Shown here: positions 1 to 64,000 of the stretch, in pieces
Layout: every line of letters starts with the position of its first letter
Numbering within the stretch: position 1 is the first letter of the stretch
DNA from: a virus
Direction: 5' to 3' (one strand)
DNA length: 64,000 nt
Virus record (IMG/VR): IMGVR_UViG_3300030328_002400
Location: 35,648-99,647 of that record
Notes under the pieces: generated by a model
Told to the model about the DNA's origin: nothing
Databases searched by the model: none
What the model saw: the letters and a program-made list of their open reading frames with translations, nothing else
Made by a program: the position numbers and the translations under genes

Positions 1-361
1 TGTAGCCGTACCATCAGGTATAAGAACTTCTGCAGCAATAGGTTTTTATGATGGAGGTATTTATATTGGACCTTCTACTATATCGGCATCCCAACCAGAC
101 CTTACAGGAGTTTGGAGATTAGATGTAGAAACTCAAGAATGGACAAAACTAGATAATCCACCTTCTAATATGGGCTTCCCAACTAATGGACCTGGTGACT
201 TTGCTTCTACTCCTGAATGTAGAATTAGTGATGGACTGGTATTTGGTGGTACAACTACTACAACTACAACAGATCCTAATACAACAACCACTACAACCAC
301 TGCAGTTCCAGGAGTAAGAACAATATTTACTAAATTTAACCTTTTTAACCAATCAGTATAA
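1..361 (+). CDS. 3' end of a poly-Thr-linked fibre/decoration protein, truncated by the window start
   Basis: The frame is open from position 2 to TAA 359-361, so the ATG at 170 is internal. Thr runs flank the last segment, as in the neighbouring genes. Confidence 0.7.
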   Translation, partial: VAVPSGIRTSAAIGFYDGGIYIGPSTISASQPDLTGVWRLDVETQEWTKLDNPPSNMGFPTNGPGDFASTPECRISDGLVFGGTTTTTTTDPNTTTTTTTAVPGVRTIFTKFNLFNQSV

Positions 362-362
362 G

Positions 363-3300
363 ATGGAAGTAACACAAGCAGTACATGATAAGATTTTAGA
401 GCTACACAAACTGTATCCTAAAGCTACTGGTATTGGGCTAGGGAAGAAGATAGTTAATGGAGTGGACACTGGAGAGTTTGCTATTCAAATAGCAGTTCCA
501 GAAAAGAAACCAATTTCTCAAATACCAGCAGGTGAGTTAGTGAGTGCTGAAGTGGATGTAGATGGTTTAAAAATAAAAACTGATGTCGTAGAAATATCTT
601 ATAATATACGTATGACATGTGACGGTGATTGTGGTAATATAAATCCTAATCCACATAATGCAGCCAATAGAGCTACCCAAAGACCTTTAAAAAGTGGAAT
701 AGCTGTATCAAGTAGAAACAATGATTCAACTGTAGGAACTCTAGGAGGTTTTGTAATACACAGTGCAACTAGTGGTGTGGTGGGTTTAACAAACAATCAC
801 GTTTCAATTAATGATGCTTTCTTTACATCTGATAGAGACATTAATGGCTTTTTATTAAATGACGCATTTCCTGTAAATAGAGTTTATAATAATGTACAAG
901 GTCCTAGTACACCTACATCTAATAACTTCGGAGTAAGTTTAAGATATGTTCCTATACATTCTATTGCTTCAGGACAAGTAAATCAAGTGGATGCTGCTAT
1001 ATGTTCAGTAGCACAGGAAGATTTTTCATCAACTGCATCTTGGTTACAAGTAGGACTGGAATCTATAATGGGACCAGACGCTCCACCTTTTGCAAGCACT
1101 CAAGAGTTAGATAATATATTAGCTACAAATCCTCCTTTATATACAGCTGGTTACAGAACTGGTGCTAAAGGATTGGAACCTGAGTGTCCTCTAAGAGTAA
1201 GTTCTTCTCCTCAGCTAGTAAGTCCAATATGCTATCAAATGCAAAATCCTACACAAGCTGATTTAGATCTTCTATGTGTTGATAGTGATTATGCTGTACC
1301 ATGTACATTTACAAGATCTATACAGTTTGTAAAACCTACACAAGAAGATCCTAATTCTCAAACTCCAGGATGTTATAACCCTATATATAGTGGTGATTCC
1401 GGATCTATGTTATTAGCAGATTTTAACGGAGTAATTAAAATAGTAGGACTAGTTTATGCTGGTTCAGGTAATGCTACTGGTACTATATATGGTCTCGCAT
1501 GTAGAATAGATGATATAGTAGATCAATTAGGAATAGAACAATATGTAACCACTGGAGGAGTAGGATCATCATTAATGATAGACCCTGATAGTGTTGAATA
1601 CATAACTATTGATGGTGCAAGTGATGAGAAAATTATATATTGTGAGAATGAAGAATACTGGCAAGTAGGATTTACAGGTTCACTAGAAGCTAACTGTGGG
1701 GGTAATACCACTACAACAACAAGTAGTTCTACAAGTACTAGCACGTCCACTAGTACATCAACTAGTACCTCTACGAGCACTTCTACGAGCACTTCTAGTA
1801 CAACTACTAGTACAACTACCCCTGTACCTACAACTACAACTACAACAACTGTAGCACCATTAGTTGGATGTCTAGAGTTTGACTATACAACTCTTATAGT
1901 TAATGACACTTGGTATACATCACCTACAGTCCCAGCAACTAATCCCTCTCTATATGCTCGAGCTAATTTTAATACAGGACCAACTACAAACACAACAAGT
2001 TATACAAACTGGCTTGCAGTTCCAAATGTCAACTATGATGTAGTATTTAATATAGGAGGAGTAGAATATAATGCAGTGTATCAATATACTAATGTTGGAG
2101 TTGGAGCAGTTACTGTTCCTCATGGTAACTTTAGTACTAACGCTAATATATTTTCAGCTATGTCTGCATTCCAATTTTCAAATATAGATATAAATGGTCA
2201 AGACTTAACATCAGTGCTTTCTACCTTTGATTACACAACTGGAGATGGTTATAAAGTTACTGCATATGGAGATTGTACACCAACCACTACAACAACAACT
2301 ACTCCTGTGCCTACAACCACTACTACTACAAGTAGTTCTACATCTAGTACGTCCACTACAACAACTACTGCAGTTCCAACTGTTAAATTAAATTGGTATC
2401 TTGAGACTGATACTCCTGCGGATATAGATACTGTGAGTATGGAGATATCTAGAAATGGTGTATCTGAAGCCACCTCATCTATTACAACAGCAACAACCCC
2501 AACTACTGGATTCGTAGACTGTAATACAGGTGATACTATAGCTGTAACAATAACCAACACTAAGGCTGGTACAAATAATCTTAATAATAGAGGAATTCTT
2601 GATGGTGTTGTTCTATTAAACGACACATCACTAGAAACTGGATCAAAAGTTTCTACATTCTCCTTTACAAAAACAGGAGCTACAGAGGATTTAGAAATGA
2701 AGGGAAATGTTGAACCTACAACCACTACTACTTCTACTACTACATCTTTTGTAATGACTTGGGAGTTTGAAGGTGTAGAGCCTAGTACTACTAAGTCTTG
2801 GAGAGATACAACACTTGAAATATTTAATAACGGAGTTACAGTAGTAGGTCCTCTAACATTTGATTCAGGTACTCCTACAGGTAGTGGAACATTCACAGTG
2901 AGTCCAGGAGACAAGATAACTCAAAGTCTTACTACAGATAACAACCCTTCATCCTACCCACAATATGCAGAACATGAACAGTATAAAGGAAGTGTATCAG
3001 GAGGTGTAACTTTACTGGATACGGATTCAGGTTTTATAGCAGCTAATGGTTCTAAGACAGATACCTTAACTTTATTAACAATAGGTGCTACACCAACAGA
3101 TCCAAAGATAAAATATAAAGTTATTGTAACTGCTGCTTCAACATCGAGTATTACTGTAGATATGGAAGATATAGGAAGTACGGCTCAGTTTTTAAGTATT
3201 ACTGATACAACAGATTCTAATATAGGAAAGTTCTTTGAGAAGACATCTACTACAGCAAGTGATGGAACCTACACTACTGAGTTCTTCCAAGAAGGTCACG

Positions 3301-3509
3301 TATATGAATTAGAAATGTCTTATCAGAAATCAGCTCCTGGAGATGATGATACAATATTACAAACAGCAATAGGGGCAGGTGCTTCATTAGTTTCAGATAG
3401 TGATACGGGTGTAGCTCAAAGTATAATAGGACCTATTACTACTACATTTAGTCCAACTAATGTAACTGGTGGAACTATAACAATCGGATTTAGTCAAACA
3501 TCACCATAA
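363..3509 (+). CDS. Trypsin-like (S1, Nal1-like) serine protease fused to poly-Thr-linked beta-rich domains; putative virion surface protein
   Basis: Triad motifs in order: LTNNHV (His ~798), VDAA (Asp ~990), GDSGS (Ser ~1398), plus the GTLG and IVGLVYAG strands. The N-terminus GIGLGKK..G..T...IQIAVPEKKP..IP...TDVVE resembles Nal1-type prodomains. Three long S/T tracts separate the C-terminal modules. Confidence 0.8.
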   Translation: MEVTQAVHDKILELHKLYPKATGIGLGKKIVNGVDTGEFAIQIAVPEKKPISQIPAGELVSAEVDVDGLKIKTDVVEISYNIRMTCDGDCGNINPNPHNAANRATQRPLKSGIAVSSRNNDSTVGTLGGFVIHSATSGVVGLTNNHVSINDAFFTSDRDINGFLLNDAFPVNRVYNNVQGPSTPTSNNFGVSLRYVPIHSIASGQVNQVDAAICSVAQEDFSSTASWLQVGLESIMGPDAPPFASTQELDNILATNPPLYTAGYRTGAKGLEPECPLRVSSSPQLVSPICYQMQNPTQADLDLLCVDSDYAVPCTFTRSIQFVKPTQEDPNSQTPGCYNPIYSGDSGSMLLADFNGVIKIVGLVYAGSGNATGTIYGLACRIDDIVDQLGIEQYVTTGGVGSSLMIDPDSVEYITIDGASDEKIIYCENEEYWQVGFTGSLEANCGGNTTTTTSSSTSTSTSTSTSTSTSTSTSTSTSSTTTSTTTPVPTTTTTTTVAPLVGCLEFDYTTLIVNDTWYTSPTVPATNPSLYARANFNTGPTTNTTSYTNWLAVPNVNYDVVFNIGGVEYNAVYQYTNVGVGAVTVPHGNFSTNANIFSAMSAFQFSNIDINGQDLTSVLSTFDYTTGDGYKVTAYGDCTPTTTTTTTPVPTTTTTTSSSTSSTSTTTTTAVPTVKLNWYLETDTPADIDTVSMEISRNGVSEATSSITTATTPTTGFVDCNTGDTIAVTITNTKAGTNNLNNRGILDGVVLLNDTSLETGSKVSTFSFTKTGATEDLEMKGNVEPTTTTTSTTTSFVMTWEFEGVEPSTTKSWRDTTLEIFNNGVTVVGPLTFDSGTPTGSGTFTVSPGDKITQSLTTDNNPSSYPQYAEHEQYKGSVSGGVTLLDTDSGFIAANGSKTDTLTLLTIGATPTDPKIKYKVIVTAASTSSITVDMEDIGSTAQFLSITDTTDSNIGKFFEKTSTTASDGTYTTEFFQEGHVYELEMSYQKSAPGDDDTILQTAIGAGASLVSDSDTGVAQSIIGPITTTFSPTNVTGGTITIGFSQTSP

Positions 3510-3534
3510 GGTGAACAAATAAAATAATAAAATT

Positions 3535-4668
3535 ATGTCAACACAAAATTGCTCAAACTGTTATAACGGCTGTACTGAAATTACTTCAGACAAGTGCGTT
3601 AAATATACAGGTGTAGACGTTCCTATAATGGGAATACAAAATGGTGATTCTCTATCTTATGTAGAGCAAGCACTTATTACCTTTTTAGGTTCTGCACTTG
3701 ATGGCACAGGAATACATCCTGTTGTCCAACCGTCAGATATATGTCCTGTAGTACAGGCTCATCTAGATGATTGTCAACCTTTATCTTTAAATGATTATTT
3801 AACTGCTATAATAAGAACTATATGTGAGTTAAATGAAGAAATAGCTAATTCAGGAAATCAAAAATCAGCAACTGCCTATAATTTAGAATGTATAGGAGCA
3901 GTTACAGATGATACTAGTACAGTAGAGGTATTACAACAAACCATAGTAAAGTTATGTGAAGTTGAGCAATCACTGAATACTTTTATTACTGATGTTACTA
4001 CTAACTATGTACAAATTGTTGACATAAATACATACATAGAGAATTATCTAAATACTAATCCTCAACAACAATTGATAAGTAATAGGATGGTTCCATATTC
4101 TGCTCAACCATATTTTGGACCTTTAACTCCATTTGATTCAAATGGTGCAGGTATAGGTGACTGGGATAGAATTTTTCTATGTAATGGACAAAATGGAACA
4201 CCAGATCTAAGAGGAAGAGTTGTAGTTGCTTCAACTGATATGGTTGGAAGTTCTTTATCTAATGTAGTTGATCCTGCGGTTGCTGGTAATCCTGCATACG
4301 ATTTTGGAACAGTTCATGGATCTAATCAAGTTACTTTAACTACTGCTCAGATCCCTTCACATAATCATAACAATGTGGCTACTTCAATAATAACTCCTGC
4401 AGCTCACACACACCACTGTGTATCTTTAGGAAATCTTGATGAGACTAATCCTGTTGCAACTAACAACTTTGTTCAGGAAGGGAAATCAACAGGAGGTAAC
4501 TTAGGATATGCTCTGAGAGGAACATCAGTTTCAGCTACTGTAGGATTAACTGACAGTGTTAGTTTATCTTGTGCTACTGATGTAGATATTCAACCTTTTG
4601 GTGGAGGACTATCACACGATAACTACCAACCTAGTTATGCATCATACTATATAATTTACATACCTTAA
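3535..4668 (+). CDS. Tail fibre protein with Cys-rich shaft and tail-collar domain
   Basis: LCNGQNGTPDLRGRVVV collar motif, LTTAQIPSHNH / HTH metal-knot motifs, C-terminal HDNYQPSYASYYI. Confidence 0.8.
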   Translation: MSTQNCSNCYNGCTEITSDKCVKYTGVDVPIMGIQNGDSLSYVEQALITFLGSALDGTGIHPVVQPSDICPVVQAHLDDCQPLSLNDYLTAIIRTICELNEEIANSGNQKSATAYNLECIGAVTDDTSTVEVLQQTIVKLCEVEQSLNTFITDVTTNYVQIVDINTYIENYLNTNPQQQLISNRMVPYSAQPYFGPLTPFDSNGAGIGDWDRIFLCNGQNGTPDLRGRVVVASTDMVGSSLSNVVDPAVAGNPAYDFGTVHGSNQVTLTTAQIPSHNHNNVATSIITPAAHTHHCVSLGNLDETNPVATNNFVQEGKSTGGNLGYALRGTSVSATVGLTDSVSLSCATDVDIQPFGGGLSHDNYQPSYASYYIIYIP

Positions 4669-4679
4669 TACTAAAAACA

Positions 4680-4988
4680 ATGGCATACTTACCTACTAAT
4701 CCTTGTTGTACTGATGTAGTTGTGAACACTCCTTGTGGATGTTCCAGCACGGTAACTTGTGATCCATGTAAAACTGGAGTACATTTTTCTAAATCTATTA
4801 CATACAATGGACCGATATTACCTTGTTCTAACGTTCAGCCTTGCGATGATTTAAACGTTGCTTTATCTAAAATCGATGAACTTCTTTGTACATTGAAGAA
4901 TCAACAAGCAACAAACACACAAGAAATTGCATTAATGAAAGAGAACATTATAAATATAAATGAAACTTTAAATAACTGTTGCCCATAA
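4680..4988 (+). CDS. Small Cys-rich coiled-coil structural protein
   Basis: Cys-rich N-terminus; the ITYNGP..C..VQPCDDL..AL segment resembles VKYTGV....IQNGDSL in the upstream gene; heptad-like C-terminus. Confidence 0.6.
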   Translation: MAYLPTNPCCTDVVVNTPCGCSSTVTCDPCKTGVHFSKSITYNGPILPCSNVQPCDDLNVALSKIDELLCTLKNQQATNTQEIALMKENIININETLNNCCP

Positions 4989-4989
4989 T

Positions 4990-5238
4990 ATGGAAGCATT
5001 TATACAACTAACCACTGCAGGAAATAACACTGGACCCTTCAATCTATTCTCAGATGTAGATGGGTTCACTGCTGCTTTTGAAACTAGCATAAGTAAAGCT
5101 AGTTTATTGGCAGGATACACTAGTACTGTAGTTCCTGATTTTACTACTACAATCAAAGTAGCATCAGATTCACTATGTGAGAATAGTTTTGATATTATAT
5201 TACAACAACCAACAACAACAACAACCACAACAGTATAA
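4990..5238 (+). CDS. 'GPF-module' small virion protein with poly-Thr tail
   Basis: IQLTTAGNNTGPFNLFSDVDGF...LLAGY...VP...C; paralogous to the N-termini of 5241, 6390, 6625 and 18084. Confidence 0.65.
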   Translation: MEAFIQLTTAGNNTGPFNLFSDVDGFTAAFETSISKASLLAGYTSTVVPDFTTTIKVASDSLCENSFDIILQQPTTTTTTTV

Positions 5239-5240
5239 TT

Positions 5241-6377
5241 ATGGCTTTAATAGAAATAACATTAACAGTAGACGGACAAGCAGGACCATTTGATTTATTT
5301 TCAAATGTAGATAACTTTGTACAGGCTTTTGCTACACAAGTTCCTGCTGCAAGTTTAATTGCTGGATACATAGTAACAGCTCCTCCAGGAACTTCCACTG
5401 TTAAAGTTTGTTCTACAGGCGTATGTACTAATTGTATAGAGATCCCTACTAATTGTCCTACAACAACTACTACAACTAGTTCTAGTACATCAACTACTAC
5501 AAGTACTTCAACATCCACTTCAACTACTACAACAGAACAACCCCCTAATAAACTTAACTGGGAGCTGATAACGAACACTCCAGGTTCTCTACTTGCAGCA
5601 GATCCACAAAGTAGTAACTTAAAAATAGATGTTAATGGAGTTAATGTAGTAGATGCAACTATTACAGGTAATGCTTCTACACAAAGTGGAACTATACAAA
5701 TCTTACCAGGAGATGTAGTTTCTGCTACGATAGATAGTGATAGAACAGGTATATACAACTTTATTAATACTATTCAAAAAGATGGTTTATTATATCAGGC
5801 ACAAGATGTATGTAATTTGTGTAGTAATACTTTTGTAACTCTTATGAGTCCGGATTATACTGGAGCAGGAGTTGATGTAGACTTTAGTTTTGTTGCTGAT
5901 ACATATAAAGAAATTACAACAACAACAACTACAAGTTCTAGTTCTAGTACAAGTACTACAACAACCAGTACTTCTTCTTCAACAACTACAACTACTACAA
6001 CATGTGATTGTTCATTAAACGGTGCAAGTGCTGTTATATCAGGGACTACAACTACTAAACAACCACCACCAACTACTACTACTACTACTTTAAATAACTT
6101 ATGGCCAGCATTGAGATCCTTACAATCTACACCTAGCAGTGCTGCTGGTGCAGCTTGTGACTATGATTTAATTAGTTTTGTATGGAAAGATGGACTCGGA
6201 CCTCTGCCTGATGTAGGAGATATGTTATATAATAACTCACAAGGTACTGCTGCATTTAACGGACAAAACGAGTATTGGCACTATGAGCCTTCAATAGCAG
6301 GTCCAACAACTAGTAGTTATAACATCAAAGTATCAAATCTAGGTGAAATACTTTCTAAATTCCCTTGTACGGCTTAA
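5241..6377 (+). CDS. 'GPF-module' protein with poly-Thr linkers and two further beta-rich domains
   Basis: N-terminal AGPFDLFSNVDNF module; S/T tracts; the KLNWEL domain start matches KLNWYL in the protease protein. Confidence 0.65.
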   Translation: MALIEITLTVDGQAGPFDLFSNVDNFVQAFATQVPAASLIAGYIVTAPPGTSTVKVCSTGVCTNCIEIPTNCPTTTTTTSSSTSTTTSTSTSTSTTTTEQPPNKLNWELITNTPGSLLAADPQSSNLKIDVNGVNVVDATITGNASTQSGTIQILPGDVVSATIDSDRTGIYNFINTIQKDGLLYQAQDVCNLCSNTFVTLMSPDYTGAGVDVDFSFVADTYKEITTTTTTSSSSSTSTTTTSTSSSTTTTTTTCDCSLNGASAVISGTTTTKQPPPTTTTTTLNNLWPALRSLQSTPSSAAGAACDYDLISFVWKDGLGPLPDVGDMLYNNSQGTAAFNGQNEYWHYEPSIAGPTTSSYNIKVSNLGEILSKFPCTA

Positions 6378-6389
6378 AATAAATTAGAT

Positions 6390-6623
6390 ATGGTTTTAAC
6401 AAATATAAAATTAACATCAGCAGGAGCATGTTCAGGTCCCTGTGATCTTTACTCGGATGCAGATAATTATACTGTTCCTTTTGACACTGGTATATCTATC
6501 ACTGTATTAACAGGTACACTTGGGTATAGTACATTTAATGTACCGGCTGGAAGTACAATCGTTAGAATACAAAATAATAATGCGGACTGTAGTAATTTTG
6601 TAGATACCCCTATAACCACATAA
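6390..6623 (+). CDS. Stand-alone 'GPF-module' protein (GPC variant)
   Basis: IKLTSAGACSGPCDLYSDADNY...LGY..VPAGSTIVRI...C. Confidence 0.6.
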   Translation: MVLTNIKLTSAGACSGPCDLYSDADNYTVPFDTGISITVLTGTLGYSTFNVPAGSTIVRIQNNNADCSNFVDTPITT

Positions 6624-6624
6624 G

Positions 6625-7293
6625 ATGGCAATATTAATACAGGCTAATAGTATAGGAAGTGATGCAGGACCTTTTGACTTGTTTTCTCAGGTCAATGGTT
6701 TTACTGAAGCATTTGAAACGAATATAACAGCAGTACAATTGTTGGTAGGATTTGTATCATATAATGCTCCGGTGGGTACCTCTATTGTTAGAATAGTCTC
6801 CACTAATCCAGACTGTGCAGGAACATATGAAGATATTGATATATCAACTAAACCTAATTGTCCAGCACAAACAATAGTAATTAGTATATGTAATAACTCT
6901 GCCACTATACAAGACAACTTTGATATAGTATTAAATGGAGTGACTATAGGATCAGTAGATCTAAGTGCAGCATCTCAAGATGGATCAGTAATGGTGGCTA
7001 GTAATGTTCCTCAAATTATAACCCAACCTAACTTTGCATGTCCCCTAGGTAATATGACTTTATCCTTTTTTGATCCCTCTCTTATTAGTTATAGAAATAC
7101 CATAGAGATGGTAAATACTCAGAACAATGGAAACGGTAATATAGGAGTACTTGATATAAGTAACTACAATGTAGTAGGAAATCAATTAGAAACTCCTTGT
7201 GAAGTAGCAGAATTTACTTTTAGCGGAGCTTCAGGAGATGATTTTGAATTTACATGGTATCATCAATACTGTTGTGATGATGGACCGTTTTAA
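6625..7293 (+). CDS. 'GPF-module' protein with C-terminal beta-rich domain
   Basis: IGSDAGPFDLFSQVNGF...VGF...APVGTSIVRIVS..C. Confidence 0.6.
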   Translation: MAILIQANSIGSDAGPFDLFSQVNGFTEAFETNITAVQLLVGFVSYNAPVGTSIVRIVSTNPDCAGTYEDIDISTKPNCPAQTIVISICNNSATIQDNFDIVLNGVTIGSVDLSAASQDGSVMVASNVPQIITQPNFACPLGNMTLSFFDPSLISYRNTIEMVNTQNNGNGNIGVLDISNYNVVGNQLETPCEVAEFTFSGASGDDFEFTWYHQYCCDDGPF

Positions 7294-7310
7294 TTCTTAG
7301 AAAATATAAA

Positions 7311-7373
7311 AAGTTCTCTTTTGTTGGTTTTAGAGAACTTCTCCTAGGGGCTATAATGCCCTTGGGAGTTTTT
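7311..7373 (+). terminator. Two abutting hairpins, the second a rho-independent terminator
   Basis: AAGTTCTCT/AGAGAACTT stem (7311-7340), then CTCCTAGGGGC-TATAAT-GCCCTTGGGAG (7341-7368) followed by TTTTT; closes the fibre operon. Confidence 0.75.
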
Positions 7374-7445
7374 ATTTATAACCAAACTAATTATAAAGAA
7401 TAACCCTGATGGTTAATTTTTTTATGTAAAATGAAATAATTTATC

Positions 7446-7453
7446 TATCTTTG
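7446..7453 (+). promoter_or_regulatory. Bacteroidota sigmaA-type -7 element
   Basis: TATCTTTG matches TAnnTTTG; intergenic, 28 nt before ATG 7482. Confidence 0.55.
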
Positions 7454-7481
7454 AGATATTTTCTAATTAAATACGATATAT

Positions 7482-8726
7482 ATGTCTGAGAATCAGAGTC
7501 TTCTTGATCAGCTGAAAGAGCTGTTGAGAAGAAAAAGAAGTAAACAGTGGTATGCTGATAAATTAAATATCACAGTTGAAGAAGTAAATGAATTAATAAA
7601 AGAACTAAAGGGTAAGAAATATGAGGAAGGAGATAAGTTCTTAGATAGTGCAACCAACAGTAAACAATTTGAAGAAGCAGTAAGAAAGGTTAGCAATGAA
7701 CAAGGGACAATAGAAAGCACAATAACTCTAGACTTTGAACCAAAAAGTGATATAGAGTTAGCTAAATTACACAAGATAGACCTAGAAAGGTATGTTATTA
7801 CAAACTATTGGTCTAAAGTTCTTCCCAGTGGGAAGTTCACATCTTCAGTCTTTTCTAGAAGAAAAGGTGCGAAAGATTATACAGCTGAAGATTTCAGCAA
7901 GTTCTTAAAGAACTATAAATCAAACTACATTCCAATCCCTTCCCCTAAACGCAATGAGTCTAAACTAAAAGCAGATATAGAGTTATCTATTTCTGATTAC
8001 CATTTAGCTAAGAGACATGTGGATGGGGATAATGATCCGGAGGTTAGAGTTATGAGATTCTTTGATGTTGCAGAGAACCTCACAGAGAAGGTTAGATCAG
8101 TTTATGATATAAATAAAGTGGTGTTTCCTATATCTAATGATTTCTTTCATACAGATAATTATCAGAAGTCTACTACTAATGGCACTCCTCAAGATATAAT
8201 GATGGATTATGCTACAGAGTATGAACAAGGATTTAATGTTCTTGTAGATACTATAAAGATGTTAAAGGCTAATAGTGAACATGTAGAAGTAATACTTGTA
8301 CAAGGTAATCACGATCGAACTAAATCTTATTATTTGGCTCATGCTTTGGATATATATTTTAAAGCTGATGACAATATAACTTTTGTAAGAGAAGAAGGTC
8401 TTATAAAGGCTACGGTAGTTGGTAATACATTTATTGGTTTTCATCATGGAAACTGTAAACTTGATGCTCTCCCTCTGTTATTTGCAACACATCCAACATA
8501 TAGTAAATGGTTTGGAGATGCTACATATAGAGAAGTACATACAGGTGATAAACATCACTACATGGCTAAAGAGATAAAGGGAGTGAGAATACAACAAATG
8601 CCTAGTTTATCTGGAGCAGATAGATGGCATAAAGATAATAACTTCGTGCATAGTGTACGAGCTGCTTTAGCCTTAGTGTATGATAATAAGGTAGGAAAGG
8701 TAGCTGAATTTGAAGAAAGAATATAA
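7482..8726 (+). CDS. Calcineurin-like metallophosphoesterase with N-terminal HTH-like segment
   Basis: Motifs SDYHL, NDFFH, GNHD, FHHG, TGDKHH; N-terminal WYADKLNITVEEV helix-turn-helix-like segment. Confidence 0.8.
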   Translation: MSENQSLLDQLKELLRRKRSKQWYADKLNITVEEVNELIKELKGKKYEEGDKFLDSATNSKQFEEAVRKVSNEQGTIESTITLDFEPKSDIELAKLHKIDLERYVITNYWSKVLPSGKFTSSVFSRRKGAKDYTAEDFSKFLKNYKSNYIPIPSPKRNESKLKADIELSISDYHLAKRHVDGDNDPEVRVMRFFDVAENLTEKVRSVYDINKVVFPISNDFFHTDNYQKSTTNGTPQDIMMDYATEYEQGFNVLVDTIKMLKANSEHVEVILVQGNHDRTKSYYLAHALDIYFKADDNITFVREEGLIKATVVGNTFIGFHHGNCKLDALPLLFATHPTYSKWFGDATYREVHTGDKHHYMAKEIKGVRIQQMPSLSGADRWHKDNNFVHSVRAALALVYDNKVGKVAEFEERI

Positions 8727-8728
8727 TT

Positions 8729-8869
8729 ATGGCAACAAAATATGGAAAACCTACACCAGGTAAAAATGTAAAAGCTCCTAAGGTTCGTCCTTATAATATG
8801 AAAAAGAATTATATGAGAGAGGCTGACCAAGAGGGAGGAATAAAAGGATTCGGTAATTATAAAAAATAA
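8729..8869 (+). CDS. 46-aa basic protein (absent from the ORF track)
   Basis: MATKYGKPTPGKNVKAPKVRPYNMKKNYMREADQEGGIKGFGNYKK; fills the gap between flanking genes exactly. Confidence 0.55.
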   Translation: MATKYGKPTPGKNVKAPKVRPYNMKKNYMREADQEGGIKGFGNYKK

Positions 8870-8870
8870 T

Positions 8871-9074
8871 ATGGCACCAAAATTAAAACCAAGCACAAAA
8901 GAATACTTAAGAGATTCAAGAGGTAGGATGTTACAGAAGTGGGAATGGAAACATTACACAGTTGCAAGTACTTCTACTGCTGAACTCGAAAAACTATTAG
9001 TTAGTCCTTCTATGACAAGAAAAAAGAATGTTATTCAGAGGGAGCTTGTAAAACGAAAATTATGGCAACATTAA
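8871..9074 (+). CDS. Small basic hypothetical protein
   Basis: Tightly packed ORF, K/R-rich. Confidence 0.55.
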   Translation: MAPKLKPSTKEYLRDSRGRMLQKWEWKHYTVASTSTAELEKLLVSPSMTRKKNVIQRELVKRKLWQH

Positions 9075-9790
9075 GAAAATTAGTTTCAGACGTTCGTGGA
9101 ACGCATAAGATTTTATCAACAGATGCTCTTATTACAGACCGAGTTATTGCGTCTGAAATAAAGAATGCATCTCAATTGTTGATAAAGAGAGAAACTAATT
9201 TGAGAAAACTCTGGGCTAGTGATACATTATACACTACTATTCCATGTTTAGAGATGAAGGAAGTTCCTATCTCAGAGTGTTGTGAGTATGCAGATGAATG
9301 TAATGTGTCTAGAACTGTACATAAGTTACCGAGAATATCAGAAGGTAACTATCAGTATGTAATACAAGGTGTATATTCTATAGATGCTATGGGAGGAAGA
9401 GGCAGTAAACTAAAAGAAATAACAATAAATAGGTATTTAAACTTACTTAAATTACCTATAGTAAAGAATGATTATTACTTCTGGATATCTAATGGATATC
9501 TATATGTAAATAATCCTTTATTAAAAGCAATTAGAATGGCTGCATTCTTTGAAGAGGATGTACCAAGTGAAATACTATATTCTGATTGTGCATGTGGAGG
9601 TGTAGAGGTGACGGATGAAGAGTATTGCATGAATCCTTTAGATAAGGAATATGCTCTTCCTGGTTACTTAGAGTCTTCAGCTTTAGGACTAGTATCTCAG
9701 AAACTTCTAGCTACATATTTCCAAATTAAAACCGATATGAGTAATGAAGGCATAGATGGACAAGCTCCCAATGCCCAACCAACTCAGTAA
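9062..9790 (+). CDS. Putative tail ring/adaptor protein (crAss-like)
   Basis: Position before the IHF-like and tail tubular genes; size and composition fit ring proteins. Inference from synteny. Confidence 0.55.
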   Translation: MATLRKLVSDVRGTHKILSTDALITDRVIASEIKNASQLLIKRETNLRKLWASDTLYTTIPCLEMKEVPISECCEYADECNVSRTVHKLPRISEGNYQYVIQGVYSIDAMGGRGSKLKEITINRYLNLLKLPIVKNDYYFWISNGYLYVNNPLLKAIRMAAFFEEDVPSEILYSDCACGGVEVTDEEYCMNPLDKEYALPGYLESSALGLVSQKLLATYFQIKTDMSNEGIDGQAPNAQPTQ

Positions 9791-9801
9791 AAAAACTATA
9801 T

Positions 9802-10281
9802 ATGTCAAGAGTAGCAGTTGACTGGAGAAGTGCAAGTAAAAAGAATTACGAGGACTTCTGTAAGAAGCATCCCTTAATATCTCTAACTTTCGATGAGTGG
9901 AGAAATATTCTTTATGGTTTTAATGAATCATTCAAACACTACATCTTAGAGACAGGAGAAAAAGAAAAACTTCCAACTGGATTTGGAGAGTTTTCAATTA
10001 ATAAAAAGAAGAGAAGAAGAACTAAAGGTATTGATGGAAAGGAATTTATAAACCTTCCCATCGATTGGAAAAAAACAAGAGAGAAAGGTAAAGTAGTTTA
10101 CAACTTTAACTATCATACGGAAGGATACTTTTTTGGATGGATGTGGTTTAAGTCAACTGCTAGATTTAGAAACTCAGATCTATGGTACTTTAAACCTTCT
10201 AGAAGAACTTCAAGAGATCTTTCTCACTATATAAAAACAGATCCTAAATACCAACATACCTATCATGAATGGAAAAAATAA
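9802..10281 (+). CDS. IHF/HU-like protein of the crAss-like tail module
   Basis: LPTGFGEFSINKKKRR matches the HU/IHF GFGxF signature; sits directly upstream of the tubular and stabilisation genes, as in crAss-like phages. Confidence 0.65.
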   Translation: MSRVAVDWRSASKKNYEDFCKKHPLISLTFDEWRNILYGFNESFKHYILETGEKEKLPTGFGEFSINKKKRRRTKGIDGKEFINLPIDWKKTREKGKVVYNFNYHTEGYFFGWMWFKSTARFRNSDLWYFKPSRRTSRDLSHYIKTDPKYQHTYHEWKK

Positions 10282-10284
10282 GTT

Positions 10285-11301
10285 ATGTCATACTATTATA
10301 AATACGATTTTGTATCCCCAGAGCCTCTATATGCTACAGTAAAAGAAGAACTTAAAAGTTATTTTGATACTGGTGCTGTAGATGATTTATTATTTCCCAC
10401 CTATCTAGACAAGTGTCTAAGAAAGATGGGTAGAACAACTTATAAAATTACTACAGAAGTTTTATTTATAGAAGACTTTCAAGCAAGATTACCAGACAAT
10501 TTTCATGCAGTGAGAGAAGCGTGGATGTGTGCTGTAGTTCCTGGGAATCCTTACCCTGCAGCGTCTTCTTTCTATACACAAGCTGCAAATGCTACTACTA
10601 TTCAAGTAGCTCCTTTAACTATCGGTGGTACACCATGTAACAATCCTGAATGTCAACATCCAAATTGTGATGGTACATGTATGCCTGAGGTAGTACAAGC
10701 TGTATACAAAACAAACAGTGAAATACCTAGAGCATACAGAAGAACTTATTTATTAAAACCAGGTAACATATCAGCTAGAAAGAGCTGTAACGTAGACTAC
10801 ACTAGTTCGTGGGACCAATACAACCAATTAACTTTATCAGGACGTGAATTCACTCCAGGATCTTCTTCTTACGATTCTTTTGATGTAAGAGATAATAAGT
10901 TTGTTACGAACTTTAGAAGGGGAGTTGTTCATTTAGTGTTCTACTCTACAGATTATGATAAGATAGGTAATCAATTAATACCTGATAACTATCGTGTAAG
11001 GGAATACATAGAATCATTTATTAAATTCAAAGTATTTGAAACTCTAACTAATCAAACCAATGATGAAACATTTAATCAATTACAGACAAAATTAGCATAT
11101 CATAAATCCATGATGGATGAAGCATGGGTTATGGCAGAAATAGAATTAAAGAAAGAGACAGTTTATCAAAAACAAAGAAGAGTTGTCACTGATCTTAATC
11201 GCAATAATATGTATGAATTACCTGATGCAAAGTCTCAAGTATCAGGAAGATACTCAAATAGATATGGGTATGGATTATGGAGACGTAATGGTTGGAGTTA
11301 A
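10285..11301 (+). CDS. Tail tubular/ring protein (P22 gp4-like position)
   Basis: Synteny between the IHF-like and muzzle genes; ARLPDNF, FVTNFRRG.V and LIPD segments; helical C-terminus. Confidence 0.6.
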   Translation: MSYYYKYDFVSPEPLYATVKEELKSYFDTGAVDDLLFPTYLDKCLRKMGRTTYKITTEVLFIEDFQARLPDNFHAVREAWMCAVVPGNPYPAASSFYTQAANATTIQVAPLTIGGTPCNNPECQHPNCDGTCMPEVVQAVYKTNSEIPRAYRRTYLLKPGNISARKSCNVDYTSSWDQYNQLTLSGREFTPGSSSYDSFDVRDNKFVTNFRRGVVHLVFYSTDYDKIGNQLIPDNYRVREYIESFIKFKVFETLTNQTNDETFNQLQTKLAYHKSMMDEAWVMAEIELKKETVYQKQRRVVTDLNRNNMYELPDAKSQVSGRYSNRYGYGLWRRNGWS

Positions 11302-11310
11302 AAATAATAT

Positions 11311-14300
11311 ATGGCTACCAGAAAAGAAATAGAGGACGCAAAATCTCAGAAAGCTGCTGCTGCTAAAAAAGATGATAAAGCTCAGAAAGGGCAAGTCAGA
11401 CTTGAATTCAATCAAGCTCAGACTGGTCTTAATATGGATAGCACTATCAATCAGGTAAAGACAGGTAGTCTTACTTATGCATTAAATGCTACTGTAGAGA
11501 ATTTTGATTCTAGTTCTGTAAACTATCAAAACGAACCTGGTAATGAACCATGTCTCTCCTTTCCTAGTGGGTATGAACTTATAGGAAAACATACTATTCC
11601 TGAGAAAAAGAAAAACATATTCTTTCTAACTAATCCTTCTACTGGTGATAGTGAGATTGGCTTCATGTTTAACAATGATTGTCAATATCAAACACTAGTA
11701 AATGCTCCATGTCTAAGATTTACTATTGACAACCCTATTCATAAAGTGGTGCATAGGATAACCAACTGTACTACAGAGATATACTGGACTGATGGAATAA
11801 ATCCAAGAAGATATCTGGACATAGATAATATTCCTTACATTCTTGATCCTAATTCCGATCCTGGATGTGATCCTGTATATACTGATAAGTTAGACTGTAA
11901 TCAACTTAAGATACAGCCTAATTTTGACATTCCATTTGTAGAAATAAATAGCGTAACAAATGTAGGAAATCTAGTTGCTGGAACCTATCAGTTTGCTGTT
12001 CAGTATGCTGATGCAGCTGGTAGTGATTTAACCTCTTACTACTCGGTCACTAACCCTACACCTATTGCTGATCCTTTAATAACCACTGTAAACTTCAATT
12101 ACCCAGTGGGTAAATCTATAGAAGTAAGAGTATCTAATTTAGATCTAACAGGACAATACAACTATTTTAACCTAGCTGTAATAAAAACTATAAATGATAT
12201 TACATCAGTAGAACTAGTAGGAACTTATAATATTACTGAAGCGGATGAAATAATTACATACACAGGAGCAGATCAAAGTCCTATTCAGTTATCTATTGCT
12301 GATATCTTTGAAAAATATCCATACTATGATGTAGCACAAGATTTAACATCAGCTCAAGACACTCTGATTTGGAGTAACTTAACTTCGATAGATAGAATAA
12401 ACTATCAACAGATAGCTAATAATATTACTCTACAATGGGAGACTCATAGGATTCCTCCGGGAGAGGATTATTCTAATGAATTAAATGCAACCAACTATCG
12501 TGGATACATGCGTGATGAAGTGTATGCATTTGAAATAGTATTTCTTTTAAAAAACGGAAAACAGACAGATTCATTTCATATACCTGGTCCTGCTAATCTT
12601 AATCCTCAACCAGATGTTCCTAATACTAACAACGATTTTATTGGAGAACCGGAGTACTATGTAGGAAATATAGGATATAGTCCTTACTGGAAGATATATA
12701 ATAATGCTACAGTGGTTAGTGAATCTACACAAGATACACAAGATCCAAACTATAAAGGACCATGGTACTATGGAAATTTTGCGTATTGGGAATCCACAGA
12801 GAAATATCCTTGTAATACAGATATATGGGGAGATCTTGCAGACACACCTATCAGACACCATAAGTTTCCAGATGTTAATGTAAGTCCTATTGTAGAGAAT
12901 CCTACTATTACCTATGATGGAAATAACATAGTTCCTATTATGCAGGATTCTGATGCTATATTCCCTATAGGAGTAAAGATTAATAATGATCAGATAACAC
13001 AATTAATTACAGATTCTAATCTTACTCAAAACCAAAAAGATGATATAGTAGCTTTTAAGATAGTAAGAGGAGATCGTGGCACTAACAAATCAGTAATAGC
13101 AAAAGGTATACTTAGAAACATGAATAAGTATACTAGAGACGATCAAGACTATTTCTATCCTAACTATCCATACAACCAAGTTTCTGGAGAAGACGCATTC
13201 TTACAAGAAAATAACAATGCATGGAATGTAGACTCTAAATCTTACCTAGTGTATTTTCCTGATAAGCGATATGGCTTAACAGGAAATTATATATTTCCTA
13301 TTCCTATAGCAATAGATGTAGAGGAAGATGAAGGTGTGTATCAATATACAAGCATAGTTAACGGAAGACCCACCCAAGCTAAAATCAAACAAAATTGTAT
13401 TATAGAAGTATGTTCTTTAACAAGACCTATTTCTCTTCAAGGAAGAATGACAATAGGACCAGGAGACTTTGATGTTTGGGCATGTGGACATGATTCAAAT
13501 GGCATTCCTAGAAGTGGTTATCGAGTAGCTTGGGAAAATCCATTTAACGATATAAATTTTGATGGCACCATTCCTCAAAGTCTATTTATAAAAGCTCCTG
13601 AAGGAATCGGAGCAGGGTTTAGAAGATGTACAATTATTACTCCTATTGATCCAGAGTTTGAGACTTATACACACGTCTATAGTGGATATGATCCAGGTGA
13701 TGGTGATGGTGGTGATGCTGGTGGTGAAAGGTATGATCCTTCTCAATCAGGTAATGGACATATGTATGACCCAGACATTGATGGGACAGGGATTAATCCA
13801 CAACCTAAAGTAGAATTGAAAAACATAATGGGAGTGGATTGTGATCTTACTTCAGTATCATTTGTAAATGCAGGACTTGCAGGTACAGGAAGATATAGAC
13901 CTGAAAGTTTTGATCCAAATAGCAATTGTCCTGAACCAGTAGAAGGTTTGAATTCATATGGTTGTGATACATGTATAAAAACAGAGAATCCAGACAATCT
14001 AATTCCTTGGCCTCAGGCTGCATTTGGACAACCTACAAATCCACTTCCTCAGTTTGCTGTAAATGATAGTGTTTCTCCACAACTTGCATTTCCTATGCCT
14101 ACAGATGAAACAGAGAACGCTGGTGGTGTGTGGGAACTAAATAACACATTGACACCTGCAGAAACTCATAGAGGGGGATATGATGGTTTTAATTCAAGAT
14201 ACAGCAGGAGATCTTGTTTAAAGTGTGACAGAGATATACCTATTAAACCATTAGATGGGGCAGATTATGAAGAAGCAAAAGATGTTTTAGATAAACAAAT

Positions 14301-17300
14301 ATTCAATTCACCAGACACATCTTTTGGACAACCATTCTTAGGAAGCGTACTTAAGTTAGAAAGTGTAATGTTTGGAGGAGGTAAAGCTCACTTTGTAGAA
14401 GTAAAAGATAATGCTAAATATAAACTACTATCTAAAGAAGCACAAATAGATGCTTTAAATAGTGCAGAGAATATAGCAGCAATGGGAGCTGGTAGTGGTT
14501 TCGATGCTGGTATAATGTTTACAGTATATCAATCATATCTTACTATATATATAAATGGTATTACAAGAAAGAACTATGGAATGCAGTTTAATTCTAGAGC
14601 TAACTATGATTATCATCTACCTGTTCCTAATAACTCACGTGGAGGAATAAAGCAAAGAGAAATAGACTTAGCAAGATACTTGATACCAGGAGTGCAGTCT
14701 TTCAATAATGGACAACCTCCAATAAATAACTGGAATAGAGAGTCGTCAGTATTCATCGATACTAAAACTAGTGATGATATTTTGGCACTTCCTCTACCAC
14801 AAAATACTCCTGAACTTAGACCAAACTTAAATGAACCTTCTACCTTAGTTGAGTATTCAAGATTTAATATAGGGGAATCAGGAGCATGTGATAAACCAGG
14901 ATTGGAGCAAGATATTCAAGTGGTTTCCTACTATGCTTCTATGAAAAATATTATCCCTAATCAATGGGGTCAGATTAATTCATTCCAAAGAATAGACACA
15001 GGTTATCAGAAACTTGTTACAGCCACTGGAACAGATACAGTATTTGGTGGAGATGTATTCATATCTAGATTTGCATTTAAAACTAAACTACCATTCTTTA
15101 TAGATAACAGAGTTAATGGACCAGATGACTCAGATATATTCTTTGATGAAATAGGAAATGTTGCATATCCTAAATTCTGGCATTCATCTAGATCTATATT
15201 GTCTAACTATAGAGTAACTGAAGGTGATGATCAAAACATGTACAACCTTATATCTGTTAAGGCACGCAATTTTGATTGTCCAACAGACCCTTCTTTATAT
15301 CCACAAGGAGGAGGTCAAACTGAGAATCCTATAGCAGGAACTTATAGAACATTCTATGATGGGTATATGTATTTGTTTGCGTATGGTATTCCTAATTTCT
15401 ATTGTGAGACAGTATATAATACAGATCTAAGACAAGCCTTTAATACCAATGAAGGAGACTTCTGGCCTCATGTAAGTGGTGGTATTCCTGATGATTGGTT
15501 ACAGGAAACAAATGTACCTATTGCTCAAGATAATACATACTACTATAATGTTACATTCTCAAAACAAAATAAAGAAAATGTATTTACTCAACTACCTCCA
15601 GACTGGATAGAAGATTTATGTTTTACATACTTCCCATTCAGAGCAATCTATTCAGATACACAGGGAGATAGTGCAGATAACAGAGTAAACAACTGGCTTG
15701 TATATAGAGCTCTTTCTTTCCATGACTTCCCACAGAACTATGGTAATCTTACATCCTTAGATGGTATGATGGATAGAGCTGTGTTAGCACGTTTTGAAAA
15801 CAAAGCTTTACTATATAACAAGCTATTAACAATTGATACTAGTAACCCACAAGCAGCCTACATTGGTAATCCTAGATTATTTGATGGAGCTCCTCCTGTA
15901 GATTTTGCAGAAACAGACCTAGGTTATGTAGGGTCTCAACACAAGTTCCTACTCAAATTACCTTACGGATCAGTTACTGCAGATGCTAAAAGAGGTCAGA
16001 TATTCTTAATGGCTGGCAGCGAAGTTGTAGATATAACTAAGTTTGGTTCTGGTGTAAATAGATTTATAACAAATCATTTACCATTTGAGATTCTAGAATA
16101 CTTCCCAGATGTATATATAGATAATCACTTTAAGGGTATAGGATTACATGGTGTATATGATAGTAAGTTTGATAGAATTATTGTTACAAAATTAGATTAC
16201 ATTCCACTTAGTGATAAGGTTAAATATAACTCTGAAAGTAAGAAGTTCTTTGTAGAAACAGTAATAGACGAAGAACTCATAGTACAAGAAGTATTTTTAT
16301 TTGACAAAGAATATTTCTGTAGTAAATCTTGGACTATGTCGTTTGACTTTAGTACAAAAACGTGGATATCTTTTCACTCCTATCTACCTAATTTTTACAT
16401 AGGAGAAAACAACTTCTACTATTCAGGTATAAATACTTGCTGTACAGAGTTTACTGCTATACTAGACACTCCAGATAGAAGTAGAATTGGAGAGGAAGAT
16501 CCCCTATTAGATGTAATTGCAGGAGAACTTCAACCCCCTGTTCTTATTACAACAAGTACAACTACTACTTCTAATCCTTTATTTACAACTACTACAACTA
16601 CTGCATATGTTCCTGACTGTACAGTTAATATAGTGATATCTGAAGAACTAGAATGTGAAATTGATGGAGTGGGATATATTACTGTTCCTAGTCCTACAAC
16701 TACAACTATATGTGCTAGACCTAGTGGTTTATTAACTGATTCATTTACTGAAGGATATCAAACTAAAACAGCAGCAGGTCCAGTGGTAGGTACAAATAGT
16801 GCACAAGAAGCTTGTGCAATTGGATCTCTGTTAAAAAATGTCTCACCTGGCTCACAAGAGATAGTGGGGATAAGCTTCGTATATCAAGCTACTCCAGTTA
16901 TATCTCAAGATGGTTTAATAGGAAGCTCGGTATATTTTGGAGACAGTTCAGACTGTACACGTGTTGCTGATGGATGGTATACTAGAGAAGCTGATGATTA
17001 CACTAGAGCTATATATGTTGAAGATGGTGTAATAAGAGATGATATAGATTGTGACTGTAATACACTTACAACTACTACTACTACGTACACTGGAGGAATA
17101 AACGAGTGTTGTGGATTCATTATTAACAATGATAATGCAGAGGCATATATATGGAATAACGCAAGTGTTATTAACTTTGGTAACTTAATAAACATTCCAG
17201 GTTATACAGGTGGTAAGTTAGCTTTAGGTCCAAATACATTATATGTATGGGATGGTAGTTTAGCATTTAAGAAATGGACTATAAACACAACTAACTGGAG

Positions 17301-18081
17301 TGCAGTACAAGAGTTAGATATAACACCAGCTGGATTTAATACAACAGCTGGAGTGGTAGTTAAAGATGATAATACATTAATAGCACTAGACACAACTGCC
17401 GGTAATGTAGTGGAGATAGATACTACATCAGCAGCAGTAACAGTTAAGTTTGCTTTACCAGCTGGTTATACATGGACAACAAATCTACTATATACCACCG
17501 CAGGTAAACTAATAACAATAGGAAAAAACACTGCAGCAGCAGAACACCACTATTTTGAGTGGGATTATGATAATGCAACAGTAACACCAGAGGTAGATAT
17601 AACAATCACTGCTGCACAATGGGATCACACAAAACCAGTTTCAGCTATTTACGAGTGTGAGTGTAATACAACAATAATTGCAGGTTCAACTACATGTGAC
17701 TATGCATATTTCCAAGTAACTCCATTAACTCCATTTGATGTAGTTTTCCTACAGGATGCATCTAGTAGTTGTTTACCTATACGTCCTACAGTTTGGGAAA
17801 CTCGAGAAGTAAGTAACATCACTCAACAAGCTTCTTGTACTAGTCCAGCTGGTGGACCTACAACCACTACTACAACTACCACTGCATTTGTTACTACTAC
17901 AACTACTACTAGTATATATCCATGCTATAAGTGGGAAGTAACAGGACCTATTGTAGTGTGGTATGATGACTGTAATGGAATACCTCAGAGTTTATCAGTA
18001 GCTAGTGGAGAAACAAAACAATATTGCACAAACGTTAATGTTGGTGCAGAAGGATCATTAATAGGAGCATGTGATATATAG
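11311..18081 (+). CDS. Tail stabilisation/muzzle protein (P22 gp10-like), N-terminal part, with insertions and a poly-Thr-linked C-terminal extension
   Basis: GLNMD..YALNA start, YWTDGINPRRY, GTYQFAVQY, GYMRDEVYAFEIVF, FGGDVFI and WTMSF...WISFHSYLP motifs typical of crAss-like stabilisation proteins. Confidence 0.75.
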   Translation: MATRKEIEDAKSQKAAAAKKDDKAQKGQVRLEFNQAQTGLNMDSTINQVKTGSLTYALNATVENFDSSSVNYQNEPGNEPCLSFPSGYELIGKHTIPEKKKNIFFLTNPSTGDSEIGFMFNNDCQYQTLVNAPCLRFTIDNPIHKVVHRITNCTTEIYWTDGINPRRYLDIDNIPYILDPNSDPGCDPVYTDKLDCNQLKIQPNFDIPFVEINSVTNVGNLVAGTYQFAVQYADAAGSDLTSYYSVTNPTPIADPLITTVNFNYPVGKSIEVRVSNLDLTGQYNYFNLAVIKTINDITSVELVGTYNITEADEIITYTGADQSPIQLSIADIFEKYPYYDVAQDLTSAQDTLIWSNLTSIDRINYQQIANNITLQWETHRIPPGEDYSNELNATNYRGYMRDEVYAFEIVFLLKNGKQTDSFHIPGPANLNPQPDVPNTNNDFIGEPEYYVGNIGYSPYWKIYNNATVVSESTQDTQDPNYKGPWYYGNFAYWESTEKYPCNTDIWGDLADTPIRHHKFPDVNVSPIVENPTITYDGNNIVPIMQDSDAIFPIGVKINNDQITQLITDSNLTQNQKDDIVAFKIVRGDRGTNKSVIAKGILRNMNKYTRDDQDYFYPNYPYNQVSGEDAFLQENNNAWNVDSKSYLVYFPDKRYGLTGNYIFPIPIAIDVEEDEGVYQYTSIVNGRPTQAKIKQNCIIEVCSLTRPISLQGRMTIGPGDFDVWACGHDSNGIPRSGYRVAWENPFNDINFDGTIPQSLFIKAPEGIGAGFRRCTIITPIDPEFETYTHVYSGYDPGDGDGGDAGGERYDPSQSGNGHMYDPDIDGTGINPQPKVELKNIMGVDCDLTSVSFVNAGLAGTGRYRPESFDPNSNCPEPVEGLNSYGCDTCIKTENPDNLIPWPQAAFGQPTNPLPQFAVNDSVSPQLAFPMPTDETENAGGVWELNNTLTPAETHRGGYDGFNSRYSRRSCLKCDRDIPIKPLDGADYEEAKDVLDKQIFNSPDTSFGQPFLGSVLKLESVMFGGGKAHFVEVKDNAKYKLLSKEAQIDALNSAENIAAMGAGSGFDAGIMFTVYQSYLTIYINGITRKNYGMQFNSRANYDYHLPVPNNSRGGIKQREIDLARYLIPGVQSFNNGQPPINNWNRESSVFIDTKTSDDILALPLPQNTPELRPNLNEPSTLVEYSRFNIGESGACDKPGLEQDIQVVSYYASMKNIIPNQWGQINSFQRIDTGYQKLVTATGTDTVFGGDVFISRFAFKTKLPFFIDNRVNGPDDSDIFFDEIGNVAYPKFWHSSRSILSNYRVTEGDDQNMYNLISVKARNFDCPTDPSLYPQGGGQTENPIAGTYRTFYDGYMYLFAYGIPNFYCETVYNTDLRQAFNTNEGDFWPHVSGGIPDDWLQETNVPIAQDNTYYYNVTFSKQNKENVFTQLPPDWIEDLCFTYFPFRAIYSDTQGDSADNRVNNWLVYRALSFHDFPQNYGNLTSLDGMMDRAVLARFENKALLYNKLLTIDTSNPQAAYIGNPRLFDGAPPVDFAETDLGYVGSQHKFLLKLPYGSVTADAKRGQIFLMAGSEVVDITKFGSGVNRFITNHLPFEILEYFPDVYIDNHFKGIGLHGVYDSKFDRIIVTKLDYIPLSDKVKYNSESKKFFVETVIDEELIVQEVFLFDKEYFCSKSWTMSFDFSTKTWISFHSYLPNFYIGENNFYYSGINTCCTEFTAILDTPDRSRIGEEDPLLDVIAGELQPPVLITTSTTTTSNPLFTTTTTTAYVPDCTVNIVISEELECEIDGVGYITVPSPTTTTICARPSGLLTDSFTEGYQTKTAAGPVVGTNSAQEACAIGSLLKNVSPGSQEIVGISFVYQATPVISQDGLIGSSVYFGDSSDCTRVADGWYTREADDYTRAIYVEDGVIRDDIDCDCNTLTTTTTTYTGGINECCGFIINNDNAEAYIWNNASVINFGNLINIPGYTGGKLALGPNTLYVWDGSLAFKKWTINTTNWSAVQELDITPAGFNTTAGVVVKDDNTLIALDTTAGNVVEIDTTSAAVTVKFALPAGYTWTTNLLYTTAGKLITIGKNTAAAEHHYFEWDYDNATVTPEVDITITAAQWDHTKPVSAIYECECNTTIIAGSTTCDYAYFQVTPLTPFDVVFLQDASSSCLPIRPTVWETREVSNITQQASCTSPAGGPTTTTTTTTAFVTTTTTTSIYPCYKWEVTGPIVVWYDDCNGIPQSLSVASGETKQYCTNVNVGAEGSLIGACDI

Positions 18082-18083
18082 AT

Positions 18084-18950
18084 ATGACTAAGATTATAAA
18101 CATAAAAATACTAGCTGCAAGTCCTAACACAGGACCATTTGACATATTTGATGATCAGAGCAATGTTATAGACACCTCTGTTTCGTTAAGTAAATTGGCA
18201 CACGGGGTTTCTTATACAGTGGATCAAAGTGTATTAGTAATAGAACTTAAAGCTCATGGAGATTGTGAGTACAGTAAATTTATTACTCTTGAAGATATAC
18301 CCGATGCAACATATTCGAATGCTGTATTTAAACCACTAAGAACAGGTTGTTTGTGGACTCATTTGAGAAACGATACTTTGTATAATTATTACTACGGAGA
18401 TATTGCTCCTTATATAATTGAATATCCTTTTTCATATAAGTATCATGATCAGATATTACAGAACATAAAAGACTATAGCAAGGTGTATACATATATACCA
18501 TCCGTATTAGGAGAATTTGATGCTAATAGTAAAATACAAACAGACGATAAATACTTTAATAAAGCTGTCCTGTATAATGGTCAGCAATCGACAGGTATAC
18601 TGGAGCTTGTTCCTAAACCTATGAATAACTTAAGTGAATATCTCCAATACCCTATATTAAATACTGATAGTAAAACTATTACTTTTGCAAAGACCGATAG
18701 TTTCTATCAGTATAATACTTTCTGGGCATTACAAAAAGATGACCAGGTACCTCTATTTAAAACATCCTGTGAATCCAAATCAATAGATAAGGTGGTGAAT
18801 CAGGACAACATGAACTATGGTGACTTATCATTTAAGAAGTCACAACTAAGAGCTAAGAATGTAAAGGTGAGACATATATTAGACAACTCCTCTACTACAC
18901 ATATTGTGAGTCAGTTTATTGTAGCACCAGCACAAATATCATATAAATAA
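18084..18950 (+). CDS. 'GPF-module' fused to the probable C-terminal domain of the muzzle protein
   Basis: N-terminal NTGPFDIF module, then LWTH...YYG...PYIIE...FNKAVLYNGQQSTGILEL...LRAK..KVR, resembling the usual stabilisation-protein C-terminus. Confidence 0.6.
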   Translation: MTKIINIKILAASPNTGPFDIFDDQSNVIDTSVSLSKLAHGVSYTVDQSVLVIELKAHGDCEYSKFITLEDIPDATYSNAVFKPLRTGCLWTHLRNDTLYNYYYGDIAPYIIEYPFSYKYHDQILQNIKDYSKVYTYIPSVLGEFDANSKIQTDDKYFNKAVLYNGQQSTGILELVPKPMNNLSEYLQYPILNTDSKTITFAKTDSFYQYNTFWALQKDDQVPLFKTSCESKSIDKVVNQDNMNYGDLSFKKSQLRAKNVKVRHILDNSSTTHIVSQFIVAPAQISYK

Positions 18951-21900
18951 TGGCATTAACACCAGGCAAAGCAAAGAAAATGTTAGACGATGGAACTGTC
19001 CATGGGAGAGGTCTGACTGATAAGCAGAAGAGATACTTCGGTGCTATAGCTGGAGGTGCAACACCTATGAAAAAGATTAACGGTGGTTGGTTAGATAAGT
19101 ATGCAATGGGAGGCACACTTCCTGGTGCATCCGGTATGATGTATGCACGTACAAATACCCCAGAACCTTTGTATACTCAATCAGAAATGAAAGCTCAGAA
19201 GGGTACCAGAGAATTTCCTAGAGAATTTCCTAGAGAGATAGCTATAGATAATACAGCTGTTAGATCTATTAAAATTCCACCTCTAGAAAAGCCTGCAAAA
19301 AAACCACCGAAGCCTGATTACACACCTCTTCAGACATCCCCACCTAAGGTGTTACCAATGTTTAGTCAGGATAACAGAACTTATGAACAGAGAAAAGCAG
19401 ACGAACAAAGGTTTGCAGATGCTACATCAACAAACTTACCAAAAGGAGCAGCAGCTCTTACATATCTTGCTAATCCTTTTAGATTAATAGGTGATCTATA
19501 TAATAAAACTGTACAACCAGCAGCAACGAGTCTGTTTTCTACTTCTACACTACAACCTGCTACAGGAGATTTCTGGACTAGTGATGAGGTGGCAAAACAA
19601 CTTAACTTAAGAAACGTTCAAAGACAAACAGGTCAGATATCCTATGGAGATCAACTGTATGGAAACCTTATGCAAGGACTTCCTGAAACAGGATGGGCTG
19701 GACTAAATCTTTTAGGAGGTAGAATTATTCAAGGTGGTCTCCAGTATCTTCCTGGTAAATCTGTTATTCTCAATACGTTAAAAAGAATTCCAGGTTACAA
19801 TTATGTGAGAAACACATACAATTATTTTAAACGACCTTTGGGTGATGCTGTTCCTATAGGTAGAGAGATATCTATTCCATCTTTGCTTACTAGAGGTAAA
19901 ACTCCACCGAATAAACTTCTTACTAATCCTAAGGTGGATGCAGATAATTTTATGCAACAATGGACCAATTCTCCAGGGTTTAATGAAAGATTTTATTCTC
20001 AGATTAAGCCATATAATCCTTTACCTAATGTTCGACCAGAGACCATTAAAAGAACACTTGCAGCTAGACATAGAGAATTACAAGCCTTAGAATCGGAGTT
20101 ACTTACATATTCAGAGGCAGGACTACATAAAGCTCTTCCTAGAGGTAAGTATCTTCAACAACAAGTTGATGATCTTACAATGGAAATAAATCAGATATAT
20201 AATGTGTACTATCCAAAACTAGCAGCGGACAATATGAAATTAATACAGTCTGGTAAGTTTCCTACTGTGTATAGTAGTACAGGATTTACGCCTGGATCAG
20301 GTGGGACATATTATATACCCCATGCTGGTAAACCTTTAAATACTTTGGATAATATATTTGATACTACTAATCAAATAGGTAATAAGAGTGTTGTAAATAC
20401 TGGTGGTGGTGCTTCAAGAAATAGCGAGATGTTAACAGGTATACATGAAACTCTTGGTCATGCTAGTAATGTAGGTGGAAGAGCTTTAGGCATTGAGACA
20501 AAATCGTTAATTAAAGGAGCACTTAAACCAAATCCAAGAATATCAAAGGGAACCAGTGAGCAAATTAAATCGTTTCTTGGTCCAGATGCAACTTTTGATG
20601 ACTGGGCAAAATATTTACAAGAGCCTACAGAAATGGTTGCGAGAGTGATGGAGTTGAGAAGGCAATACATTAACCCAAAATACTGGGGAACTTCTAAACA
20701 ATATGATATACCAGATAAGTTAATTGACCAAATGTTTAGAGATGGACTTTCTGGTAAAAGTAAAATAACTCCAGACTTCTTTAGAGTAATAGATAAAAAA
20801 GGATTAAAGAAATTAATGCAATCATTATATGCTACAGTACCAATAGCTATAGGAGCTGATGGATTATTAGAGTATGAAACTCCTAGTTCAGAGATACAAC
20901 TACCGAAATATAAAGATGGTGGATGGCTCGATAAGTATGAAGTGATAGAAGATGACATGGGACAGTTAACCAACCCAGGAAAGATAACTAAAATAAACTC
21001 CCCCAATATAACTATGAAGGGAGTAGACTTTCCTGTGCTAGGAATATCTGACACTGGTGATAAGAAGATGATGCAACCAGGTAAAGATTACAAGTTTGAT
21101 GGTAACTCTGTTACAGAGTATCCTATGGCTCAAGGTGGTATGAATATACCTCTTAAAACGATTAATAAGTATGGCGAACTAGAAAGACTAACTTACCCAA
21201 GTAGTGTATGGAAAGACAAAGAAGGTAATCCTCAAGAAGTATCTCTTTTAGATGAAGTAGTTGTTGATTATAAAGGTCCTATAGCATTAGCTAAAGAACA
21301 AATGGAAGAGCATGGAATAGCTGATTTTCTAAAAGCAGGTTATGTTAAAGGTAAGTCTGAAAGAGCATATAATAATATAGTCCCTGAAGGTTATGGAAAC
21401 GTAGCAAAAAATCTTGATAGAGTCAGAAGATATAGAGGAGATCTAGGACGTGATCCAGAAGCTTTGTGGCATTCCGGCCCAAAAGATAATAAGAGACACT
21501 ACACTATACCTAACCGAGAAGATGCATTTAGACTATATCTAGGAATGCCACAAGTTAATAATAGTTTTTCTGTAAGTGATTACAGACCGGGTGACTCAAA
21601 AGATAAGAGTATGGTTTATTTAAAACCTACCTACTTTAATGATGAAAAGATTAGACAGGCATTAGTAGATCAGTATTATAGAGAAGTAGATGATGAAGAT
21701 ATTAAACTAGGTGATAAGGATATTGGTAATGAAAGAGGACTACCAAGAGGACAGTGGCAAGGAGATGGTACACCATGGCCTTCGCATGATAACTCTTTAG
21801 GAGATTTTACATTTCATATGGGAGAGGATGAAAAAGGAACTTACATATCTATATATGATATATGGGACTTGAATCCATTCCAACCGGGAAAAGGATCATC

Positions 21901-24900
21901 TGTAAATAAAGCAGCTGATCAACTGTTGGAATATGTTACCTCATTAGGGAAAAAAGTTACTTCAAAATCAGAAGTATCTGACATATTTGAAGCAGGAAAA
22001 CCCTTTGAAGTATATGAAAGAATATATATTGACCCAGAAACCAGGAAAATATTACCTCAAGCACAATGGGGTGGAATAATCAAACAAGGAATGAAAAAAC
22101 TTCCTAAATATTTAAAAAAATGGTTAGGTAAAACAGATGATGTAGTACCAGGACCAACCTCAGAAGTAAATTTTATAGATAATGTGCATAAGCAGCAACT
22201 TGATGATGTAAATAGAATAGTTGATTATGAATTGTATAATGCTAAAAATCCACCTACACTTCAAGATTTGGTCAATCATTATAATAAACAGAGTGGTGAT
22301 GTTACTAGTATATATAGATATGGTTTTGATAGAGATAGGATAGGTGGTACTTGGTATTCTTCTGACTTAGGAGATCCATTAAGATATCAGCAATATGGAA
22401 GAGGTGATGGAGTTTTTAAAGCAGATGTACCTAATGATATTTTAAGAGAAAGTTATAGAGGTTTGGTAAATAATGCAGATGCAGCGGCAGGTAAGATACC
22501 AGGTCTTGATCCAAGATTTTTTCAAAATTCTTTAACAAACTTTAAAGAATTTAAACTAACTGAAGGAATAGCTTCAGTATTTGCAGATGAAAAATTTGGA
22601 AAAAAGACTATTGAAGAATATATAGATTATTTAAAATCACTTAAAAAACAAGGAGGATCTATAATGGCTCAAGATGGTTTAGATTTAAGTGGTCAACATC
22701 AAAAAGATTTTTTAAAGAATTGGTTACACTCTCCTATGGGTCAACAATTATTAAGTAATAGCTATGATGGAAATGAAAATAAGACAGATTTTTTAACATT
22801 CAGAAGAGGTGATGTTGCATTAGATAATGTTACAATTGAAACAGGTCTTGGTGATTTTATGGGTAGATATAACAAAAGACCACATCTAATACAAATAAAT
22901 GAAAATTACTTAGACAAGTTTGCATACTCACCTGGTAAAGAACCTAAAGATGTATTACTACATGAACTATCACATGCTCAAGACTATGATGCAGGATTGG
23001 GTTTTGGTAAGTTGAATATGCCGTTATCAGATGTTAAGTTTATAGAAGGTCTAACTAAGAATAAAATAAAAGAAGATAAAAAAAGTTATAATCTTAGTAG
23101 AGATGAAATTAAAGACTTAAGGTATTATGGAAGTCCTACAGAGGTAAGAGCAAGACTTAATGCTCTTAGATATTTTTATGAAACAGATTTAGGTGGTGGT
23201 AAGAATGATGAAGGGTTACCAAGTATTTTTAATTCAGAGGTAACACCTGAGATGCAAGAAACTATGAAATCACATGGTCAGTATAGAGACTTAAAAAAAG
23301 TATATACTGATGATGAAATCTTACAACTTTTAAATACTATATCTTATCAAGATTCTGATTTTAATCAGGAAGCAGATAAGTTTATATATGCAAGGTATGG
23401 TAAGGAACTACCTAAAGCTCAACAGGGTTTCTTCAGAAATCTTATAAAGAAGGGTGGTCCAAAAATTATGAAGTATCTTGATAATTTACTAGGCAAAACA
23501 GATGAGGTAGTAGAGGTTGCACCAGCAGCTGTTAAAAACTATGAAATGTTACCTATTAATAAAATAGATTACCCCACACACTATGGTACTACAGATACAC
23601 CAGGTGATGAGGTAATAACAAATGCTTTAGATATACTCAAGGCACAAGGAAAGTATACTGATGACGTAGGGTTTCAGATAAAAGATTTAGTAGGTGAGAA
23701 TATACAGTACTTAGGTAATCAAGGTGGTAGAACTATTGTTAATGTTCCATTACCAAATGGGAAGAGTCAAATGTTCTATAAATCTACTGACTTAGCAGGT
23801 AAAGGTACAGAGGGTCTTTGGCAACCCTATGCAGGTCATGCAAATATATTAGATTTTCCAGGACATGGAAAAGTTGAAAATTGGTTTATTAAAGATAGTG
23901 GATATAAAAATTGGTATGATAGTAAATCATTTAGAGACATAGCTGGTAACTTAGATAGAATAGCAGCAGAACAAGGATGGGATATGTCTGAACAAATACT
24001 AAAAAGTAAATTGAAACATGGTGGAGATTTACCAAAAGCTCAATGGGGTACATTTTTTAAAACCTTTTTAAAAAAAGCTCCTAAGCACGCTCCTAAGTAT
24101 ATAGATAATGTAGTCAAACCACAAAACTTTGATGACTTATTAAAATTGCCAGATGATGAGTTTGCAAAGTTTACTACTATGAGTAAAGATACATGGAAGC
24201 TGATAGGTAATCAAAAGCCTGATTATCAAAAAAGGCTGATGAATAACTATAAGAATATGTTTACTCCTAGTGATGATGCTGTCAATATAATTAAGAAAAG
24301 TAAAGAAGAATTAATAAGTTATTACAGAACACCAGAATATAGAACTAGATTAACAGAAGGTTTAAAAATATCAGATACAGAAGCAACTAAGTATATAGAT
24401 GATATGATAAAAGAAATGGATGAAGCTAATATTTTATTTAGTAATAAAAAATTACCTATGGACGGCTTAGCTCAGGGTGCATCAGGAAGTCCTAGAAGCA
24501 CCGTTACATTTACTGGTGCAATAAATGATATGAATGCTAATCAGTTAAGAACATTAGCATTGCATGAGTTTGGTCATGTGTCTTCATATGGTAAAAATTC
24601 TAATTTATTTAAGACATTTAAAGCTCCAAAGATTAGACCACGTACTAGGGACACATGGACTAAAGGAGGAAATAATGATCTGATACAATATTTTGATAAT
24701 CCAGATGAGGTTAGACAAAGAGGTATAGTTGCCTTAGATTATATGAAAAAGAATAATTTGTCTATTGATGATTTTATGAATATAAGTTATGATGATATAG
24801 TTAGAGGTACTTGGGATAAAAAAATACCAAAAGATATATTAGAACTTAGACAATACTATGATCCTAAACAAATGAAAGAATATCTTAAAAAAATGTATAC

Positions 24901-25780
24901 AATAGCAGTACCAGTAGGAGCATTTACTATGGGGGAGATGCAAGATGGAGGAGAACAAGTTCTTACTCAAGAAGACTGGGATAAGCTACCTATTATACAA
25001 ATGGAAAAAGATAATACAAATGTAGAAATACCTACTCTTCCATCTAGATATGAGGTTATAGGAAAAGAAATAATGGAATCTAATAAAGTTACAGGAATTA
25101 CTCCTGAATTATTATTTTCTCAAGCATGGGTAGAATCAAACTTAGACCCATCTATAAAAAATGATAAAGGTTATATGGGATTAGGGCAGATTGGGCAAGG
25201 TGTTATAGAAGATTATAAAAAGGCTAATAAAGTTTCTGAATTAGATCCATTTAATCCTCAAGATAATTACAATGTTCAGAACTGGTATATGAATAGGATA
25301 TATAATTCTGAATGGGTTGATAAACCAAATCAATTAGATGACGTAAGATTGGCAAAAACTCTAGCAGGGTATAGCTTAGGGCCTAAGAAAGCTAGAGAAT
25401 GGTTTACTAAATTTAAAAACGCAGGAAAAGATATCTATAATTCATTTGACTGGTTAGATGATTTACCTGATGAGACTAGTAAATATATTAAGATGATATT
25501 GCGGGGAGAAAATACTCAAAGAAGACCACGTGTCCAAGAGAATATCCAAGATGCTTTAATTAATGATGAGTATAAATCAATAAGAGATCTTTACTTTAAA
25601 CGTAAAGGTGGTGAAAACAAAATAATTAAAATATATAGTGACTATATAAATGGAAAAGTAGTAGATGAACAAAGTGAAAAAATATATGATAAACTAAACC
25701 GGATATATTTAAAAGATGCAAGAAAGGAAGGGATGAGCGTTCCTAATTATATTATGACTCATCTAGCAGATGATTCTTAA
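18950..25780 (+). CDS. Modular (polyvalent) cargo protein: three zincin-like modules, ART-like module, C-terminal lytic transglycosylase
   Basis: HETLGH..EPTEMVAR (20444/20621), HELSH..PTEVRAR (22961/23135), HEFGH..PDEVRQR (24563/24701); SLT motifs QAWVESN, GYMGLGQIG, LAGYSLGP. Confidence 0.7.
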   Translation: MALTPGKAKKMLDDGTVHGRGLTDKQKRYFGAIAGGATPMKKINGGWLDKYAMGGTLPGASGMMYARTNTPEPLYTQSEMKAQKGTREFPREFPREIAIDNTAVRSIKIPPLEKPAKKPPKPDYTPLQTSPPKVLPMFSQDNRTYEQRKADEQRFADATSTNLPKGAAALTYLANPFRLIGDLYNKTVQPAATSLFSTSTLQPATGDFWTSDEVAKQLNLRNVQRQTGQISYGDQLYGNLMQGLPETGWAGLNLLGGRIIQGGLQYLPGKSVILNTLKRIPGYNYVRNTYNYFKRPLGDAVPIGREISIPSLLTRGKTPPNKLLTNPKVDADNFMQQWTNSPGFNERFYSQIKPYNPLPNVRPETIKRTLAARHRELQALESELLTYSEAGLHKALPRGKYLQQQVDDLTMEINQIYNVYYPKLAADNMKLIQSGKFPTVYSSTGFTPGSGGTYYIPHAGKPLNTLDNIFDTTNQIGNKSVVNTGGGASRNSEMLTGIHETLGHASNVGGRALGIETKSLIKGALKPNPRISKGTSEQIKSFLGPDATFDDWAKYLQEPTEMVARVMELRRQYINPKYWGTSKQYDIPDKLIDQMFRDGLSGKSKITPDFFRVIDKKGLKKLMQSLYATVPIAIGADGLLEYETPSSEIQLPKYKDGGWLDKYEVIEDDMGQLTNPGKITKINSPNITMKGVDFPVLGISDTGDKKMMQPGKDYKFDGNSVTEYPMAQGGMNIPLKTINKYGELERLTYPSSVWKDKEGNPQEVSLLDEVVVDYKGPIALAKEQMEEHGIADFLKAGYVKGKSERAYNNIVPEGYGNVAKNLDRVRRYRGDLGRDPEALWHSGPKDNKRHYTIPNREDAFRLYLGMPQVNNSFSVSDYRPGDSKDKSMVYLKPTYFNDEKIRQALVDQYYREVDDEDIKLGDKDIGNERGLPRGQWQGDGTPWPSHDNSLGDFTFHMGEDEKGTYISIYDIWDLNPFQPGKGSSVNKAADQLLEYVTSLGKKVTSKSEVSDIFEAGKPFEVYERIYIDPETRKILPQAQWGGIIKQGMKKLPKYLKKWLGKTDDVVPGPTSEVNFIDNVHKQQLDDVNRIVDYELYNAKNPPTLQDLVNHYNKQSGDVTSIYRYGFDRDRIGGTWYSSDLGDPLRYQQYGRGDGVFKADVPNDILRESYRGLVNNADAAAGKIPGLDPRFFQNSLTNFKEFKLTEGIASVFADEKFGKKTIEEYIDYLKSLKKQGGSIMAQDGLDLSGQHQKDFLKNWLHSPMGQQLLSNSYDGNENKTDFLTFRRGDVALDNVTIETGLGDFMGRYNKRPHLIQINENYLDKFAYSPGKEPKDVLLHELSHAQDYDAGLGFGKLNMPLSDVKFIEGLTKNKIKEDKKSYNLSRDEIKDLRYYGSPTEVRARLNALRYFYETDLGGGKNDEGLPSIFNSEVTPEMQETMKSHGQYRDLKKVYTDDEILQLLNTISYQDSDFNQEADKFIYARYGKELPKAQQGFFRNLIKKGGPKIMKYLDNLLGKTDEVVEVAPAAVKNYEMLPINKIDYPTHYGTTDTPGDEVITNALDILKAQGKYTDDVGFQIKDLVGENIQYLGNQGGRTIVNVPLPNGKSQMFYKSTDLAGKGTEGLWQPYAGHANILDFPGHGKVENWFIKDSGYKNWYDSKSFRDIAGNLDRIAAEQGWDMSEQILKSKLKHGGDLPKAQWGTFFKTFLKKAPKHAPKYIDNVVKPQNFDDLLKLPDDEFAKFTTMSKDTWKLIGNQKPDYQKRLMNNYKNMFTPSDDAVNIIKKSKEELISYYRTPEYRTRLTEGLKISDTEATKYIDDMIKEMDEANILFSNKKLPMDGLAQGASGSPRSTVTFTGAINDMNANQLRTLALHEFGHVSSYGKNSNLFKTFKAPKIRPRTRDTWTKGGNNDLIQYFDNPDEVRQRGIVALDYMKKNNLSIDDFMNISYDDIVRGTWDKKIPKDILELRQYYDPKQMKEYLKKMYTIAVPVGAFTMGEMQDGGEQVLTQEDWDKLPIIQMEKDNTNVEIPTLPSRYEVIGKEIMESNKVTGITPELLFSQAWVESNLDPSIKNDKGYMGLGQIGQGVIEDYKKANKVSELDPFNPQDNYNVQNWYMNRIYNSEWVDKPNQLDDVRLAKTLAGYSLGPKKAREWFTKFKNAGKDIYNSFDWLDDLPDETSKYIKMILRGENTQRRPRVQENIQDALINDEYKSIRDLYFKRKGGENKIIKIYSDYINGKVVDEQSEKIYDKLNRIYLKDARKEGMSVPNYIMTHLADDS

Positions 25781-25810
25781 ACCTTAAATATTAGTGAATC
25801 TCCTTAATTA

Positions 25811-25829
25811 TTTGTATATTAATATTATA
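25811..25829 (+). promoter_or_regulatory. Conserved 19-bp intergenic motif (candidate phage late promoter)
   Basis: TTTGTATATTAATATTATA; 2 mismatches to the copies at 60982 and 61057. Confidence 0.5.
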
Positions 25830-25831
25830 AT

Positions 25832-28303
25832 ATGAGCAAAGTGAATTTAAACAAAATAAGTGTAAAACAACAAGGCGGACAGATGATTCCACAACAACCT
25901 GGAATGAGAAATCAAACACAACAAGTTGATCCTAGAGTACAACAAGTTAGTGAAATGATTTCTATGTCTATGAATGATGGAAAAGATATTGTTGATGTTA
26001 TATTAGAATTGACTCAACAAGAAGTAGATCAGCAACTTATAGCTCAAGCACTTATGATGGGGGGAATGCAACAAGAAGATGTTCAAACTGTATTTGAACA
26101 AGTGGCAGTAAAAGCTGAACCACCTGGTCCTTCCAGCCCATCTGAAGTAAATGCTAATCCACAATTATTAGCAAGAAATGAAGAACTAGAATCTCAACCA
26201 GTAGATGTATTAGAAGGTATAGAAACTGATCCTTTTGCAAAGTCAGGTATAGAAATTAAAAAAGAAAATAGAGGAAAGTTTACTAAATGGGCTAAAGCAC
26301 GTGGTATGGGCGTACAGGAAGCTGCTAGAAAGGTTTTAGCTAATAAAGATAAGTATCCTCCATCTGTAGTAAAGATGGCTAATTTTGCACGTAATGCAGC
26401 TAAATGGAAAAAGGATGAAGGTGGTGAAATGGACTATACAGAACAAATGAGATTAAAAGAAGGCTCATATAATAAAGGTAGAGAACATATTTTAGATCCT
26501 AGATTTAGACAAGATGGTGGTGGTGTTGATGATATTAAGGGGGTGCTTAATAATCTAGCCGCTAGTACATATGCAGGTTATCAGGCGGTTGAACCTTATA
26601 TAACTGTACAAGATGATGATGCCCAATGGCAAAAATATATAAAAAATCATCTGAATCCAGTATATTGGGCAGATAACCTTCTACAAATATCTAGTATACC
26701 TGCTAATTTGATTAGAGAAGGTATAGAAGGAATAGGTGGAAAGGGAGATGGAAAATTTAATGCGGGTGATATTTTACCAGATCTATATAATACTACCATT
26801 ATGGATGAGAATGCAAACAATAAACTGGTTTCTGAAACATTAGGTATAGATAATTTCGTGGGTGCTACATTAATAGATCTGGCATTAGATCCTACAAGTT
26901 ATGTTGGTCTAGGAATACTTAAAAATCTAGGTACAAAAGGTTTAGCAAAACTTTCCAGAAAATTTCCACAACTGGTTAAACACATTCCTCAATTAGCAAA
27001 ACAAGATGGTGGTGACATAAGAACTCCCAGCTTTTTAGAATGGTATGAAGATGGCGGAGATACAGATGTAAGTCAAAACTATATTAATAATGAAACAACT
27101 ACTACTGGTGGTGGAATAAATTTAAGTGATTGGAATCAAAGAGCATTATTAGCTGGATCAACTAGTAATAATATATTATCAGATGCTATTTTTACTGCAT
27201 CAGATATTTATAATGAATTATTTTCTGGAGAAAGAGGAATTAGTGGTTTACAGAAAGGAGCTTTGCGTGGATGGGATGAGAAAGCCAATTATAATAAAAT
27301 GGTAGCACCTTTATATTATAATTGGGATCTTAATGTAGATACTTCTGATGAAAATGTTAATGCTTTAGCAGCTTATTATAAAAAGGTTGGTGAAGATACA
27401 ATAGCACAAACAGAAGCTAATCAAGCAGCAGCAGATGCTGAGATAGCAGCAACATATGAAGGAATGAATTTAGATGGAATAGACTTAGCTAGTATCCTTA
27501 GTGGAAAACCTGTTGTAACTGCTAAGACTAAGCAAGAATCTATAAACTCTATAGATAAAGATGGTGATGGTATTCCAGATATGATTGATATTGATGGAGG
27601 AGATGGTTCAGGTATAGCACCTAAACAATGGGGAGGTGACTTTAATCCATATGATCCAGATTTTGATATAGCTGATTACTTACAACAGTTTACTCAAACA
27701 GATTATGTGAGAGATACTCAAAATGTAGCTGATGCACAATTACAAAAAAGATTTCCTGATTTAGGTCTTACACCTCAACAAGAACAAAATCAACAATTTG
27801 TAGATAATTTAGAAACTCAAGCTGTAAATCAAAATATTGACAATGAAGAAGAGGTGGTGGTTGAACCTACTGCTGAAGAGTTATGGGATGCAGTTAATAA
27901 ACCAGAACTAGAAGCATCAAATAAACTAGAAGGAACATTGAATAGAGTTATGGATAGTAATGTAATGAGAGGGTTTAGTAGTTTATCAGATTCTGCAGTT
28001 AAAGCAGCTGGATTTTTTAATAGATTATATGAACAAGAAGAGGCTGATAAAGCTTATGAGGATAGAGCAGACGCTCTTATGGCAGATAATCTCGTTGCTA
28101 CTGTAACTAGTGATGCAGGTGATTTAGGTAATTGGAAAACAAATTGGGGATCATTTCGTAGTACAAAAGATAGAGTTACTGGTTATGATGAATTTTTTGA
28201 ACAACCAAATCTGAGAGTTGCTCAAAGAGGATTAGAAATAGAAGTAGATCAAAATTTATTAACGGAATTGATAGCAGCAGGTGCTGATATAGAAATATTA
28301 TAA
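25832..28303 (+). CDS. Acidic modular internal virion/cargo protein
   Basis: Multiple xQxGG motifs; basic KKENRGKFTKW...ANFARNAAKW module; DKDGDGIPDMIDID Ca-binding-like loop. Confidence 0.6.
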   Translation: MSKVNLNKISVKQQGGQMIPQQPGMRNQTQQVDPRVQQVSEMISMSMNDGKDIVDVILELTQQEVDQQLIAQALMMGGMQQEDVQTVFEQVAVKAEPPGPSSPSEVNANPQLLARNEELESQPVDVLEGIETDPFAKSGIEIKKENRGKFTKWAKARGMGVQEAARKVLANKDKYPPSVVKMANFARNAAKWKKDEGGEMDYTEQMRLKEGSYNKGREHILDPRFRQDGGGVDDIKGVLNNLAASTYAGYQAVEPYITVQDDDAQWQKYIKNHLNPVYWADNLLQISSIPANLIREGIEGIGGKGDGKFNAGDILPDLYNTTIMDENANNKLVSETLGIDNFVGATLIDLALDPTSYVGLGILKNLGTKGLAKLSRKFPQLVKHIPQLAKQDGGDIRTPSFLEWYEDGGDTDVSQNYINNETTTTGGGINLSDWNQRALLAGSTSNNILSDAIFTASDIYNELFSGERGISGLQKGALRGWDEKANYNKMVAPLYYNWDLNVDTSDENVNALAAYYKKVGEDTIAQTEANQAAADAEIAATYEGMNLDGIDLASILSGKPVVTAKTKQESINSIDKDGDGIPDMIDIDGGDGSGIAPKQWGGDFNPYDPDFDIADYLQQFTQTDYVRDTQNVADAQLQKRFPDLGLTPQQEQNQQFVDNLETQAVNQNIDNEEEVVVEPTAEELWDAVNKPELEASNKLEGTLNRVMDSNVMRGFSSLSDSAVKAAGFFNRLYEQEEADKAYEDRADALMADNLVATVTSDAGDLGNWKTNWGSFRSTKDRVTGYDEFFEQPNLRVAQRGLEIEVDQNLLTELIAAGADIEIL

Positions 28304-28305
28304 TT

Positions 28306-31113
28306 ATGGCTAAAATTAAAATAAATAAATTACCTGAAGGTTTTGAATTAGTTGACGGTAAAGTAAAAAGAATTTCCAAAAAAAGAGATGGAGGTTATGT
28401 AACTGGTGATCAAGCAGATTATGGTTTAGTAACAACCCCACAAGAATATTATGGTCAAACTAATTTTAATAACAATGAAGATAATGATGTAAGATATAGT
28501 TTAAGTAGAGTACCAAGAGAAGATGCAAATGTAGAAGCAGAAGGAGGAGAAACTGTATTAGCTGATTTAAATAGTAATGGTCAATTTGGTTTATATGATA
28601 TTAAAGGTCCTAGACACTCTAGTGGTGGTGTACCTATGTTTTTACCAGAACAATCCTTTATATATTCTGATACAGCAGCTTTAAAATTTAATAAAGATGA
28701 GATGGCTGAGTTTGGAATAGAATCAGGTAAAAGAAAAACTCCAGCAACTATATCTAAAAGATATCCTCTTAATCCTTATCTAGGAGCTATAAATGATCAA
28801 TATGCAGATGATATTTCTACACTAAGTGCAGAACTCATGTTAAAGAAAAATATGAATAACTTGTCTAAGTTAGCTTATGGACAAGAACTTAAAAAGAAAT
28901 TTGAAGATGGAGTGCCTTTAGCTGCATATCCATACTTAGATTCTAAAGGTATAGACCCTATAGAATTTACTGCTCAAGTAGAAGAAATATCTAAAAAACA
29001 AGCTCAAATAAATGCTATAGAAAGTTTACCCCCTGATCAACAACAAGCTATTATGATGTTACAAGAAATATTAGCACAAGCAGAACAACAAGTTCCAAAT
29101 AATGTTGACATGAGTTCTGGTCCTCAAGCTGGTTCTCCTGGTCAAGAACAATTAACTATGGCTAACAATCAATTAGGTCAAGATTTAATGGCTCAAAGAG
29201 GTGGTCAAACTGCTAGTAGCTATGCTAAAGAGCAGGGATTAGCATGGCCACAAGATACTAAAGATCCTGTATTTAATGAAGATACTAAGATGTGGGAATT
29301 TGATGATGGTACTCCTCCATTACAACAAGGAGAAGCTAGAAAACTAGTTCTTGACTTTAATGATGGTCAACCCATACAAGATCAGTATAAGATAACTGTT
29401 AGTGAAGAAGTGACAGGAAATGATGTAAGTGCAAATATTGAAACTAATGTCTCAGAAGGAAAAATTATTAATCCTTTACCTAAAACTCATGAACAATACG
29501 AAGCATTTGAAGATGCAATTGCTAGAGGTAATGTACAAAAAATTGTACCAAAGTATGATCCTTCTAAAAGAAAAACTGAGTATACACTTATTGAAATAGT
29601 ACCTAATCCACTGGATGCTCAACCTGAACTAGTAATGGTTGAGAGTGCAGATACAAGTGCTGGTACAGGAGAAATGATAAATATCTATGATGAAGATCAA
29701 GAAAAGATAATGGGAGTAATAGAAGGATTTCCTGATGCTAAATTTAGAAGAGGTATATATTCTGGTTTACAAAGAAGAGAAAATCAAGCTGGAGCTGGAT
29801 CTAATAGTTATGGTTATGATTTATCAGGTGAAGAAGCTGCAAAGGATTTTGAACTTAGATGGGGTGATGCATGGAAAGGTGGTCAATTTGAAGGAGCTAA
29901 TGGTGAAATGATTACTATTCCACCTGTAGAAGGATTTGATTATTCTTTATCAAAAGATGATCCAAAGTATAAAGAACAATGGGCAGCAGTTCAAAATAAT
30001 ATGCAGGCTATTGATAATGCATTTAGTGCTAAACATGGATTAACTCCAAGAGATATATTTGCAGGACAAAGAAAAGGAGAAAAGGTTGATGGATTACTAG
30101 GATTACATACACATAGTATAGATAGAAGATATCTAGGTAAACCAGGATCAAATGAATTAACAGCATCTTTAGATGATCCTATAAACGAAATACCTGGAAT
30201 TATTCCACCTCCTGCCATACCTCCTAAACCAGAACCATGGTTACAAGATGTATTAAATATAAATGCACAAAATCAATTAGAGAATCCTCTAATATTACCG
30301 GTAAGACCAAAATTACCTAGACAAAAAATAGACTATGTATTAGATGATTGGACAGGAAAAGTAAATAATATTAATGCAGCTTTAAATTCTAAACTACAAC
30401 AACTAGGAGCATTTGCAGGTAGATCTGGAGTAATGGGATCTGATATAGGTAAAGCCGTAGAGTTAAGTGAGAATGCTATAAATACAACTAATCTTAATAA
30501 TGTAGGAATAGTTAACCAAACAGCAGCTCAACAAGCTAGATTAGATATGGAGAATAATCTACAAAATCTTAAATTAAGAATGGATGAAGATGATGGAACT
30601 AACTTAGCATTACAAAGATTTACAGATTTCAAAAATTGGGATACAACAAAAAGTGCTGAATTAATGAATACCTTACTTACTAATCAGGCTAATACATATA
30701 ATCTAAATATGGCTAGAAAACCACAATTTAGAATAGATCCTACACGAGCTGGTGAGGGTACATGGACGGGTGATAGTAACATTTTTCACCAAACTGATCA
30801 AACATCTGAAGAAGAAAAAAGAAGAGACAAGATTTTTGAAACATGGAATTGGTTAGATACAAGAGGTATTGAAGATGATGATAAAGATAATTATATGAAG
30901 TATATACTAGGGGATTATGCTAAAAATAATAATAATGATGATGATGATGAATTTGAACAATATGCAGGACCACCTAGTGTAGTTTCTAAAAATCCTCCTA
31001 ATAGTTATTTTAATCCAGCAGCAAACGTTGAATCACGAAGAGGTAAAGAAGTAAAAAAACTAAAAAAATCAGCATATCCTTATTGGATGTCAGTAGGAAA
31101 AATGGGACGCTAA
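28306..31113 (+). CDS. Internal virion cargo protein
   Basis: ANVEAEGGETV...GPRHSSGGVP...IYSD N-terminal domain; Q-rich linkers; lies just upstream of the RNAP block. Confidence 0.6.
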   Translation: MAKIKINKLPEGFELVDGKVKRISKKRDGGYVTGDQADYGLVTTPQEYYGQTNFNNNEDNDVRYSLSRVPREDANVEAEGGETVLADLNSNGQFGLYDIKGPRHSSGGVPMFLPEQSFIYSDTAALKFNKDEMAEFGIESGKRKTPATISKRYPLNPYLGAINDQYADDISTLSAELMLKKNMNNLSKLAYGQELKKKFEDGVPLAAYPYLDSKGIDPIEFTAQVEEISKKQAQINAIESLPPDQQQAIMMLQEILAQAEQQVPNNVDMSSGPQAGSPGQEQLTMANNQLGQDLMAQRGGQTASSYAKEQGLAWPQDTKDPVFNEDTKMWEFDDGTPPLQQGEARKLVLDFNDGQPIQDQYKITVSEEVTGNDVSANIETNVSEGKIINPLPKTHEQYEAFEDAIARGNVQKIVPKYDPSKRKTEYTLIEIVPNPLDAQPELVMVESADTSAGTGEMINIYDEDQEKIMGVIEGFPDAKFRRGIYSGLQRRENQAGAGSNSYGYDLSGEEAAKDFELRWGDAWKGGQFEGANGEMITIPPVEGFDYSLSKDDPKYKEQWAAVQNNMQAIDNAFSAKHGLTPRDIFAGQRKGEKVDGLLGLHTHSIDRRYLGKPGSNELTASLDDPINEIPGIIPPPAIPPKPEPWLQDVLNINAQNQLENPLILPVRPKLPRQKIDYVLDDWTGKVNNINAALNSKLQQLGAFAGRSGVMGSDIGKAVELSENAINTTNLNNVGIVNQTAAQQARLDMENNLQNLKLRMDEDDGTNLALQRFTDFKNWDTTKSAELMNTLLTNQANTYNLNMARKPQFRIDPTRAGEGTWTGDSNIFHQTDQTSEEEKRRDKIFETWNWLDTRGIEDDDKDNYMKYILGDYAKNNNNDDDDEFEQYAGPPSVVSKNPPNSYFNPAANVESRRGKEVKKLKKSAYPYWMSVGKMGR

Positions 31114-31155
31114 ACGTGAAAGGTTTACTTTAATAGATTGGTAAACTTAATAAAT

Positions 31156-31168
31156 TATATTAATTTTG
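31156..31168 (+). promoter_or_regulatory. Possible promoter element before the cargo/RNAP operon
   Basis: TATATTA core overlapping TAATTTTG (TAnnTTTG), 4 nt before ATG 31173. Confidence 0.3.
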
Positions 31169-31172
31169 AATT

Positions 31173-34100
31173 ATGGCTACATATATAAAAGGACACAAGA
31201 ATTTTTATCCAGATATTAAACCCTTTACACCAGACTATAAATTTCTGTCTGCAACATTGGATGCACGTCAGGCTATTTATGATCATAACTGGAAAGCTCA
31301 AAATGATCTATATAATAGAGTAGTATATTCTGATCTAACTAATCCTAATAGTATAGAATACCAAAGACAATTTACTGAAAAATTAGGTCCACAATTAGAA
31401 AAAATAGCTGGGTTAGATTTATCTTTACAGCAGAATGTTGAGTCTGCAAAATCTGTTTTTGCACCATTCTTTCAGGATGATACTGTTGTATATGATATGG
31501 TATGGACAGGTAGATTTAATGATGCAGTTAAAGAATATAATCAATTAGCTAGAAGTAATAAAGAAGAAGTTAGACAATTAGCTAGTGCAGATGTAGGATT
31601 ACAGAAGTTAGAAATAGACAGAAGGAAATTTATGAATGCTGGACGTGATGAAATACTTAATCAACCACTACCAGAATTAGTATTAGATGCAGATTTAGTT
31701 AGAAATGCACAAAAATTTCTATCTGAACTAGATCCTGCACTTACTATTACTATGCCTGTACCTAATCTAATTGATACAGGAAAAGTAGATAAGAAGGGTG
31801 ATCCAATATTTAGAGAAGATAATAAGTGGATTATTACTCAAACAAATGGATCTTTAATAGAAGGAGCAGCTTATGAACAAATAGTTAATTCTCTTTACAA
31901 TGATCCTAGAGTTACAAAATATTATGATGCTAAATCTTATGTACAAGCAAATATGTTTGCTAGAGAAGCTGTAGAAAGTGGTCAGGTAGCATCAGAAGAT
32001 CAAGGACTGCAATTGTGGGCAAATGAAACTATTGCAAGAATAAGATCAAAAAATTTAGAATATCAGGGTGAAGCAGAATATGCTGTTAGAAAAGCAAACC
32101 AAGTAAATATTAATTGGTCTAATTATGCTGAATCTCACGGAGTAGTACCAGGAAGTTTAGATGAACAAATTATGCAGAATAATTTAGATCAAGCTGAGCA
32201 GTTAGAAGCAGAGTTAAACAGATATCTTAATCAAAATACTTTTGCTGATAGTGATGATCCAGATGATATGGCTACATATAATAAAGCGGCCACTCTTTTA
32301 GCTAACTATAATATGGATATGGATATGCGTAAAGCTGCTAGACAATTTTCTCAAAGAGGAATGAAAGTAGAGCAAAAGGTAAATGACTATAGTTTAGCTG
32401 ATTATAAATCTACGTTAAAAATGAATGAACAGACCCATCAGTATACGTTAGATATGCTCAAGCAGGAAGATAAATATAATAGAGAGATGGAGTTAAAAGG
32501 AGTAGGTACAGGTTTGAACTGGGGTGGAGTTACACAGGGATATACAGGAGCAGGATCAAACTTTACAGTAGATGAGGGTGGAGAAATAATATTAGAAAAT
32601 GATTTTTATGCCTTAGATATTGTAAAAAGGGAGCAAGATTTTAATAGACTACAAAATGAAATGGTTAGTATGATACCTGACATGATTGTTGATTCAGGGA
32701 AATATGATGCTGATGAAGATGGACAATATACAATACCTTTAGTAAGTAATCCAGATCCAGATAATGACAGTGATTGGTATACAGGGGATATTGCTGGTAT
32801 AGAACAAATATTAGGAACAAGAGTAAAAGATGATGATGATTTAGATACTGATCAGTTTGAATATAGAGATGCTATCACTAATGTATTTGGAGAAATGCAA
32901 GACTACTACAATAATACCTGGGATGTACATAATGCTGATCCTGATAAAACAGGAGACCAGACTCTCTTTAATAGTATTCATGAAAGATTATTTGGTGGTG
33001 GAGCTGGTCAATTACCTGGTTTAGCTAAAAGGTTTCAGTTATACAATCAGGCAGTTAGACTATCTGAAGAGGATAGAACTAATAAAATAAACACTATAAA
33101 TGCTTCTCTTTTAAAAATAAGTGAAGATGATTTAACCAGTGTTCAACATGATATTAAAGAATTATATGGTAGTGGATGGGTGCCACCATTAGATAACAAT
33201 GGAAACTTCATGTCAAAAGATGCATACATGAAAAAAATGTATGCAATAATTCAAGATGCAGTATCTAGTGAAGAACTAGATCCATATCTTGAGATAGATG
33301 AAAAATTTGCATTTGATTGGGATTTGATGACAACCAAAATGGTTGGGACCGGAGGACCTGGGACGCAGTCAGCACCTACATCTGTTCCTGTATTAGATAA
33401 GAATAAAATAGATAAACATTCAGTGAAAGTTTATGATTATTTCTATACAAAATTAAAAGAACAAATAGAAAACACATCTTCAAGTACTTATTATAATAAT
33501 TCACGTGGTATAACTTCAACAGGTGGTGGAAGTAATATTTCATTTACACCTAGTCAAAGTATTACATCTAATTTAAATCCAGCACCAGGAAGTGATAAGT
33601 TTACGTTCCTAAAGGTTATGCAAGAACAAATGAAAAGTGATTTAGCAAGTGCAACTGGAGGATCTGGTTTTGTGGGATTTACAGCTAAGGACGTTAAAAA
33701 TTTGTATGAAGTAGATAGTGATAAAATTGATTATACTGATAAAGATAATATAATAGCACAATGGATTTGGGACAAAATTATAACTACTCAAGCTTCTTTA
33801 GGAGATAAGAGTAAGACTGCATTTAAAACTACATTCTTTTCAACTTGGGGACCTGAAGTATATGATGACAATAATAAATTAGTAAAGGATCCATTAGCAG
33901 CTTATCAATTTTCAAACTTTGATGATGCACTTACAAAGGCAATTACTAGTGACAATACAAACTATCCTATGATAGATGGAGATAAAGCAACCAAGGCAGA
34001 TATTCAAAAGGTTTTAAATACTGGATTTACATATCTATTTCCAAGATCAGCTACAATAAAAGCTAATAGGGCTGGTTACGACAGAACAGGTCAAGGAAGT

Positions 34101-34439
34101 TGGTTAAAACAAAATTTAGTTATGAGTAAAAATAATATATTTAATGACAGCGTAGCTAATGTAAAAGGTTACTTTAAAAATAATGCTCCTCATGGAACAG
34201 TGAAGGCACAACTAGTTGGAAATAACGTGATAATATCAGGAGCTTTTCATGTATATCAACCAGATGCTAGTAAATATCCAAATGGATATAGTGTTGAGTT
34301 ATTTCCAAAAAGACAATTAGATATGACTAATGGTGAAAAATATTATGATGATATAATGAAAGAATTAAATGGTCAAAAAGTAAAAAATAATGCAGCATAT
34401 AAAGCAGCTAGTAATGCAGCTAGTGTAAACAACCAATAA
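31173..34439 (+). CDS. Large ejected cargo protein preceding the virion RNAP
   Basis: Position immediately before the RNAP gene; helical N-terminus; no catalytic motif recognised. Confidence 0.55.
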   Translation: MATYIKGHKNFYPDIKPFTPDYKFLSATLDARQAIYDHNWKAQNDLYNRVVYSDLTNPNSIEYQRQFTEKLGPQLEKIAGLDLSLQQNVESAKSVFAPFFQDDTVVYDMVWTGRFNDAVKEYNQLARSNKEEVRQLASADVGLQKLEIDRRKFMNAGRDEILNQPLPELVLDADLVRNAQKFLSELDPALTITMPVPNLIDTGKVDKKGDPIFREDNKWIITQTNGSLIEGAAYEQIVNSLYNDPRVTKYYDAKSYVQANMFAREAVESGQVASEDQGLQLWANETIARIRSKNLEYQGEAEYAVRKANQVNINWSNYAESHGVVPGSLDEQIMQNNLDQAEQLEAELNRYLNQNTFADSDDPDDMATYNKAATLLANYNMDMDMRKAARQFSQRGMKVEQKVNDYSLADYKSTLKMNEQTHQYTLDMLKQEDKYNREMELKGVGTGLNWGGVTQGYTGAGSNFTVDEGGEIILENDFYALDIVKREQDFNRLQNEMVSMIPDMIVDSGKYDADEDGQYTIPLVSNPDPDNDSDWYTGDIAGIEQILGTRVKDDDDLDTDQFEYRDAITNVFGEMQDYYNNTWDVHNADPDKTGDQTLFNSIHERLFGGGAGQLPGLAKRFQLYNQAVRLSEEDRTNKINTINASLLKISEDDLTSVQHDIKELYGSGWVPPLDNNGNFMSKDAYMKKMYAIIQDAVSSEELDPYLEIDEKFAFDWDLMTTKMVGTGGPGTQSAPTSVPVLDKNKIDKHSVKVYDYFYTKLKEQIENTSSSTYYNNSRGITSTGGGSNISFTPSQSITSNLNPAPGSDKFTFLKVMQEQMKSDLASATGGSGFVGFTAKDVKNLYEVDSDKIDYTDKDNIIAQWIWDKIITTQASLGDKSKTAFKTTFFSTWGPEVYDDNNKLVKDPLAAYQFSNFDDALTKAITSDNTNYPMIDGDKATKADIQKVLNTGFTYLFPRSATIKANRAGYDRTGQGSWLKQNLVMSKNNIFNDSVANVKGYFKNNAPHGTVKAQLVGNNVIISGAFHVYQPDASKYPNGYSVELFPKRQLDMTNGEKYYDDIMKELNGQKVKNNAAYKAASNAASVNNQ

Positions 34440-34447
34440 ATTAGGAC

Positions 34448-37400
34448 ATGGAGAATAATGATGGACAACCTTTATCAGTTAAATTAGCTGAGGAAAAAAT
34501 CAGTGGCAGTCTCACTAATCAGACTAGCCCATATATTACTGCTGAATCATTATTTGATACACAACAATATGGTCCTGATTTTCTAAACATGGCTGATCCA
34601 GCAGGTCTTTTAAATGTAGATAGATATACTAAGGATATGTTTAAGTACGGACCTGAAGTTCTTGCTAATCTAACAGCTCCAGATCCTGGTATAGTTGATA
34701 TAGGTTATAATCCTAGTAAACCAAGATTAGAAGATCTCTCTCCTGTTGATAGAATTAAAAACTGGACACCTACTGAAGATCCTTTAGAGCCTCTTCCAAC
34801 TATATATGGAAATATTAAAGAGATGGGTTTTGATAGAGCCTATGCTCATCCTAAATTTAATGAATTAGGCTTCACTCCTTATGCAGACAATGAATCATAC
34901 TATAATACTAATAGTAGTAAGTTAGATGATTTATCTAGAGCTTATAATCAATTTGGAAGTCAATTTGGGACTGGTCTTACAGCATCATGGAATACTATGG
35001 TAGATATGTTTGATGGTGATGGTTATATAGATTCTCCAGATTTAGAGGGAGCATATGCTATGGAAGATGCTATGAGAATAGGATCTACTAGTAGAGGAGG
35101 AGCTTTTGGTACTCTAACAAATGTTGGATTAAGTTTTGGTTATACGATGGGTATTATTTCATCTATAGCAATAGAAGAATTAATATTAGCAGCTGGTTCA
35201 TCTGCACTATCTATGACAGGTGCAGGAGCACCAACAGGTCTGGCTGCCTTTGCAGCTGGTACCATGAGAAATTTATTTAGAGCTGGTAGAGCTATGAGTA
35301 ATCTTTTTGATATAAAAAGGTATGCTAGTGCGTCTAGAGCTTTGATTAATACTTTAAATGATGTAAATAATGCAAGACAATTAGCTAGAGGAGGACTAGA
35401 GGTTGGTGGTAAAATATTTGCACCAGAAGTTACTTATGCAATTAAAAATTGGAAGACTACAGGAAATACTGCACAGAATATAATGAATTTTATGAAGAGT
35501 GGAGATAACTGGGTAGCTGGATATAGAGATTTTAGACAAGTAAATTTAGCATTAGCAGAAGGTAAGCTTGAAGCAGGAATGGTAGAGAATAGAGTTAGAG
35601 AAAATCAATTAAGATATTTAGCTCAACAAAATCCTGGAGAACAAGTTACTGCTGATCAATTAGCAGATATAGAAGTTAAGTCTAGAGAAGCAGCTTTTAG
35701 AAGTCAAATGCAAAATACTGCTATTATTTATTTCACTAATAAATTATTATTAAGAAGTGCTTTTGGAGGGTGGAGAAGAGCTGCATCAAAGAATGTAACA
35801 GATAAGATATTTAGAACTAATCCTTTAATAGATGCTGTAACAGGAAAAGCATTAAAAGGAATATATAGACAACAAAGTAAGTGGTTAATATCTGCATTAG
35901 GTCAAAGAATAGCAGCAGCTGGTTTTAGAGGAGCTCCACGTGTATTTGCAGGTGCAATGTTAAGATATGGTGCAGGAGGTATTGGTGAAGGTATACAAGA
36001 AGTTACGCAAGAAGCAATTGCTGCAACTAATGAAGGATATTATGGAGCATTATTAAGAGAGCCAGGTTCAGGAGCTAAACATCTATACGGTTCTTTTGCT
36101 ATGGATGGAATAAAAGATCAATTTAGTGCACAAGGATTTGAAACATTTTTATCAGGATTTTTAATGGGTGGTATGGCCGGTCCATATCAACAAATACTCT
36201 TTCAAGGATTCCCTTATTTATATAGTAGAAGAAGTAAAAATTCTAGAGCAGATTATGATTCTCAAAAACAAGCTGAACAAGAAGTAATAAATAGAGCTGT
36301 AGATCAAGCTAATCAAATGTCTCCAGGATATAATGGATCAGAAGCTTCTACTATAGATGTAATATTAGATGAAACTCAATTGATGGCATCTTTACAGAAG
36401 AATGCTTTAGATGGACAAAATGAAGCATTAAGTGCAGGAGATAAGTATAACTTCTATAATCAAAGAAACTTTGCTCAGTTTGCTAATATTTATGATAAGT
36501 ATCAAAGAGGTACTATTTCTTTATATGAACAAGAACTAGATGGTTATAGTCAATTAACAGATGAAGAATTAGCACAAGCATTTCCTAAAAAAGATTATGG
36601 TTCTACTCAGAAAGTAAGAGAGAAAATTCTTAAACAAAAAGAATTAATCCAAGAGTATGGAGAAATGTTTGATAATAGGAATAATCCATTTAAAAAGAGA
36701 TATGAACCAAAATTATTTAAACCAGGTACAAGACAATATAGAGATGAGGTAGCTATGAAAAAAGCTTATAAACATATGGAAATGTTTTCAATGTTTACTC
36801 AAAATGCATTTAAAGATGCTGTAGAAAGAAAAGGTAAGATAGCACAAGCTTTAGAATCTACACCTCTATTTGGTAAGATGGCAGCTAATGATATTAGTCC
36901 ACTTTTAGATAAAGAAAGTTTAGAAACTGAACTTGACCGTTTAGATCAAGAAATTGAAGCAATAGAAGCCAATCTTCAAAATGAAAGTGGTTTATCTGCA
37001 TTAGATAAGAAAAGAAATAAAAAGAATCTTAAAGATAAGAAAGCAAGAAGAAAACAATTATTAAAAATTAGTAAAGTTTATAATGCTAATCTAACTGATA
37101 AAGGATACTATGATAGACGTAAGAAAAAAAATCTAGAAGCATCTGTTAAAACTTATCTAAAAACTTTAGCTAATGCAAATGGAACATTTGTAGATAATGA
37201 TGCGGCACAGAATGCTATAAATGAAATTATAGATTATGCTACATTATCTCAAGATTCTTATATGTTTAATCAAACTATTGAATATTTATTAGATCCTAAT
37301 AGAATGGAAGGTTTAATAGAAAGATCTGCTGATTATTTTAAACAGGTGGGAGGAGCAAGAAACTCTCTAATTAAAGGACAAATAAAAGATTTAATATTAA

Positions 37401-40400
37401 ATCAAAATCAAAATCAGTTATTAAATGAATTAGCCAAAGAGGATATATATCTAGATCCAACTGAGACAAGAGAGTTTTTAGAAACAGGAAATATTAATGT
37501 ATTAAGAACTTTTATTTATGCTGGACGTAAGTTAGATGCTGCAGTAATAGAAGATTTAGAAATAATAATGAAGATAGTAAATCCTATTCTAGATGTATAT
37601 ATCCAAACTACTACTCCAGTACAAGAGGAAACAGCTGCTGATGTTGTAGATGAATCTGTACAAGAAGTTAAAGATACTTTAGATGAGGCGGGTATACAAC
37701 AGATTGTGCTGAAAGATTCTTATCAATCTCCTTCATTACAAAAAATATTAGATAAACAATTTAGAGCGTACCAAGCTATGATGCCACCAGAAGGTGAAGG
37801 CTTGATGAATTTTAGCAAGTGGAAAGAAAGTCCTGAAGGTATAAATATTAAAGAAGGATATGATGCTATAAAAAGAATATGGGCTTCAGGTTACCAAAGA
37901 TATACTCCAGAAAGGCAAATAATAACTTTTAAACCAAATCAAACAGAAATTGATGAAGAGATAGGACTCCAAGATTTTATAAATGATTATGCAGACGATA
38001 ACCCAACTGTAAGAGATGTATTACAAGAATTAGAAGTTAATCTTTCTATATATAAAACAGTTAAGTCAGCTCCAGCATCTAATATTATACAAGATGGTTT
38101 AATAGTTGACTTACAAAAGATAGTTCTTGATCAAACTAATGAAGATGAAACTACTAGCTATGTTTTATTAGATAAGAGTGGAAATCTTATTAATAATAGA
38201 ATGAAACAAATTATTGGTCCTAATGCTTCCGGAACCTTTACTAATATACAAAATGCTCAAGATGCTTTTGAATTATTAGAGAGAGAAGGTTCTGATGGAA
38301 CTACATTTAAATTTGGTGGATTAGTATTAAGTAGAGGAGAAAGAATAGTAGATGAAGCAGGTAATGTATTTAGAGTTAATACTAATGCTGCAGGTAATCA
38401 GAAGAATCCTTCAATTATTTATTTAGTTCCAGAAGCAGAATATAATCAAACTAACTGGTGGTCAAATAGTAAAGCAGCTAAAGAATTTGGTGCAGTAAAA
38501 GAAGAAGATTTTATTGGAAGATATAGAGTCATGGAAGAAATAAAGGTTCCTGAGCTAGGAAATAACTTTGCTAAGCTACCTCCTGATGAAGCTATTAAAG
38601 CATGGCCACATACTAATGCAGGTGAAACTAGAGATCAAGCTAATGAGAGATTAGAAATGATTATGAGTAATCTAACTCCTCAAGAGATCCAAGAATTAAA
38701 TATATTTATAAAACCTAGCGTGGCTAATACCAATACCTATTCATATCAGGTTCCTGGAGAAGCAAACCAATTAGAAAAGCTTCCTAACCCTTATATAATT
38801 AATAAAGGAAATGACTATACTATAGGAATACAAATGGTTGATCCAGTAGTTATAACTAAAATGAATGCACTTCTAGGACAAGCAGAAGGAATAAATCTTT
38901 TAGAAGAAAGTGCAAATGGAATTTTTGCTTATTTCCCTAGTAATCAATTTGAATTTGTAGACGGTAATGGAGTTATAATAGATCCTGCGTCAATGGATGT
39001 AAACTTTATGAACAGTACTATGTATTTAGAAGGTATTGAATATAAAGGAAATACAGAGAAAGAAAACCTTGAAATAGTTAGAAGAGCTTTTGCTACAGGA
39101 CAAGCATTACAAGCTGCAGTGCAAAAAGAAATAGGAGAAACACCTACAGGAGATATAAGAGTTGGTAGATTACCAGATGGTTTAAGTATAACAATCTTCC
39201 AAGGATTCCCTAACTATACAAAACCTAATGCGTTTACTGAAGTAGGTAAATTGCCTTTTGGAGCTGATGGAACAGGGAATGCATTTTTAGTATTAGATGT
39301 AGATCCGGTAAGCTTATTACCTACACCTATAACCAATTTAGAAGGAGATGCTGAGATAGAATTAATTAGTCAAGTGGAAGCTGGATTAAAGAAGCAAGGA
39401 ATAATGAATGAAGATGGCTCTCTTAAAAATGTTAGTAATAGATATAATGTTGTAGTAAAAGATCCAAGTGGATTGTATACAGTAGCAACATCTACAGTAA
39501 AAGAACAACCAGTAGCAGATTTAGATGTAATATTAAATGACTATATCAATATGGCTCAAAAAGTATTAGAGACTAATGTTACTAAAAAGGGACAGAAAAC
39601 AGAAGTAAAAGATCAGAATATAGCAACTGAGTTTAATAAACAACAAAGAGATAAATTATTTATTACTTCAGATGTAAAAGGTAGACAGTTTTACTTAGAG
39701 GTAACTCCTTATGGTAGTATAAGTTTAAAAGCTAAAGATAAAGTAACAGGTCCAAAAGCACAGTTAACAGGTGTACAACAATATGAACAACTAGGTAAGA
39801 CAGTATATTTATATAATCAAGATTTCAGTAGAGATGATAGAGGAGATACAGAGATAACTTCTACTGTAATATTTCAAAAGTTAGTAGATAAACTTAATGC
39901 AGAATTTGATGAACCTATTATTAGTCTTAAAAACTTTAAAGTATCTATTCCAGAAAATGCACCATTAGAAGATTTCTTAGGAAATCTTGAGACTGCATTA
40001 GATCCAAATCAATTAAGAAAAGGACAAAAGATATTAATTAATGTTGAAGCAAAGGTTAGTCAAAGTCAAAGAGATAAAGGAGTGATTATTCAAACTCCTA
40101 TATCTACAGCAGAAGCAACAGCACGAGCATTAGAAAAAGCACAAGCTAAAGCAGCATTGAAAAGTATATCACCAACCAATTTGCCTAACCTTGTTTCTGA
40201 ATGGCTATTGAGTGAAGAAGGGTCTTTAGCTAATCAAAGTGCTGCAGAGTCTGCAGGTAAATTTGCATTAGAATATAATAAGAGATTTAGCCCAACAGAA
40301 GGATTAACAGAAGAAGAAGTTACAGGAAAAGATATGTTTAATGTAGTTGGTCAAGGGTTAGTTGTTATGGAAGCTATATTAGATGAGATTAATAGACAGA

Positions 40401-43400
40401 CATTAGCAATAAAAGGAGTTAGATCTGAGGCTAGACTTGAAGAAGCTCAAACAATTGAAGATAGAAGAAGTGCTGGTGTGAAAGAAATAATAAAGATCTA
40501 TGTTGGAGGAAAAAAGTTTTTTAATATAAATGAACCAGGCTTATCAGTAGCAGAAAATTTTTCAGCTGGTGGTGTAACGTTAGAGGAAGCTAAAGATGCA
40601 ATACCTGGTTTAGGTGGAAAATTGAAAGCTTGGTTTCAAAGAGGTGTTGATTATTTAGAAAGTGATTCAGGTAAAAAAAGAATGGGGAGAAGAGATCCAT
40701 GGATATATAAGGGGAAAGCAGGATCACCACCTCCAATAATAGTCTATGCTAGAGAACAAGCATTAAAAAAAGCACAAGCTAAAGCTAGACTTGAAGAAGC
40801 TGTTGACTTAGACACTGTATTAGAAGAGATAAGTATATTAAAAGCTGCATTAGAAGATCAGTATGGTCCTACAAATAGGAAGAGATTAAGAAAAGCATAT
40901 AAAGAAAGCAAGAAACTACAAGCTCTATATAAGAAAAGAGATGAATTAAGAGGTGCTAATAAAATTATAGATGGTCCTTTACTTCAAAATGATATAGAGG
41001 ATATAGCAGTATTTACTGAATGGGCACAAACTAACTTACCTGAATTTATTAATGTAGAAGATATATCTGTTTTAGGTAATAACCTTTTAGCAAATGGTAG
41101 ACGAGTTGGTGCTTTTGTTATAGACATAAATGATTTAGCTGGTGGGTTAGATGTAAAAGGAACTATATATACTGGAGCCAATAGTCCATTTAGATATCAT
41201 GAGGCATTTCATGGAGTATATAGAATGTTACTTACTCCTGCTGAACAAGCAAGATATTTAAGAATAGCTAGAAAAGAAAAGAGAGCTGAACTAAGAAGAG
41301 AAGGAAAGAGTTTGGAAACTGAATTACAAAGATTCAGAAACTCTGCAGATATATATCAAAATATGAGCAGAGAAAGATTAGAGAGAGAATATTTGGAAGA
41401 GTATTTAGGAGATCAGTTTGAATTATTTAAAACAGATCCAAGAAATACTAAAACAGAATCTGTTGTAAAATCTTTATTTACTAGAATTATAGAATTTATA
41501 AAAGCTATTCTTAATGGCTTTAGAAGAAATCAATTAAATACTTTATTTGAAAATATTGATTCAGGTAAATACCAATCAGCTCCTATGACTACTAATGAGT
41601 TTACTACTTTAGGAGCTACAATAGAAGCTAATAAACTTATTCCTTATGCAATAGAAAGCAAAGAAGAAGGGGTGGGAGATTTATATATTCCTAGTATTAT
41701 AGCAGAACCAATCATATCTTCTATGGCAGGAATCTTAATTGAAAGAAGATTTAATTTTGTTCCATCAGAAGAGAAACCTGCTTTTAATTTAGATGAAGAA
41801 TTAGATATAATAGTAGATGAGTTTGCTGAATTATATAATGTAGATAGTGTAGCAAATAAAAAATATAAAGTTGATAGTAAAGAAAGAAAGACATTAGACT
41901 TACTTACTCAAGCATTTGAAGATTTTATTCCTCAGATAAAAGAGTCAGTAAATAAAATGATTGAAATAATTAATTTACAATCTGCTCAACAAGAAGCTAA
42001 TAATGAATTCTTCCTGCAAAATGAAGGCGTAAGAAATATTTCTCAGTATGGTAAAGAAGCTTACATGACTGGAGGATTTGATAATCTATCTAATAGGCTT
42101 AGACACTATATAAGTACAGTTACAATGCCTGCCACTGATTACTTTGGAAATACAGAATTAGCAGATGGAACTCCATTTGTTCAACCTGTAAATGCTAATC
42201 AAGTATATAATGGATTATTAAAATCATTACAAGGTTTATCAGATCCATTAGCAATGATACAGAAAATGCAACTATTTGCTGATACTAATCCACAAACTAA
42301 AGCTGTAGTAGAAAGTATTTTTGAGTCTGCTGGTTTAGTACCTTTAACAGAAGAAGGAGAAGTAATTAATGAATTACCTCAACAATTAAAGAATCCAGAC
42401 TTTTTAAATAAAGTTCTAAAAGCCTTTACTAACTTTAGAGTAGAATGGTATTTCCAACAAAGAGATAATTTAGGTAATACAATAATTCATTCTGCCTCTC
42501 AACGTGATGATGCTTCTACACAATTAGACAATTGGAGTGAAGCATATACTAATAAATTACAAGTATGGGCAGAAGATCCTAGAAAAAAATCTGACGCTCT
42601 TAAAAGCTTAATTAAAATAAAAAATAAATTAAGATTAAAAGATGAGAAAGTAAGAAATAAAACTCTTAATAGAGAGGCTTCTGAATTATCACAAGAATTA
42701 TTTGAGGCAGTAGGTATTAGAGTAAGTCCAGGTTATATGAGGTATAGTTTATTAAAATCTAGAAATAATCATTATAATGATCAAATAGTAGAATTAGATT
42801 TTTATCCTAATGCTGAAGCACTAGTTTATGAAGATATTAATATTTTTCAAAGCTTAATTAATAATGGTCAAGATATTTTTGATAGAACTAATGAAGGAGC
42901 TTCTAGTAGATTAAAACGTATAGCTTTAAATAATGCTACATTTGATGAAACTATTGGAGCAACTGTATTTAGAAATTCAAATGGTGATTTAGTTAATTCA
43001 CATCAGGTCCCTACTTATCATTTGACTAAAACGAAGGAGTTAAACTCTTCTCAAGAAAGAAATAAATTGAAAAATGATCCTTTCCTTTCTAATAATTATT
43101 TATTGAATTCTCAGGCATTTAATAATCTAGCTGATAATAATCAAATAAAAATATCTAGAGTATCTGGTACAAAAGTATTAAATCAATTAAGTACAGAATT
43201 AGATGGTTCAATGAGTAATGCATTAAAAACTATGGATTATGGTAAGTATACTCCAGGTGAATTTATGACTAGTAATATTAATTTATATTTAGCTAATTTA
43301 AATTATATAACAAACAGGCTTAGTAGTTATGTAATGGTTAAGGATGAGGTATCTGGAATTGAAACTCAAGTTGCTATATCTCCTATGTTAAATAGAGTAA

Positions 43401-46400
43401 TAGAATCTTCTAATACAGGAGATTTAACTACATTACCAGTTATTAAAGCAGTATCTAAAGTTAATGGAAAAGATGTAATTACAGATGAAGCATTAGATAT
43501 ATTCTATAACTTTGTAAAAAATGAGTATGATAGAATTAGAAGAGAAAGTTTAGCAGATCCACTTACGTATGATAAAGTAGGATATAATTTAGAGGACCCT
43601 AATAATCCGGAAGCTCCTTTAAGAGCTTTTACATTTAGTAATAATGCAGCACTATTAGATTCTGCTACTAAAATAGCATTAGAGGGAGAAGCTGTATCTA
43701 CAAACGCAGTATCTTTTGAACAAGCATTAAAGAACTCAAACTTAAGTGTTGCTGAATTTAAAACACAATTAAGAAAAAAATTAGGTGAACAATATACATT
43801 ATTTAATGACCTTATAGATGTAAATAATATACGTGATAAAATAGATAAAAGAATAAGAAAAGGATTAAACCCTAATAATGAAGCTGCACAATTATCTCAA
43901 AGTCAATATAACCTAAGAAATAATGATGAGCAGTTTAATCTTAAACAAATATTTTTAAGTAACTATGCCAATGTTAAATCTTTGAATGAGTTATTATTAG
44001 GAGATCAGGCAATTACACTTAAAAGTTTTACAGATAAAGGTAAGAGGTCTAAAGGGCAAAATGCTTCTGGATTATCAGCTTACTCTCCATTCACTAATCC
44101 ACAACAAGGGATTAATCATGCAACAGATAAAATTAATCTAATTACATTAAGTGAACCTCAAGGAGTATCAGCTTTAAGTAATGATTCTATTGATAAAGCA
44201 GATGCACAAATGTGGATGACTACTAAAGCATTCAGACATTTCTGGTTTGGATTTGGATTATTAAGTAATGCACAAGCAGCTGTGTTAGATAAAATTGAAG
44301 CAGGAGAAAAAATAGAATGGGGTGAAATATCTAATCTAGTCAATGAGGGAGGAATGATAAACTCTAAGAAACTAGTATACTTTGACGGAGACACTTTTAT
44401 AAAAATGTCTGCTTTTGTTTTAACGCCAGCCTTAACATCAATGAAAAATTCAGATGGAGTTTGGGTTGCTAAACCTAACTCTCTTCCATTACATAATTTA
44501 AGAGTTAAGCTAGAAGCTTTAGAAGAAGGAACAGAATCTGTATCTATTGCTGCACCTTTATCTGCACTTAAAATGTTACAACAAAATGTAGTTGCTTATC
44601 AAGAGTTAAATATGACAGAACAAGGCTTCTCTCAAGAAAGCACTCCTTTATCAGCTAAGAATATGAGACTTCAACAAATAAGTCCATCTAATAAACGTAA
44701 GATAACTGAGCTTAGTCAGATGAAAACACTTATTACTAATGAGCAATCTCCTAAGTCAGCAAAACAAATTAAAAGATATAATGAACTTTTAGCAGAAAGG
44801 CAGAAGTTTAAATATATTAACAAAAGAAATTTAACATTTAATATTCCACAGGTACAGGCAGAAGCTCAAGAATTTTTATCTGCAACGGATAAAAAGATAA
44901 CACCAAATTTAATATTGTTCTCTCAGTATGCAGTAACTTCTTTACAAGCTTCACAAAATAATTCTAACTTAATTGAATTCTTTAGTTTAGATCAATTTAA
45001 TCAACCAAAATATGATTTAAATAATCCATATACAGTTGCAAAGTTTGAACAGTTATTTTTAACATACTTTAGTCAAGATGTATTCCAAGAAAAAATACCA
45101 GGTACTTCTTTTGCATTAGTATCTTCTTTTGGTAAAAAGATTTATAGACGTGTATATAGTGTAGATGAAACTGGACAACCAGATAAACAAGAAGTAATTA
45201 GAGAAAATATAGTTCATAAAGATAATATAGCTATAGATCCAAGAATGGCAAGTGATTTAGTAGGAGTTAAAATTCCTAAAGAAGGTATAGTAATATTAGA
45301 CCGTTTAAGATATAATTTAAAAGAATATGATCAAAATGGAAAATGGACAGGTCAAAGATATAGTGAAGCATTAATTCCAGCTCAATTTAAAGCAACTTAT
45401 GAATTAATTGAAGGAGATAATAAAGAAATGCCTACTATGATTAGTGATATGTTCTCTGTACGTATCCCAAGTCAAGATAAACATTCTGCACAAAGTGTAA
45501 AAGCAGTGGATTTTCTTCCAGTATTTTATGGTTCTTCAGCTATGTTTTCTGATGAGCTGGTAGAAATATCTGGAGCTGATTTTGATATAGATATAGTATA
45601 TACACAAAGAAAAGATTTTTATGTTAAAGATGGAAAGTTTATAGAATATGGTAATAATTATGCTGATTATGTAAACTATGTTAACAAAGAAGTAAATGAA
45701 CCAGGAAGTATATATAAATCTGCAATAAGATTATTTGATATACAAGGATCTTTAGTTGAAGATTCTTTGACAGATATTGAAGATACAAGAGCTGAAGAAG
45801 CTGGGTTTAGTAGAGAGGCTATTAAAGCATTACAAGGTTTAGGATTACCTATTACTAAAAAACAATTCAATGATTATATTAATAAAAAGGGTGTACCTCC
45901 ATATGTAGCTCCATTAAATAATGAGATTTTAGATATTAGAAGAAGTTTAGTTAGTAATGAAAAAATGACATCAGGTAATAATCCTGTTGCCTATACTCCT
46001 GCTTCTTTAGATTTAATAAGACAGGGATGGGAAAATATATCAGGATTAGTTCCTTCTTTAAAATCAAGAGAAATAGCCGGTGAGCTGGATATAGATAATT
46101 TAGCAGGACAAACAATATCATTCACTAATAATAAAGGAGCATCAATTGGTTCTGTTGTTTCACCAAACTTATATTTGAGTTTATTAGTAGAGTATGAGAT
46201 TAAAATAGGTGATGCCAAATTTCTTTTAGATGATGAACTATATGATACGTTTGCTGGAGCAGACACTAAAGATGGAATTAGAAAGCAAGATATTATATCC
46301 TCTATAGTTACTATGATGACTGACAATGCAAAAGAATATTTTGTTGCTAAATTAGGATTAAACTCACATGCAGCTGGTATGTTAACTAATATGATAGCAC

Positions 46401-48298
46401 TAGGAGTACCATTAGATACTTCATTATTACTATTAAATAATGAATTTATTCAAGAACAATATAAAGCTATTGATAATAGTGATTCAGACTTTACTCTAGG
46501 AATAAATAAAAGAGTAAGGATGGAAATTAATAGGTTGAAAAAATCAACAGCAATACCTCCTACAAAGGAGATACTTATAGGAGGTGTAGAGAATTATGCT
46601 GATTTATCTGCTGGTCAACAAAAAGGTATTATGGAAACCTTTGTAAATATAAATAGGATTAGAAGCTTTACATCAAAACTTAATAGTGTTCTGAGCTTAA
46701 ATAATGGATTAGGAAAAGACTTCAATAGAATAGATAGTAGATTGGATGATATAGCTGATATGTCTTTCAGGGAATATGAAATGAATCCTGACGAAGCAAT
46801 TAAACCTTTATTTAATTTAGAACGTATATTTGAAAATACTTATTTGGGTACTTTGAGAAATACTTTCTTAGAATTAACTAATAAATTATTACCAAATGTT
46901 TTTATAACAAGAACTTCTGGATTTAGAAGAATGGAAGAATTATTACAAGCCAATCTTAATCCACAACTTTTAGCATACAATCCGGATGTAGTTTCTAAAG
47001 TTAAAAAAGATCTATTAGGATATGTTACTATAAATGATTATATACAGAATAAATTAAATAATGATGCATTATCTATTGGCACTTTAAGTAATGATTTAAT
47101 ATATCCAAATAAATCAGATTTAAATGTTATAAATGCAGTAAAAAAACTTAGAGAAGTAGATCCAGGTAATTTCTTTTTAGAAAGCTTTATTACTACATTA
47201 CCTGCACAGGCAAGACAAAACTTTTCTGGTCTAAATTTAGTTAGAGCTAATACTTGGAGAAAATTAAACAGACTACAAATGTATGATCTTCAAACTTCTT
47301 TTAATAAATTATACAATGATTTAAATACAAGAGGTTATGCTAAACAATTAATAGATTACGTCTTTGTAAAAGATGGTTTACAACTCTCACCTGGTAGTAT
47401 CCTAGAAGCATTAAGTCCATATGTATTAGAAGATTATTTATCCCATATTCCTACTGTAAGAGTAAAATTAGAGGAAGACAAAATAACTGGAGCAGGAGCA
47501 TTTGTAGTTGAATATTTAAGTATGGCATCTAATCAAAATTTATTAGCAATAAAAAAACCTAAAAATGATGTAAAAGATATGCCAATTATCTATAAAGAAT
47601 TTGGTCCAACTGATCCAGTAACAGGAGAAAGAAAATCAATTACTTTTATAAGGGATGGAGAATTACTAGGAGAGGCATCACCTATAGATTTAAAAGGATC
47701 TCCACTTCAAAATGGTATAGGATTTATTTTTGGGCCAGTTCCTCTTACTAAAGATTTAAAAAAGTTAAGAGCTACTAGAACTACTAGAACTTTGGAAGAC
47801 ATAGAATCTATGTCTGATGAATATGTAAATGCTATAGAGAAGGAAATGCAAGAAAGAGGATTAAGCAACCCATCATTTAACAAGGTTTATGATGGAGAAA
47901 ACTTAGTAGTAGAAACACCAGATGGTTCAAAAGTTAATATAGATGATGTAGATGGTTTAGCAAAGATGGAAGCAGAATTTAGTAAAGCTACTGAAGAATT
48001 AGGAATAGAAGAAGTTGGAATAATAGATGATACTAATTTACCTCCTATATCAGAAGAAGTTCAACTTAAACTAGATTTATTAGAGGAGAATGATCCATCA
48101 GTTAGTCATCCAGAATTAACACAATTTTGGAATGATAATATAGAAAATGGAGAATTTTCAGAACAGGTAGAATTATTTAAACAACAAAATGATATAAATA
48201 CTCTAGAAGATTTAGTAAATTTGTATGATAATAATCCTAATTCTTTCTGGTCAAGTCCTCAAGGAATGATAGAACAAATAAAAAGATGTAATTTATAG
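34448..48298 (+). CDS. Virion-packaged DNA-dependent RNA polymerase (crAss/phi14:2 gp66 type) fused to an N-terminal cargo region and a zincin domain
   Basis: RIPSQDKHS (45461) and SGADFDID (Asp motif 45578-45592); DAQMW and IKMS segments; YHEAFH (41198) with downstream EEYLGDQF. Confidence 0.88.
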   Translation: MENNDGQPLSVKLAEEKISGSLTNQTSPYITAESLFDTQQYGPDFLNMADPAGLLNVDRYTKDMFKYGPEVLANLTAPDPGIVDIGYNPSKPRLEDLSPVDRIKNWTPTEDPLEPLPTIYGNIKEMGFDRAYAHPKFNELGFTPYADNESYYNTNSSKLDDLSRAYNQFGSQFGTGLTASWNTMVDMFDGDGYIDSPDLEGAYAMEDAMRIGSTSRGGAFGTLTNVGLSFGYTMGIISSIAIEELILAAGSSALSMTGAGAPTGLAAFAAGTMRNLFRAGRAMSNLFDIKRYASASRALINTLNDVNNARQLARGGLEVGGKIFAPEVTYAIKNWKTTGNTAQNIMNFMKSGDNWVAGYRDFRQVNLALAEGKLEAGMVENRVRENQLRYLAQQNPGEQVTADQLADIEVKSREAAFRSQMQNTAIIYFTNKLLLRSAFGGWRRAASKNVTDKIFRTNPLIDAVTGKALKGIYRQQSKWLISALGQRIAAAGFRGAPRVFAGAMLRYGAGGIGEGIQEVTQEAIAATNEGYYGALLREPGSGAKHLYGSFAMDGIKDQFSAQGFETFLSGFLMGGMAGPYQQILFQGFPYLYSRRSKNSRADYDSQKQAEQEVINRAVDQANQMSPGYNGSEASTIDVILDETQLMASLQKNALDGQNEALSAGDKYNFYNQRNFAQFANIYDKYQRGTISLYEQELDGYSQLTDEELAQAFPKKDYGSTQKVREKILKQKELIQEYGEMFDNRNNPFKKRYEPKLFKPGTRQYRDEVAMKKAYKHMEMFSMFTQNAFKDAVERKGKIAQALESTPLFGKMAANDISPLLDKESLETELDRLDQEIEAIEANLQNESGLSALDKKRNKKNLKDKKARRKQLLKISKVYNANLTDKGYYDRRKKKNLEASVKTYLKTLANANGTFVDNDAAQNAINEIIDYATLSQDSYMFNQTIEYLLDPNRMEGLIERSADYFKQVGGARNSLIKGQIKDLILNQNQNQLLNELAKEDIYLDPTETREFLETGNINVLRTFIYAGRKLDAAVIEDLEIIMKIVNPILDVYIQTTTPVQEETAADVVDESVQEVKDTLDEAGIQQIVLKDSYQSPSLQKILDKQFRAYQAMMPPEGEGLMNFSKWKESPEGINIKEGYDAIKRIWASGYQRYTPERQIITFKPNQTEIDEEIGLQDFINDYADDNPTVRDVLQELEVNLSIYKTVKSAPASNIIQDGLIVDLQKIVLDQTNEDETTSYVLLDKSGNLINNRMKQIIGPNASGTFTNIQNAQDAFELLEREGSDGTTFKFGGLVLSRGERIVDEAGNVFRVNTNAAGNQKNPSIIYLVPEAEYNQTNWWSNSKAAKEFGAVKEEDFIGRYRVMEEIKVPELGNNFAKLPPDEAIKAWPHTNAGETRDQANERLEMIMSNLTPQEIQELNIFIKPSVANTNTYSYQVPGEANQLEKLPNPYIINKGNDYTIGIQMVDPVVITKMNALLGQAEGINLLEESANGIFAYFPSNQFEFVDGNGVIIDPASMDVNFMNSTMYLEGIEYKGNTEKENLEIVRRAFATGQALQAAVQKEIGETPTGDIRVGRLPDGLSITIFQGFPNYTKPNAFTEVGKLPFGADGTGNAFLVLDVDPVSLLPTPITNLEGDAEIELISQVEAGLKKQGIMNEDGSLKNVSNRYNVVVKDPSGLYTVATSTVKEQPVADLDVILNDYINMAQKVLETNVTKKGQKTEVKDQNIATEFNKQQRDKLFITSDVKGRQFYLEVTPYGSISLKAKDKVTGPKAQLTGVQQYEQLGKTVYLYNQDFSRDDRGDTEITSTVIFQKLVDKLNAEFDEPIISLKNFKVSIPENAPLEDFLGNLETALDPNQLRKGQKILINVEAKVSQSQRDKGVIIQTPISTAEATARALEKAQAKAALKSISPTNLPNLVSEWLLSEEGSLANQSAAESAGKFALEYNKRFSPTEGLTEEEVTGKDMFNVVGQGLVVMEAILDEINRQTLAIKGVRSEARLEEAQTIEDRRSAGVKEIIKIYVGGKKFFNINEPGLSVAENFSAGGVTLEEAKDAIPGLGGKLKAWFQRGVDYLESDSGKKRMGRRDPWIYKGKAGSPPPIIVYAREQALKKAQAKARLEEAVDLDTVLEEISILKAALEDQYGPTNRKRLRKAYKESKKLQALYKKRDELRGANKIIDGPLLQNDIEDIAVFTEWAQTNLPEFINVEDISVLGNNLLANGRRVGAFVIDINDLAGGLDVKGTIYTGANSPFRYHEAFHGVYRMLLTPAEQARYLRIARKEKRAELRREGKSLETELQRFRNSADIYQNMSRERLEREYLEEYLGDQFELFKTDPRNTKTESVVKSLFTRIIEFIKAILNGFRRNQLNTLFENIDSGKYQSAPMTTNEFTTLGATIEANKLIPYAIESKEEGVGDLYIPSIIAEPIISSMAGILIERRFNFVPSEEKPAFNLDEELDIIVDEFAELYNVDSVANKKYKVDSKERKTLDLLTQAFEDFIPQIKESVNKMIEIINLQSAQQEANNEFFLQNEGVRNISQYGKEAYMTGGFDNLSNRLRHYISTVTMPATDYFGNTELADGTPFVQPVNANQVYNGLLKSLQGLSDPLAMIQKMQLFADTNPQTKAVVESIFESAGLVPLTEEGEVINELPQQLKNPDFLNKVLKAFTNFRVEWYFQQRDNLGNTIIHSASQRDDASTQLDNWSEAYTNKLQVWAEDPRKKSDALKSLIKIKNKLRLKDEKVRNKTLNREASELSQELFEAVGIRVSPGYMRYSLLKSRNNHYNDQIVELDFYPNAEALVYEDINIFQSLINNGQDIFDRTNEGASSRLKRIALNNATFDETIGATVFRNSNGDLVNSHQVPTYHLTKTKELNSSQERNKLKNDPFLSNNYLLNSQAFNNLADNNQIKISRVSGTKVLNQLSTELDGSMSNALKTMDYGKYTPGEFMTSNINLYLANLNYITNRLSSYVMVKDEVSGIETQVAISPMLNRVIESSNTGDLTTLPVIKAVSKVNGKDVITDEALDIFYNFVKNEYDRIRRESLADPLTYDKVGYNLEDPNNPEAPLRAFTFSNNAALLDSATKIALEGEAVSTNAVSFEQALKNSNLSVAEFKTQLRKKLGEQYTLFNDLIDVNNIRDKIDKRIRKGLNPNNEAAQLSQSQYNLRNNDEQFNLKQIFLSNYANVKSLNELLLGDQAITLKSFTDKGKRSKGQNASGLSAYSPFTNPQQGINHATDKINLITLSEPQGVSALSNDSIDKADAQMWMTTKAFRHFWFGFGLLSNAQAAVLDKIEAGEKIEWGEISNLVNEGGMINSKKLVYFDGDTFIKMSAFVLTPALTSMKNSDGVWVAKPNSLPLHNLRVKLEALEEGTESVSIAAPLSALKMLQQNVVAYQELNMTEQGFSQESTPLSAKNMRLQQISPSNKRKITELSQMKTLITNEQSPKSAKQIKRYNELLAERQKFKYINKRNLTFNIPQVQAEAQEFLSATDKKITPNLILFSQYAVTSLQASQNNSNLIEFFSLDQFNQPKYDLNNPYTVAKFEQLFLTYFSQDVFQEKIPGTSFALVSSFGKKIYRRVYSVDETGQPDKQEVIRENIVHKDNIAIDPRMASDLVGVKIPKEGIVILDRLRYNLKEYDQNGKWTGQRYSEALIPAQFKATYELIEGDNKEMPTMISDMFSVRIPSQDKHSAQSVKAVDFLPVFYGSSAMFSDELVEISGADFDIDIVYTQRKDFYVKDGKFIEYGNNYADYVNYVNKEVNEPGSIYKSAIRLFDIQGSLVEDSLTDIEDTRAEEAGFSREAIKALQGLGLPITKKQFNDYINKKGVPPYVAPLNNEILDIRRSLVSNEKMTSGNNPVAYTPASLDLIRQGWENISGLVPSLKSREIAGELDIDNLAGQTISFTNNKGASIGSVVSPNLYLSLLVEYEIKIGDAKFLLDDELYDTFAGADTKDGIRKQDIISSIVTMMTDNAKEYFVAKLGLNSHAAGMLTNMIALGVPLDTSLLLLNNEFIQEQYKAIDNSDSDFTLGINKRVRMEINRLKKSTAIPPTKEILIGGVENYADLSAGQQKGIMETFVNINRIRSFTSKLNSVLSLNNGLGKDFNRIDSRLDDIADMSFREYEMNPDEAIKPLFNLERIFENTYLGTLRNTFLELTNKLLPNVFITRTSGFRRMEELLQANLNPQLLAYNPDVVSKVKKDLLGYVTINDYIQNKLNNDALSIGTLSNDLIYPNKSDLNVINAVKKLREVDPGNFFLESFITTLPAQARQNFSGLNLVRANTWRKLNRLQMYDLQTSFNKLYNDLNTRGYAKQLIDYVFVKDGLQLSPGSILEALSPYVLEDYLSHIPTVRVKLEEDKITGAGAFVVEYLSMASNQNLLAIKKPKNDVKDMPIIYKEFGPTDPVTGERKSITFIRDGELLGEASPIDLKGSPLQNGIGFIFGPVPLTKDLKKLRATRTTRTLEDIESMSDEYVNAIEKEMQERGLSNPSFNKVYDGENLVVETPDGSKVNIDDVDGLAKMEAEFSKATEELGIEEVGIIDDTNLPPISEEVQLKLDLLEENDPSVSHPELTQFWNDNIENGEFSEQVELFKQQNDINTLEDLVNLYDNNPNSFWSSPQGMIEQIKRCNL
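40126..40801 (+). repeat. Interlocked direct repeats (A..B..AB) inside the RNAP gene
   Basis: A = 27 nt at 40126-40152 and 40759-40785 (1 mismatch); B = GCTAGACTTGAAGAAGCT, identical at 40430-40447 and 40784-40801. Confidence 0.85.
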
Positions 48299-48300
48299 TT

Positions 48301-51300
48301 ATGGCAAAATGTCCAAATAAAAATACGGTTAAATATAAAGCTTTATTAAAAGTTTATAAGACAGATTTAGTTACTACTAATGTAATTCAGAGTTGGCAAC
48401 AGGCTACAGGGAGTGAAGCTATTCCTACTGTAACAGAAGCTGCTACATATGCTAATGAGAAAAAAGCTTTACACAGTTTAAAACAAAGAGAATTTGGAGA
48501 GGCCTTGTTAAATAACTTAAGAAGAGAAAGAATTATACATAGTTTCCAGGGTGCTTACTATATTAATAATACTGAGCAAGGTATTGATGCTATTAGACCA
48601 AGTGATGAATTAATTGAGTCTAATATTAAAAGACTTAAAAGATATTTAAAAATAAATAACTTACCAGAGTCTTCAATAAAATTAGATAAAACACCTAAGA
48701 CTTTTGCTGTCACTATAGATTCTTCTTTATTCTCAGCTAAAGATATGATAGAAAGATCTAGATCATGGGATACTCCAAGAGCTAGACATGTAGTTCAACA
48801 TTTAATGAGAATGTTTCCTAATGTAGGTGTGAAGCTTATGTCAGTAAATGAAGCACAAAAAGCATATGACTCATTGCCTCAATGGAAAAAAGCTAAAGTT
48901 CCTTTTAGTGAAATAGATTCATTTTTTGTAAATGATACAGCTGTCCTTGTAAAAGGTAGAGTTACAGATGAAAAGGCTATAGAAGAAATGCTACACCCAT
49001 TCATCAATGCTGTGAAGGAAGATAATATTCCTTTATATGAATCTTTATTATCTGAAGCTAAAAGAAATTTTCCTGTAATGACTCAGCAAATAGAAGATGC
49101 GTATAATAAGAAGAGAAGAGTTAATGCTGAAGAAAGAGAGATGGAAATAATAACTCAAGCTTTAGCTAGACATTTCAATAAGGAATATGAAGAAACACCA
49201 ACTCAAGGATTTTTAGATAAGGTTAAAGATCTTTTAGAATGGTTCATGAATATAATTCAAAACTTAAATCAATATCTTACTGGTAGAAAAATACCAGTAG
49301 AATCAATAAATCCTGAAGCAAGTTTATCTGATATTGCTAAACTATTGAATACTAGTGGGATAGCCTTTGAAATAAGAAGAAATCCAAATGGAAGAGTAAT
49401 GTATAGTTTATCTTCAGGAAAACAACAATTAGTAGATCAAGCATTAAAAAGATCAGTTACTGAACAACAACAAATAGTAATTAATAATCTTTTCCAAAAT
49501 GTACAAGAAGCAAAGAATGAAGCTGATACATTATCTGGTAATAACCCAGGTTCATTTGTCAATAATCTAGTTGTTCTAAATAAATCTGATAATACTTTTT
49601 ATGATTTAAATAGTAATATGAAATATGAATCTGTTTCAGATGTTGTAGGAAATAAAAATCAAATTAGTAAAGAAATTCAGAATGATGTAAGAACATTATT
49701 AGATGGGGTAGCTAGTCTTAAAAGCTTTGAAGAAGTTGCTGACTCAATAACTAAATTAGATAGAGGACAAGCAGAGCAAGTATTTGAACAAATCAGAAAT
49801 GACTTGCAGATTGTAATGGATCCTAGTGATATACTGATAACTAATGTGGTTTTATCTGATCCAAAATCTAAAATAGCAGGGATTGCAGATGTAGTAATAA
49901 TAGATAAATTTGGTAAGATAAAATTAGGTAAATTAAATATCCATACTGACTCACAAAGTGCTAGAGCAAATAAGATAATAAAACTTCCTTTAACTAGTTT
50001 ATTAATTAATAACAATGTTACATCTTTGAGTCAAGATGTTATGGATATGTTAGAGGTAAATCTTTTAAGAAGAATGGTTGAGAATATGGGTTATGATGTA
50101 CAGATGGGTAACTATGATGTGTTTTCTATAAACATGATATCTAAAGATAATAAAATAGAATCAGAAAGTATAGTACCAAGACCACCTGGACAAAATTTAA
50201 TATATGTAGATTATTTAATACCAGAAACTTTGTATGATATATCTGGGCAACAATTAGATAAAGAATTTGAGGCAGCAGATCCTAATGGACAATTATATGA
50301 TGCAAGAAAAGATACAGAAGATTTAATAGAGTCAAGTCAATTAGATCCTTATGAAACTCAACCTTTAAGTTATATATTTGGTGCAATTGAAGAATATAGA
50401 AATAAATTAGTTACCAAAAAAGAAATGCTAGCTAAAACTAAAGCTAATATTTTCATAGATAGAACCAAACCTGGAATACAAGAACAAATAGATCATAGTC
50501 TTTCTATAATTAACTTTGCATTAGTAGATCCTAATAATAATAAAGATATTTCAATTGCATATACCCAATTACTACAGGATGCATTTAGACAAATGAAAGA
50601 CTATAAAGAATATATTATTGATCCAAATAATGTAGGTAAAAGAGAGTTTGTAAATTACTTACTTAATTTTAAAAAATTCTTGCATACATTTGAAGGATTA
50701 TATGAACTAGAAGAACCAGGGTTTGAAGAATTAAATGCCACTCAAAGATATTTAATTAATAATATAAATGGTACAGTTACAGAATTATTAGGACCTGCAT
50801 CAGGAAGAAAAAATGGAAGACAAGGTTTAATTAACAGAGCATTATTTGATTATGTAGGACAAGTAATTTTAAATAATGTCTCTATGGGATGGGATGAAGG
50901 TGAAGAAACTGTTATACAAGATCATTCAGGTATGACCTTTACAGCTGCTGATATGGAAGATTTACTAACAGTAGTACCAGATATTGCTACAGGTGCAGTA
51001 TTTACAAAGGACATAGCTACTAGTAGGGATGTCATCTTAGCTACATTAGATAAAGTATATAAAAGACAATGGTTAAAATTCTTACATAGAAAAGAAGCTA
51101 GAGCAAGAAGAATTATTGCTCCAATAGAAAAATTAATAAAACTTATGCCAGGAGTTAAGGGTAATAGATTATATGACTTCATTTTAAATTTTGATGAGAA
51201 TGGAAACTTAAAACAAAGAGCATATGTTGAACCAATTGGAGAGCAATATTATGATTTGAAAGAAGAGATAAGCAATAGAAGTAGAGATGAAAATGGTATA

Positions 51301-54222
51301 CCTTTAATATATGCACCTGTATATGATTTAACTAAAGGCTCTAAAGAAGATATAGAATATAATAAAAAATTAGCTGTAAGTAAATCAGAATTCTCACAGT
51401 TTATGAGAGCTGAACAAGTAGATGAATCTAACCAACCTGTAGATGGAGATTTTCATAGATATTCAGAAGAGTTTAAATTAGAAAGAGCTAAGTATGAAGT
51501 GTGGAATTCAAGAACCAGAAGGTGGGAAAAACGTGATGGAGAAAGTGATTCTAATTATAAGAAATATAAAGCAAAGTATTATGAGTCTACAAGATATACA
51601 AAAGCATTTAAAAAGAATGGGGAACCTACAGGTCAAGTAAAACCTGATCAAAACTTTGAGTTTGTAAAACCTGAATATGTAGAAATAAGAGAAATAGCAG
51701 GAGTAGTAGATCCTAAGACAAGAACGTTTATGGATATGAGAAGTGAAAAATATAGAGCTATTATGGAACCTAAAGTAAATGATGCATTAGCTCAAGCACG
51801 TAGAGAGTTTTATGATATGTTTGTTGAAGAATATGTAGAAGGAATGTTACAACAATTACCTAGAGCAGAAAGAAATCAAATGTTAGGAAAAATACCTTTA
51901 GTAAGAGATAGAATTGCTTCCTCTCTTCAAGATAATCCAGCAGGAGGATTATTTACTAGACTCTGGGCAAGAAGCACTAGATCCATAAAGAATTTATTTA
52001 CTTCTACTTCAGAACAGAAGACAGTTGTAGTAGATGGAGGTAGAATGGTAGATACATTACCTATAATGTATACAGGTACTCCTAGAGTTGAAGAAAGGTT
52101 AACGGCTTTAGAAAATGAAGTGACTCAACTTAAACAAGCTTATAAGGATGGAAAAGACTATACTTCTTCAATAACCGGTAAAACTATAAAGGGTAAAGAC
52201 TTAGGTATAGATAAATATCAAGAACAAAGAGGTTTATTAGAAGGTAAAATTGTAAAACAGAGAAGTCAACCTACAGCAGGAGAAGTAAGTACAGATTTAG
52301 GATCCAGCTTATTAATGTTTAATGATATGGCTGAGAAGTTTGAAACTATGGGAGAAGTAGAAGGAACCATTAATGCTTTAGTAAAAGTGATAGAAAAAAG
52401 AGAATATTTACGAAATGAAGGTAAATTTACTGGAGTACTAGATAAGATTGTTCCAGATAAATTTAACTTAAAAGGAAGGTTAGGGTTAGCCGGTGATCAA
52501 GCTAATGTAGTAGCTAGAGCTCATAAATGGTTAAAAATGATTTACTATCAGAATGATGACATAAGTAAGAAGACAATGGATAAGGTTTCTAATGTTTTAA
52601 TTCAATGGTCTTCTCAATCTTATGTTGCATGGAATATTTTTGGTAACATAAATAACTTAGCTATTGCACAAGTGAATAATGCAATTGAAGGTGTATCTAA
52701 TAGATATATGACACAAAAGGCTTTTGCAAGAGGTGAGTATTTATACAATACTGTAGCTCTCCCAGGATTAATTAAAAGAACAGGAACAGTTGGTCAGGAA
52801 GCTGCTGATATAATATTAGGAAGTGAAGATATTACAACAGGTTCTGTTAAAGGAGGGGCGGTAGGAGCTATAGTAGGTACTATGGTAGCAGGACCGGTAG
52901 GAACAGCAGTAGGAGCAGCATTAGGGGGTTCTGCAGGAGCAGGACTATCTGGAGTAGAAATAAAAGAACGTAGTTATAAACCACAACAAGCTAATAATCA
53001 GTATGAAGCATCTGCAGAATTTTGGAGAATGATGGATAAAGATATGGATATACGTGAATCTGGAATGGATAATACTCAAGGTCAACAAAGTAGATTTGAA
53101 AGAGGTCTGAGTATAGGTTACTTATTTCAAGATGGATTTGAGTATGCTGTACAAACTAAAGTAGGAACTTCTTTACTAGTGGATGTTGTATTAAAAAATA
53201 GTAAGACAGGAGAAACAAGTAATTTATATGAAGCACAAGAATATAATCCTGTAACTGGTAGAGTTTCTTATAGTGATAAATGGGATATAATTATACCTAA
53301 CTATAAAACAGGAATAGAAGTTAAGCTTGATGGTCCACTTACTCAAAATTCTAAAATATATGCAGAGATAAGAAATAATATAAGAGAAGTAAATAAACAA
53401 ATTCATGGTAACTATTCTACACAAGATAGAACAGTATTACAGTCTTATTGGCTTGGAAAATTATTAATTCAATTTAAAAAATGGCTTGCTCCTGCATTAA
53501 GAGCTAGATATCAGACGGAATACTTTGATGCAAATTTAGGATGGGTAGAAGGTAGATATAATAGTTCCTATCAGTTAGTTAGTTATTTATTATCTCAAAT
53601 GAAACAAGGAAGAGCAGATGTCCGTAATATTACACAAGAATGGAAAGAGTCTATTCTTAAAAAAAATAAAAGTAATCCAGGAGGACCCGGCTCAGCAGGA
53701 TCAAAAATTGGTGATAGAAGTTTGCAACTTAGATTAGATAATAAAATAAAGAACTTTAATAGAACTATGGCAGAAGCTTCATTTATAATAATGTCTTTTT
53801 TAGCATTCCAAATGCTAGATAAGATATGGGATGATGAGGAAGATGATGATCCACTATGGGTTAAGAAGCTTAGAAACTGGAGTAAATATCAAACAGATAG
53901 AGTATATACTGAAATGATCTTATTTGTTCCTCTATTAGGTGCAGAAGAAATGGGTGGATTTTTAGAACGTCCTATAGCATCAACTAGAATGTTAGGTGCT
54001 TTAGCAGAGGCAATAATATTGTCTGGTGAAACACCATTAAAATGGCTTATACGTGAGTCAGATGAAACATTTTATGAAAACTCAAGTATAGTTTATCAAA
54101 ATAAACCTAGAAAAGGAGAATTAAAAGTATGGAAACAATGGAAAGATGCTCTGCCAATTCTATATACACTACAGAAATGGAGATCTTTTGAACGTATGGA
54201 TACTTTTCATTTAGGTAATTAA
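48301..54222 (+). CDS. Large ejected cargo protein following the RNAP
   Basis: Synteny; degenerate zincin (IEEMLHP); degenerate PD-(D/E)xK-like segment; Gly-zipper; hydrophobic C-terminal helices. Confidence 0.65.
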   Translation: MAKCPNKNTVKYKALLKVYKTDLVTTNVIQSWQQATGSEAIPTVTEAATYANEKKALHSLKQREFGEALLNNLRRERIIHSFQGAYYINNTEQGIDAIRPSDELIESNIKRLKRYLKINNLPESSIKLDKTPKTFAVTIDSSLFSAKDMIERSRSWDTPRARHVVQHLMRMFPNVGVKLMSVNEAQKAYDSLPQWKKAKVPFSEIDSFFVNDTAVLVKGRVTDEKAIEEMLHPFINAVKEDNIPLYESLLSEAKRNFPVMTQQIEDAYNKKRRVNAEEREMEIITQALARHFNKEYEETPTQGFLDKVKDLLEWFMNIIQNLNQYLTGRKIPVESINPEASLSDIAKLLNTSGIAFEIRRNPNGRVMYSLSSGKQQLVDQALKRSVTEQQQIVINNLFQNVQEAKNEADTLSGNNPGSFVNNLVVLNKSDNTFYDLNSNMKYESVSDVVGNKNQISKEIQNDVRTLLDGVASLKSFEEVADSITKLDRGQAEQVFEQIRNDLQIVMDPSDILITNVVLSDPKSKIAGIADVVIIDKFGKIKLGKLNIHTDSQSARANKIIKLPLTSLLINNNVTSLSQDVMDMLEVNLLRRMVENMGYDVQMGNYDVFSINMISKDNKIESESIVPRPPGQNLIYVDYLIPETLYDISGQQLDKEFEAADPNGQLYDARKDTEDLIESSQLDPYETQPLSYIFGAIEEYRNKLVTKKEMLAKTKANIFIDRTKPGIQEQIDHSLSIINFALVDPNNNKDISIAYTQLLQDAFRQMKDYKEYIIDPNNVGKREFVNYLLNFKKFLHTFEGLYELEEPGFEELNATQRYLINNINGTVTELLGPASGRKNGRQGLINRALFDYVGQVILNNVSMGWDEGEETVIQDHSGMTFTAADMEDLLTVVPDIATGAVFTKDIATSRDVILATLDKVYKRQWLKFLHRKEARARRIIAPIEKLIKLMPGVKGNRLYDFILNFDENGNLKQRAYVEPIGEQYYDLKEEISNRSRDENGIPLIYAPVYDLTKGSKEDIEYNKKLAVSKSEFSQFMRAEQVDESNQPVDGDFHRYSEEFKLERAKYEVWNSRTRRWEKRDGESDSNYKKYKAKYYESTRYTKAFKKNGEPTGQVKPDQNFEFVKPEYVEIREIAGVVDPKTRTFMDMRSEKYRAIMEPKVNDALAQARREFYDMFVEEYVEGMLQQLPRAERNQMLGKIPLVRDRIASSLQDNPAGGLFTRLWARSTRSIKNLFTSTSEQKTVVVDGGRMVDTLPIMYTGTPRVEERLTALENEVTQLKQAYKDGKDYTSSITGKTIKGKDLGIDKYQEQRGLLEGKIVKQRSQPTAGEVSTDLGSSLLMFNDMAEKFETMGEVEGTINALVKVIEKREYLRNEGKFTGVLDKIVPDKFNLKGRLGLAGDQANVVARAHKWLKMIYYQNDDISKKTMDKVSNVLIQWSSQSYVAWNIFGNINNLAIAQVNNAIEGVSNRYMTQKAFARGEYLYNTVALPGLIKRTGTVGQEAADIILGSEDITTGSVKGGAVGAIVGTMVAGPVGTAVGAALGGSAGAGLSGVEIKERSYKPQQANNQYEASAEFWRMMDKDMDIRESGMDNTQGQQSRFERGLSIGYLFQDGFEYAVQTKVGTSLLVDVVLKNSKTGETSNLYEAQEYNPVTGRVSYSDKWDIIIPNYKTGIEVKLDGPLTQNSKIYAEIRNNIREVNKQIHGNYSTQDRTVLQSYWLGKLLIQFKKWLAPALRARYQTEYFDANLGWVEGRYNSSYQLVSYLLSQMKQGRADVRNITQEWKESILKKNKSNPGGPGSAGSKIGDRSLQLRLDNKIKNFNRTMAEASFIIMSFLAFQMLDKIWDDEEDDDPLWVKKLRNWSKYQTDRVYTEMILFVPLLGAEEMGGFLERPIASTRMLGALAEAIILSGETPLKWLIRESDETFYENSSIVYQNKPRKGELKVWKQWKDALPILYTLQKWRSFERMDTFHLGN

Positions 54223-54266
54223 TACGTCAAATTTGCAGTCTAACTATTTTCTAGTCTGAGAAAAAG

Positions 54267-54285
54267 TTCTTATATTATTATTATA
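54267..54285 (+). promoter_or_regulatory. Conserved 19-bp intergenic motif (candidate phage late promoter)
   Basis: TTCTTATATTATTATTATA; 3 mismatches to the 60982/61057 copies. Confidence 0.45.
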
Positions 54286-54326
54286 CAAACCAACTTAAAA
54301 GCTTATTAATTTAATATATAACAAAT

Positions 54327-55550
54327 ATGAAAAAATATTTAGTTTTATTGGTTTGCATTTTTATGACTCAGACCTTATCAGCTCAAGAGCAAGAAGATAA
54401 AGGTAAGTTCTTTAAGTCTCTTTATGAAGATCTTTTAAAATATAGTACCATATATGGTGCAGGTGATATCTCCAACTCAGTAGAAGCAAGACAACAAACT
54501 TACTTTGTAAGAACAAATCCAGATGGAGGTTTATATTCCATACCTGATGTAGTTGATAATACACCAGATTATCCTTTTGATTATAGATATGGATTTGGAA
54601 TCCGTAAGTTAGCAAGATTTAATTATGAAAGAAAACCTAAAAACTTTTATGATGGAACTGAAGAACAATTAGCATTTACAGCTCCATCTTCTGCACTTGA
54701 AGGATTAGAATATCAATTCCACTTTGAAAAAGAAAGATGGAGAGGAGAGAACTTCAAGAATCATAGATTCTTTTTAAAGCATACAGGTAAATACCACATA
54801 GTAAAAGTAGAGAGTAGAGAGGTTGGTAAGATAAACTTAGATTATCAGTCAGCTGAAGTAAGAGGTAGACTTCCTATTGGAGAAAAGTTTAGTATATCAG
54901 CCGGAGCTATCTACCGTACTCATGACCGTGCTTATGGATATAACCCAATTGAAATATGGTTAAATGAAACACAAATAATAAATGGTGAGGAATACCCTGC
55001 TAACTATTGGTATACTTTAGGTTTTGAATATGGTTACGATGATATTTATTATACACAAACCAGTGTAGATCCAAACACAGGAGAACAAATACAAACATCT
55101 GATTGGTATTGGGTAGACTCTGAAGGAAACATAGTAGCTGATTCTGATCTAGAATTTAGAGAAACAGTATTCACTGATCTTATGAACCGTTATAATAATG
55201 AAGTATGGGATCAACTAGATGCTTTTGGTGAGATAGCACCAATAGTAGGTGTAGATTTTTATCATTACAAAAGCAAGTTCTGGTTACATGCATATGCTAA
55301 TTATATATTACCATATCATAGATACATAGAGGGAGATGAGGCTGTATCCTATTTAAATAGAAATAACTGGGGTAAAGGTGGATTGGTTCAAGATGCAGAG
55401 TTAGAACAGTGGGAGGACTACTCCGCAGGAGTAAGTTTTGGCTGGAAGATAAACAAGAACTTAGGAATATTTGCAGAAGGAGAATATAGTAAGATGTGGG
55501 ATAGTGAATTATTTCAAACTACATTTGGATTAAACTTTACCTTTAGATAA
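54327..55550 (+). CDS. Exported outer-membrane beta-barrel-like protein
   Basis: Sec signal peptide (MKKYLVLLV...LSA|QE); alternating aromatic strands; C-terminal beta-signal-like TTFGLNFTFR. Confidence 0.7.
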   Translation: MKKYLVLLVCIFMTQTLSAQEQEDKGKFFKSLYEDLLKYSTIYGAGDISNSVEARQQTYFVRTNPDGGLYSIPDVVDNTPDYPFDYRYGFGIRKLARFNYERKPKNFYDGTEEQLAFTAPSSALEGLEYQFHFEKERWRGENFKNHRFFLKHTGKYHIVKVESREVGKINLDYQSAEVRGRLPIGEKFSISAGAIYRTHDRAYGYNPIEIWLNETQIINGEEYPANYWYTLGFEYGYDDIYYTQTSVDPNTGEQIQTSDWYWVDSEGNIVADSDLEFRETVFTDLMNRYNNEVWDQLDAFGEIAPIVGVDFYHYKSKFWLHAYANYILPYHRYIEGDEAVSYLNRNNWGKGGLVQDAELEQWEDYSAGVSFGWKINKNLGIFAEGEYSKMWDSELFQTTFGLNFTFR

Positions 55551-55552
55551 TC

Positions 55553-56281
55553 ATGAAAAAAATATTAAGTCTTGTATTAATATTAATGACTAGTTGTGCT
55601 ACTTTTCAACCAGTAGAGAAATGCTGTGAAACTGAAGTAGTATATTTAGATGAAGTTCAAAGTGATTCAACTAATTTATTTACAAGTTTAGAATTTAATA
55701 CTATTACCTTAGACTTTAGGCCATTAAGACCTAGATTTTTTTATGGTCATAGTTATGGGTATTGGCACACAAGACCACTATGGTTAGATTTTGACTACTG
55801 GCATAATGATTTTTATTACAGTAATTTTTATTCTTATCATTATCCTTATTACTCTTATTATTATAGACCATGGAATCATTGGGATTGGTATATGAGACCT
55901 TGGAGACCAGCTAACAATTGGTATCAAGGACCATTCAATAATCCAAGTTATAATGTAGTTTATAATGCTAGTAGAAGAAATAGCGTTTCAAATCTGAATA
56001 GAAACATTGCTACTGCAATTGCAAATAATAGAATTGAGAATGCTAATAATAGACCTATTATTAATAATAATAAGCCTATTATAAATAACAAACCTATTGT
56101 TGTTAATAATAGTTATAAACCTAACAATAACTATAAACCAAGTAATAACAACTATAGTTCTAAACCAAATAATAATTATAAACCAAGCAGTAATTCTAGA
56201 ACTACTTATAATGGTTCAGGATCAAATAATAGTTATAGCAGACCTTCAGGATCTGTTTCATCATCAAGAAAAATTAATTAA
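55553..56281 (+). CDS. Lipoprotein with Y/W/H-rich core and N/S-rich low-complexity tail
   Basis: Lipobox LMTS|C; NNKPII and NNNYKP repeats. Confidence 0.7.
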   Translation: MKKILSLVLILMTSCATFQPVEKCCETEVVYLDEVQSDSTNLFTSLEFNTITLDFRPLRPRFFYGHSYGYWHTRPLWLDFDYWHNDFYYSNFYSYHYPYYSYYYRPWNHWDWYMRPWRPANNWYQGPFNNPSYNVVYNASRRNSVSNLNRNIATAIANNRIENANNRPIINNNKPIINNKPIVVNNSYKPNNNYKPSNNNYSSKPNNNYKPSSNSRTTYNGSGSNNSYSRPSGSVSSSRKIN

Positions 56282-56282
56282 A

Positions 56283-56570
56283 ATGGCAGGAGCACCAAAA
56301 ATAGGAGAAGAAACTAAAGTCACTCTAGATTTAAAAACAATTGGAATGATAGTGGGATTTGTAATCTCATTATCTACTATGTGGTTTACATTAAAAGCTG
56401 ACATAGCAAAAGCTATGGAGTTACCAGCTCCAGTTATTGATAGAGTAGAATATGATCTAAAAGATGAATTAGTACGTCAAACCATTATGGATACTCAAGA
56501 AGATGTAGAAATGCTTCTAGAGAAATTTGAAAAAATGGAAGAGAGAATCTATGATCTTACTAAAAAGTAA
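56283..56570 (+). CDS. Single-TM protein with C-terminal coiled coil
   Basis: ATG 56283 directly after the upstream stop; TM IGMIVGFVISLSTMWFTL. Confidence 0.65.
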   Translation: MAGAPKIGEETKVTLDLKTIGMIVGFVISLSTMWFTLKADIAKAMELPAPVIDRVEYDLKDELVRQTIMDTQEDVEMLLEKFEKMEERIYDLTKK

Positions 56571-56572
56571 TT

Positions 56573-56989
56573 ATGAAAAAAACAATTCTATTCATTTTGT
56601 TTTTATTATTTAGTATAAAAGCTATAGCTCAAGAATGGGTTAATGATAAAAATTTTGATAGTGTAATTAGTCAAGGTGCATTTGATGATGACTCTGAAGG
56701 TATAATTGTTATAGAATTCTGGGCAGAATTTAATTCAGCAAATGCTTTTCATGATTGGGAACAGATAAATGACCTAGATGGTGTAGAGTACTATAGATGT
56801 GATGTTAGCCAATCTCCTCAATCAAAAAAGAAATATAGAGTAAGAATGGTTCCTACCATCTTAATCTTTGCTGGAGATGATGCCTTTATAAAATTTCAAG
56901 CAAAAGCAGGTTTAGATCTTTTATGTCCTGTGGATGTACCTAAAATGAAAGCTGCTGTTGAGGTTGTCCGTAGAGAATCTCAATTCTAA
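56573..56989 (+). CDS. Exported thioredoxin-fold protein lacking CxxC
   Basis: Signal peptide; NFDSVI, VIEFWAEFN (in place of WCxxC), YRCDV, YRVRMVPTILIF. Confidence 0.7.
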   Translation: MKKTILFILFLLFSIKAIAQEWVNDKNFDSVISQGAFDDDSEGIIVIEFWAEFNSANAFHDWEQINDLDGVEYYRCDVSQSPQSKKKYRVRMVPTILIFAGDDAFIKFQAKAGLDLLCPVDVPKMKAAVEVVRRESQF

Positions 56990-56997
56990 AATATAAT

Positions 56998-57087
56998 ATG
57001 TCAGAAGCTAGACTTGCTATATTGGTTTTTTATATTATAGTAGCTTTTATTATATACACTTTTGCAAAGGAAGAATTTAAAGATTAA
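56998..57087 (+). CDS. 29-aa single-TM microprotein (absent from the ORF track)
   Basis: MSEARLAILVFYIIVAFIIYTFAKEEFKD; its stop abuts the next ATG. Confidence 0.45.
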   Translation: MSEARLAILVFYIIVAFIIYTFAKEEFKD

Positions 57088-57492
57088 ATGGAAAAATATA
57101 TATACAGAGGAAAATTAGAAAGAGTAGTTGACGGTGATACGGTTGACGCTTTAATTGATTTAGGATTTGATACTTGGGTTAAGAAGAGAATTAGATTTCA
57201 CGGTTTAGATACTTGGGAGTGTAGAACGAGAGATAAGGACGAGAAGAAGAAAGGACTAGCTGCTAAGGCTAGAGTAATAGAGCTCTTAACTGAAGTTACA
57301 GATAAAGAACATTTCTTTAGATTAAAATCTCATGGTACTGGTAAATATGGTAGAGTACTAGGAGAACTCTTTGTTAGAGATTGTGATGGCAAGACTATAG
57401 ACGTGTGTGCTACATTAATAGAAGAAGGTCATGCCTATGTGTATGACGGGGGAAAGAAAAAAGTTTATACAAAACCTACCAAGGTAGCATAG
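57088..57492 (+). CDS. Thermonuclease (SNase-like)
   Basis: RVVDGDTVD, IDLGF, RIRFHGLDTWE, GKYGRVLG. Confidence 0.9.
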   Translation: MEKYIYRGKLERVVDGDTVDALIDLGFDTWVKKRIRFHGLDTWECRTRDKDEKKKGLAAKARVIELLTEVTDKEHFFRLKSHGTGKYGRVLGELFVRDCDGKTIDVCATLIEEGHAYVYDGGKKKVYTKPTKVA

Positions 57493-57652
57493 TCATACCA
57501 ATTTTATTTAGCAGACATTCCAGTATAATAAATATAATACCACAAACTACTATCTGATAGAACCACCATTTCCAACCTGTCAATGATAAAGCCCACTTAC
57601 GTAATGGTGACTTCATTGCAAGACTATATAAATATTGTTTTATTTTTTCCAT
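57476..57652 (-). CDS. 58-aa membrane protein (absent from the ORF track)
   Basis: MEKIKQYLYSLAMKSPLRKWALSLTGWKWWFYQIVVCGIIFIILECLLNKIGMTMLPW. Confidence 0.5.
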   Translation of the reverse strand: MEKIKQYLYSLAMKSPLRKWALSLTGWKWWFYQIVVCGIIFIILECLLNKIGMTMLPW

Positions 57653-57656
57653 ATCT

Positions 57657-57699
57657 AAATAGAGTAAATGCTCTATGATTTCCCACAGAGCATTGACTC
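57657..57699 (-). terminator. Hairpin downstream of the minus-strand lipoprotein gene
   Basis: GAGTAAATGCTCT / AGAGCATTGACTC inverted repeat with a weak T tail on the minus strand. Confidence 0.5.
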
Positions 57700-57714
57700 A
57701 TTAATATATTGCAT

Positions 57715-58182
57715 TTATTCTTTGACAACAGAAACGTTATAAGAACCGTCACCATTTTTATCAAATTTTAATACACCATCTGGTTTGTTATCTGGACCCA
57801 TTGATATAGGATCAGCATAAGGAGTCCACGGTGCTACTGGCATTGCCCAGTGTACTGTGGTAGTTGTAACATAAGTTTGTCCATTCATTACATCTAATAC
57901 TAGCCAATTTTGAGCACCACCGCTAACATCTTTCCAAGTACTACCTGGACAAAATTCTGTATCAACAGCAGGACTAAAATCATCATGTGAATGATCAGAC
58001 TTTACATTTCCTTTACTTACTCTTAAACAATCAGTTTTAGATGCACTTAGCCAAACGTCTTGTCTTACTTCTACAGCTTCTTCTACCGGAGCAACTTCTT
58101 CTGCTACAGCTTCAGCTGGTTTGTTGTTACCACACCCTATCATTAATAGAGAGAATAACATAATTAAAAAATTGTTTTTCAT
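57715..58182 (-). CDS. Lipoprotein of unknown function
   Basis: Lipobox LMIG|C followed by an A/E/V-rich tether. Confidence 0.7.
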   Translation of the reverse strand: MKNNFLIMLFSLLMIGCGNNKPAEAVAEEVAPVEEAVEVRQDVWLSASKTDCLRVSKGNVKSDHSHDDFSPAVDTEFCPGSTWKDVSGGAQNWLVLDVMNGQTYVTTTTVHWAMPVAPWTPYADPISMGPDNKPDGVLKFDKNGDGSYNVSVVKE

Positions 58183-58205
58183 TTTTAAAGATTTAAAGTT
58201 AATAA

Positions 58206-59831
58206 TTAGCCCTCACAACTTGCACAGTCTAAAATATTTCTAGCAAAGTCTTGAGCAGAGCTCTGACTAAATTGATAGTATAATGTTTTGACTCCTTCCT
58301 TGTGAGCATATAAATACAATTGATTTATATCTTTTGCGGGAACAGAAGGATGAATCATTAAATTCAAACTCTGTGACTGATCAATAAATTTTTGCCTTTG
58401 AGCAGCCTGTAATACTAGTTCTTTAGGTGTAATCTCTACAAAGGATTTAAATACTTCCTTGCTTGGAAAATTTAAATGTTGTACAGACCCATCTTTCTTT
58501 AGTATACTATCCCAAGTTTTTTTATTATTTAATCCATACTTTTTAAGTTCTTCTTCTAAGAATGGATTTTTATATACTGTTTTAGACTTAGCTAAGTCCT
58601 TAATAAAGTAATTAGATTTAATGGGTTCTATTCCCATAGATACAGCACCATGAATAAAAGAGCTAGACTTAGTAGGGGCAATAGCTAATAGAGTTGTATT
58701 AGCATATCCTTCTCTAAGAGATCTATATCCTCTATGTTCATATAACCATCTAGATGCTTGTTCAGATATTTCTTTTAATGTTTTAAATATATTATTATTT
58801 AAACCTTTAGCAGCTAAAGATTCAAATTCTATAAGCTTTGATTGTAATAAACTATGATACCCTAATACTCCTAAACCAATAGCTCTATGTTTGCTAGCAA
58901 AATTAAATGCTCTTTTTAATCCAGCTTTAACTTCTGCTTTTCTAATAAACTCATCCATTACTGCATTCAAGAAGAATACATAAGTTTCAATTGCATCTGT
59001 TTTAATAATCTCATCCCAGTGTAATAAATTTATAGATCCTAAGCAACACACAAAAGAGTTGTAGCTGTCTGTTGGTAATTGTATTTCTGAGCATAAGTTA
59101 GATGCTGTTATTTCCATACCCATTGCTTTGTATGGACTATTGTTATTAGAGTTATCTTTAAACATTATATAAGGATAACCAAATTCAGATCTTCTTTGAA
59201 TAACTTTAGCCCATATCTTACGTTTATCTTTACTCCCCGCTTTCATACTAGTAATCCACTCATCAGTAACTGTAACACCATACTGTAAATTTTGTATTGG
59301 GTTTCCTTCAGTACCAATATCTAAGAAGTCTAATATATCAGGATGCTCTAGAGGTAAGTATACTGCACATGCTCCACGTCTTGCTTCAGACTGTTTACAT
59401 ACATCTACTACAGTATCATATATCTTTGCATAGTGAACTGGTCCATCAGCTAATCCTCCAGTAGAAATTACTGAGCCACGTGGTCTTATATTACCTAAGT
59501 AAGCACTGGTGCCTCCACCATATTTAGACATCATTCCTATTTCACGTCCAGCATTTAGTATACTATCTAGTGAGTCATCTACATTAGATCCATAACAACT
59601 GATGGGTAATCCTTTTTGTTTTCCAAAATTAATCCATACTGGGGTAGATAAACTATAATAACCTTTAGCCATATAGTTTTCAAACTTTTCAGCAAAGCCA
59701 GGCATATGAAGATACTTTTCTGCTGTATTGGCTATATCTTTAATTCTTTGTTCAGGTTCTTCATTAATATAACCCCTTGATAAGAAGGTTCTACTATTTT
59801 CATTAAGCCAGTAGTATTTTTTATATTCCAT
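58206..59831 (-). CDS. nrdA: Ribonucleotide reductase class I alpha subunit (compact, no ATP cone)
   Basis: PISC, GGG, RRGA, SNLCSEI, APT.SSS, DQSQSLN, KTLYY, C-terminal CASCEG. Confidence 0.95.
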   Translation of the reverse strand: MEYKKYYWLNENSRTFLSRGYINEEPEQRIKDIANTAEKYLHMPGFAEKFENYMAKGYYSLSTPVWINFGKQKGLPISCYGSNVDDSLDSILNAGREIGMMSKYGGGTSAYLGNIRPRGSVISTGGLADGPVHYAKIYDTVVDVCKQSEARRGACAVYLPLEHPDILDFLDIGTEGNPIQNLQYGVTVTDEWITSMKAGSKDKRKIWAKVIQRRSEFGYPYIMFKDNSNNNSPYKAMGMEITASNLCSEIQLPTDSYNSFVCCLGSINLLHWDEIIKTDAIETYVFFLNAVMDEFIRKAEVKAGLKRAFNFASKHRAIGLGVLGYHSLLQSKLIEFESLAAKGLNNNIFKTLKEISEQASRWLYEHRGYRSLREGYANTTLLAIAPTKSSSFIHGAVSMGIEPIKSNYFIKDLAKSKTVYKNPFLEEELKKYGLNNKKTWDSILKKDGSVQHLNFPSKEVFKSFVEITPKELVLQAAQRQKFIDQSQSLNLMIHPSVPAKDINQLYLYAHKEGVKTLYYQFSQSSAQDFARNILDCASCEG

Positions 59832-59833
59832 AA

Positions 59834-60811
59834 TTAAAAAAGATCATCTTCAGTTATGCTTTTACTCTTCTTATTATAATCAACACTTTTCTTGTAAAAG
59901 AAGTCCCCTTCCTTGGTAGCAGTAACCTCAATATCAAACCACTCAGTAGATTCTAGAAGATTCAAATTTACAATAAATAATGGAGGCATCCCAATTTTCT
60001 CTAGAGAATTATTAAATCTATTCTTTACAAAATTTTGTATAGTTTCTTGAGATAAAAAAGAGAGTTCTCCTTGTTCAAAAATCCAATCTAATATTTTACA
60101 TTCTGCATCATAGGCTTTTCTACATGCAGAATGTATTAAGTCTGCAAATTCTTGATCAAACCATAGAGGGTTTTCTTCTTTAATAATATTAATTAAAGCT
60201 GCACCAAAGTTTCCATGGATTTCTTCTTCTTTACTAGTAGCTTCTACTACATTAGAAATTCCTTTAAGAACATTCTTTTCTTTATTAAAACTCATCATGA
60301 TTAGAAACTGGCTAAATAAACTAACATGCTCTATAAATAGAGAAAACAAAAGAACAGACTTAGTATACATTTTATTATCTCTACTGCGTGATCCATCTAA
60401 ATATTTCTGTAGATATTTGATTCTACCCTTAATAGCTGGTACGTCAATAACTCTTTTAAACTCACCTTCTAAACCTAAGATTCTTAGCAGTCTAGCATAT
60501 GCGTCCTTATGTCTTACTTCAGATTCAGCAAAGGTCATACCTACATCTCCAATTTCTGTAATGGGCATTCTTTTATATATATCAGCCCAAAAAGTTTTAA
60601 CATTAACTTCTATCTGTGCAATTGCTAACATAGTCTTTTTAATAATATCACGTTCATGTGATGTAATATTTACTTTGAAGTCTTGTATATCTTCTGTAAA
60701 ATTAAACTCTGTATCAATCCAATAAGCATGTCTTATAGCATCTTTATAAGCTAGTAATTCTGGATATTCATAAGGCAGGATATTAAGTCTAGGTCTAAAG
60801 ATATTCTTCAT
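59834..60811 (-). CDS. nrdB: Ribonucleotide reductase class I beta subunit
   Basis: ESEVRHKDAY, EHVSLFSQF, KEEEIH, DFF. Confidence 0.95.
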   Translation of the reverse strand: MKNIFRPRLNILPYEYPELLAYKDAIRHAYWIDTEFNFTEDIQDFKVNITSHERDIIKKTMLAIAQIEVNVKTFWADIYKRMPITEIGDVGMTFAESEVRHKDAYARLLRILGLEGEFKRVIDVPAIKGRIKYLQKYLDGSRSRDNKMYTKSVLLFSLFIEHVSLFSQFLIMMSFNKEKNVLKGISNVVEATSKEEEIHGNFGAALINIIKEENPLWFDQEFADLIHSACRKAYDAECKILDWIFEQGELSFLSQETIQNFVKNRFNNSLEKIGMPPLFIVNLNLLESTEWFDIEVTATKEGDFFYKKSVDYNKKSKSITEDDLF

Positions 60812-60981
60812 ATTATTATGTTTGAATTGTTAGGACAAAAAAGGGCCACATTTCAGTGTAAAGAAATGCAGCTAACAAGTAATAACAATGTAAGAAAAAA
60901 TGCTTAGACAAAAAAACCAAAAGATGTATATTTTTATAATTTGTATTTACCCAACTTAATGGTTTCTTAATTGCAATAATT

Positions 60982-61075
60982 TTTGTATATTATTACTATA
61001 TGCTGGAGCTACTCAATTAACAAATATACTATTAAATTTGACTGAGTCCTGCAAAATTTGTATATTATTACTATA
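60982..61075 (+). promoter_or_regulatory. Two identical 19-bp motifs (candidate tandem late promoters)
   Basis: TTTGTATATTATTACTATA at 60982-61000 and 61057-61075. Confidence 0.6.
61021..61028 (-). promoter_or_regulatory. Bacteroidota-type -7 element facing nrdB
   Basis: Minus strand TATATTTG (TAnnTTTG), with TTTG 23 nt upstream. Confidence 0.4.
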
Positions 61076-61094
61076 GTGTATAAAATAAAATATT

Positions 61095-61376
61095 ATGTTA
61101 AAGAAAATTATAAACGTATTATGGACTTATAGTCCTGAAGATTACTGGAGAACAGCTTGGTCTAAAACTTCTTTAGATGAAAAAGCTGTAGCTACTGTAA
61201 TGGAAATTAAAAAAAGATATAAGCTAACAGCAGTTGAGTTAGCTGATGTAGGAAGAGCCCTTAAGCAAGTAGGAAATCAAATTGATGATATTCCTAATGC
61301 ATTAAAAGGAAAGAAAAGAAAAGGTAGAAAATTAAATATGGGACCTAAGCCTGTTAATATGGGAGGACCAAAATAG
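61095..61376 (+). CDS. Hypothetical protein
   Basis: First ORF after the tandem motif; basic tail with NMG repeat. Confidence 0.6.
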   Translation: MLKKIINVLWTYSPEDYWRTAWSKTSLDEKAVATVMEIKKRYKLTAVELADVGRALKQVGNQIDDIPNALKGKKRKGRKLNMGPKPVNMGGPK

Positions 61377-61379
61377 GTA

Positions 61380-61514
61380 ATGGCTAGAATAGTAACATCT
61401 AGTTATACAAAACCCAGAAGAACAAAAAGACCAGGTGTTCATGCTAAAACAAGGACATCAAAGGTGAAGAGTAGTAGAAATTATAAAAAATTATATAAAG
61501 GACAAGGGAAATGA
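61380..61514 (+). CDS. 44-aa very basic protein (absent from the ORF track)
   Basis: MARIVTSSYTKPRRTKRPGVHAKTRTSKVKSSRNYKKLYKGQGK. Confidence 0.6.
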   Translation: MARIVTSSYTKPRRTKRPGVHAKTRTSKVKSSRNYKKLYKGQGK

Positions 61515-61627
61515 AAAAATTATGTTTATTTATAAAGTGGCTTACATGCGGTAAAGTGTGTTTAAAATGGTGTGAAAACCAGGACTGTTGTTCTAAAGAC
61601 AAATGTGATGGCCAAGAGAAAAAGTAA
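61511..61627 (+). CDS. 38-aa Cys-rich microprotein (absent from the ORF track)
   Basis: MKKLCLFIKWLTCGKVCLKWCENQDCCSKDKCDGQEKK; ATGA overlap with the upstream stop. Confidence 0.45.
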   Translation: MKKLCLFIKWLTCGKVCLKWCENQDCCSKDKCDGQEKK

Positions 61628-61628
61628 A

Positions 61629-61796
61629 ATGTGTTTACCTAAACAGAAGATGACTAAACAAAAAACAAAATTGTTAGTTAGATTATCTGGAGGTGAAATT
61701 GACAATATAATGTGGGGATCCCCAAAACAGAGAATGAAAAAAGGTGGTAAGAAAAAACTTGGAGGAGGAACCCATAATACATATAGCGGAAAATGA
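61629..61796 (+). CDS. Small basic protein with MKKGG motif (start uncertain)
   Basis: ATG 61629 follows the preceding stop; K-rich. Confidence 0.45.
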   Translation: MCLPKQKMTKQKTKLLVRLSGGEIDNIMWGSPKQRMKKGGKKKLGGGTHNTYSGK

Positions 61797-62635
61797 ACAT
61801 TTTAACTGACGTATTAAGTTTAATAAGAAGATCTGTTTTTGCTAAGAAAGCAGAACTGAATGATGTCCTTATATTAGGAGTTAATGAAGAACCAGAAATG
61901 ACTGGCGTTGCTTCACCAATTCCTTATAAAAGTATTAAGGTTATAAAGGTAAGAGATTTTAAGGTTGCTGCTGAACATTGTGGCCACGCTAATTCTCCAG
62001 CTACTCCAGCTGCTGGCACAGGACAGGTATATCAGAAGACAGTATCTGATGAAGTTGATGAGACTTGTACTGTATATTTCAGATCTCTGAAGTCTCTGAG
62101 CAGCAACCTTACTCTTGCTAATTCATCAGATGATGATTATGTAGAGATAACAACTACCGGAGAACCTAATTCTGCAGATAATGTTGGATCAGGAGCACAG
62201 GTATGGAAAGATAAAGTTGGTGAGAAGCTGATGTTTAGAAGTATAGTACAAGGTACAAATGTTACTGTATCACAGAGTGCAAATGAAATAACAATAAATG
62301 CCACAGGTGTTAGACCATATACAAGCTATGTTGCTTTGTTAAATCAAACAGGAACTGCTGCACCAGTTGCAACAGTATTAGAAAATACAACAGGTAATAG
62401 CATTACTTGGACACGTACAAATACAGGACTGTATAAAGGTACTTGGGGCACAGCTCTATCTAATATAAACAAAGTATTTTTTGCACCTGCGTTAGGTAAT
62501 TTAAAACAACAAACAGGAGTGATTAATGTATTTGGTGCTACTACTGCACAGTTTGAGGTAAGTGTACAGGCTCAAGGTAGTCTTGCTGACAGTGAATTAG
62601 TAAGAACAGGAATAGAAATAAGAATATATCCGTAA
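61793..62635 (+). CDS. Putative structural/fibre-like protein
   Basis: Two related units (GQVYQK...FRSL and AQVWKD...FRSI) and a beta-rich C-terminal domain. Confidence 0.5.
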   Translation: MNILTDVLSLIRRSVFAKKAELNDVLILGVNEEPEMTGVASPIPYKSIKVIKVRDFKVAAEHCGHANSPATPAAGTGQVYQKTVSDEVDETCTVYFRSLKSLSSNLTLANSSDDDYVEITTTGEPNSADNVGSGAQVWKDKVGEKLMFRSIVQGTNVTVSQSANEITINATGVRPYTSYVALLNQTGTAAPVATVLENTTGNSITWTRTNTGLYKGTWGTALSNINKVFFAPALGNLKQQTGVINVFGATTAQFEVSVQAQGSLADSELVRTGIEIRIYP

Positions 62636-62638
62636 GTT

Positions 62639-63046
62639 ATGAGTAAAGAAAAATTAAAAGAAGAAGTATTAGCAAAAATTGAGATTGATAAAATTGAAGC
62701 TCAAAGTACAGCTAAAGAAATAGCATCTAAACATTTAGGTAAGCATGCTATAAATTATATAACAGTATTAGTAGTAATAGGTGTAATTAGTTCTCAATTT
62801 CTAGAAGGTGGTGCTTTAACTGCCGTTATTGGTTTAGTTTCTACTGCTGCAATGGCTATGATAGGTATACTACAACACATAGTTGGAGCTGTAGAAAAAG
62901 AAGAAAAGCCAGAACTAGAAATAATTAAAAGTTTAATTAAAGAGTTATCTGATAAAGAAGATGATCCAATGCAGGTAGATGTTACAGATACAGATGTCAC
63001 AGTAACTAAAGGTGAAAGCAAAGTAACTGCAAGTAAGAAGAAATAA
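62639..63046 (+). CDS. Two-TM membrane protein (holin-like)
   Basis: Two hydrophobic helices, charged termini, adjacent to a holin-like gene. Confidence 0.55.
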   Translation: MSKEKLKEEVLAKIEIDKIEAQSTAKEIASKHLGKHAINYITVLVVIGVISSQFLEGGALTAVIGLVSTAAMAMIGILQHIVGAVEKEEKPELEIIKSLIKELSDKEDDPMQVDVTDTDVTVTKGESKVTASKKK

Positions 63047-63048
63047 TT

Positions 63049-63519
63049 ATGAGTAAACAAAAAAAGAAATTTAAAGATACTAAGGTGGGGCAATTTCTAA
63101 GTCAGAAAGTGCCAGATCTTTTAGGTATTGCTGGAGATATACTACCAGATGCAGGAGTTATGGGGTTAGTTAAAAACCTTATTAAAAAAGAAGACCCTGC
63201 GGTTTTACCTCCAGAAGATAAAGAAAAAGCATTAAAGCTTTTAGAGATGGATATGGTGGAGATGCAAGAAGTCAGCAAAAGATGGCAGGCAGATATGCAA
63301 TCAGATTCATATCTTAGTAAAAACACAAGACCATTAACATTAATATTTTTAACTGTATCATTAGTTATATTTATTTTATTAGATGGTTTTAACATAGAGT
63401 TTGGAATAGATGCTGGCTGGGTAGATTTACTCAAGTCACTTCTCATTACCGTTTATGTGGCCTACTTTGGAAGCAGAGGGGCGGAAAAATTCAAGTCAAT
63501 TAGTAATAACAAAAAATAA
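63049..63519 (+). CDS. Holin-like protein (3TM/GTA-holin-like)
   Basis: RWQADMQSDSYLSKNTRP followed by a TM helix and AYFGSRG.EK. Confidence 0.65.
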   Translation: MSKQKKKFKDTKVGQFLSQKVPDLLGIAGDILPDAGVMGLVKNLIKKEDPAVLPPEDKEKALKLLEMDMVEMQEVSKRWQADMQSDSYLSKNTRPLTLIFLTVSLVIFILLDGFNIEFGIDAGWVDLLKSLLITVYVAYFGSRGAEKFKSISNNKK

Positions 63520-63525
63520 AAAGTC

Positions 63526-63870
63526 ATGGCAAATAAAAATTTAACTTGGGGAGATGGAAACAAATTTCATAGCCCAGAAAAGATGAATCCATCAAATAGA
63601 GATAGAATAGACTACTTTGCACAAGAAGGTATAGAAATGATAGATGATACTATGTCCTTCACTATGAAAAAAGGTGGATCAGTAAAAAAGAAAAAGAAAA
63701 AGCAAGGGTACAACTCTAGACTAGATGAGTCTTTGGGAATGAGAAATAAAGGAAAAAAGAAACAATCTTTCAAATCACGTAGAGATGAAAGCAAAGGTAT
63801 GAAAAAGTCTAAGGGCAAAAGAGCATACTCTGCTAACAGATCTAGTGCACAAGGAAGACGTAAAAAATAG
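63526..63870 (+). CDS. Highly basic protein with MKKGG motif, possible internal DNA-binding protein
   Basis: K/R-rich; internal repeat SRLDESLGM / SRRDESKGM. Confidence 0.6.
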   Translation: MANKNLTWGDGNKFHSPEKMNPSNRDRIDYFAQEGIEMIDDTMSFTMKKGGSVKKKKKKQGYNSRLDESLGMRNKGKKKQSFKSRRDESKGMKKSKGKRAYSANRSSAQGRRKK

Positions 63871-63875
63871 AAATT

Positions 63876-64000
63876 ATGCCAGCAAATTTAACAAAAGCAG
63901 GTATCAAGTATAAAAAAGGTGGTGCCAAGAAAAAATCAGGATCTAAGAAAAATTGGATCAAAGGAGCAATTAAAAAGCCAGGGGCTTTAAGAGCAACAGC
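63876..64000 (+). CDS. Basic protein, truncated by the window end
   Basis: MPANLTKAGIKYKKGGAKKKSGSKKNWIKGAIKKPGALRAT..., open to the end of the window. Confidence 0.55.
   Translation, partial: MPANLTKAGIKYKKGGAKKKSGSKKNWIKGAIKKPGALRAT

Follow-up and report, generated by a model that had tools for sequence, protein, structure and literature searches.

Background

In Bacteroides phage crAss001, the particle structure resolves only fragments of the cargo protein C1 (gp45), one in the tail barrel (aa 214–245) and one on the portal (aa 425–552), and the proteins of the RNA-polymerase (RNAP) block are packaged cargo. The gene for gp45 immediately follows that of the muzzle and precedes the RNAP block, the same genome position as that of the genes described below (Bayfield et al. 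2023, PMC10172136). A second system relevant to this locus is that of the polyvalent proteins of phages and conjugative elements, single chains in which a number of unrelated effector or enzymatic domains are combined and which are delivered together with the DNA; the paper describing them does not cover crassviruses, and the word 'linker' is absent from it (Iyer et al. 2017, PMC5512222).

The phage and its cargo-type locus

The window analysed in this study is the whole stretch of 64,000 nucleotides taken from IMG/VR record IMGVR_UViG_3300030328_002400 (positions 35,648 to 99,647); all features of proteins A, B and C given below are on its + strand. The source is an uncultured marine crAss-like phage (Crassvirales). 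It carries a crassvirus major capsid protein (PF23898, E 1.4e-30), a P22-like portal and a large terminase subunit, and the gene order muzzle, cargo, giant RNAP is that expected for Crassvirales. The muzzle-type protein matches phrog_37948 (E 1e-104), and in the RNAP block, which consists of D, E (a 4616-aa fused RNAP protein) and F, protein E can be aligned to crAss001 gp50. A search for cultured relatives in 50,697 phage records (tblastn with A and C as queries) gave no matches, and the sole match of the capsid protein among phage records is Leptolyngbya phage Lbo-JY46, at 26% identity. Related loci were drawn from IMG/VR and comprise 47 non-redundant phages or loci.

Three neighbouring giant proteins, A, B and C, are, judging by their synteny with the cargo genes of crAss001, probably carried in the phage particle. 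Protein A (2276 aa; nt 18950..25780) is a polyvalent cargo-type protein, with an SLT transglycosylase domain (aa 2046–2162), an M91-like zincin (aa 1255–1347, HELSH at 1338) and a second HExxH at 1872 in a single chain; its homologues carry SLT, LysM, YkuD, PG_binding_1, SET and ART-PolyVal modules. Protein B (823 aa; nt 25832..28303) has four confident helical domains joined by low-confidence linkers. Its residues 131–193 are related to residues 368–427 of crAss001 gp45 (hhalign probability 84%, E 7e-6), a match that falls outside the crAss_CARG1 domain, and a Foldseek comparison of the B model with the PDB returned nothing at E ≤ 0.001. Protein C (935 aa; nt 28306..31113) represents a conserved family: of 8000 candidates scored, 759 are relatives at E ≤ 0.001, and its N-terminal domain (aa 1–255) is near-invariant. 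The C family profile had no significant match among PDB sequences, and its hhalign comparison with gp45 was not significant. An Atlas feature hint connects C aa 1–260 to crAss_CARG1 (score 0.92, 163 shared features); the Pfam model of this portal-binding domain (PF25725) found nothing at E ≤ 10 in a six-frame search of the genome.

These crassvirus cargo- or ejection-type proteins are built like beads on a string, and the seams, whether between two beads or between a constant end-piece and a variable middle, carry one conserved linear peptide or a half of it.

A composite peptide enriched in three proteins

The original prediction described a recurring Gly-Gly punctuation in the three ORFs, and all 24 strings that it listed are present in the proteins named, and the small Lys-rich ORFs at 61.7–63.9 kb contain two copies of MKKGG and one of YKKGG. 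One correction is needed: 'xxxGG' and 'AQxG' are not separate strings but form, as its two halves, a single composite of about 12 aa, [KR]-[YK]-G-G-x-L-P-K-A-Q-x-G (in short, YGG-x-LPKAQ-x-G). Only two full composites occur in the window, both in protein A (aa 1480–1495 and aa 1687–1703), and the remaining copies are half-sites or degenerate versions. Related loci L048–L054, which form a clade, have a version without Pro, [LIVM][IVM]KAQxG.

Relative to within-protein shuffles, and with both search patterns derived from the same window data in which they were counted, [KRQ][KRQDEWH]GG occurs 13 times in A, B and C (7, 4 and 2) against 1.5 expected, and AQ.G occurs 8 times (6, 1 and 1) against 1.1. 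The first pattern is absent from the other 30 ORFs of at least 250 aa; the second is found twice in the N-terminus of the muzzle protein and nowhere else. Both patterns are strongly enriched in A, B and C. Plain GG is mildly enriched (observed/expected 22/16 in A, 12/5.5 in B and 5/5.6 in C), so that the signal lies in the context and not in Gly-Gly itself. An independent test is provided by the 47 related loci, where the two patterns were observed 66 and 75 times in A homologues (17 and 10 expected), 93 and 50 times in B homologues (16 and 17 expected), and 51 and 37 times in C homologues (16.5 and 19 expected); in D, E and the muzzle protein of the same loci they do not exceed expectation. 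A profile of the composite, at 7 bits or more, has 83 matches in the A, B and C homologues of the 47 phages (138 kaa) and none in their D, E and muzzle proteins (178 kaa). Nor does the motif occur in the fibre and RNR proteins, in which the original prediction had noticed no comparable punctuation.

Position of the copies within proteins A, B and C

Protein A begins with the copies KKINGG-WLDKY-AMGG (aa 41–55, nt 19070..19114), and the same leader, NGGWLDK[FY] plus GGSLPKAQ, is found at a related locus (L095). KYKDGG-WLDKY (aa 653–663, nt 20906..20938) lies at a hot spot of BLAST endpoints (aa 660–670) and occupies the place of the N-terminal leader M..KKSIGLPGG of other A homologues. Shortly after it, at a further endpoint hot spot (aa 730), YPMAQGG (aa 724–730, nt 21119..21139) closes the module with which most A homologues begin. 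The half-site LPQAQWGG (aa 1035–1042, nt 22052..22075) belongs to a third paralogous leader. The M91-like zincin is preceded by KKQGG-SIM-AQDG (aa 1232–1243, nt 22643..22678, pLDDT <50) and its module is closed by the composite YARYG-KE-LPKAQQG (aa 1480–1495, nt 23387..23434, 18.5 bits), a junction at which six HSPs end (aa 1484–1494) and which is followed by an amphipathic helix. The other full composite, KLKHGG-D-LPKAQWG (aa 1687–1703, nt 24008..24058, 17.4 bits, pLDDT <50), is also followed by an amphipathic helix, rich in Lys, and homology blocks both end and start there. MQDGG (aa 1997–2001, nt 24938..24952) precedes the SLT module, and the conserved C-terminal tail is opened by KRKGG (aa 2217–2221, nt 25598..25612), whose GG does not vary among 31 A homologues.

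In protein B, KQQGG (aa 12–16, nt 25865..25879) ends an N-terminal leader that is conserved in B homologues, and the gp45-like domain is bordered by AKSG at its N-terminal edge (aa 136–139, nt 26237..26248) and KDEGG at its C-terminal edge (aa 194–198, nt 26411..26425). These are followed by RQDGG (aa 226–230, nt 26507..26521), the pair KQDGG and YEDGG (aa 390–409, nt 26999..27058) and KQWGG (aa 598–602, nt 27623..27637). AQRG (aa 797–800, nt 28220..28231), at the position of which relatives have K.GGE, opens the conserved C-terminal tail ...LIAAGADIEIL. Protein C has KRDGG (aa 26–30, nt 28381..28395), with a GG that is invariant in 120 of 120 retrieved homologues, yet both of its flanks are conserved too. 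MAQRGG (aa 295–300, nt 29188..29205) is a conserved island within a variable linker, and SRRG (aa 910–913, nt 31033..31044) opens the conserved C-terminal tail, its G913 being kept in all 120 homologues.

All eight copies in B fall in segments with pLDDT <50, which make up 50% of that protein, and so does every copy in A 1200–1780, the part of A covered by a predicted structure, although the underlying alignments are shallow (39 and 17 rows) and may partly cause the low values. Among the internal BLAST endpoints in A, 42% are within 8 aa of a motif site (7.9% expected). LysM domains begin 3–10 aa past a motif, and some copies are clearly paralogous leaders. Gene fission at motifs was considered and rejected: in the split B genes of two related loci (L009, L011) the break is not at a motif, and few ORFs end at one. 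The low pLDDT at the copies and the clustering of endpoints support the placement of the motif at module boundaries.

Conservation as a peptide and distribution

Motif copies within one genome share only 20–26 of 30 bases, with synonymous differences spread throughout, and their flanks are unrelated, at random identity. Synonymous codons alternate freely in the copies (GGT/GGA, CCT/CCA, GCT/GCA, TTA/CTA/CTT). Judging by this free variation and the unrelated flanks, selection keeps the motif as a peptide and not as DNA.

The motif recurs in other viral contigs, in at least 119 stretches from IMG/VR, and 102 of 103 inspected matches lie in open frames of at least 150 aa. A crassvirus capsid gene is present in 38 of 50 motif-carrying records and in 15 of the 16 near-complete ones; records lacking it have a C homologue in all five cases tested. 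In prokaryote genomes (185,579 species, 596 Gb) there was one DNA match, outside any long open frame, and no in-frame copy. On this distribution the motif is phage-specific. It appears to be undescribed, as LPKAQ-type strings were not found in any relevant context in the literature.

Cleavage and capsid loading

The original prediction took the motif either as a cut site, for a prohead protease or one of the adenovirus/ASFV type, or as a tag by which arbitrary cargo is loaded into the capsid. What stands of this is the portability of the tag, its conservation at the peptide level and its place between exchangeable modules of neighbouring proteins of the virion cargo type; the cut-site and general capsid-loading readings are not supported. 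The genome used for the protease searches is 88% complete. It had no match at E ≤ 1 to PF02902 or PF00770 (clan CE cysteine proteases, families C48 and C5), none to PF03412 (C39 peptidase, the partner of double-glycine leaders), and none to PF03420, PF04586 and PF00574 (S77, S78 and ClpP). Pfam and PHROG scans of nine head-module ORFs gave no prohead protease, and a transglutaminase core, sought in connection with possible Lys/Gln cross-links, was not found in the genome. A general loading tag is not supported by the RNAP block either, as D, E and F, counterparts of packaged cargo in crAss001, are without the motif.

Two enzymes encoded by the phage were considered and rejected, the zincin as a general explanation. 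Of 35 relatives whose A gene is complete, only 5 have the M91-like zincin embedded in A, and in 25 of the 35 the motif is present and the zincin absent, a pattern at odds with self-processing. ORF 363–3509 has a trypsin-like N-terminal domain (PHROG 'protease', GDSGS at aa 344), which had no Pfam Trypsin_2 match and no PDB sequence match, and which is absent from all 16 near-complete motif-bearing genomes.

Possible functions of the peptide

Our best guess, offered with low confidence, is that the peptide stays uncut and serves the first cargo to leave the particle as a docking or register handle. It would be recognised by a putative phage-specific partner and would not be a scissile site. Docking in the exit path is proposed because the tag is found only on envelope-acting proteins (peptidoglycan enzymes, amphipathic helices) and not on RNAP cargo. 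The peptide may dock and register extended, partly unfolded chains in that path (portal, tail barrel, muzzle), by analogy with the segments of crAss001 C1 seen bound there (PMC10172136), and its Gly and Pro residues could keep each module folding independently during threading. Any module set between two such handles would be carried along, which would explain the free shuffling of modules. Docking is favoured by the Phi-x-GG strings at the edges of the resolved C1 parts and by the 60-aa domain that B has in common with C1. Counting against docking, the C1 segments resolved are not the GG strings, the LPKAQ half is missing from crAss001, and seams with short N-terminal leaders ending in GG also fit a processing site.

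Under the strongest alternative, the motif is a processing site: a protease, either an unrecognised one of the phage or one of the host, would cut the polyproteins A, B and C there or close by (after GG or within AQxG), in the particle or after ejection, and so release their modules. The position at seams, the GG-ending leaders of A homologues, B and C, and the presence in one chain of modules with different likely target compartments all agree with this. Similar proposals have been published: polyvalent proteins may be processed by zincins (PMC5512222), and RNAP polyproteins of crAss-like phages may be cleaved (10.1101/2020.03.07.982082). That parts of crAss001 C1 lie on either side of the portal could likewise be explained by separate fragments (PMC10172136), although cleavage data are absent from the crAss001 papers. 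Processing is nevertheless somewhat unlikely, given the missing C48, C5, C39, S77, S78 and ClpP families, the head module without a protease, and the sparse zincin and trypsin-like domains. In addition, the most obvious polyprotein, E, has no copies of the motif, residues 1–28 of C, ahead of the GG, are as conserved as those behind it, and the motif is long, two-part and variable in spacing.

The peptide could instead be recognised once ejected into the host periplasm, for example by the cell wall, a host protein or an energy-transducing system, and would then act jointly with the amphipathic helix and TonB-box-like strand found after many copies. Only proteins with peptidoglycan-directed modules have the tag, and in A the order is LP[KQ]AQxG, a Lys-rich helix and then TD[DE]VV. 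The homologues of A, B and C contain the pattern [DEN][DE]VV[VETP] more often than expected (6 vs 0.8, 8 vs 0.6 and 5 vs 0.7), but D does not (0 vs 0.7). Many copies, however, are followed by neither helix nor strand, and we regard a host-directed role as quite improbable. Mimicry of a host peptide was rejected, since the full motif has no cellular counterpart, the lone match among the prokaryote genomes being outside long open frames.

A passive linker, that is, a favoured flexible hinge inherited through module duplications and having no specific partner, is more doubtful still. The Gly- and Pro-rich, low-confidence segments and the paralogous leaders are what it would lead one to expect, but invariant K-A-Q and L-P across unrelated flanks, three proteins and at least 119 viral stretches represent far more constraint than a hinge would call for, and other long multi-domain proteins of the same phages lack the motif. 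Finally, a DNA-level site for module exchange by homologous recombination can be rejected as scarcely credible: homology blocks do stop at the motif and modules do move from phage to phage, but synonymous sites vary, flanks are unrelated, and the identical runs left by 20–26 shared bases in 30 are too short.

Docking remains the preferred reading, and a bolder one, which we consider unlikely, is a true sorting code. With YGG-x-LPKAQ-x-G on both sides, any module would enter the portal/tail channel by threading, or be released there by a still-unrecognised protease, and so be delivered first into the host envelope. If true, such a sorting or release code would explain why modules are shuffled so freely in these proteins, and it would amount to a natural plug-and-play system of effector loading in at least 119 environmental viral contig stretches, mostly of crassviruses. 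More generally, the motif bears on the selection, ordering and ejection of cargo protein, several megadaltons of it, by crassviruses. With its 12 residues marking one cargo subset and every seam within it, the peptide is a concrete experimental handle, and also a simple annotation marker for envelope-acting cargo proteins and module borders in very divergent ORFs that could not otherwise be annotated.

Comparison with known systems

Protein A and its homologues resemble the polyvalent proteins in holding SLT, LysM, YkuD, PG_binding_1, SET, ART-PolyVal and zincin modules in single chains; the embedded zincins proposed to process that class (PMC5512222) are optional here. In crAss001 gp45, Phi-x-GG strings occur at the edges of both resolved parts (aa 207–210, 426–428 and 559–562), the resolved segments themselves being helices and a domain and not GG strings. 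Unlike A, B and C, crAss001 gp45 to gp50 contain neither the LPKAQxG half nor any copy of the composite, and the composite may therefore serve a function that gut crassviruses lack.

Short peptides at N-termini or domain seams also mark packaged internal proteins in other phages, as do the capsid-targeting sequences and prohead-protease sites of T4 internal proteins and phiKZ-like inner-body proteins. Besides a scaffold core, those systems require their own prohead protease (S77 or related); here no such protease was found, and the RNAP proteins, packaged in crAss001, are untagged. Gly-Gly-X sites are cut by adenain, ASFV pS273R and Ulp1-like enzymes of clan CE, and double-glycine leaders by C39 peptidases. 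Gly-Gly at a junction is common to these sites and the phage motif, but in the latter conservation runs 8 residues past the GG, and the hydrophobic residue at –4 of adenain sites is not conserved. Encapsulin cargo-loading peptides are likewise short, conserved and borne on flexible linkers, and bring unrelated cargo into an HK97-fold shell. They are terminal and single and bind the shell protein, whereas copies of the phage motif are internal, multiple and missing from part of the cargo. In polymorphic toxins, pre-toxin demarcation motifs such as VENN in CdiA border constant regions and variable, exchangeable modules. The phage motif is alike in being a short peptide at a constant/variable border; it differs in sequence and in secretion context, and it is present in several copies per protein.

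Gene order around the cargo genes

The record is linear (99.6 kb, 88% complete), and the window is its right-hand 64 kb. Judged by matches to the Crass_capsid family (PF23898, E 1.4e-30), a P22-like portal and a large terminase subunit, the source virus is a crassvirus. A gene for a muzzle-type tail protein (nt 11311–18081; phrog_37948, E 1e-104) is followed by six large ORFs. The adjacent cargo-type proteins A (nt 18950–25780, 2276 aa), B (nt 25832–28303, 823 aa) and C (nt 28306–31113, 935 aa) precede the RNA polymerase (RNAP) block of D (nt 31173–34439), E (nt 34448–48298, + strand, a single ORF of 4616 aa) and F (nt 48301–54222). The order after the muzzle gene of crAss001 is cargo C1 (gp45), C2 (gp46), and then the RNAP block (PMC10172136); its RNAP-related cargo proteins gp50 and gp47 align with E. 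Several window ORFs (nt 4990–7293 and 18084–18300) start with similar modules of ~70 aa (...GPFDLFS...), which are unrelated to the junction motif described here.

A composite peptide in A, B and C

A check of the window proteins found every string listed in the original prediction of a recurring xQ/KxGG motif. Compared with within-protein shuffles, A, B and C together contain 13 copies of [KRQ][KRQDEWH]GG (1.5 expected) and 8 of AQ.G (1.1 expected). The former is absent from the remaining 30 window ORFs of at least 250 aa, and the only two further copies of AQ.G in ORFs of this size are at the muzzle N-terminus. Plain GG is barely enriched, so the signal must sit in the residue context. Because both patterns had been picked post hoc from the window, independent sequences were tested, namely 80 related IMG/VR loci found by a profile search with C and reduced to 47 non-redundant loci. 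Homologues of A and B showed a 3- to 7-fold enrichment of both patterns and those of C a 2- to 3-fold one; in homologues of D, E and the muzzle protein, neither pattern rose above expectation (muzzle N-termini are missing from these loci). A frequency above that expected from composition is thus seen in the window and in independent loci alike.

The AQ.G contexts in A homologues reveal a single composite peptide, e.g. KYGG-S-LPKAQ-D-G. Per-position counts give an identical consensus in A, B and C homologues: Y/K at -7, GG at -6/-5, S/D/E at -4, L at -3, P at -2 and K at -1, then A-Q-x-G, with E frequent at +5; no such context surrounds AQ.G in D, E and muzzle proteins. As the same consensus surrounds AQ.G in all three families, xxxGG and AQxG are two halves of one motif. 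Either half is also found alone, and in the window only A 1480–1495 and A 1687–1703 are full composites, the remaining copies being half-sites. An iterated profile built from 21 seeds (cut-off 7 bits) gave 83 matches in A, B and C homologues (138 kaa) and none in D, E and muzzle proteins (178 kaa).

A degenerate DNA pattern for GG-x-[LF]-PKAQ-x-G retrieved at least 119 IMG/VR stretches; in the 80 inspected, 102 of 103 matches lay in open frames of at least 150 aa, with basic or aromatic residues upstream as expected. The crassvirus capsid gene is present in 38 of 50 motif-carrying records, including 15 of the 16 that are at least 90% complete, and a C homologue was found in all five tested records without a capsid match. 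Across 596 Gb of prokaryote genomes, a slightly stricter pattern matched once, at a site not contained in a long open frame. The composite is absent from crAss001 gp44 to gp50, and no paper mentioning the peptide was found.

Related strings occur elsewhere in the window. KAQKG and QAQTG lie in the first 40 residues of the muzzle-type protein (nt 11311–11440, +), and three small Lys-rich ORFs (nt 61608–61796, 63526–63870 and ~63.9 kb to the window end, all +) each contain [MY]KKGG with a Lys run behind it, one also having AQEG 15 aa upstream.

Position at module seams

Both the existence of the motif and its location at seams are established, the predicted placement at module boundaries being borne out by AlphaFold2 linkers in A and B and by BLAST block ends in A. 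The model of B (39 homologues) has four confident domains. Half of the protein has pLDDT below 50, and all eight motif copies lie in such segments (chance probability ~0.004). In a mediocre model of A 1200–1780 (17 rows, mean pLDDT 54), KKQGG/AQDG, ARYG/LPKAQQG and LKHGG/LPKAQWG occupy three low-confidence stretches that separate an M91-like zincin, a beta-rich domain and the next module. Internal BLAST endpoints of A fall within 8 aa of a motif site in 42% of cases (7.9% expected); six HSPs stop at aa 1484–1494, and SLT homology blocks stop at 2215–2224, the conserved C-terminal tail starting at 2220. In relatives, LysM domains start 3–10 aa past the motif, and the zincin module has the motif on both sides.

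Homologues of A range from 539 to 2185 aa, and their only common parts are an N-terminal module of ~95 aa ending in PMAQxG and a C-terminal tail of ~55 aa from an invariant GG. Those of B have in common a leader at the N-terminus, closed by GG, and a C-terminal tail after GGE. C has invariant glycines at G29 and G30, a conserved island (MAQ) within a variable linker, and a conserved tail that starts at G913. The window's A has an extra ~650 aa at its N-terminus, so that the usual leader position became the internal junction KYKDGG (aa 653–658).

Several other features were observed in these proteins. B (nt 25832–25880) and C (nt 28306–28395) start alike (M-x-K-[VI]-x-[LI]-N-K...), and a leader KKS[IV]...GG is common to most A and B homologues; together these may represent a shared N-terminal signal distinct from the internal junctions. 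The near-invariant C-terminal tails of B (...LIAAGADIEIL, nt 28232–28303) and A (...YDKLNR...NYIMT..., nt 25613–25780), each after a GG/AQxG seam, are candidates for real assembly or anchoring elements. Many A homologues (related loci L009, L024, L034, L042, L046, L048–L054 and L080) carry a Cys element, KAADGG.D....CHKC(G)...LPKAQ.G, directly before a junction at about aa 130–330, which has no counterpart in the window's A. TonB-box-like strands (LDEVVVD, TDDVVPG, TDEVVEV) occur at nt 21251–21265, 22136–22150 and 23501–23515 (A aa 768, 1063 and 1518) and at B aa 673, two of them ~25 aa after LP[KQ]AQxG and a Lys-rich amphipathic helix. The pattern [DEN][DE]VV[VETP] is found three times in A (0.03 expected); observed and expected counts in relatives are 6 and 0.8 for A, 8 and 0.6 for B, 5 and 0.7 for C, and 0 and 0.7 for D.

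Possible functions of the peptide

The original prediction of a general capsid-loading tag fails for the RNAP-block proteins, which are packaged cargo in crAss001 (PMC10172136) but are untagged in the window and in all relatives examined. The tag therefore marks a subset of the cargo, made up of those proteins whose sequences show cell-wall enzymes, amphipathic helices and TonB-box-like strands. The crAss001 protein located both inside the tail barrel and on the portal is C1, which is believed to exit first (PMC10172136); Phi-x-GG strings border its resolved parts. Tentatively, the peptide would remain uncut and serve in the exit path as a handle for docking or register. This reading is ranked first, ahead of a processing site, a host-directed motif, a passive hinge and a DNA recombination site, in that order.

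Processing, with cutting by a host protease or an unrecognised phage protease, is doubtful. Cleavage has been expected by others for fusions of the kind seen in E (10.1101/2020.03.07.982082), yet this 4616-aa fusion has no motif copy, and conservation in C is equally high across the 28 residues preceding GG and the residues following it. The suggested analogy with adenovirus/ASFV-type proteases falls away, and no specific candidate enzyme is left: six-frame searches of the genome (88% complete) found no member of the C48, C5, C39, S78, S77 or ClpP families, and nothing protease-like was found in the head module. Of 35 relatives whose A gene is complete, just 5 have the zincin module of A, and 25 carry the motif but no zincin. 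ORF 363–3509 (+, 1048 aa), in the tail-fibre region, resembles a chymotrypsin-fold serine protease over its first ~350 aa, with GDSGS at aa 344 and a match to PHROG 20754 'protease' but none to Pfam or to PDB sequences. This domain is missing from all 16 near-complete motif-bearing genomes tested.

Beside the docking handle, a host-directed motif acting in the periplasm is unlikely, and that the peptide is simply a passive hinge is more unlikely again. A DNA recombination signal is highly improbable and was ruled out as the main cause, as the codons for Gly, Leu, Pro, Ala and Gln switch freely between synonyms among 89 distinct copies, and copies within one genome agree at 20–26 of 30 bases (29 in one pair) with flanks at random identity; selection acts on the peptide, not the DNA.

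Relationship to known systems

A, which carries SLT, the M91-like zincin and a second HExxH, belongs to the polyvalent proteins as defined by Iyer et al. (PMC5512222). Among 31 A homologues the domains found were SLT (15), LysM (12), YkuD (6), PG_binding_1 (6), SET (2) and ART-PolyVal (1), most of which act on peptidoglycan. C belongs to a conserved family: of 8000 candidates scored, 759 were related to it at E <= 0.001. B and crAss001 C1 have a 60-aa domain in common, and the RNAP-related cargo, fused here into the single ORF E, is encoded in crAss001 as separate gp47- and gp50-type proteins.

What the first reader, a model, noticed from the sequence alone, without database searches (positions are those of the whole stretch)
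54327..57087. Phage-encoded outer-membrane cassette: beta-barrel, low-complexity lipoprotein, TM coiled-coil, CxxC-less thioredoxin and micro-TM peptide
Seen: five tightly coupled genes, all with export or membrane signals, behind their own copy of the 19-bp motif. Known: phage porins and lipoproteins can mediate superinfection exclusion or nutrient uptake; barrel-plus-lipoprotein pairs are typical of Bacteroidota envelopes. Inference: a trans-envelope complex of unknown function (receptor masking, solute channel, or lysis/spanin-like role).
Basis: partly seen in the sequence, partly recalled or inferred. Interest (0 to 1): 0.72.

Follow-up and report, generated by a model that had tools for sequence, protein, structure and literature searches.

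The report
Phage outer-membrane barrel trio, lysis-linked
An uncultured marine phage of Bacteroidota carries three always-linked genes (an outer-membrane barrel, an inner-membrane helical protein and a cysteine-free exported thioredoxin) that in about half of related phage lineages sit beside the cell-bursting genes, so they may be an undescribed way of opening the host's outer membrane; nothing has been tested.

Summary
The five ORFs exist as described, 0-8 nt apart, behind a 16/19 copy of a motif that is over-represented in the window. Only three form a conserved unit. A (54327-55550) folds as a ~14-strand outer-membrane barrel. C (56283-56570) has one N-terminal TM helix and a ~57-aa helical tail. 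D (56573-56989) is an exported thioredoxin fold with F-N-x-x-N in place of WCGPC.

All 46 dereplicated A-seeded loci carry A+C+D, as do 61 of 63 C-seeded loci. The family appears virus-only and was not found in any cultured phage.

The lipoprotein B is a mobile gene inserted here: its relatives in 20 other phage loci are never beside the trio. The 29-aa ORF is unverified. The nuclease gene is variably present.

In 22 of 42 lineages an endolysin or holin lies within 1.3 kb downstream on the same strand, involving four unrelated endolysin families and two holin families. This window's lineage is an exception: ribonucleotide reductase genes intervene, the holin-family gene is 6 kb away, and in a complete relative the endolysin is about 43 kb away.

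Best reading (0.45): a lysis-associated envelope module acting on the outer membrane, analogous to spanins but not a member.

The parts
54267..54285 (+). Degenerate copy (16/19) of the 19-bp motif TTTGTATATTATTACTATA, 41 nt upstream of the barrel gene. It is a candidate promoter or operator of the cassette.
   Evidence: 6 hits against 0.39 expected. The motif is conserved upstream of A in sister lineages. Its function is not tested.
54327..55550 (+). A: a 407-aa exported protein predicted to be a ~14-strand outer-membrane beta-barrel. It has four long outward loops and one long, conserved periplasmic turn (residues 95-125).
   Evidence: AF2 pLDDT 71.6, pTM 0.64. VIA-align: EstA barrel Z 13.1, KdgM 12.4, Tsx 12.2, NanC 11.6, LpxR 11.4. 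All top Foldseek hits are OM barrels. No Pfam hit. 2342 relatives. The nearest ESM Atlas clusters are 100% viral.
55553..56281 (+). B: a 242-aa lipoprotein with an aromatic-rich middle and an Asn-rich tail. It is a lineage-specific insertion between A and C and is not part of the conserved module.
   Evidence: Lipobox found by pattern. Absent from 80 A-seeded loci. 198 relatives exist, but the 20 viral loci holding them have no A, C, D or lysis gene nearby. Weak N-terminal likeness to a 116-aa lipoprotein in the same slot of L042 (E 2e-7).
56283..56570 (+). C: a 95-aa protein with an ~18-aa N-terminal tail, one TM helix (about residues 19-38) and a ~57-aa helical C-terminal part with a 3-4 hydrophobic repeat at 75-92. 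Predicted topology is N-in/C-out, in the inner membrane.
   Evidence: Alignment A2. Present beside A in 75/80 loci. At least 592 loci in IMG/VR. Weak PHROG hits: phrog_1009 (unknown function) in 12/30 members, holin in 4, holin/anti-holin in 3, Rz-like spanin in 1. Long forms carry a ~100-aa N-terminal extension without a signal peptide, which argues for N-in.
56573..56989 (+). D: a 138-aa exported thioredoxin fold without CxxC (F-N-S-A-N in place of W-C-G-P-C). The cis-Pro loop is kept (P94 invariant) and the C-terminal residue is a conserved aromatic.
   Evidence: Pfam PF00085 E 2.1e-6. Profile against PDB thioredoxins E 2.5e-10. AF2 pLDDT 88.1. Foldseek TM 0.83, rmsd 2.2 A to T. thermophilus thioredoxin. 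Alignment A3.
56998..57087 (+). E: a 29-aa ORF with one hydrophobic helix, unverified as a gene.
   Evidence: The ORF is listed. No relative was found in 80 loci, though tblastn has little power at 29 aa.
57088..57492 (+). F: an SNase-type nuclease with no export signal. It lies in the same gene string, is not an envelope protein, and is variably present.
   Evidence: PF00565 E 5.5e-6. phrog_452 endonuclease E 4.8e-33. Present in 5/80 loci. A DNA contig of a relative joins 57083 to 57663 without it.
63049..63519 (+). Holin-family gene, the nearest recognisable lysis gene of this phage. It lies 6.2 kb downstream of the trio, beyond the oppositely oriented ribonucleotide reductase genes.
   Evidence: phrog_3427 holin E 1.2e-17. 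The same family directly follows endolysins beside the trio in other lineages.
60982..61075 (+). Two exact copies of the 19-bp motif (60982-61000 and 61057-61075) ahead of the gene block that ends with the holin-family gene.

Best explanation
The real unit is a three-gene, phage-only envelope module: A, an outer-membrane beta-barrel; C, an inner-membrane-anchored helical protein facing the periplasm; and D, a periplasmic, redox-dead thioredoxin fold. I read it as part of the lysis apparatus of marine Bacteroidota phages. It most likely acts on the outer membrane at the last step of lysis, doing the job that spanins do in phages of Proteobacteria. The inferred working model is as follows. A is inserted into the outer membrane during late infection. 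C sits in the inner membrane. D, which keeps the peptide-binding cis-Pro groove of thioredoxins but has no cysteines, acts as an adaptor between C and the conserved periplasmic parts of A (the turn at 95-125 and the N-terminal helix). Once holin and endolysin have removed the wall, this link destabilises or opens the outer membrane. What is shown: the folds of A and D, the export signals, the strict co-occurrence of A, C and D, and their frequent same-strand adjacency to endolysins and holins. What is inferred: the physical contacts, the timing and the effect on the outer membrane. B, E and F are lineage-specific passengers in the same gene string.
For: Folds: A is an OM barrel and D has a thioredoxin fold lacking CxxC. 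Co-occurrence: 46/46 dereplicated A-seeded loci hold A+C+D, including a branch only ~30% identical, and every locus lacking C or D is cut within 819 nt of A or at A's own edge. 61/63 C-seeded loci with room hold A and D. C and D are always adjacent in that order and are duplicated as a pair around A in L061/L066/L067. Lysis linkage: of 42 dereplicated loci with at least 1.5 kb downstream, 20 have an endolysin and 22 an endolysin or holin within 1.3 kb on the same strand. These involve four unrelated endolysin types (Peptidase_M15_3, Amidase_2, PG_binding_1+Amidase_2, phrog_33083) and two holin families (Phage_holin_4_1, phrog_3427). In C-seeded loci, 42/64 have a lysis gene within 2.5 kb. In L194, C alone abuts an M15 endolysin. 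All annotated weak PHROG hits of C are lysis proteins. No canonical spanin candidate: only two lipobox ORFs exist in the 99.6-kb record, and neither is a small o-spanin or a u-spanin. The periplasmic turn 95-125 of A is as conserved as the strands (0.51) yet modelled at pLDDT ~30, as expected for a docking segment. Literature: most cultured flavobacterial phages lack recognisable spanins (PMC8776804), and about 15% of phages are reported to lack a spanin, with alternatives known to exist (phiKT preprint abstract, 10.1101/515445). Shared motif: the cassette and the holin block are both preceded by the same motif.
Against: In this window's own lineage the trio is not beside lysis genes. Ribonucleotide reductase genes on the other strand follow it, and the holin-family gene is 6.2 kb away. 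In a complete relative (113,202 bp) the PG_binding+Amidase_2 endolysin is ~43 kb away. Twenty of 42 lineages show no recognised lysis gene next to the trio. The periplasmic part of C is only ~57 aa, about 8 nm as a single helix, which is short for spanning a periplasm even with D added. No barrel is known to act in phage lysis. Two C-seeded loci lack A, so C, or C and D, can exist without it. There is no experimental system: tblastn of A, C, D and four divergent family members found none of them in 50,697 phage records.
Confidence: 0.45

Rival explanations
1. Lysis-timing control rather than membrane disruption. In this reading C is a holin, anti-holin or holin partner, and D is a periplasmic binding partner, as RI is for T4 holin T. 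A would be an outer-membrane sensor that reports superinfection or envelope state.
For: C members weakly match holin (phrog_1296) and holin/anti-holin (phrog_10340) families. C abuts an endolysin without A or D in L194. The genome encodes an rIIA-like protein (phrog_612, E 4e-58). The C-D pairing is the tightest link in the module.
Against: Separate holin-family genes are present next to the trio in many loci. The PHROG hits are weak (E 1e-3 to 1e-5), and the commonest one is a family of unknown function. There is no sequence likeness to T4 T or RI. This reading gives no clear role for a strongly conserved barrel.
Confidence: 0.2
2. Envelope remodelling unrelated to lysis, such as superinfection exclusion, receptor masking or protection of progeny from debris, by a phage-made outer-membrane protein with helpers.
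For: Established knowledge: phages encode outer-membrane proteins and lipoproteins for exclusion (T5 Llp, lambda Lom/Bor). Variable lipoproteins are inserted between A and C in several lineages: B here, and 61-, 116- and 186-aa ones elsewhere. In 20 of 42 lineages no lysis gene is adjacent.
Against: A is unusually conserved for an exclusion gene: the top 120 clusters are at least 71% identical, and it is kept across several phage architectures. It shows repeated same-strand adjacency to four unrelated endolysin families. Exclusion does not explain a fixed partnership with an inner-membrane protein and a dead thioredoxin.
Confidence: 0.15
3. A solute channel (Tsx-, KdgM- or NanC-like) that imports nucleosides or sugars to feed phage replication.
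For: Fold hits to KdgM (Z 12.4), Tsx (12.2) and NanC (11.6). Ribonucleotide reductase genes are near the trio in 36/80 loci and a nuclease follows it here.
Against: Non-channel barrels score as well or better (EstA autotransporter barrel Z 13.1, LpxR 11.4). There is no sequence match to any porin family. The reductase genes lie upstream in some lineages and on the opposite strand in this one, as expected at a module boundary. The idea explains neither C nor D.
Confidence: 0.07

Closest known systems
Two-component spanins (lambda Rz/Rz1 type; survey in PMC6139136)
   Same: C has the i-spanin layout of an N-terminal TM helix followed by a periplasmic helical part. The module pairs an inner-membrane protein with an outer-membrane protein. 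In about half of lineages it lies in or beside the endolysin/holin cluster. These phages lack a recognisable spanin.
   Different: The outer-membrane partner is a 400-aa beta-barrel with a type I signal peptide, not a small lipoprotein. A third, soluble thioredoxin-fold protein is obligatory. C is about 95 aa, whereas Rz is about 150 aa. The gene order is A-C-D or C-D-A, with no embedded or overlapping o-spanin gene. There is no sequence homology beyond one weak PHROG hit.
Thioredoxin (PF00085)
   Same: D has the same fold (TM 0.83, rmsd 2.2 A), keeps the cis-Pro loop and matches the family profile.
   Different: D has no CxxC and no conserved cysteine at the active site. It is exported by a Sec signal. 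A redox role is therefore unlikely, and a structural or binding role is inferred, as with host thioredoxin bound to T7 DNA polymerase (1t7p appears among the fold hits).
Small outer-membrane barrels (autotransporter beta-domain, KdgM/NanC, Tsx, LpxR)
   Same: A barrel of 12-14 strands with Z 11-13 over most of the chain. A has a signal peptide and a C-terminal aromatic-rich last strand.
   Different: There is no sequence family membership. A has three large conserved outward loops, one containing a 21-residue helix, and a long conserved periplasmic turn. No Ser/His catalytic set is conserved. The family is known only from viruses.
Disruptin (phage phiKT gp28; 10.1101/515445)
   Same: It is a non-spanin solution to the outer-membrane step of lysis in a spanin-less phage.
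   Different: Disruptin is a single small cationic peptide, whereas this is a three-protein set with a barrel.

Membership tests
Two-component spanin | i-spanin: an N-terminal TM helix, N-in/C-out, with a periplasmic coiled-coil domain | tested here: inconclusive
   C has one TM helix and a helical tail with a 3-4 hydrophobic repeat at residues 75-92 (read from alignment A2). N-in topology is supported by long forms carrying a ~100-aa N-terminal extension without a signal peptide. No coiled-coil predictor or structure model was run, and the tail is only ~57 aa.
Two-component spanin | o-spanin: a small outer-membrane lipoprotein (lipobox Cys) encoded within, overlapping or just after the i-spanin gene | tested here: not met
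   The conserved partners A and D have type I signals ending A|Q and no lipobox. The only lipoprotein beside C here (B, 242 aa, upstream) is absent from 80 related loci.
Two-component spanin | Encoded in the lysis cassette with endolysin and holin | tested here: inconclusive
   Met in 20-22 of 42 dereplicated lineages. Not met in this window's lineage, where the holin is 6.2 kb away and the endolysin ~43 kb away in a complete relative.
Two-component spanin | Needed for outer-membrane disruption at lysis | not testable with these tools
   This requires a cultured phage or expression in a Bacteroidota host.
Unimolecular spanin (T1 gp11 type) | An N-terminal lipobox and a C-terminal TM helix in one protein | tested here: not met
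   The pattern scan of the whole 99.6-kb record finds two lipobox ORFs, B and 57715-58182(-). Neither ends in a hydrophobic helix.
Thioredoxin (redox-active) | Thioredoxin fold | tested here: met
   PF00085 at 28.1 bits, above the 23.5 cut-off. PDB profile E 2.5e-10. Model TM 0.83.
Thioredoxin (redox-active) | CxxC active site | tested here: not met
   None of the 33 aligned members has Cys at the site. The window protein reads W-A-E-F-N-S-A-N there.
Outer-membrane beta-barrel protein | A Sec signal peptide and a closed transmembrane beta-barrel | tested here: met
   The signal peptide is read from the sequence (MKK...LSA|QE). The model has 14 long strands, and all top structural hits are OM barrels, with Z up to 13.1.
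Outer-membrane beta-barrel protein | Membership of a named sequence family (porin, OmpA-like, autotransporter, Tsx, KdgM) | tested here: inconclusive
   No Pfam hit at E up to 1. The nearest named Atlas clusters score only 0.92-0.93. The fold hits do not single out one family.
Holin / anti-holin | Sequence membership of a holin family | tested here: inconclusive
   4 of 30 C members hit phrog_1296 (best E 9e-4) and 3 hit phrog_10340 (1e-3). 12 hit phrog_1009, which has unknown function.

The most novel reading that the evidence does not exclude
The trio is a fourth kind of outer-membrane disruption device in phage lysis, after two-component spanins, unimolecular spanins and disruptin. In it a host-machinery-inserted beta-barrel is coupled through a redox-dead thioredoxin adaptor to an inner-membrane helical anchor. 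It would be the missing spanin equivalent of many marine Bacteroidota phages.
Probability: 0.33. Interest if true: 0.85.

Novelty: categorically new. Interest (0 to 1): 0.72.

Why it matters
How phages of Bacteroidota get through the outer membrane at lysis is largely unknown, because recognisable spanins are rare or absent in them (PMC8776804, PMC12596118). This module is abundant in ocean viromes: there are 2342 clusters (at 90% identity) of the barrel, and at least 592 IMG/VR loci with the anchor protein. It also crosses several phage architectures. If it is the outer-membrane step of lysis, it would add a new protein class to the lysis paradigm. It would also show a structural use of a dead thioredoxin fold, and provide a marker for finding lysis cassettes in uncultured Bacteroidota phages. 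If it is instead an exclusion or uptake device, it is still a very widespread phage-only outer-membrane protein family of unknown role.

Tried and rejected
- P0187 gave nothing; P0168 gave 15 loci.
- **Alignment-seeded locus search.** A first attempt with alignment A1 failed for lack of a conserved stretch.
- **Cultured phages.** tblastn of A, C, D and four divergent family members against 50,697 GenBank phage records found no match. DNA search gave only nuclease hits.
- **Bacterial genomes.** The pattern scan of GTDB genomes with A found no relative. This scan finds only close relatives, so it is weak evidence.
- **Natural fusions as evidence of contact.** Three C-D read-through proteins exist (P0392, P0394, P0401). 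They are singletons, and at least two keep D's signal peptide inside the chain, so they look like indel or stop-loss artefacts. Rejected as evidence.
- **B as an o-spanin partner of C.** Rejected because B is absent from related trios and its relatives sit in unrelated contexts.
- **The 155-aa lipoprotein (57715-58182, - strand) as a relative of lipoproteins next to B homologues.** Only the signal peptides are alike.
- **A as an outer-membrane lipid hydrolase** (fold hits to LpxR, OMPLA, PagL, PagP). No conserved Ser/His set is among the invariant residues. Not supported.
- **Pfam on long C forms.** The N-terminal extension gave no hit.
- **RNA runs.** Two metatranscriptome runs hold only 5-7% of the sampled words. 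Their contigs cover pieces of A and the B/C junction, but DNA carry-over cannot be excluded, and contigs give no starts, ends or levels.
Full report
**Context.** The window is bases 35648-99647 of a 99,647-bp IMG/VR virus record rated 88% complete. Its terminase, portal and major head protein match PHROG families 6681, 6547 and 11589. The terminase's nearest cultured relatives are phages of Cellulophaga, Flavobacterium and Bacteroides, crAss-like phages and one Leptolyngbya phage, at 26-40% identity. The window holds four giant ORFs of 2256, 2276, 4616 and 1973 aa just before the finding. The exported proteins A and D expose Gln after the predicted signal cleavage, and Q20 of D is invariant in 33 sequences. 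This is the Bacteroidetes Q-rule (PMC5837995). A Bacteroidota host is therefore likely, though inferred.

**Observation.** The 19-bp motif is real. It gives six matches at up to 3 mismatches against 0.39 expected, with exact copies at 60982 and 61057, a 2-mismatch copy at 25811, and a 16/19 copy at 54267-54285 ahead of the cassette. That weak copy is conserved upstream of the barrel gene in sister genomes whose intergenic DNA otherwise differs. This argues for a regulatory site, but its function is untested.

**The proteins.**
- **A (407 aa)** has no Pfam match. A 28-sequence alignment reaching 23% identity gave an AF2 model with pLDDT 71.6 and about 14 long strands. An all-against-all structural search returned only outer-membrane barrels at the top: EstA barrel Z 13.1 (rmsd 4.8 A over 192 residues), KdgM 12.4, Tsx 12.2, NanC 11.6 and LpxR 11.4. 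Foldseek agreed. With both ends periplasmic, the model puts four long loops outside and one long turn (95-125) in the periplasm. That turn is as conserved as the strands (0.51 against 0.50-0.62; outward loops 0.28-0.46) but is modelled at pLDDT ~30. I read it as a possible docking segment, which is an inference. No Ser/His set is conserved.
- **C (95 aa)** has a short N-terminal tail, one TM helix and a ~57-aa helical tail.
- **D (138 aa)** is a classical thioredoxin fold (pLDDT 88; TM 0.83, rmsd 2.2 A to a bacterial thioredoxin). It has a Sec signal, an invariant cis-Pro and F-N-x-x-N where WCGPC should be.
- **B** is a lipoprotein by its lipobox, with a low-complexity aromatic and Asn-rich body.

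**Which genes belong together.**
- Eighty IMG/VR loci seeded with A and fifteen seeded with a ~30%-identical relative were compared. After dereplication at 95% identity of A, 46 of 46 loci carry A, C and D. Of the 12 loci lacking C or D, 11 are cut within 819 nt after A, and in one (L069) A lies at the locus edge so the upstream copy of D is cut off.
- The reciprocal test agrees. Of 63 loci seeded with C that have room on both sides, 61 hold A and D. The two exceptions are a C-D pair without A and a lone C abutting an M15 endolysin.
- The gene orders are A-C-D, C-D-A and C-D-A-C-D. C and D are always adjacent in that order.
- B and the 29-aa ORF were found in none of the 80 loci. B does have 198 relatives, but in 20 viral loci that hold them there is no A, C, D or lysis gene nearby. 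B is thus a mobile lipoprotein gene inserted here. Other lineages carry different lipoproteins in the same slot.
- The nuclease is in 5 of 80 loci, and a DNA contig of a relative skips it.

**What it sits next to.**
- Neighbour proteins were clustered and named. They include Peptidase_M15_3, Amidase_2, PG_binding_1+Amidase_2 and a phrog_33083-like endolysin, plus Phage_holin_4_1 and phrog_3427 holins.
- Of 42 dereplicated loci with at least 1.5 kb downstream, 20 have an endolysin and 22 an endolysin or holin within 1.3 kb on the same strand. In the C-seeded set, 42 of 64 have one within 2.5 kb.
- By my own rough estimate, such a short stretch of a 40-160-kb genome would hold a given gene only a few percent of the time. 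The link also recurs with four unrelated endolysin families, which is hard to explain by shared descent alone.
- This window's lineage is an exception. The trio follows the 1973-aa gene, then comes the nuclease, then a lipoprotein and the two ribonucleotide reductase genes on the other strand. Then come two exact motif copies and a block of small genes ending in a phrog_3427 holin-family gene at 63049-63519.
- No Amidase_2 or M15_3 was found in this incomplete record. In a complete relative with terminal repeats (113,202 bp), the barrel is at ~29.5 kb, the holin-family gene at 37.3 kb and a PG_binding+Amidase_2 endolysin at ~73 kb.
- A sister lineage with a different giant gene keeps the order trio, small genes, M15 endolysin (L004, L034). 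The reductase block here therefore looks like a rearrangement.

**Mechanism.**
- The evidence supports a lysis-associated envelope module. Because one member is an outer-membrane protein, I place it at the outer-membrane step.
- The record has no small lipoprotein or lipoprotein-plus-TM protein that could be a spanin. All annotated weak family hits of C are lysis proteins.
- The bridge model (C in the inner membrane, D as adaptor using its intact peptide-binding groove, A in the outer membrane) is inferred.
- Points against: C's periplasmic part is short, half of the lineages show no adjacent lysis gene, no precedent exists for a barrel in lysis, and no cultured carrier is known.
- Rivals are lysis-timing control, exclusion or receptor masking, and a Tsx/KdgM-like channel. 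The last rests on fold hits that non-channel barrels match equally well, and on reductase adjacency that changes side and strand between lineages.

**Comparison with the known, and novelty.**
- The module works most like a two-component spanin but fails its membership test. The outer-membrane partner is not a lipoprotein, a third protein is obligatory, and the gene layout differs.
- D is a thioredoxin by fold but not by chemistry. A belongs to no named barrel family, and its nearest Atlas clusters are all viral.
- Three full-text searches found no description of such a module. Surveys report that Bacteroidetes phages have at most unimolecular spanins (PMC12596118) and that most cultured flavobacterial phages have none recognisable (PMC8776804).
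- The same trio has been reported by this scan in at least ten other genomes with the same reading. My counts above were made independently here.

**Expression.** Contigs from two marine metatranscriptome libraries of two studies cover pieces of A (54821-55096 at 100% identity; 55197-55358) and the B/C junction (56096-56356). RNA libraries can carry DNA, and contigs give no ends or levels, so this is only a hint that the genes are transcribed in the sea.

Noticed in passing
window 63049-63519 and 62639-63046: There is a holin-family gene (phrog_3427, E 1.2e-17), preceded by a 135-aa protein with hydrophobic helices. DNA contigs of relatives join 62639 to 63061 with 23 other letters, so the 135-aa gene is absent or replaced in some strains.
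   Followed up: partly
window 57088-57492: The SNase-type nuclease gene is variably present. It is in 5 of 80 related loci, and one DNA contig joins 57083 to 57663 without it.
   Followed up: partly
window 57715-58182 (- strand): A 155-aa lipoprotein has no relative in the 80 loci. It and B are the only two lipobox ORFs in the whole 99.6-kb record, and they flank the trio. A strong hairpin followed by a T run (57694-57667, - strand) follows it.
   Followed up: partly
window 11311-54222: There are four giant ORFs (2256, 2276, 4616 and 1973 aa) in a row. The 2276-aa one carries an endolysin-like stretch (phrog_669, residues 1976-2192), as expected of an ejected wall-cutting protein.
   Followed up: no
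window 25811-25829; 60982-61000; 61057-61075: The 19-bp motif copy at 25811 ends 2 nt before the start codon of the 823-aa gene. Two exact copies lie 75 nt apart ahead of the small-gene block. All good copies are on the + strand in intergenic gaps.
   Followed up: partly
window 252-6092 and 16538-17943: Many ACT/ACA-rich direct repeats encode Thr/Ser-rich linkers inside several large ORFs.
   Followed up: no
window 56160 (inside B): There is an 18-nt insertion polymorphism in the Asn-rich repeat region of B, seen in one DNA run and one RNA-library contig. At 55833 some contigs leave out 12 nt.
   Followed up: no
L061, L066, L067: Some phages carry two different C-D pairs, one on each side of the barrel gene, followed by an amidase or M15 endolysin and a holin.
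   Followed up: partly
L088-L102 (e.g. L093:7470-8048): In a branch about 30% identical, C is 139-222 aa long; the 190-220-aa forms carry an extra ~100-aa N-terminal part without a signal peptide. A 183-207-aa lipoprotein related to one in L036 lies between A and C. Pfam gave no hit for the extension.
   Followed up: partly
L194:3998-5046: A lone C homologue lies directly before an M15 endolysin with no barrel or thioredoxin gene. L180 has C-D without a barrel within 4 kb.
   Followed up: partly
BFVD entry A0A516LKJ4: A 342-aa UniProt viral protein is a remote structural relative of the barrel (Foldseek E 1.1e-25, 22% identity). Its phage could not be named with the tools at hand, but it may point to a cultured carrier.
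   Followed up: partly
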